The notes below the pieces were generated by a model. The model was not told where the DNA came from, ran no database searches, and saw only the letters and a program-made list of their open reading frames with translations. Positions 1 to 20,997 of a stretch of 20,997 nt of DNA are shown here, in pieces. The DNA is from Candidatus Fermentibacteraceae bacterium. GTDB taxonomy: Bacteria; Fermentibacterota; Fermentibacteria; Fermentibacterales; JCC-6. Made by a program: the position numbers and the translations under genes. The DNA is taken from assembly GCA_041686025.1 (NCBI GenBank), contig JAWLEP010000028.1, forward strand, positions 17,499 to 38,495, given 5' to 3'. The first letter of the stretch is position 1; the number at the start of each line of letters is the position of its first letter.

Positions 1-1643
1 GCCCCCTGCCTAACCTGCTGAAGCAGCTCGTGGGCCTCCAGCAGCATCCGGTCGCAGTAGTCGTCGTCCTCCACCTGCTCGAGGTTGATGACTACGTTGT
101 AGTAGGCGCCCACTGCCGCCGCCTCCGCGGCGGAGGCCGCAACTCCGGCGTCCGAGACGGAGGCCTGAAGCCCCTTCTCCTCCAGCTCGAGGGCCATGTC
201 GACGATGGGGGGTATGGCGCGCAGAACGCTCATGGGCACCTCTGCGGCACCCTTGATCGCCTCCTGCTCGCCCTCGCCCGCCTTCATCGCCGCCACCATG
301 CGGTTGAAGGCCCGGGTGTCGTCATCGATGGCCTTTACCAGCTGCTTCTTGACCCTCTGTGCCGCCGGGGCGATCCGGCGCATGTCCTCCCAGTGCTCCC
401 GGTGACGGCGGTTCTTCACCGTGAGGTTGGCGACCATGGAGTCCAGGGCCGCCGCCAGGGACCCCATGAGGGCCGCCGCAGAGCCGCCGCCGGGGGCCGG
501 CGAGTCGGTGGAGAGCTCGTCGGCGAAGTCGCGGAGGGTCATTCCGGTAAGGTCCACCGACCGGTCGGCCACCATGTACTCTATGATCTTCTCCCCGGGC
601 CTGAAGGGGGCCACGTCGCTGAGGCCCATGGAGCGGACGGCGACCTCTATCAGCTCCCGCTCCGGAAGACCGGTGGTCTTGGCCTGCCGGCCCTTGCCCG
701 CAAGGCCCTCGTGCTGCTTCTCCAGGAAGTACCTGCCGGCGTCCAGCATGGCCTCCAGGGGGACCAGGCCCACTATCTCCGAGCCGGTGACCCTCGCCCC
801 CAGCTTCTCGGCCTCCTCCCGGGCCACCTCGTAGCCAACGTGCAGCGGGGTCACCGATATGTCCGTGAGGTTCATGGTGACCTGGGCGGTGTCGTACTCC
901 TCTATGTACCAGCCGGTGGCCTTGCACTCCTGCAGGCGGCCCGGCTGGCGCACCCGCTTGCCGCTTTCGTCCCGGATGAACTTCCAGCGGTCGTTGCGGG
1001 CGAACCTGCCCCGGTCGCGGATGGTCAGGCCGATGTCCCGGGCCACCCCCGCGTCCTTGGTGTTCAGGTTCACATTGTAGGCGATCAGGAAGTTCCGGGC
1101 ACCCGTGGTGGTCACCCCGGTCTTCGCCACGTAGTCGTTGTACTCGTTGGGCCCGTAGTCAGGCTTCCACTCCTCCTTGCCGAGCTTGTCGGGCAGGGCC
1201 TCGTACTCCCCCTCCCGGATGTCGGGGAGCTTGACCCGCTCCGGCCGGCTGGCCGACTTCTCGTAGAGGTAGGTGGGTATGCCCAGCTCCTCTCCCACCC
1301 TCTTGCCCAGACGCTTCGAGAGCTCCACGCAGTCGTCCATGGTGACGCCGGAGACCGGCACGAAGGGACAGACGTCGGTGGCCCCCTGCCGGGGGTGCGC
1401 TCCGGTCTGCTCCCGCATGTCGATGAGCTCGGCGGCCTTCTTTATGAGCCCGAAGGCGGACTCCAGCACCGCCTCCGGCTCGCCGGCGAAGGTGATCACG
1501 GTCCTGTTGGTGGCGGCTCCGGGGTCCACGTCCAGCATCGTGGTGCCGTCCACGTCGGCGGCCGCTTTCACCACCTGGTCGATCACGGCGCGGTCTCTGC
1601 CCTCGGAGATGTTGGGCACGCATTCCACTATCCTGGCGGACAT
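1..1643 (-). CDS. ftcD: Bifunctional glutamate formiminotransferase / formiminotetrahydrofolate cyclodeaminase (3' end runs off the window)
   Basis: Not in the ORF track because there is no stop in the window. Manual minus-strand translation from ATG 1643 (RBS AGGAGG upstream) gives MSARIVECVPNISEGRD...DVDPGAATNRTVITFAG...HPRQGATDVCPFVP...GARNFLIAYNVNL...GSEIVGLVP, then the cyclodeaminase motifs SPAPGGGSAAA...DDDTRAF...SDAGVAA...GAYYNVVINL. Confidence 0.95.
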   Translation of the reverse strand, partial: MSARIVECVPNISEGRDRAVIDQVVKAAADVDGTTMLDVDPGAATNRTVITFAGEPEAVLESAFGLIKKAAELIDMREQTGAHPRQGATDVCPFVPVSGVTMDDCVELSKRLGKRVGEELGIPTYLYEKSASRPERVKLPDIREGEYEALPDKLGKEEWKPDYGPNEYNDYVAKTGVTTTGARNFLIAYNVNLNTKDAGVARDIGLTIRDRGRFARNDRWKFIRDESGKRVRQPGRLQECKATGWYIEEYDTAQVTMNLTDISVTPLHVGYEVAREEAEKLGARVTGSEIVGLVPLEAMLDAGRYFLEKQHEGLAGKGRQAKTTGLPERELIEVAVRSMGLSDVAPFRPGEKIIEYMVADRSVDLTGMTLRDFADELSTDSPAPGGGSAAALMGSLAAALDSMVANLTVKNRRHREHWEDMRRIAPAAQRVKKQLVKAIDDDTRAFNRMVAAMKAGEGEQEAIKGAAEVPMSVLRAIPPIVDMALELEEKGLQASVSDAGVAASAAEAAAVGAYYNVVINLEQVEDDDYCDRMLLEAHELLQQVRQG

Positions 1644-1697
1644 GTTGATACCCTCCTATAGTTGAAGCCCGGCGGGGTTTGCTCGGATTCAGCCGGG

Positions 1698-1726
1698 AAG
1701 CTAGATAACCGCAGAAGCCAAGTCAA
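1698..1726 (-). promoter_or_regulatory. Putative sigma70-type promoter for ftcD
   Basis: Minus strand reads TTGACT-N17-TAGCTT, about 55 nt upstream of the ftcD start. Confidence 0.5.
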
Positions 1727-1752
1727 CAACCGACCGCGAAAGAGGGAATACC

Positions 1753-2919
1753 ATGGGGCATGTCAGGGGCTTGGTGGAAGGCTTCTACGGCCGTCCCTAC
1801 ACCCCCCGGCAGCGCAGGAGCCTGCTGGCCCAGCTGTCGCGGCTGGAGCGGCCCATGTACCTCTACGCTCCCAAGAACGACCCCTGGCACAGGTCCGGGT
1901 GGCGAAAGCCCTATCCGGGGGCCGCCTGGCGGGCGCTGGCCGACCTGATGGAGGCCGGACGCCGGACCGGCGTGGAGGTGGTCTTCGGAGTAAGCCCGCT
2001 GGGGGCAGAGCCCGATGATACAGAGTCCCTCGGGCGGAAGCTCTCCCGGGCCGTCGACGCCGGAGCGTCGGGGGTGGCCGTGCTCTTCGACGACCAGGTT
2101 GAGGCCGCCGACGCGGCTCTGGCTGATCTTCACCTGGAGGTGGCTGCCGAGGCGGCCGGCGGCCTGGACGTGCCGGTGACGGTCTGCCCGGCCGTGTACT
2201 GCACCGAGCTGGTCCGGACCATGGGCGGCGGGGACTACCTGCGCCGCATGGCCGAAGGGCTTCCCCGGGGATGGGAGATGCTCTGGACCGGCTCGGAGGT
2301 GGTCTCCCCCGGCCTGGGGGCCGCCGACCTGGCGGTGCCCGGCCTGGCAGGGAGCCCGCTGGTCTGGGACAACCTGCTGGCCGACGACTACTGCCTGCGG
2401 CGCATATACCTGGCTCCCCTCTCCGGCAGGGTCCCCCCCGGCTGCGGATACCTGCTGAACCCCTCCTCGGTCTTTCCCGTGGCCCTCCACGGCGCCCGGG
2501 AGCTGGCCCGGGCCTGCGGTGCGGACCCCGCCTGGCCTTCCGAGCTGGGTCGGGAGGAGGAGGGATGGAGGATCATGGCGCTGTTCCATCACACGCCCTG
2601 GGAGCTGCCGCCGCAGGGGCGGAGAATGGTGGAGGACCTGGAGCGGCGCCTGCGTGCGGGCGGCGGTGTGCCCGAGTGGCTCGAGCCCGCGCTGGAGGCG
2701 GTCCGGCGGCTGACGGAGGAGCTGCCCGAGCTCAGCGGGGGCTTCGACCTGCTGCCCCACGCGCTTGACCTGCGGAGGATGCTTTCCATAGCTTTGCGGT
2801 CGCTGTCGGAGGGAGACGCCGGCATGCTGCGATACCTGCTGGAGGAGAGGCTGCCGTACGAGCACCCGCTGGCCCGGGCACTGGCCCGGACCGCCGGCGC
2901 AGAGGGGAGAGGGGACTAG
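1753..2919 (+). CDS. GH84 family beta-N-acetylglucosaminidase (O-GlcNAcase-like), no signal peptide
   Basis: GH84 motifs GLVEGFYGRPY, YLYAPKNDPWHR..W, the catalytic pair in VLFDD, CPAVY, WTGSEV, WDNxxADDY and LLNP. Confidence 0.88.
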   Translation: MGHVRGLVEGFYGRPYTPRQRRSLLAQLSRLERPMYLYAPKNDPWHRSGWRKPYPGAAWRALADLMEAGRRTGVEVVFGVSPLGAEPDDTESLGRKLSRAVDAGASGVAVLFDDQVEAADAALADLHLEVAAEAAGGLDVPVTVCPAVYCTELVRTMGGGDYLRRMAEGLPRGWEMLWTGSEVVSPGLGAADLAVPGLAGSPLVWDNLLADDYCLRRIYLAPLSGRVPPGCGYLLNPSSVFPVALHGARELARACGADPAWPSELGREEEGWRIMALFHHTPWELPPQGRRMVEDLERRLRAGGGVPEWLEPALEAVRRLTEELPELSGGFDLLPHALDLRRMLSIALRSLSEGDAGMLRYLLEERLPYEHPLARALARTAGAEGRGD

Positions 2920-2920
2920 C

Positions 2921-4231
2921 TTGGAGGTAAGGCTGGCGGGGTTCAACACCGATGCGGAGAACCGCTCGTCCACCCCGGAGACCCTCTCCGCCGCCTACGC
3001 CAGGATCAGCCGGGACCCCAGGCCCATCGGCCTGCTCCGCAGAGAGGCCGCCGCGGAGGTGGAGAGGGCCAGGGAGTCCAACCGGCGAATAGTCTTCGGC
3101 TACGGCCACGGTTCGGTGGCCGAGCACGCCTTCTTCAACTTCGACCTCCTGGACCTCAGCAGGCTGGCCGCCGAGGCGGTGCAGTCTTTCCGACTGGCCA
3201 GCTTTACCGAGAAGTCCCAGCGCTACATCAGGCTTGACAGGGACTGGGTGGTGCCCGAAGAGGTTCCCTCTGGCCTGGGGGACGAATGGGCCGCATCCCT
3301 GGAGGACCTGTTCGGCCTCTACGGCAGGGCCTGCCGGGCCCTGGAGGAGGCCGGCCTTCCCGACGGCCGGGCCCGGGAGGACGCCCGCTACCTGCTGCCC
3401 CTGGCCACATCGTGCCAGATGGGCATGTCGCTGAACGCCAGGGAGCTGGAACACATGATCCGCAGGCTCTCCGCCCATCCCCTGGCGGAGGTCCGCCGGC
3501 TGTCCACCCTTCTGCTGGATGCAGCCGAGGGGGTGGCTCCCTCCCTGCTGCGGCATCTGGAACCGGCGGAGATGGACCGGCTGGCCTGGGAGCACCCCGA
3601 GCCGGGGGACCTGGAGCTGTCCGGTGACGTGGCCCTGGTCCGGGGGGATGACGACGGCGTGGTGGGAGCCAGGCTCCTGCAGAGGGAGGAGGGTGGAGGC
3701 CTGGCGGCTGCCCGGCGCGGCTGGTCCGGCCTGGAAAGCGCCGGCAGGCGGCGGCTGTTCGACGGCGTTCTGGGTTCGCTGGGGTCCTACGACGCCCTTC
3801 CCAGGGAATGGGAGCTGGCCTGCTTCACCTTCGAGGCGGTGGTCTCGGCCAGCGCCTACGCCCAGCTGAAGAGGCACAGGATGAGCACCCAGCTGGTCTC
3901 GTCCTATTCGCCTGCGCTGGGGCTGCGGGTGCCCCCCAGCTTCGCAGAGAACGGTCTGGAGGGGCTCCTGGAGGAAGCCGAAGCCGTTGGCAGGTCCTGG
4001 AGGGAGCGACTGGAGGGCCGGGCTGCGGAGTACATGCTGACCAACGCCCACCGGAGGACCGTGGTCGTGCGGATGAACGCCAGGGAGATGTACCACTTCG
4101 CCAGGCTCAGGCTGGACAGCCACGCCCAGTGGGACATACGGAAGCTGGCCGGGACGATGGTGGACCTGGCCTCCGCAGCCGCGCCCCTCACCATGGCCGC
4201 AGCCGGCGCCAGGGGGCCGGTAGAGGCCTAG
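2921..4231 (+). CDS. thyX: FAD-dependent thymidylate synthase, tandem two-domain form
   Basis: TTG start 1 nt after the GH84 stop. Domain 1 has GYGHGSVAEHA, SFTEKSQRY, AREDARYLLP and NARELEHMI. Domain 2 has QLKRHRMST and MNAREMYHFARLRLDSHAQWDIR. Confidence 0.92.
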   Translation: MEVRLAGFNTDAENRSSTPETLSAAYARISRDPRPIGLLRREAAAEVERARESNRRIVFGYGHGSVAEHAFFNFDLLDLSRLAAEAVQSFRLASFTEKSQRYIRLDRDWVVPEEVPSGLGDEWAASLEDLFGLYGRACRALEEAGLPDGRAREDARYLLPLATSCQMGMSLNARELEHMIRRLSAHPLAEVRRLSTLLLDAAEGVAPSLLRHLEPAEMDRLAWEHPEPGDLELSGDVALVRGDDDGVVGARLLQREEGGGLAAARRGWSGLESAGRRRLFDGVLGSLGSYDALPREWELACFTFEAVVSASAYAQLKRHRMSTQLVSSYSPALGLRVPPSFAENGLEGLLEEAEAVGRSWRERLEGRAAEYMLTNAHRRTVVVRMNAREMYHFARLRLDSHAQWDIRKLAGTMVDLASAAAPLTMAAAGARGPVEA

Positions 4232-7059
4232 CCCCCGGTGATCACCTCCAGGACCCTGGGCTCCCCGGCGTTGTCGCCGAAGGTGGGGGTAAGCCGGAGA
4301 AGGGTCCGGCCGGGGCTGGCTTCCACATCCGAGCCGTAGCGCCACGTGATCCTGCCGCCGTAATCGCCCTCCACCAGCCCGTGAAGGTCCCCGGACACGC
4401 TGGCATCCCTCCAGGTTGCTCCGCCGTCGAGGCTGAAATGGGCGTCCAGGCTCAACGGCCTGCCCTCCGGGTCGGCGAGCTCGAAGGTGACCTCCAGCAC
4501 CCGGGCGTCCCTGTCCTGGGAGACCACGGAGGCCTGCATGAAGGATGGAAGGCTCCGGTTCTCCACGATGATGGGACCCCGAACGTCGGACCGGACGGTG
4601 TCGCGGTCCGCAACCAGGAGCCTGAGCTCCAGCTCGCGGGACTCCACGCCGGGGAAGTCGGCTGAGCTGTTCCACCGGAGGACCGACGAGTAGGACCGGG
4701 GTGTGAAGGGGCCGCTTCTCACAACTCCCTCCGCCCGCACCCAGCCGCCGCCGGCGGTGGTCCTGTGCTCCAGGCCCACCCACAGGCTGTCGCCCTCCAT
4801 GTCATCCAGCACAAACCTGATGGGAACCACTCCCTGAAAGACCTTCCAGGAACCGGGAGAGCGCACCTCCACGGAGGGCAGATGGTTGTTGTCGACATGG
4901 AAAGGCGGGGAGGGAACGGCAACCTCCCTCTCCGACGCTTCCGGGACCACGCGGAACCGGACCTGGGGGTGATCGGCGGCGGGTATGTCCACGTCGGAGT
5001 GCCAGACGATCTCGTACTCGTAGGTGGAGGGCGAGCCCTCCTCGGGCTCGGTTACCGTGGCCGGCCTCCAGGTCTCGCCGCCGTCCAGGGAGTACTCGTA
5101 GCTCATCTCCAGGGGGTCCCCCTCCGAATTGGTGAGCCTGACCCCCAGTGAGACGCCCTCGCGGACCTCCGTCTCCGGGGCCAGTATCTGGCCCGAGGGG
5201 GGCCTGCCAACCGAGTCGGAAAGGCCGGCGATGGTCTGCCAGGGGCCAGGGTCGAGGTCGGCGGCCCGCATCCTCAGGTGCACCCTCTCCGGATCGACAT
5301 CCTCCACATCCGCCGGAATGGGCCAGAAGACCGGTTCTCCGTACATCCAGGGCTCGATCTCCACGGTGGGGCCGGTGAGGCCGGCGCTGCGCCAGGTGCG
5401 GCCGCCGTCTGTGGAGTACTGAGCCTGCAGCTGTATGGTGTCGCCCTCCGGGTCCTCCACGGCGTAGCTGATCCGGAAGCGGTCTCCCTCCAGCCTCGGC
5501 GTGTTGAGGTAGATGGTGGGAGGGCTGTTGTTGTCCAGGTGGAAGACGGGCGTGGTACCGGCTACCCCGGGCCCCCGGGGCGAGAAGGGCGTTATCCTGA
5601 TCATGCATTCGGGAAAGTCGCCGTCGGGAAGGTCCTCCTCCGACCTCCACCGGATTCCCGAGGGACCGGTGCTGTAGCTGGAGGTGGGGTTCCACCTGTA
5701 TCCTGCGTCCGTGGAGTAGGCCACTGCCATGCCCGTGCCTTCCCCCCGCTCTGTCCGATAGGGGACCTCTACCATTCCCGACTGCTCACCGGTAACCTCG
5801 CCCACCTCGGCCACGGGGAGAAATGACATGCCGTAGCTCCCGGTGTTGTATGGGTCGGAGAGGGTCTGCGGCCAGGGACCCAGCGACCCCGACGAAGAGG
5901 ACAAGGAGTAGAGGGCCAGCCTGCCGCCAATCCCGATGGCCGCCAGCTCGTGGCCGCCGTCGCCGGTGACGTCTCCCGCGGCGGGGGTATGCACGATCCG
6001 CTGGCCGTGCTGCAGCGGGAACCCGTCGATTCCGGCACCTTGGGCGTCCCAGGCGTGGATGGTCCCGTCGTCGCATCCCACTATGACGCCCATGCAGCTT
6101 CCGGTGCGGGAGATGATGGGCTGCGTGGGCGCAGCCCCCGGCCTGTTGGGCCATCGCCACGTGCCGGCCAGACTCCCGTCGCCGTCTACCAGATAGACCA
6201 CGCTGTCGCCGGTGCTGACCGCCACCTGGGGACGTGCTATCTCCGGGTCCACAACCCCCAGGGCCGCCGCACCCCTGACCGGCCTGTCATCCAGCATGAA
6301 GGGCCAGTCCTCCAGGGGACCGCCCCGCGAGTCGACTGCGTATAGTTTCCTGTTCTGGGTTGCGAACACGACATCCGTGAGACCGTCGGAGTCGATGTCC
6401 GCGGTAACCGGCATCGTGCCGGCGGGGTATCCCACCTGAATGGGCCAACCCGGCAGAGTGTGTCCCTCCGGGCTTACGGCCGTTACCCTGGTATTGGCCA
6501 GCGCCAGCACCAGGGCCCGTCCCCGCTCCCCGGAGAGCGTCATCTGAACCGGCTGCCAGAGAAGCTCCTCGGGAAGCTCCAGCGGCCACCCCGGCAGGCA
6601 GCGGCCGCTGCGGTCGAGGAGATGTGCCCTGGCGTCGCTGGTGCCCACCGCCAGCTCCCTCTCCCCGTCGGCGTCCAGGTCGCAGGCCGTTACGCCTGTA
6701 ACCGGACGGGCCCCCAGGTCCACGGGCCACCCGGGCTGCTCGACTCCACGGAGGTCCACCAGGTGCAGCAGTCCCCCGTCATCGGCCCAGGCCACCAGCG
6801 GTCCGTCCACGCTCTCCCCGGCCAGGGCAGGCCTCTGGACCACTCCACTTCCGTCGCCCAGGGGAAAGCCGGGCAGGGCTTCGCCTGCGGGACCCCACCC
6901 CCCCAGCCCCCGGTCACCCAGAGGGACGAGGATAGCCATTCCTCCGTGGGAGAGGGGCACCAGCAGGGGACCGCACCGGGGCGTGGCTCCGGTCTCGATC
7001 TCCCAGACAGGCGTCGACGCCGTGATGGCCAGGCAGGCAAGCGCAACCGTTGCCGTCAT
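4228..7059 (-). CDS. Secreted FG-GAP/VCBS-type beta-propeller protein with five C-terminal Asp-box-containing repeat domains
   Basis: Short hydrophobic N-terminus. Seven (P/D)G(W/F)P-like blade motifs. DxDxDG-type loops DLDADGERE, DIDSDGLTD and DVTGDGGHE. WPQ...NTG closing motif. Then repeats of about 100-110 aa with YS(T/L)DGGxTW. The stop overlaps the thyX stop (CTAG). Confidence 0.8.
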   Translation of the reverse strand: MTATVALACLAITASTPVWEIETGATPRCGPLLVPLSHGGMAILVPLGDRGLGGWGPAGEALPGFPLGDGSGVVQRPALAGESVDGPLVAWADDGGLLHLVDLRGVEQPGWPVDLGARPVTGVTACDLDADGERELAVGTSDARAHLLDRSGRCLPGWPLELPEELLWQPVQMTLSGERGRALVLALANTRVTAVSPEGHTLPGWPIQVGYPAGTMPVTADIDSDGLTDVVFATQNRKLYAVDSRGGPLEDWPFMLDDRPVRGAAALGVVDPEIARPQVAVSTGDSVVYLVDGDGSLAGTWRWPNRPGAAPTQPIISRTGSCMGVIVGCDDGTIHAWDAQGAGIDGFPLQHGQRIVHTPAAGDVTGDGGHELAAIGIGGRLALYSLSSSSGSLGPWPQTLSDPYNTGSYGMSFLPVAEVGEVTGEQSGMVEVPYRTERGEGTGMAVAYSTDAGYRWNPTSSYSTGPSGIRWRSEEDLPDGDFPECMIRITPFSPRGPGVAGTTPVFHLDNNSPPTIYLNTPRLEGDRFRISYAVEDPEGDTIQLQAQYSTDGGRTWRSAGLTGPTVEIEPWMYGEPVFWPIPADVEDVDPERVHLRMRAADLDPGPWQTIAGLSDSVGRPPSGQILAPETEVREGVSLGVRLTNSEGDPLEMSYEYSLDGGETWRPATVTEPEEGSPSTYEYEIVWHSDVDIPAADHPQVRFRVVPEASEREVAVPSPPFHVDNNHLPSVEVRSPGSWKVFQGVVPIRFVLDDMEGDSLWVGLEHRTTAGGGWVRAEGVVRSGPFTPRSYSSVLRWNSSADFPGVESRELELRLLVADRDTVRSDVRGPIIVENRSLPSFMQASVVSQDRDARVLEVTFELADPEGRPLSLDAHFSLDGGATWRDASVSGDLHGLVEGDYGGRITWRYGSDVEASPGRTLLRLTPTFGDNAGEPRVLEVITGG
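4240..5815 (-). repeat. Five tandem protein-level repeats of about 100-110 aa (Ig/Fn3-like fold inferred)
   Basis: YSTDAGYRW, YSTDGGRTW, YSLDGGETW, HRTTAGGGW and FSLDGGATW are spaced about 300-330 nt apart. Repeats 2-5 are preceded by DPEGD/NSEGD/DMEGD/DPEGR. Linkers include FHLDNN.P, FHVDNN.P and IVENR..P. Boundaries are approximate. Confidence 0.75.
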
Positions 7060-7113
7060 TCCACGATCCCCCGGGAACCTGGTTGGAATGGGAACCTTTA
7101 TGATAACTGAGGC

Positions 7114-7143
7114 ATACTATGGAGAGAGTAATTGGCAAGTCAA
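7114..7143 (-). promoter_or_regulatory. Putative sigma70-type promoter for the FG-GAP gene
   Basis: Minus strand reads TTGACT-N18-TAGTAT, about 55 nt upstream of ATG 7059. It has the same TTGACTTG -35 context as the ftcD candidate. Confidence 0.4.
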
Positions 7144-7277
7144 CTGCGGACAAAACGGTCCGAAGTGGTTTGTGTCACTTGGCAGCGGGTTCGAATGGGG
7201 TTATAGAAATCGTCTGAGACGATGCCTCTAGCTGCCGGTCCGTCAGCTCCACGAGAGTGCGCGAGCGGCTTGCACGG

Positions 7278-7306
7278 TTGACCATATGGATACGGCAGAG
7301 AATATT
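7278..7306 (+). promoter_or_regulatory. Possible sigma70-type promoter for the Agl-Glt-like operon
   Basis: TTGACC-N17-AATATT, about 60 nt upstream of ATG 7366, in a relatively AT-rich intergenic region. Confidence 0.35.
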
Positions 7307-7365
7307 TCAACTGACGCAAGACGCACATGAGATGGGTTTTCTCACTTAGGTCTCGGAGGACGACT

Positions 7366-8295
7366 ATGCGGCACTGCTCGTTGTTGGTCTTGGCGGCCGT
7401 GGGAGCCGCATACGCCGGTTCGCTGCCCTTCACCAGAAGCGGCGTCTTCGACTCCCCGGATGCGTACATCCTGGGTCATACCGAGGTGGAGGTGGAGCTG
7501 GGTGCTTCCGCCTACACCGTCGAGGACTCCACCGGCAGCACCGACAGCGAGTTCATGCTCACCGGCCACCTGGACATCGGCGCCTTCGACTACGGACAGG
7601 TGGGAATCAGCTACCTGGGCGAGGGAGGTATTGCGGGCAACGTAAAGGTCCGGATCCTGCAGGAGGGGATAGACGTCCCCGCCTTCGCCATAGGAGTGGA
7701 CAACATCTCCACCGAGGAGTACATAGAGTGCTTCAAGGTGGACGGGGAGTACTACGGCTACGACCATGCCCAGAACTGGTCCGCCTACGGCGTGGCCTCG
7801 AAGGACCTCCGGTACCTCCTGGGGCTGGAGGCCACCGTGAGCCTGGGCATAGGAATAGGCCGGTTCGTGGGCGTAATTGAGAACGGGGCCCTGGGGGTGG
7901 GAAGCCAGGTGGCCCACGGCCTCTTCGGCTCTGTGGTGTACAGGCCCAGCGACGTCATTGCGGTGGGCATGGAGCAGGACGGCCGGGACCTGAACCTCGG
8001 GTTCAGCTACGACATCAGCAGGTACTTCACGCTCCAGTTCGCCTGGGCGGAGTTCGAGCAGGTCGTCTTCCCGCCTGAGAACCAGAATCAGCAGGACATC
8101 ATGCAGAACGCCAAGTACTCCTTCGGCATCAGATCCCAGTTCGGGCCCCTCCTGGGTGCGCGGAGGATGGAGCTGGAGCGGGAGCGCCAGAGGATCGAGC
8201 GAGCCCGGGACAGGCTCGAGGAGCTGGAGGCGCGCAGGCGGTCCGCAGAGGCCGAGCTGCAGAGGCTCCGCGATCTTCTCGAGGAACGCAACTAG
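7366..8295 (+). CDS. Putative outer-membrane beta-barrel protein (YjbH-like) with C-terminal coiled coil
   Basis: GGAGGA RBS at 7355-7360 favours ATG 7366 over 7327. Signal peptide ends AAYA. Motifs GVFDSPDAYIL, NVKVRILQE...PAFAIGVDNI, SAYGVASK, GLFGSV.Y and EQDGRDLNLGFSY with alternating beta-strand patterns. The last ~45 aa are a highly charged heptad coiled coil. Confidence 0.65.
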   Translation: MRHCSLLVLAAVGAAYAGSLPFTRSGVFDSPDAYILGHTEVEVELGASAYTVEDSTGSTDSEFMLTGHLDIGAFDYGQVGISYLGEGGIAGNVKVRILQEGIDVPAFAIGVDNISTEEYIECFKVDGEYYGYDHAQNWSAYGVASKDLRYLLGLEATVSLGIGIGRFVGVIENGALGVGSQVAHGLFGSVVYRPSDVIAVGMEQDGRDLNLGFSYDISRYFTLQFAWAEFEQVVFPPENQNQQDIMQNAKYSFGIRSQFGPLLGARRMELERERQRIERARDRLEELEARRRSAEAELQRLRDLLEERN

Positions 8296-8307
8296 CCGGA
8301 AGGCCGC

Positions 8308-11300
8308 ATGACCAGGATTCTACTCACAGCAACCCTGCTGGCGATAGCTGTGCCGGCGCTGGCCCAGGAGGAAGGGAGCCAGGAGGACATCTCCGTGCTC
8401 CTCCAGAGGGCCAGGGCCGAGCGCAGCAGCCTCGAGGAGCAGATCGCCCGCGAGGAGGAGCGACTCACGCGGATAGAGGCCGAGCTGGTCCAGCTCCGCA
8501 GGCAGAGGGCGATAATGTCCAGTGCCCAGAGTGCCTTCGAGCTGGGTGAGGATCTGTACAACTCCGGTTCCATCGTCTGGGCCCGGGACGCCTTCGGGTC
8601 CGTGGTGGACAACTTTCCCGAATCGTCCTACTTCCCCAGCGCCCTGTTCCGTCTGGAGCTGATAGCTTTCCAGCTGCAGGATTTCGAGGGCACGCTGGAG
8701 TACGCCGACCGGCTCCGGCAGGCGGCGCCCGAGTTCCAGCACATGGACCTGGCGCAGATCGTGGGTGGACTGGCCTATCACAACCTGGGTGAGTTCGGAA
8801 GCGCCAGGCAGCGGCTCTCGCAGGTGCCTCCCACCTCGGAGTACGCGCCTCTGGCCGACTACCTTCGGGCGGTGGGATACGTGGAGGAGGGCGACATAGC
8901 CTCGGCCAAGTCGCTGTTCAACGAGATCATCGACAACGCCGGCAGGTCCCGAAGCGAGGTGGCCCTGGCGGACCGTTCCCGCATAGCCCTGGCCCAGATA
9001 ATGGTGGAGGAGGAGGGTCAGTACGAGGAGGCCCTGTCCCTCTACGACCGGGTGTCTCCCTTCAGCTCCTACTACGACGTCTCCATGCTGGGCAAGGTGT
9101 GGACGCTGATGCGGCTGGAACGCTACCAGGATGCCTACAACCTCTGCGAGAGGGTCATCGAGGAGGTGCCGGGCTCCGACCTTCGCTCCGAGTTCGAGCT
9201 GGCCATGGCCAACTGCGCTCTGGGAGCGGAGGACCTGCAGATAGCCATAGCCAGGTACGAGGCTCTTCTGCGCCAGAACCTGGACGCTGAGGACTACGAC
9301 CTTCTCCTGGGCGATGACGAGTCGGTCTCCGAGGCGCAGTACGAGGCGGAGCGGGAGCGCCTGGAGAGGATTCGGGTGGGGCTTTCGGAGCTGAAGGAGG
9401 AGGCCTACGCCCAGGGCGACCTGGAACTGGTGGAGATGATCGAGGAGGAGGAGAACGCGCTGAGGCAGCTGTTCGTGGAGATCGGTGGACTGCAGACCGA
9501 GCTCTCCTTTCCGACGATGGAGGACGAAGAGAGCCTTCAGCGCCAGATCCGCAGGCTGATCTCCCGCAGCAAGGAGTCCACCCAGGCTCTGGCCGTCTCC
9601 GCCGAGGAGGTGCGCGAGCTGGCCCGGAACAGGGGCACCGAGCAGGACCGACGGGAGCTCGGCCAGCTGGAGACGGAGATAGAGAGGATAAGGCTGGCCC
9701 TGCAGGACCTCTCCTCGAAGTTCCAGGCAGGCATGGCCCAGGACCACGACTGGGTCCAGGAGACCAACTACGGAATAGCCATCGCCCGCTTCATGGAGCG
9801 GGAGCTGAAGCGGGACTCCCTCTCGTACATAAGCAACGTATACGACCGCAGGATAGAGGAGGCCTACGAGGAAGGGGACAGCAGCCTTGCCCAGAGCCTG
9901 ATCGAAGAGCGGGCGGCGAAGGCCCAGGGCCTGAGCCGGCGCATCAACCAGGCGGCCCACGAGTCCGCCGGCTACTTCGAGGAGTACCTGGCGAGCTTCC
10001 CCGACTCCCGCTTCGTTCCTGACGTTCTGGTGCGGCTTGCCCAGCTCTACTACGACATCGACAAGAGCGATTATCTGGACAGGATGGCGGAGTCGGAGAC
10101 CTTCCTCCCCGAGGACTACTCCCGCTCAATAGAGCTCTACGACCGCGTTCTAACGAACTACCCGGACAGCGAGGTGGAGGACGTGGCCCTCTACTCCATG
10201 GGATACTGCCTGACGCAGATGGGCAATCCCACCGAGGGGGTCAGCAAGTACCGGACCCTACTGGAAAGGCATTCGGGCAGCGACCTGGCCGCGGAGACCT
10301 GCATGCGGGTTGGTCACTACTACTTCGAGAGCTTCGAGTACGACAGCGCCTACGCCTACTTCTCCCGGATCCTCGACTACCCCGACGCGGACCCGGACGT
10401 CTACCAGCGCAGCGTCTACGAGCTGGGCTGGACCGAGTACATGCGCAGCAACTACCTCCACTCCGCCGCCATCTTCGGCTACCTGATCGAGGACAGCCAG
10501 CTGATGGACTCCCTGGGCATACCCAGGAGGGGCGGAGCCATGGTGGACGAGGCCATGGAGTACCTGGCGCACGACTTCATGGAGCAGAAGGAAGGCCCGC
10601 CGGTGCCCCTGGCCACTGACTTCCTGGACCGGTTGGGGAACGAAGAGGTAAGCTACACGGTATTGCACCACATGGCCCGCTTCTACGGCGAGCAGGGATA
10701 CTGGTCGGACGCCATAAGCGCCTACGAAGCGCTGCTGGACCGGCACCCCACCCACGAGCAGGCTCCCTTCTTCCAGGCCGAGATCGCTTCCGCTTACGAG
10801 GGGCTGGGGGACCACGAGGCAGCCACGGAGGCCCGCGAGGAGCTGGTGGAGAGCTACGGTGTCGAAAGCGACTGGGCGGAGGCAGTGGGCCCGGAGACCG
10901 CCCGGGCCGCGGTGGACTCGCTGCGGGGCACCTCCCTGGAGCAGGCCATTGGCTACTACTATACGAAGGCCCAGGATTCCGCCGACGAAGCCCCCCAGCA
11001 GAGCCGGAGCCACTACAACCAGCTTATACCCAGGATCGAGTCCTATCTGGAGGAGTTCGGAGGTACCAGGCAGGCCTACGACTTCAAGTTCCTTTTGGCA
11101 GGCGCTTACTACGCCCTGGAGCAGTACGTGAGCGCGGGCGACACCTACATGGAGGTGGGGGCCGACAGCATCTCGGCCCAGAGACGCCAGGACGCCGCCA
11201 GCAACGCCTGGAGCGCCTACATGATAGCCTACGGTGAGCAGTCCGGGATCGACAGCGCCCAGCTGCGGCAGAAGCAGGTGGAGGCGGCCAACTTCTACGT

Positions 11301-12849
11301 GGACAACTTCCCCGACGGGGAGAACGCCGCCCGGTTCCTGTTCGGCGTGGCCGGAAACCTCTACAACGCCGGCGAATACACCGGTGCCCGCCAGATGTAC
11401 AGCAGGATCTACAACGAGTACCCCAACTCGGAGTACATAGCCAGGTCCGCGAGGTTCATAGCCGCTACCTACGAGGCGGAGGAGATGTATGCCGAGGCCG
11501 AGGACTGGTACGGAAGGGCGTCCCAGGCGGTGGCCAGAACCGGGGAGGACCTGGGGGAGGACTTCGACCAGCTGGCGGCGGCCGCGGCGTACAGGGACGC
11601 CGAGAGCCTTGCCGGGTCGGAGGACACCCAGTCCATAGTGAACGCGGCCCGGCGATTCGAGGAGTCCGCCCGGTCGCATCCCGGCTCGGACATAGCCCCC
11701 AGTGCCCTCTACGATGCCGGTGAGACCTATGCCAGGGCCGGCGCCATCGAGGACGCCATAAGGGTCTTCACCGAGCTGGCCGACCAGTACCCCCAGAGCG
11801 AGCTGGCCCCCAAGGGAATGCTCAGGGCCGCCTTCCTCGCCCGGGAGGCCGGCCGCAACGAGCTGGCCGGAGACACCTACCTGGAGACGTACAGCAGGTT
11901 TCCCTCCGCCGAGAACGTGGGCACCGCCCTGTACAGCGCCGCCATCTCCTACGAGGAAGCCGAGCGCATGGAGCTGGCGGCGAACGTCTACGACATGATG
12001 ATCGACCAGGAGGCCGGCACGGCGGAATCCATGGTGCACGTCTACGGCAAGTACGGAAGGTACCTGCACGAGCGCGGCCAGATCTCCCGGGCCAGGGAGA
12101 TGTACCAGAGCTGCATCGACACCTACGACCAGCACCGGGCCGGCGACGTCTACTATCCGGCGCAGTCCGCCTTCTATCTGGGCGAGATCGCCTACGAGGA
12201 CTACGCCGCCCAGGAGACGAACTCCGAGACCGCCCAGATGAAGACCCAGCTCATGCAGCAGGTGGAGCAGTGGTACAGCAAGGCCATCAGCTACCGGACC
12301 GACTACTACTTTATGGCCGCCTGCGCCAGGGCGGGGGAGCTCTACGAGGACTACGCCAACGCCATCGCCTTCATGGACCCGCCCCCGGAGATCGCAGACG
12401 ACCCGGAGGCGGTGGACGTTTTCTACAACCAGCTCTACACCGAGTTCTACGAGCCCAAGATGCAGCAGGCCCAGACCGTCTACAGTACCGCGGTGGAAAG
12501 GGCCGTGAACCAGGACATCGAGAACGAGTGGGTGGACCGGGCGGTGGAGAACCTGGAGCTTCTCGCCCCGGGCGCGCTGGAGGAGCTGGGCTACGTTACC
12601 GAGGAGCAGGCCGCGGCGGACACCACCGAAGCCGGCGGGCCCGAGGGCCCGGACACCGAAGATACCGACGGGGAGGCCGAGGAGGGTTTCCAGCAGCAGG
12701 AAGACGATCAGACCGGGGAGGAAGAGACGGAGGCCGACTACGAAGAGGACGCCGGGACCGGGTCGGAGGACGTGGGGGAGACACCCGCCCCCGAGGAGCC
12801 CGAAGAGGACGAAGACGGCGGAGGAGGTTGCTTCCTGTGGCCCTTCTAG
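8308..12849 (+). CDS. Large periplasmic TPR protein, apparent GltC-like + GltD(AgmU)-like fusion, with acidic tail
   Basis: Signal peptide VPALA|QEE. Many BamD/CpoB-like TPRs (FPESSY, FPDSRF, YPDSEV, YPNSEY, HPGSDIAP, YPQSELAP). The C-terminal block AACARAGELYEDYA...DPPPE...Y..L...EPK..QA..VY...NEWVDRA..L...P resembles GltD-family C-termini as I recall them. Confidence 0.8.
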   Translation: MTRILLTATLLAIAVPALAQEEGSQEDISVLLQRARAERSSLEEQIAREEERLTRIEAELVQLRRQRAIMSSAQSAFELGEDLYNSGSIVWARDAFGSVVDNFPESSYFPSALFRLELIAFQLQDFEGTLEYADRLRQAAPEFQHMDLAQIVGGLAYHNLGEFGSARQRLSQVPPTSEYAPLADYLRAVGYVEEGDIASAKSLFNEIIDNAGRSRSEVALADRSRIALAQIMVEEEGQYEEALSLYDRVSPFSSYYDVSMLGKVWTLMRLERYQDAYNLCERVIEEVPGSDLRSEFELAMANCALGAEDLQIAIARYEALLRQNLDAEDYDLLLGDDESVSEAQYEAERERLERIRVGLSELKEEAYAQGDLELVEMIEEEENALRQLFVEIGGLQTELSFPTMEDEESLQRQIRRLISRSKESTQALAVSAEEVRELARNRGTEQDRRELGQLETEIERIRLALQDLSSKFQAGMAQDHDWVQETNYGIAIARFMERELKRDSLSYISNVYDRRIEEAYEEGDSSLAQSLIEERAAKAQGLSRRINQAAHESAGYFEEYLASFPDSRFVPDVLVRLAQLYYDIDKSDYLDRMAESETFLPEDYSRSIELYDRVLTNYPDSEVEDVALYSMGYCLTQMGNPTEGVSKYRTLLERHSGSDLAAETCMRVGHYYFESFEYDSAYAYFSRILDYPDADPDVYQRSVYELGWTEYMRSNYLHSAAIFGYLIEDSQLMDSLGIPRRGGAMVDEAMEYLAHDFMEQKEGPPVPLATDFLDRLGNEEVSYTVLHHMARFYGEQGYWSDAISAYEALLDRHPTHEQAPFFQAEIASAYEGLGDHEAATEAREELVESYGVESDWAEAVGPETARAAVDSLRGTSLEQAIGYYYTKAQDSADEAPQQSRSHYNQLIPRIESYLEEFGGTRQAYDFKFLLAGAYYALEQYVSAGDTYMEVGADSISAQRRQDAASNAWSAYMIAYGEQSGIDSAQLRQKQVEAANFYVDNFPDGENAARFLFGVAGNLYNAGEYTGARQMYSRIYNEYPNSEYIARSARFIAATYEAEEMYAEAEDWYGRASQAVARTGEDLGEDFDQLAAAAAYRDAESLAGSEDTQSIVNAARRFEESARSHPGSDIAPSALYDAGETYARAGAIEDAIRVFTELADQYPQSELAPKGMLRAAFLAREAGRNELAGDTYLETYSRFPSAENVGTALYSAAISYEEAERMELAANVYDMMIDQEAGTAESMVHVYGKYGRYLHERGQISRAREMYQSCIDTYDQHRAGDVYYPAQSAFYLGEIAYEDYAAQETNSETAQMKTQLMQQVEQWYSKAISYRTDYYFMAACARAGELYEDYANAIAFMDPPPEIADDPEAVDVFYNQLYTEFYEPKMQQAQTVYSTAVERAVNQDIENEWVDRAVENLELLAPGALEELGYVTEEQAAADTTEAGGPEGPDTEDTDGEAEEGFQQQEDDQTGEEETEADYEEDAGTGSEDVGETPAPEEPEEDEDGGGGCFLWPF

Positions 12850-13331
12850 ACCGGCGCTCACGCTGCTGCAGGCTTTGCGTCCTGACTACTGTCTCCGTTC
12901 TGCTGATGGCCGTTGCCGGCCAGGCATTCGCCCAGCCCGAAGAGGGGGGGGGAGCCGGCGCCTACACCGACGAGGAGGGCCGGCTCATCCTGGAGGAGAT
13001 AACCATCAAGGGCGAGCTGCGTACCCCGCAGGCCATATTCATGATGCTCAAGACCACTCCCAACCTCAGCAACGTTCTGCTGGAGCGCAGCTTCATTGAA
13101 GACGTTGTCAGTCCAATCTACCCGGGGGCATTTGCCGGGGAGCCCTCCTTTGGAACCGCCCAGAATGTGCATATACTTCCCTGGTGGGCCAGATACGGAT
13201 CGGTGGCGGCCTTTGCCGGGCTGTCCGCCTACAGGTACGGAACCGATGACAGCGAGCAGGGCCTGATCTTCGGCATTATCGCGGGCCTCGATCTCGCCGG
13301 AAATCTGATCCTTGATCTCGGAGGGCGCTGA
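12837..13331 (+). CDS. Small exported GltF/CglF-like protein with two C-terminal hydrophobic segments
   Basis: Same frame as track ORF 12270..13331. The true start is probably GTG 12837, 9 nt after GGAGGAGG and overlapping the end of the TPR gene. Signal peptide ends AFA|QPEEG. Core LEEITIKGELRTPQAIFMM...ERSFIEDVVSPI matches the 'I.G....P.....S F...' pattern of GltF-like proteins. Confidence 0.6.
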   Translation: MALLDRRSRCCRLCVLTTVSVLLMAVAGQAFAQPEEGGGAGAYTDEEGRLILEEITIKGELRTPQAIFMMLKTTPNLSNVLLERSFIEDVVSPIYPGAFAGEPSFGTAQNVHILPWWARYGSVAAFAGLSAYRYGTDDSEQGLIFGIIAGLDLAGNLILDLGGR

Positions 13332-13357
13332 ATCGGCGCCGTGAGAGGAGATTGTTG

Positions 13358-14227
13358 ATGCGTCGCACTCTACTCCCAGTACTCTTGTTGCTTGGTATCT
13401 TCGCTTTCACGGGAGCTGCCTTCGCGCAGCCGGAGGAGGGTGCCGAACCCGACACCACAGCCACCGACAGCGTCGCGGTAGAGGACACCACAGAGGTGGC
13501 CGAGGAGCCCGAGCCGGAACCCGAGCAGGAGGACACCACGGCGGTGGAGGCGGACACCACCGTTGCCGCCGAAGAGCTGGAAGGGGGCGGCGGTCTCTTC
13601 TCCAGCATCGCCGAGTTCTTCCGCAAGGGCGGACCCGCCATGTGGGTCATCCTGGTTATCCTGGCTGCGGGCCTGGCCATCTTCGTGGAGAGGTTCATCT
13701 TCCTGTTCATCATCGCCAACATCAAGCCCGAGGAGTTCATGGCCCGCATCTCCGAGCTGATCCGGAAGGGCAGCATCGAGGGTGCCATCGCCGAGGCCTC
13801 CGAGAGGGACGCCCCCCTGGCCAGGATCATCGAGGCGGCCCTCCGCAACTACCGGGGCACCGAGCGCGACATCCAGAACGCCGTGGACGAGATGGCCCTG
13901 GCGGAGCTTCCCAGGCTGAACGCCAGGACCTCTTACCTGGCCATGTTCGCCAACATCTCCACCATGGTTGGTCTGCTGGGTACGATATTCGGACTCATCC
14001 AGGCGTTCTCCGCCGTGGCCGCCGCCGACCCGGAGACCAAGAGCACGCTGCTGGCCAACGGAATCTCCCAGGCCATGAACACCACCGCCTTCGGTCTCAT
14101 CGGCGCCATACCGCAGCTTCTGGCACATTCCTTCCTCACCGCCAAGACAGACCGGCTGGTGGATGACATCGACAGGTACTCGGTCATGGTCATCAACATG
14201 CTCGGCCAGGCCAGGAAGGAGGGCTGA
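13358..14227 (+). CDS. MotA/TolQ/ExbB proton-channel protein, AglR-like, with signal peptide and acidic N-terminal extension
   Basis: AGGAG RBS 7 nt before ATG 13358. Motifs GGPAMWVIL...IFVERF, LAMFANISTMVGLLGTIFGLIQAFSAVAAADPETKSTLLANGISQAMNTTAFGL. The ANxxT..GLLGT form without Pro and the ADP..K..LLA.GIS motif are typical of the AglR subfamily. Confidence 0.93.
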   Translation: MRRTLLPVLLLLGIFAFTGAAFAQPEEGAEPDTTATDSVAVEDTTEVAEEPEPEPEQEDTTAVEADTTVAAEELEGGGGLFSSIAEFFRKGGPAMWVILVILAAGLAIFVERFIFLFIIANIKPEEFMARISELIRKGSIEGAIAEASERDAPLARIIEAALRNYRGTERDIQNAVDEMALAELPRLNARTSYLAMFANISTMVGLLGTIFGLIQAFSAVAAADPETKSTLLANGISQAMNTTAFGLIGAIPQLLAHSFLTAKTDRLVDDIDRYSVMVINMLGQARKEG

Positions 14228-14784
14228 TGGCGCAGGGCGCCACCAAGCGCAGCCACAGGAAGAAGCACCAGGCGGAGCTCGACCTGCTGCCGGTGATGAA
14301 CCTCTTCTGCGTGATCATCCCGTTCCTGCTGCTCAGCGCTTCCTTTCTGGAGATCACCACCATCACCATGTCGCAGACCCAGGGCATCAATCCCAGCGCC
14401 GGCGGGGCGGTCACCGACCTGGCCAAATCCGAGGAGGAGAGGGTCCAGGCAAAGGTGGTGATGACCGACCAGGAGCTCTTCGTGGGCACCGCCTTCGGTC
14501 TGACCTCCGTGGGAAGGTCTTTCCAGGTAAGGGACAACGGCGAGACCTACGCCACCTTTGACTTCGACCAGCTGGAGCAGATGGCGGGCGAGATGAGAGA
14601 CACCCTGATGAACCACTACGACATCGAGTTCCGCAAGATCGTCGTCCTGACCACGGAGACCATGCGCTACGAGAACGTGATCAGGGCCATCGACGCGGTG
14701 GGCAAGGTGGGATTCACCGAGCCCGGTCTGCAGGTGGCACCCTCCGGCAGCGTGGAGGGCGAGGCCGAGAGGGGGCTGCAGTGA
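14227..14784 (+). CDS. ExbD/TolR family protein 1 (AglQ position); Asn at the usual channel-Asp site
   Basis: TGATG coupling to the upstream gene. Basic N-terminus, TM segment ELDLLPVMNLFCVIIPFLL, periplasmic motif MRYENVIRAIDAV...GF. Confidence 0.88.
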   Translation: MAQGATKRSHRKKHQAELDLLPVMNLFCVIIPFLLLSASFLEITTITMSQTQGINPSAGGAVTDLAKSEEERVQAKVVMTDQELFVGTAFGLTSVGRSFQVRDNGETYATFDFDQLEQMAGEMRDTLMNHYDIEFRKIVVLTTETMRYENVIRAIDAVGKVGFTEPGLQVAPSGSVEGEAERGLQ

Positions 14785-15314
14785 GCGCTCCCTCCAAGCG
14801 GCACGTGCCCCTGCTGTTGGGCTACAACAAGACGAAGGCCTTCAGCCGCAAGGGTGACAAAAAGGCCGGGCTCAACCTGACCTCGATGATAGACATGTTC
14901 ACAATACTGGTGGTGTTTCTGCTGAAGAGCTACAGCGCCGAGGGCCAGCTGGTCACCGTAAGCGAGGCTCTGACCCTGCCCAGGGCCACCTCCGAGCAGA
15001 GAATTGAGATGAAGCTGGAGATCGAGATCAACCGGGAAGCTGTGGTAGTCGACGGAGACCCCGTGGTGCAGGTGGACCAGCAGCTGCTCTCCACAGGGGG
15101 CCCCATACCCTCCCTGGTGACCAGGCTCGACGATCACATGGAATACACGAGGCAGATGAAGGGTACCATCACCGAGGACGAGCAGAAGATCAACATCCAG
15201 GGTGATGTCGCCATACCGGCGGTCCTCGTCCAGCGGGTGATGGCCAGCTGCTCCGAGGCCGGCTTCAGCCTGCAGAACCTGGAGGTAATCAAGGAAGAGG
15301 GTGGGCGCCCATGA
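14781..15314 (+). CDS. ExbD/TolR family protein 2, AglS-like
   Basis: GTGA overlap with the upstream stop. TM motif LNLTSMIDMFTILVVFLLKSYS, then LTLPRAT and INIQGD..IP...VQRVMASC.EAGF. Confidence 0.9.
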   Translation: MSAPSKRHVPLLLGYNKTKAFSRKGDKKAGLNLTSMIDMFTILVVFLLKSYSAEGQLVTVSEALTLPRATSEQRIEMKLEIEINREAVVVDGDPVVQVDQQLLSTGGPIPSLVTRLDDHMEYTRQMKGTITEDEQKINIQGDVAIPAVLVQRVMASCSEAGFSLQNLEVIKEEGGRP

Positions 15315-17194
15315 GCCCGGCGGCGGAGAAGAAGGTTCTGGCAGTAGCCGTAATGCGTGACGGCAGGGTGATCAACAAGCTGATACCGGGGAAGGAACCG
15401 GTGAGGCTGGGGACTGGCTACAACAACCAGATCGTGGCCGAGGAGGCCGACGTTCCCGACTCCATGATCATCCTCTCCCCGGGGGACGATTCCGACACCT
15501 GGGTTCTCAGGCTCCAGGATGCCATGCACGCCAGGATAGAGTCCGCCGACGGCTCCAAGCTGAACTTCGCCGATCTCAAGGACCTGGGGATCTTCCCCCA
15601 GGACGAGGACGGCAACTACCTCCTCAATGTGAAGTACGAGGACCAGGGCCAGATAACGGTGGACCCCTACACCATTCACTTCGGTTTCATACAGCCCCCC
15701 AAGCGGGAGGAGAAACCGAAGCCAAAGGCCAAGGCAAGGAAAACGGAGGAGAAGCCCGTCCCGGTGAAGAAGCCGGAGGCCGCGGAGAACCTGGCTCTGA
15801 AGGTGGTTGTGGAGCGCCCCGGGGAGAAGAAGCGGGAGATATTCCCCAACGCCGGGATAATGACCATCGGCACCGCCGACTACAACACGGTGAGCATCGG
15901 GAGCGCGGACCTTCCGCGGATACACACCCTTCTTGAGCCCAAGGACGGCAAGTACCTGCTCCGCCTGCCGGAGGGCCTGGGCGGCGGCGTCGAGGTGAAG
16001 GGCACCATCGTGCCTTTCAGCACGCTGATAGACCGCAACCTCCTGAAGCAGGAGAAGCCCGGAGAGCCCTACGAGTGGGAGATGGACCGGAACGTCTCCG
16101 GCATGTTCAAGGCCGGGGACACCGAGATCTTCTTCTCCTTCGCCCGGCCTCCCAAAGAGACAATGCCCAAGCCGAAACCGGAGCCCAAGAAGATCCCCAA
16201 GAAGGAGTACAAGCCCTCCCGCTACGACTGGAAGGCGTTTGCCGTCCGTCCGCACGACGGGATCGTATTCAAGGGCCAGAAGGGCGAGATCAGCCGAATG
16301 GAGGTCATACTGGGCATAGGCCTGGCAGTGGCCCTCCTGGTGGGCGCCGTTCTGGACAGGCTGGTGGTGGTCACCGAGGTCAGCAAGTCGGAGATGCTGC
16401 GCCGGGCTCCCACCGCCAGGGTGGCCAGCCTCGCCGAGACCCCCGAGCAGCAGACGGCCGGCATCGGTGAAGAGGTGATCGGCGACATGCCCACCGGCGA
16501 GGAGGTGGAAGTGGCCTCCGGAGGAGGCGGCGGGCCCGCCGGCGGCGGGGCAGAGGGCCCTGCAGGTGCCTCGGCGGGATCCGACGCCGCCGACCAGGTG
16601 ATGAGCAGCATCGGATTCGCCGCCTACGGTACGGGAGCCTCGGGCGGGGGTGCCGGCATAGTCACAGACCTCCAGTCGGCGGCCTCCTCGGGTCTCGGGC
16701 TGGCCTCCGGTGAGGCCGGACAGGCCATGATCGCAGGGGCGGAGGGAGGCGGCTCCGGCGGCATAAGCTCGGTTGTCGGGGCGGGAGGCGGCGTGGCCTC
16801 CTCGGCCGAGACCGTATCCCAGAGCGAGGTGGAGGAGGTGCACCGCGCGGCGCAGGTATCCTTCTCCGCGTCGGGCTCCGGAGAGGCCCTGGACCTGGGC
16901 TACCGCGACCTCACCGATATCCACAGACGGGTCAACGTAATAAAGATGAGGGTTCAGACGGCCTACGAGAGCCTGTTGCGCAGCAACCCATCCGCCGGCG
17001 GGCGCATCACCCTGGGCTTCAGCATCACCCCGGGCGGCTCGGTAACCGCAGTGTCCGTCAACGCTCCCGGAGGGCTGTCCAGCCTCAGGCCCACCATAGA
17101 GGCGGCCATTTCCAGCGTGAACTTCGGCCCGGCCCCGGAGCAGACAGAGAACCTGCCCATGCAGGTCTCCTTCAATCTGGTCCCGCCGGAGTAG
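15311..17194 (+). CDS. GltG/PglI-like TonB-type energy transducer: two FHA-like domains, one TM helix, Gly-rich linker, AgmX/PglI-type TonB C-terminal domain
   Basis: ATGA overlap with the upstream stop. Two similar N-terminal beta domains, each followed by a Lys/Pro linker. TM VILGIGLAVALLVGAVL. Gly/Ala/Ser-rich linker. C-terminus RVQTAYESLLRSNPSAGGRITLGFSITPGGSV...F.P.....VSFNLVP. Confidence 0.8.
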   Translation: MSPAAEKKVLAVAVMRDGRVINKLIPGKEPVRLGTGYNNQIVAEEADVPDSMIILSPGDDSDTWVLRLQDAMHARIESADGSKLNFADLKDLGIFPQDEDGNYLLNVKYEDQGQITVDPYTIHFGFIQPPKREEKPKPKAKARKTEEKPVPVKKPEAAENLALKVVVERPGEKKREIFPNAGIMTIGTADYNTVSIGSADLPRIHTLLEPKDGKYLLRLPEGLGGGVEVKGTIVPFSTLIDRNLLKQEKPGEPYEWEMDRNVSGMFKAGDTEIFFSFARPPKETMPKPKPEPKKIPKKEYKPSRYDWKAFAVRPHDGIVFKGQKGEISRMEVILGIGLAVALLVGAVLDRLVVVTEVSKSEMLRRAPTARVASLAETPEQQTAGIGEEVIGDMPTGEEVEVASGGGGGPAGGGAEGPAGASAGSDAADQVMSSIGFAAYGTGASGGGAGIVTDLQSAASSGLGLASGEAGQAMIAGAEGGGSGGISSVVGAGGGVASSAETVSQSEVEEVHRAAQVSFSASGSGEALDLGYRDLTDIHRRVNVIKMRVQTAYESLLRSNPSAGGRITLGFSITPGGSVTAVSVNAPGGLSSLRPTIEAAISSVNFGPAPEQTENLPMQVSFNLVPPE

Positions 17195-17216
17195 CCGAGA
17201 CCAGCATCGCGTATTC

Positions 17217-17246
17217 GAAGGGCCCCTCCGGGGGCCCTTCTCTTTT
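17217..17246 (+). terminator. Intrinsic terminator of the Agl-Glt-like operon
   Basis: Perfect 10-bp stem GAAGGGCCCC-TCCG-GGGGCCCTTC followed by TCTTTT, 22 nt after the stop. Confidence 0.85.
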
Positions 17247-17258
17247 CCGGCCCCGTAT

Positions 17259-17295
17259 GAGAAGAGGGCCCCGGATCTCCGGGGCCCTCGCTCTC
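17259..17295 (-). terminator. Probable intrinsic terminator of groESL
   Basis: Inverted repeat GAGGGCCCCGGA-TC-TCCGGGGCCCTC (17264-17289), followed on the minus strand by a weak TTCTCAT tail, just downstream of the groEL stop. Confidence 0.7.
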
Positions 17296-17314
17296 TGCGG
17301 CGCGACCTGGGGGT

Positions 17315-18961
<1,647 letters not shown>

Positions 18962-18989
18962 TCACTTTCAGTCTATTCGGTTGCTGCGC

Positions 18990-19289
18990 TTACTCTATCA
19001 CCGCGAGGATGTCGTCCTCGCGGACGATGACGAACTCCTCGCCGCCGATCTTGACATCGGTGCCGGAGTACTTGCCGATGAGAACTCTGTCACCCTCCTT
19101 GACGGCGGGCTTGAGGAAGCCGTCCCCGCTCTCGTTGCGCTTGCCTTCGCCCACGGCCCGGACGATGCCCTCCAGCGGCTTCTCCTTGGCCGTGTCGGGG
19201 ATGACGATTCCGCCGCGGACCTCGTCCTCAGGCTCCTCGCGCTTGACAAGTATCCTGTCGAAGAGCGGGCGCACCTTGTTCTCCGCCAT
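18990..19289 (-). CDS. groS: Co-chaperonin GroES
   Basis: [42 protein letters not shown] and [16 protein letters not shown] upstream. Confidence 0.99.
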
Positions 19290-19379
19290 GCGTGGCTCCT
19301 TTCAGTACTGTTCTTCCGAACCGATCCTGCCGGGTATGGATGGACACCGGCGCCTTCATCTCAACTCCACAGTGTAACG

Positions 19380-19397
19380 AAGCATGATGTATGCCAG
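19380..19397 (-). promoter_or_regulatory. Putative sigma54 (-24/-12) promoter for groESL
   Basis: Minus strand reads CTGGCATACATCATGCTT, i.e. TGGCAT-N5-ATGCT with exact GG-N10-GC spacing, about 90 nt upstream of groES. Confidence 0.65.
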
Positions 19398-19639
19398 CCG
19401 TATGGCGAATAGAACTGTGTATCGCATATCCAAGCAGCACAATACATTAACAACAGTCTACCCACGCCTGGCACCGGGTATTCGCGGCGTCCTGCAGAAC
19501 CCTGAGTCATATTGGCACAACGTCGCGGCCGGGGTGGCACGGACGAGGTGGCAGGGCTTATCATTGCAGCATCGAAGACGGCCGCCGGGCCAGCGGGCCC
19601 GGCGATTTGGCCAAGGCGGAAACGGGATCGGGGAAGAAG

Positions 19640-20997
19640 ATGTCAGAGGGTGTACGGGTGGTTGTTGATGGGGACGGCACATCGCTGGGCGAGCTTGCAG
19701 ACGTCATGGAGGGAGCGGCCGTGGAGCTGGCACCCTCGGCAGTGGAGGCGCTGCGGGACGGCCGAAGCGTCATAGAGAACCACCTGGGGGAGAGCCGGCC
19801 CATCTACGGCGTGAACACCGGATTCGGACGCCTGGCCAACACCGTGGTGGACGCAGGCAGCCTGGGCAGGCTGCAGCGGAACCTGCTGCGCAGCCATGCC
19901 TGCGGAACCGGCCCCCTGTTCGGACAGCGGCTGGTGCGGGGGATGCTATTCCTGCGAATAGCCTCCCTGTGCCGCGGACGCTCCGGCGTCCGGCCGGAGA
20001 CGGTGGAGCAGATGCTGGCCTTCCTCAACGGGCCGGTGTTTCCCGCCGTACCCACCAAGGGCTCCCTGGGGGCGTCCGGTGACCTGGCGCCCCTTGCCCA
20101 TCTCTGCCTTCCCCTGCTGGGAGAGGGCCACTGCGTCTACGAAGAGGAGCTTGTCTCCGGCGCCACGGCTCTGGAGGTGCTGGGCCGGAAACCCATTGCG
20201 CTGGGGGCCAAGGAGGGACTGGCCCTGATAAACGGGACCCAGGTCCTCACCGCCACCGCCGCGGACGCCCTGCTGAGGGCCCGCCGGCTGGCGGACGCGG
20301 CGGACGTGGCCCTCTCGATGTCTCTGGAGGTGCTCATGGGCACGACGGCGGCCTTCGACCCCGAGCTGCTGGGGCTCCGTCCGCATCCGGGGGCCCTGGC
20401 GGTGGGACGAAACGTCCGGGCCATGATGGAGGCCAGCGAGATACTGGAGTCGCACCGCAACTGCAGTCGCGTGCAGGACGCCTACTCCCTGCGCTGCGCG
20501 CCCCAGGTGCACGGCGCCAGCAGGGACGCCATGGACTACGTGGAGTCCGTGCTGGCGGCGGAGCTGCGGTCGGTCACCGACAACCCCCTGCTGATGGAGG
20601 ACGGCCGCGCCGTCAGCGGCGGCAACTTCCACGGCCAGCCGGTTGCCCTGGCCGCCGACCACCTGGGTCTGGCCGCCTCCGAGCTGGGCAGCATCTCCGA
20701 GCGGCGCATCGAGCGGCTGCTCAACCCCGACCTCAGCGGACTGCCCGCCTTCCTGGCCCCCGACCCCGGCGTGAACTCGGGGCTGATGATCGCCCAGTAC
20801 ACCGCGGCATCCCTGGCCAGCGAGAACAAGGTCCTCAGCCACCCATCCAGCTCCGACAGCATTCCGGTGAGCGCCTCCCAGGAGGACCATGTCTCCATGG
20901 GGGCGGCGGCGGCCCGTCACGCCCTGGAGATCACCGAGAACGTGCGGAGGATCGTGGCCACCGAGCTGCTCTGCGCGGCCCAGGCCTACGAGTTCGT
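19640..20997 (+). CDS. hutH: Histidine ammonia-lyase (3' end runs off the window)
   Basis: Not in the ORF track. Translation from ATG 19640 gives IYGVNTGFGRLA, LQRNLLRSHACG, the MIO motif GSLGASGDLAPLAH (ASG at 20072-20080), AKEGLALINGTQ, VQDAYSLRCAPQVHG, SGGNFHG, NSGLMIAQYTAA and QEDHVSMG. Confidence 0.96.
   Translation, partial: MSEGVRVVVDGDGTSLGELADVMEGAAVELAPSAVEALRDGRSVIENHLGESRPIYGVNTGFGRLANTVVDAGSLGRLQRNLLRSHACGTGPLFGQRLVRGMLFLRIASLCRGRSGVRPETVEQMLAFLNGPVFPAVPTKGSLGASGDLAPLAHLCLPLLGEGHCVYEEELVSGATALEVLGRKPIALGAKEGLALINGTQVLTATAADALLRARRLADAADVALSMSLEVLMGTTAAFDPELLGLRPHPGALAVGRNVRAMMEASEILESHRNCSRVQDAYSLRCAPQVHGASRDAMDYVESVLAAELRSVTDNPLLMEDGRAVSGGNFHGQPVALAADHLGLAASELGSISERRIERLLNPDLSGLPAFLAPDPGVNSGLMIAQYTAASLASENKVLSHPSSSDSIPVSASQEDHVSMGAAAARHALEITENVRRIVATELLCAAQAYEF

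What the first reader, a model, noticed from the sequence alone, without database searches (positions are those of the whole stretch)
7366..17246. Self-contained Agl-Glt-like proton-driven trans-envelope machine in one operon
Seen in sequence: seven co-oriented, tightly coupled genes (TGATG, GTGA and ATGA overlaps) ending in one terminator. They encode an OM barrel, a giant TPR protein, a small exported protein, an ExbB-type subunit, two ExbD-type subunits and a TonB-like protein with a cytoplasmic domain. Established: Myxococcus gliding and Nfs spore-coat assembly use the AglRQS motor plus Glt proteins, with motor and glt genes at separate loci. Simpler core clusters of unknown function occur in other phyla. 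Inference: this is a compact variant of that core with motor, transducer, scaffold and its own OM barrel together. There is no TonB-dependent receptor, tolB or pal, so neither ordinary Ton uptake nor Tol-Pal fits. It could drive surface motility, surface polymer or protein transport, or contact-dependent functions in a lineage with no described system of this kind.
Basis: partly seen in the sequence, partly recalled or inferred. Interest (0 to 1): 0.88.

Follow-up and report, generated by a model that had tools for sequence, protein, structure and literature searches.

The report
Single-aspartate Agl-Glt motor in Fermentibacterota
Seven linked genes kept across an uncultured bacterial phylum encode a variant of the envelope-spanning motor that Myxococcus uses to glide, which here likely pulls on its own outer-membrane channel to put out or arrange surface material rather than to move the cell.

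Summary
The operon is real and sits in Ca. Fermentibacterota. Gene order is the same in 19 of 20 relatives' loci (the 20th is cut by a contig end); the motor gene is in 66 of 70 genomes. The ExbB-like gene groups with Myxococcus AglR (100/100), apart from the genome's own Ton and Tol-Pal motors. The TPR giant is a GltD homologue (E 2e-62) fused to a second TPR protein; the TonB-like gene is GltG-like; the small gene is weakly GltF-like; the barrel is a predicted 12-stranded FapF/YjbH-type channel. So it is a variant of the Agl-Glt 'core complex' described in 2011, which is normally one operon: compactness is not new. No separate GltE or GltJ was found. New here: the TPR fusion, a duplicated FHA-like domain, and Asn at the AglQ Asp28 site whose mutation paralyses the Myxococcus motor. 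Function is untested; surface-cargo export or arrangement is likeliest. All 70 genomes carry the T9SS translocon SprA and none has GldM, so this motor might power secretion, but 47 Bacteroidota genomes have SprA with neither. The scan noted similar operons before in KSB1 and other lineages.

The parts
7278..7306 (+). sigma-70-like promoter candidate, 60 nt before g1
   Evidence: consensus match 9 of 12; weak, not tested
7366..8295 (+). g1: signal peptide, N-terminal plug segment, predicted 12-stranded outer-membrane barrel of FapF/COG4313/YjbH-N type, C-terminal coiled-coil helix (about 45 aa)
   Evidence: AF2 model pLDDT 79.9, 12 strands plus helix; VIA Z 17.3, rmsd 3.7, 196 aligned to 4rl8; FapF Z 15.1, rmsd 3.1, 188 aligned; weak Pfam YjbH in 17 of 19 orthologues at E<=1, best 9e-5; Atlas YjbH cluster 0.93
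8308..12849 (+). g2: exported 1513-aa TPR scaffold; residues about 546-1440 GltD homologue, residues about 20-545 a second TPR protein in the GltC position (two genes in other phyla), acidic tail
   Evidence: hhalign to GltD 853 columns E 1.9e-62; N half to GltC 377 columns E 4e-9 but GltD 7e-9 and GltE 6e-8; GltD HMM best genome hit 1e-71, next 2e-5; split form
12837..13331 (+). g3: small exported protein with a conserved GltF-like, TonB-box-like strand and a C-terminal hydrophobic hairpin
   Evidence: start; hhalign to KSB1-type small proteins E 2e-13, to myxococcal GltF E 0.002, reversed control 0.28; weak predicted binding to g7 CTD
13352..14227 (+). g4: AglR-clade MotA/TolQ/ExbB stator subunit with signal peptide and acidic N-terminal extension; both channel threonines kept (T211, T245)
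   Evidence: PF01618; tree 100/100
14227..14784 (+). g5: ExbD-like subunit in the AglQ position; Asn25 (14299-14301) replaces the channel Asp
   Evidence: PF02472; E 2e-7 to AglQ; Asn in 20 of 20 Fermentibacterota orthologues
14781..15314 (+). g6: AglS-like ExbD subunit; channel Asp38 (14892-14894) kept
   Evidence: 86 bits to AglS against at most 20 for ordinary ExbD/TolR
15311..17194 (+). g7: GltG-like transducer: two tandem degenerate FHA-like cytoplasmic domains (about 6-130, 159-282), TM helix 330-348, Gly/Ser-rich linker, TonB-type AgmX/PglI C-terminal domain (534-627)
   Evidence: NF033760 1e-11 (far under its cut-off), NF033768 1.5e-9 (over cut-off); each N domain matches GltG's membrane-proximal domain, E 3.5e-11 and 1e-9; TM
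17217..17248 (+). intrinsic terminator-like hairpin and T-rich tail
4228..7059 (-). divergent 943-aa exported FG-GAP/BNR-repeat protein; possible cargo, membership not shown
   Evidence: Pfam FG-GAP, BNR; adjacent in 19 of 19 full loci but in none of 73 loci of other lineages

Best explanation
This operon encodes a derived Agl-Glt core machine: an AglRQS-type ion-driven inner-membrane motor that likely pulls, through a GltG-like arm, on a periplasmic TPR scaffold tied to a 12-stranded outer-membrane barrel, and so likely exports or arranges surface cargo (polymer or protein) without moving the cell. Steps: (1) five g4 subunits are predicted to ring a g5/g6 heterodimer, with ion flow carried by the single Asp of g6 (homology shown, stoichiometry inferred from the Myxococcus model). 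(2) g7 would dock on the stator by its TM helix and FHA-like domain (inferred from PMC11761067). (3) Its TonB-type C-terminal domain would grip the GltF-like strand of g3 (weakly predicted here) and lie along the GltD part of g2 (inferred). (4) The fused N-terminal half of g2 would hold the barrel g1, perhaps by its coiled coil (untested). (5) Force would gate or shift the plugged barrel (inferred). Confidence that it is an Agl-Glt core derivative: about 0.9; the figure given is for the function.
For: Motor identity: 54-row clade with AglR at 100/100, excluding E. coli ExbB/TolQ and the genome's own Ton and Tol subunits; g4 profile scores AglR 207 bits, its paralogue 172, the other 6 of 8 MotA_ExbB genes of that genome at most 74. 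GltD and GltG homology with controls. g7 has GltG's layout, TM helix at 330-348 in both (PMC11761067). g7-CTD with g3: score 0.58, best control 0.02, contacts agree at least 87%, partner pLDDT at least 54; the mark was reached by 116 of 157 solved and 2 of 215 mismatched pairs, but at 0.60 or under by only 18 solved and both mismatches, so weak, and likeness to TonB/TonB-box complexes may explain it; it matches the GltF-GltG contact modelled in PMC11761067. Against motility and for a basal transporter: PMC3169522 finds the core insufficient for gliding, PMC3858216 proposes a basal transport machine and shows Agl-Nfs moving a surface polysaccharide. g1's fold family holds a polypeptide exporter (FapF) and the first barrel of the capsule protein YjbH/GfcD. 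Housekeeping-like conservation: g4 in 66 of 70 genomes (46 of 46 good ones), g7 in 63 of 70 (45 of 46).
Against: No cargo is identified and no experiment exists. No polysaccharide or export gene is in the operon. g1 has a stand-alone paralogue in 5 of 5 genomes tested, with no TPR or motor gene beside it in the 3 loci printed, so such barrels can exist without the motor. The natural Asn in g5 equals the D28N change that stops the Myxococcus motor (PMC3858216), so activity depends on one Asp being enough. GltC identity is not specific. MglA-family GTPases (69 of 70 genomes) and a reported rod shape with MreB (PMC5030696) keep gliding possible.
Confidence: 0.5

Rival explanations
1. It is a minimal gliding or surface-motility machine: motor and scaffold move an adhesin (for example the divergent FG-GAP protein or a T9SS-secreted protein) along the cell, steered by MglA.
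For: Closest tested function of the family. In the tree Fermentibacterota g4 is sister to AglR, but only at 82/53. MglB-MglB-MglA cluster and two more MglA-like genes in the genome. Rod shape, MreB, no flagella (PMC5030696 passages). Propeller-type exported protein next to the operon in 19 of 19 loci.
Against: No GltJ-type second arm: only 2 AgmX/PglI domains over cut-off, g7 and a secreted TPR protein. No hit to shallow GltH, NfsA or NfsH profiles. g7 lacks a match to GltG's N-terminal FHA (E 0.14 and 6e-4). The core alone does not give gliding (PMC3169522). MglA may serve the type IV pili present. One member is described as non-motile from genes and transcripts (PMC5763382).
Confidence: 0.2
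2. It replaces the GldLM motor and energises the SprA translocon of a type IX-like secretion system, or moves its secreted surface proteins.
For: SprA in 70 of 70 Fermentibacterota (67 over cut-off), GldM in 0 of 70 while 3 of 3 positive controls ring; 69 of 76 T9SS C-terminal-domain matches over cut-off in this genome and a weak PorV-family hit. In 101 Bacteroidota genomes the 6 with an AglS-type gene and the 8 with a GltD-like gene all have SprA and none has GldM; 0 of 25 GldM genomes have either. Earlier scan notes report core operons joined to PorV-like barrels and CTD cargo (not checked).
Against: 47 of the 55 SprA-positive, GldM-negative Bacteroidota have neither marker, so SprA does not need this motor. 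Core operons occur in genomes where SprA was not found (G070, G074). sprA is unlinked here (contig C27) and in 3 other genomes inspected. The exclusion from GldM genomes is confounded by kinship. g2's hit to PorW/SprE is TPR-level only (55 bits against a cut-off of 250).
Confidence: 0.15
3. It is a private Ton-like importer: g7 pulls, through g3, the plug of the small barrel g1 to take up a solute such as an oligosaccharide or hydrophobic compound.
For: g1's top fold matches are small channels (COG4313 Z 17.3; KdgM Z 16.3, rmsd 2.6, 158 aligned). The like-ordered Fibrobacter cluster FSU_2396-2403 is up on cellulose and was proposed for cellodextrin import (PMC6851124 passages).
Against: A 1500-aa scaffold is not needed for import; the genome has an ordinary Ton locus with a receptor; no catabolic or regulatory genes are linked; the barrel slot is filled by unlike proteins across lineages.
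Confidence: 0.1
4. The motor no longer conducts ions and the complex is a passive tether between the two membranes.
For: g5 carries Asn at the Asp whose loss abolishes proton conductance in AglQ (PMC3858216).
Against: g6 keeps Asp in all 102 rows and g4 keeps both threonines; the Asn is itself conserved across phyla (20 of 20, 75 of 79, 3 of 3), which looks like a selected asymmetry.
Confidence: 0.05

Closest known systems
Agl-Glt 'core complex' (aglR, aglQ, aglS, gltC, gltD, gltE, gltG plus one extra gene; PMC3169522)
   Same: One operon; AglR-clade stator, two unlike ExbD-type subunits, GltG-like transducer, GltD-homologous TPR scaffold; function unknown.
   Different: No separate GltE gene; the GltC-position and GltD proteins are fused; a 12-stranded barrel with a coiled coil leads the operon; FHA-like domain duplicated; Asn in the AglQ-position subunit; host phylum not among those reported in the parts read (supplementary Figure S1 not seen).
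Myxococcus xanthus Agl-Glt gliding and Agl-Nfs spore-coat machines
   Same: Homologous motor, GltD, GltG (same TM position and domain order), probable GltF; MglA-family genes in the genome.
   Different: Genes not dispersed; no GltJ, no detectable GltA/B/H, no canonical N-terminal FHA; AglQ Asp28 absent; no adhesin identified.
Fibrobacter succinogenes FSU_2396-2403 (OmpA, two TPR proteins, ExbB, two ExbD, TonB; PMC6851124)
   Same: Same order of gene types; a Fibrobacteraceae locus with that order (L130/L156) falls in the same AglR clade. Equating it with FSU_2396-2403 is by gene order only.
   Different: OmpA-family first gene and two separate TPR genes there; barrel plus fused TPR here.
Ton (ExbB-ExbD-TonB) and Tol-Pal
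   Same: Same 5:2 motor superfamily and TonB-type C-terminal domain.
   Different: Different clade; no receptor, TolB or Pal linked; both systems are encoded separately in this genome (contigs C81, C4).
FapF / COG4313 / YjbH-GfcD first barrel
   Same: Predicted 12-stranded plugged barrel.
   Different: About 10% identity; C-terminal coiled coil; linked to a motor.

Membership tests
Agl-Glt core complex | AglR-clade MotA/TolQ/ExbB subunit | tested here: met
   54-row clade 100/100, bootstrap not fully settled
Agl-Glt core complex | Two distinct ExbD-type subunits related to AglQ and AglS, following aglR | tested here: met
   g6-AglS E 2e-25; g5-AglQ E 2e-7 and same position
Agl-Glt core complex | GltG: cytoplasmic FHA-type domain, one TM helix, TonB-type C-terminal domain | tested here: met
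Agl-Glt core complex | GltD homologue | tested here: met
   853 columns, E 1.9e-62; controls GltE 8e-10, GltC 7e-5; best genome hit
Agl-Glt core complex | GltC homologue | tested here: inconclusive
   g2 N half aligns over 377 columns at E 4e-9 and sits in the GltC position, but GltD and GltE score alike; GltC HMM does not find g2
Agl-Glt core complex | Separate GltE gene in the cluster | tested here: not met
   g3 follows g2 directly; best GltE-profile hit is an unlinked TPR protein on C4. Hence a variant, not a by-definition member
Agl-Glt core complex | Genes clustered in one region | tested here: met
Myxococcus gliding machine | GltF bridging protein | tested here: inconclusive
   hhalign E 0.002, probability 13%, reversed control 0.28; weak predicted binding
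Myxococcus gliding machine | GltJ second TonB-like arm | tested here: not met
   NF033768 over cut-off only in g7 and a secreted TPR protein; genome 94.75% complete
Myxococcus gliding machine | GltA/GltB/GltH outer-membrane barrels | tested here: inconclusive
   no hit with shallow profiles; no solved Glt barrel to compare with the g1 model
Myxococcus gliding machine | Essential AglQ Asp28 | tested here: not met
   Asn25
Myxococcus gliding machine | GltI, GltK, CglB, AglZ | not tested
   no profile searched
Myxococcus gliding machine | Ion-driven movement of cells | not testable with these tools
   uncultured host
Ton system | ExbB-clade stator with a TonB-dependent receptor | tested here: not met
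   own Ton locus on C81
Tol-Pal | tolQRA linked to tolB and pal | tested here: not met
   own Tol-Pal on C4
Type IX secretion motor | GldL/GldM-type subunits | tested here: not met
   subunits are ExbB/ExbD type; GldM in 0 of 70 genomes; GldL not searched in this phylum
Type IX secretion motor | Physical or functional coupling to SprA | not testable with these tools
   only co-occurrence was examined

The most novel reading that the evidence does not exclude
A single-aspartate, possibly sodium-driven AglRQS motor replaces GldLM and powers type IX-like protein secretion or adhesin movement in Fermentibacterota and other FCB lineages, making the Agl-Glt core an ancestral FCB secretion energiser from which myxobacterial gliding was built.
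Probability: 0.15. Interest if true: 0.85.

Novelty: new variant of a known kind. Interest (0 to 1): 0.5.

Why it matters
The job of the Agl-Glt core, from which myxobacterial gliding and spore-coat assembly arose, has been open since 2011. This is one of its most reduced forms (seven genes, scaffold in one chain, own barrel) and is near-universal in a phylum, which points to a basic envelope role and gives a compact construct for structure work. The conserved Asn/Asp asymmetry of the shaft bears directly on how 5:2 motors work: it predicts a heterodimer that runs on one acidic site, the opposite one to that needed in Myxococcus. The SprA-without-GldM pattern poses a testable question about what energises type IX-like secretion outside Bacteroidia.

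Tried and rejected
Single-sequence fold of g1 failed (pLDDT 39.6); redone with 126 sequences. Pfam gave nothing at E<=0.01 for g1, g3 and g7; NCBIfam nothing for g1, g3, g5, g6. PDB sequence searches with the g7 and g1 profiles gave only TonB (E 0.09) and coiled coils. Atlas search of g3 gave no usable hit. No plasmid match for g6. Two ExbD genes and a signal-bearing ExbB are not Agl markers: the genome's ordinary Ton locus has both. The conserved hydrophobic tail of g2 looked like a sorting signal but is found in only 7 of 19 relatives and coincides with g3's ribosome site and start codon; rejected. g1 versus the 345-aa first gene of KSB1-type operons: hhalign probability 88%, E 3e-6, partly from the coiled coil; orthology not shown. 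g7 linker shows no similarity to GltG's (E 0.08). GldM search on the own genome alone had no ringing control; repeated with controls. A motor gene near sprA in one KSB1-type genome is an ordinary ExbB-type gene. The two MglA-like genes on C8 have no Glt-like neighbours. RNA-library contigs: the stretch 2334-3667 was uncovered in 4 of 4 runs, not used as evidence. The original D28N paper was not held. A strict T9SS-replacement rule was rejected (47 genomes with neither).
Full report
OBSERVATION. The seven genes are there, on the + strand from 7366 to 17194, followed by a terminator-like hairpin at 17217-17240 and the convergent groEL. Junction gaps are 12, -13, 20, -1, -4 and -4 nt. The small gene has no usable ATG; it most likely starts at GTG 12837 inside the end of the TPR gene, as relatives show. 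Named homologues place the host in Ca. Fermentibacterota; the genome is 2.70 Mb, 94.75% complete.

CONSERVATION. The g4 orthologue (E<=1e-70) is in 66 of 70 genomes of the phylum; the four misses are 61-86% complete. g7 is in 63 of 70, 45 of 46 good genomes. I fetched 20 loci, chosen for long contigs across genera; 19 hold all seven genes in order (one with frameshifts) and one is cut by a contig end. Contigs from RNA libraries of two salt-lake studies cover pieces of each of the seven genes with 0-1 differences (4 of 9 runs laid). The runs were found with this stretch and may hold DNA, so transcription is suggested, not shown.

NOT TON, NOT TOL. The genome has three MotA/TolQ/ExbB genes. One lies in receptor-exbB-exbD-exbD-tonB (C81), one in tolQ-tolR-tolA-tolB-pal-cpoB (C4). 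The operon's motor is the third.

THE MOTOR IS AglRQS-TYPE. As reference I used an unnamed myxococcal genome (G175) whose GltG, GltE, GltF (CglF) and GltH (CglE) pass their NCBIfam cut-offs and whose motor genes are 245, 162 and 194 aa with Asp28 and Asp41, matching the AglR/Q/S lengths in Table 1 of PMC3169522. A tree of 80 ExbB-family proteins (26 of the 30 PF01618 loci from 5 genomes, 4 left out as duplicate, fragmentary or unscored; 42 genes from loci found with an AglS-like profile; 8 Fermentibacterota; 4 Ton/Tol references) puts g4 in a 54-row clade with AglR at 100/100, branch length 0.75 (quick tree). The group was defined after the quick tree, and most of its rows were selected through g6 similarity. 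Order inside the clade is unresolved. g6 scores 86 bits to AglS, 42 to its paralogue and at most 20 to ordinary ExbD/TolR.

A SINGLE-ASP SHAFT. At the column of E. coli ExbD Asp25 and AglQ Asp28, g5 has Asn, as do 20 of 20 Fermentibacterota orthologues, 75 of 79 AglQ-position proteins in the loci (7 of those loci are Fermentibacterota) and 3 of 3 from Bacteroidota. g6 and all 101 other AglS-position rows keep Asp; g4 keeps both threonines. AglQ D28N abolishes proton conductance, gliding and sporulation in M. xanthus (PMC3858216 passages). The simplest reading is an obligate heterodimer with one working acidic site, on the other subunit. The coupling ion is open: a relative is reported to make ATP on a sodium motive force (PMC5763382 passages). 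I found no paper on this asymmetry, but closed-access work was not searchable.

SCAFFOLD, BRIDGE, ARM. g2 residues 546-1440 align colinearly with myxococcal GltD (24-row profile; 853 columns, E 1.9e-62), far above GltE and GltC controls. Residues 20-545 align with GltC over 377 columns, but no better by E-value than with other TPR proteins. In other lineages these halves are two genes: none of 22 non-Fermentibacterota TPR proteins over 1300 aa aligns to g2's first 520 residues. g7 has two tandem copies (E 3e-10 to each other) of GltG's membrane-proximal FHA-like domain and no clear match to its N-terminal FHA; 30 of 30 transducers detected in other lineages have one copy. In the published model that domain and the TM helix dock on AglR, and a GltF strand pairs with GltG's TonB-type domain (PMC11761067, parts 2-4 of 7 read; PMC9389320 passages liken GltF to a TonB box). 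g3 is homologous to the small gene in the same slot of KSB1-type operons (E 2e-13) and weakly to GltF (E 0.002). The g7-g3 complex prediction gave weak support: 0.58 against a best control of 0.02, contacts agreeing at least 87%, partner pLDDT at least 54; 116 of 157 solved and 2 of 215 mismatched pairs reach the mark, but at 0.60 or under only 18 solved and both mismatches; likeness to solved TonB complexes may contribute.

BARREL. With 126 sequences AlphaFold2 gives 12 strands, an N-terminal segment of about 25 residues and a 44-residue C-terminal helix (pLDDT 79.9, pTM 0.71). Best matches are 12-stranded channels: COG4313 (Z 17.3), KdgM (16.3), EstA (15.2), FapF (15.1) (Foldseek one search agrees on FapF, TM 0.41). 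Weak YjbH hits fit, since YjbH/GfcD's first barrel is described as FapF-type (PMC8592465 passages). A shared fold shows no function.

HOW WIDESPREAD. Of the 73 outside Fermentibacterota (KSB1, Calditrichota, Fibrobacterota, Nitrospinae, Deltaproteobacteria by record title), 60 have a GltD-like gene and an AglR-like gene beside the match; 17 start with a 345-aa exported protein with a coiled tail. PMC3169522 (parts 2-5 of 8 read; supplements not seen and they list its carriers) already describes this core as one operon in Gammaproteobacteria, Geobacter and Fibrobacter, of unknown function and insufficient for gliding. Searches for the lineage names with Agl terms listed no paper joining them (25 of 47 rows listed in the last). 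Earlier notes of this scan report like operons in KSB1 and others; none overlaps this locus.

FUNCTION. Gliding: MglA-family genes are in 69 of 70 genomes, but type IV pili are present, and GltJ and recognisable GltA/B/H are not. Secretion: SprA in 70 of 70, GldM in 0 of 70, 69 CTD matches over cut-off in this genome. In a 101-genome Bacteroidota sample SprA is in 80, GldM in 25, AglS-type in 6, GltD-like (over 290 bits; two of them were in the profile) in 8, with no overlap between GldM and the core markers; 47 SprA genomes have neither. That allows but does not favour a replacement role, and kinship confounds it. Import: small-channel fold and the Fibrobacter proteomics proposal (PMC6851124 passages). 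Surface-cargo handling fits the only non-motile function shown for the family (Agl-Nfs), the fold family of g1 and the housekeeping-like conservation; I put it at 0.5, gliding 0.2, T9SS energiser 0.15, import 0.1, passive tether 0.05. Other papers seen as passages only: PMC12204202 (section 8; no GltG mention), PMC9170169, PMC5030696, PMC9120999. The eight-stranded nature of OmpA-type barrels and the 5:2 stoichiometry for this complex are recalled or inferred, not tested.

VERDICT. Real, conserved, and a derived variant of a known but functionally unexplained machine. It works like Agl-Glt by homology; it fails strict membership of the seven-gene core (no GltE) and of the gliding machine. Interest 0.5.

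Noticed in passing
window 4228-7059 (-): 943-aa exported FG-GAP/BNR-repeat protein, divergent from the operon in 19 of 19 full loci; no T9SS CTD match on this contig. groES/EL and a ThyX-like gene are also syntenic, so the link may be plain gene-order conservation.
   Followed up: partly
window 2921-4231 (-): 436-aa protein that reads like a duplicated ThyX (thymidylate synthase) domain by eye; no Pfam or NCBIfam hit at E<=0.01.
   Followed up: no
window 1753-2919 (+): GH84-like beta-N-acetylglucosaminidase domain protein (PF07555), between a formiminotransferase-cyclodeaminase-like gene and the ThyX-like gene.
   Followed up: no
G000 C14:1-696; L213-L217: A stand-alone paralogue of the g1 barrel with coiled coil in 5 of 5 genomes tested; near a nucleotide-sugar epimerase-like gene in 2 of 3 loci printed, in one directly after a polysaccharide gene cluster.
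   Followed up: partly
G000 C5:49212-50339; L023, L025, L026, L037 after g7: Extra AgmX/PglI C-terminal-domain proteins: a secreted TPR fusion on C5, and a small one right after g7 in four relatives. Possible soluble partners of the complex.
   Followed up: no
G000 C27:371-10866: sprA lies directly upstream of pilB- and pilT-family ATPase genes on the same strand; an ATP-driven link to the translocon is another possibility for GldLM-less secretion.
   Followed up: no
G000 C22:39877-42048, C8:42160-42762, C8:52329-52907: Three MglA-family GTPases; two lie about 10 kb apart in many genomes of the phylum.
   Followed up: partly
L098:4520-11239, L110:7006-13696: In two Fibrobacterota loci aglRQS and a TonB-like gene run straight into genes that read like wza, wzc, a sugar transferase and glycosyltransferases (by eye), a hint for a capsule link in that subgroup.
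   Followed up: no
   Followed up: no
Bacteroidota sample G200-G299: 47 genomes have SprA with neither GldM nor core markers: what energises their translocon is unexplained.
   Followed up: no
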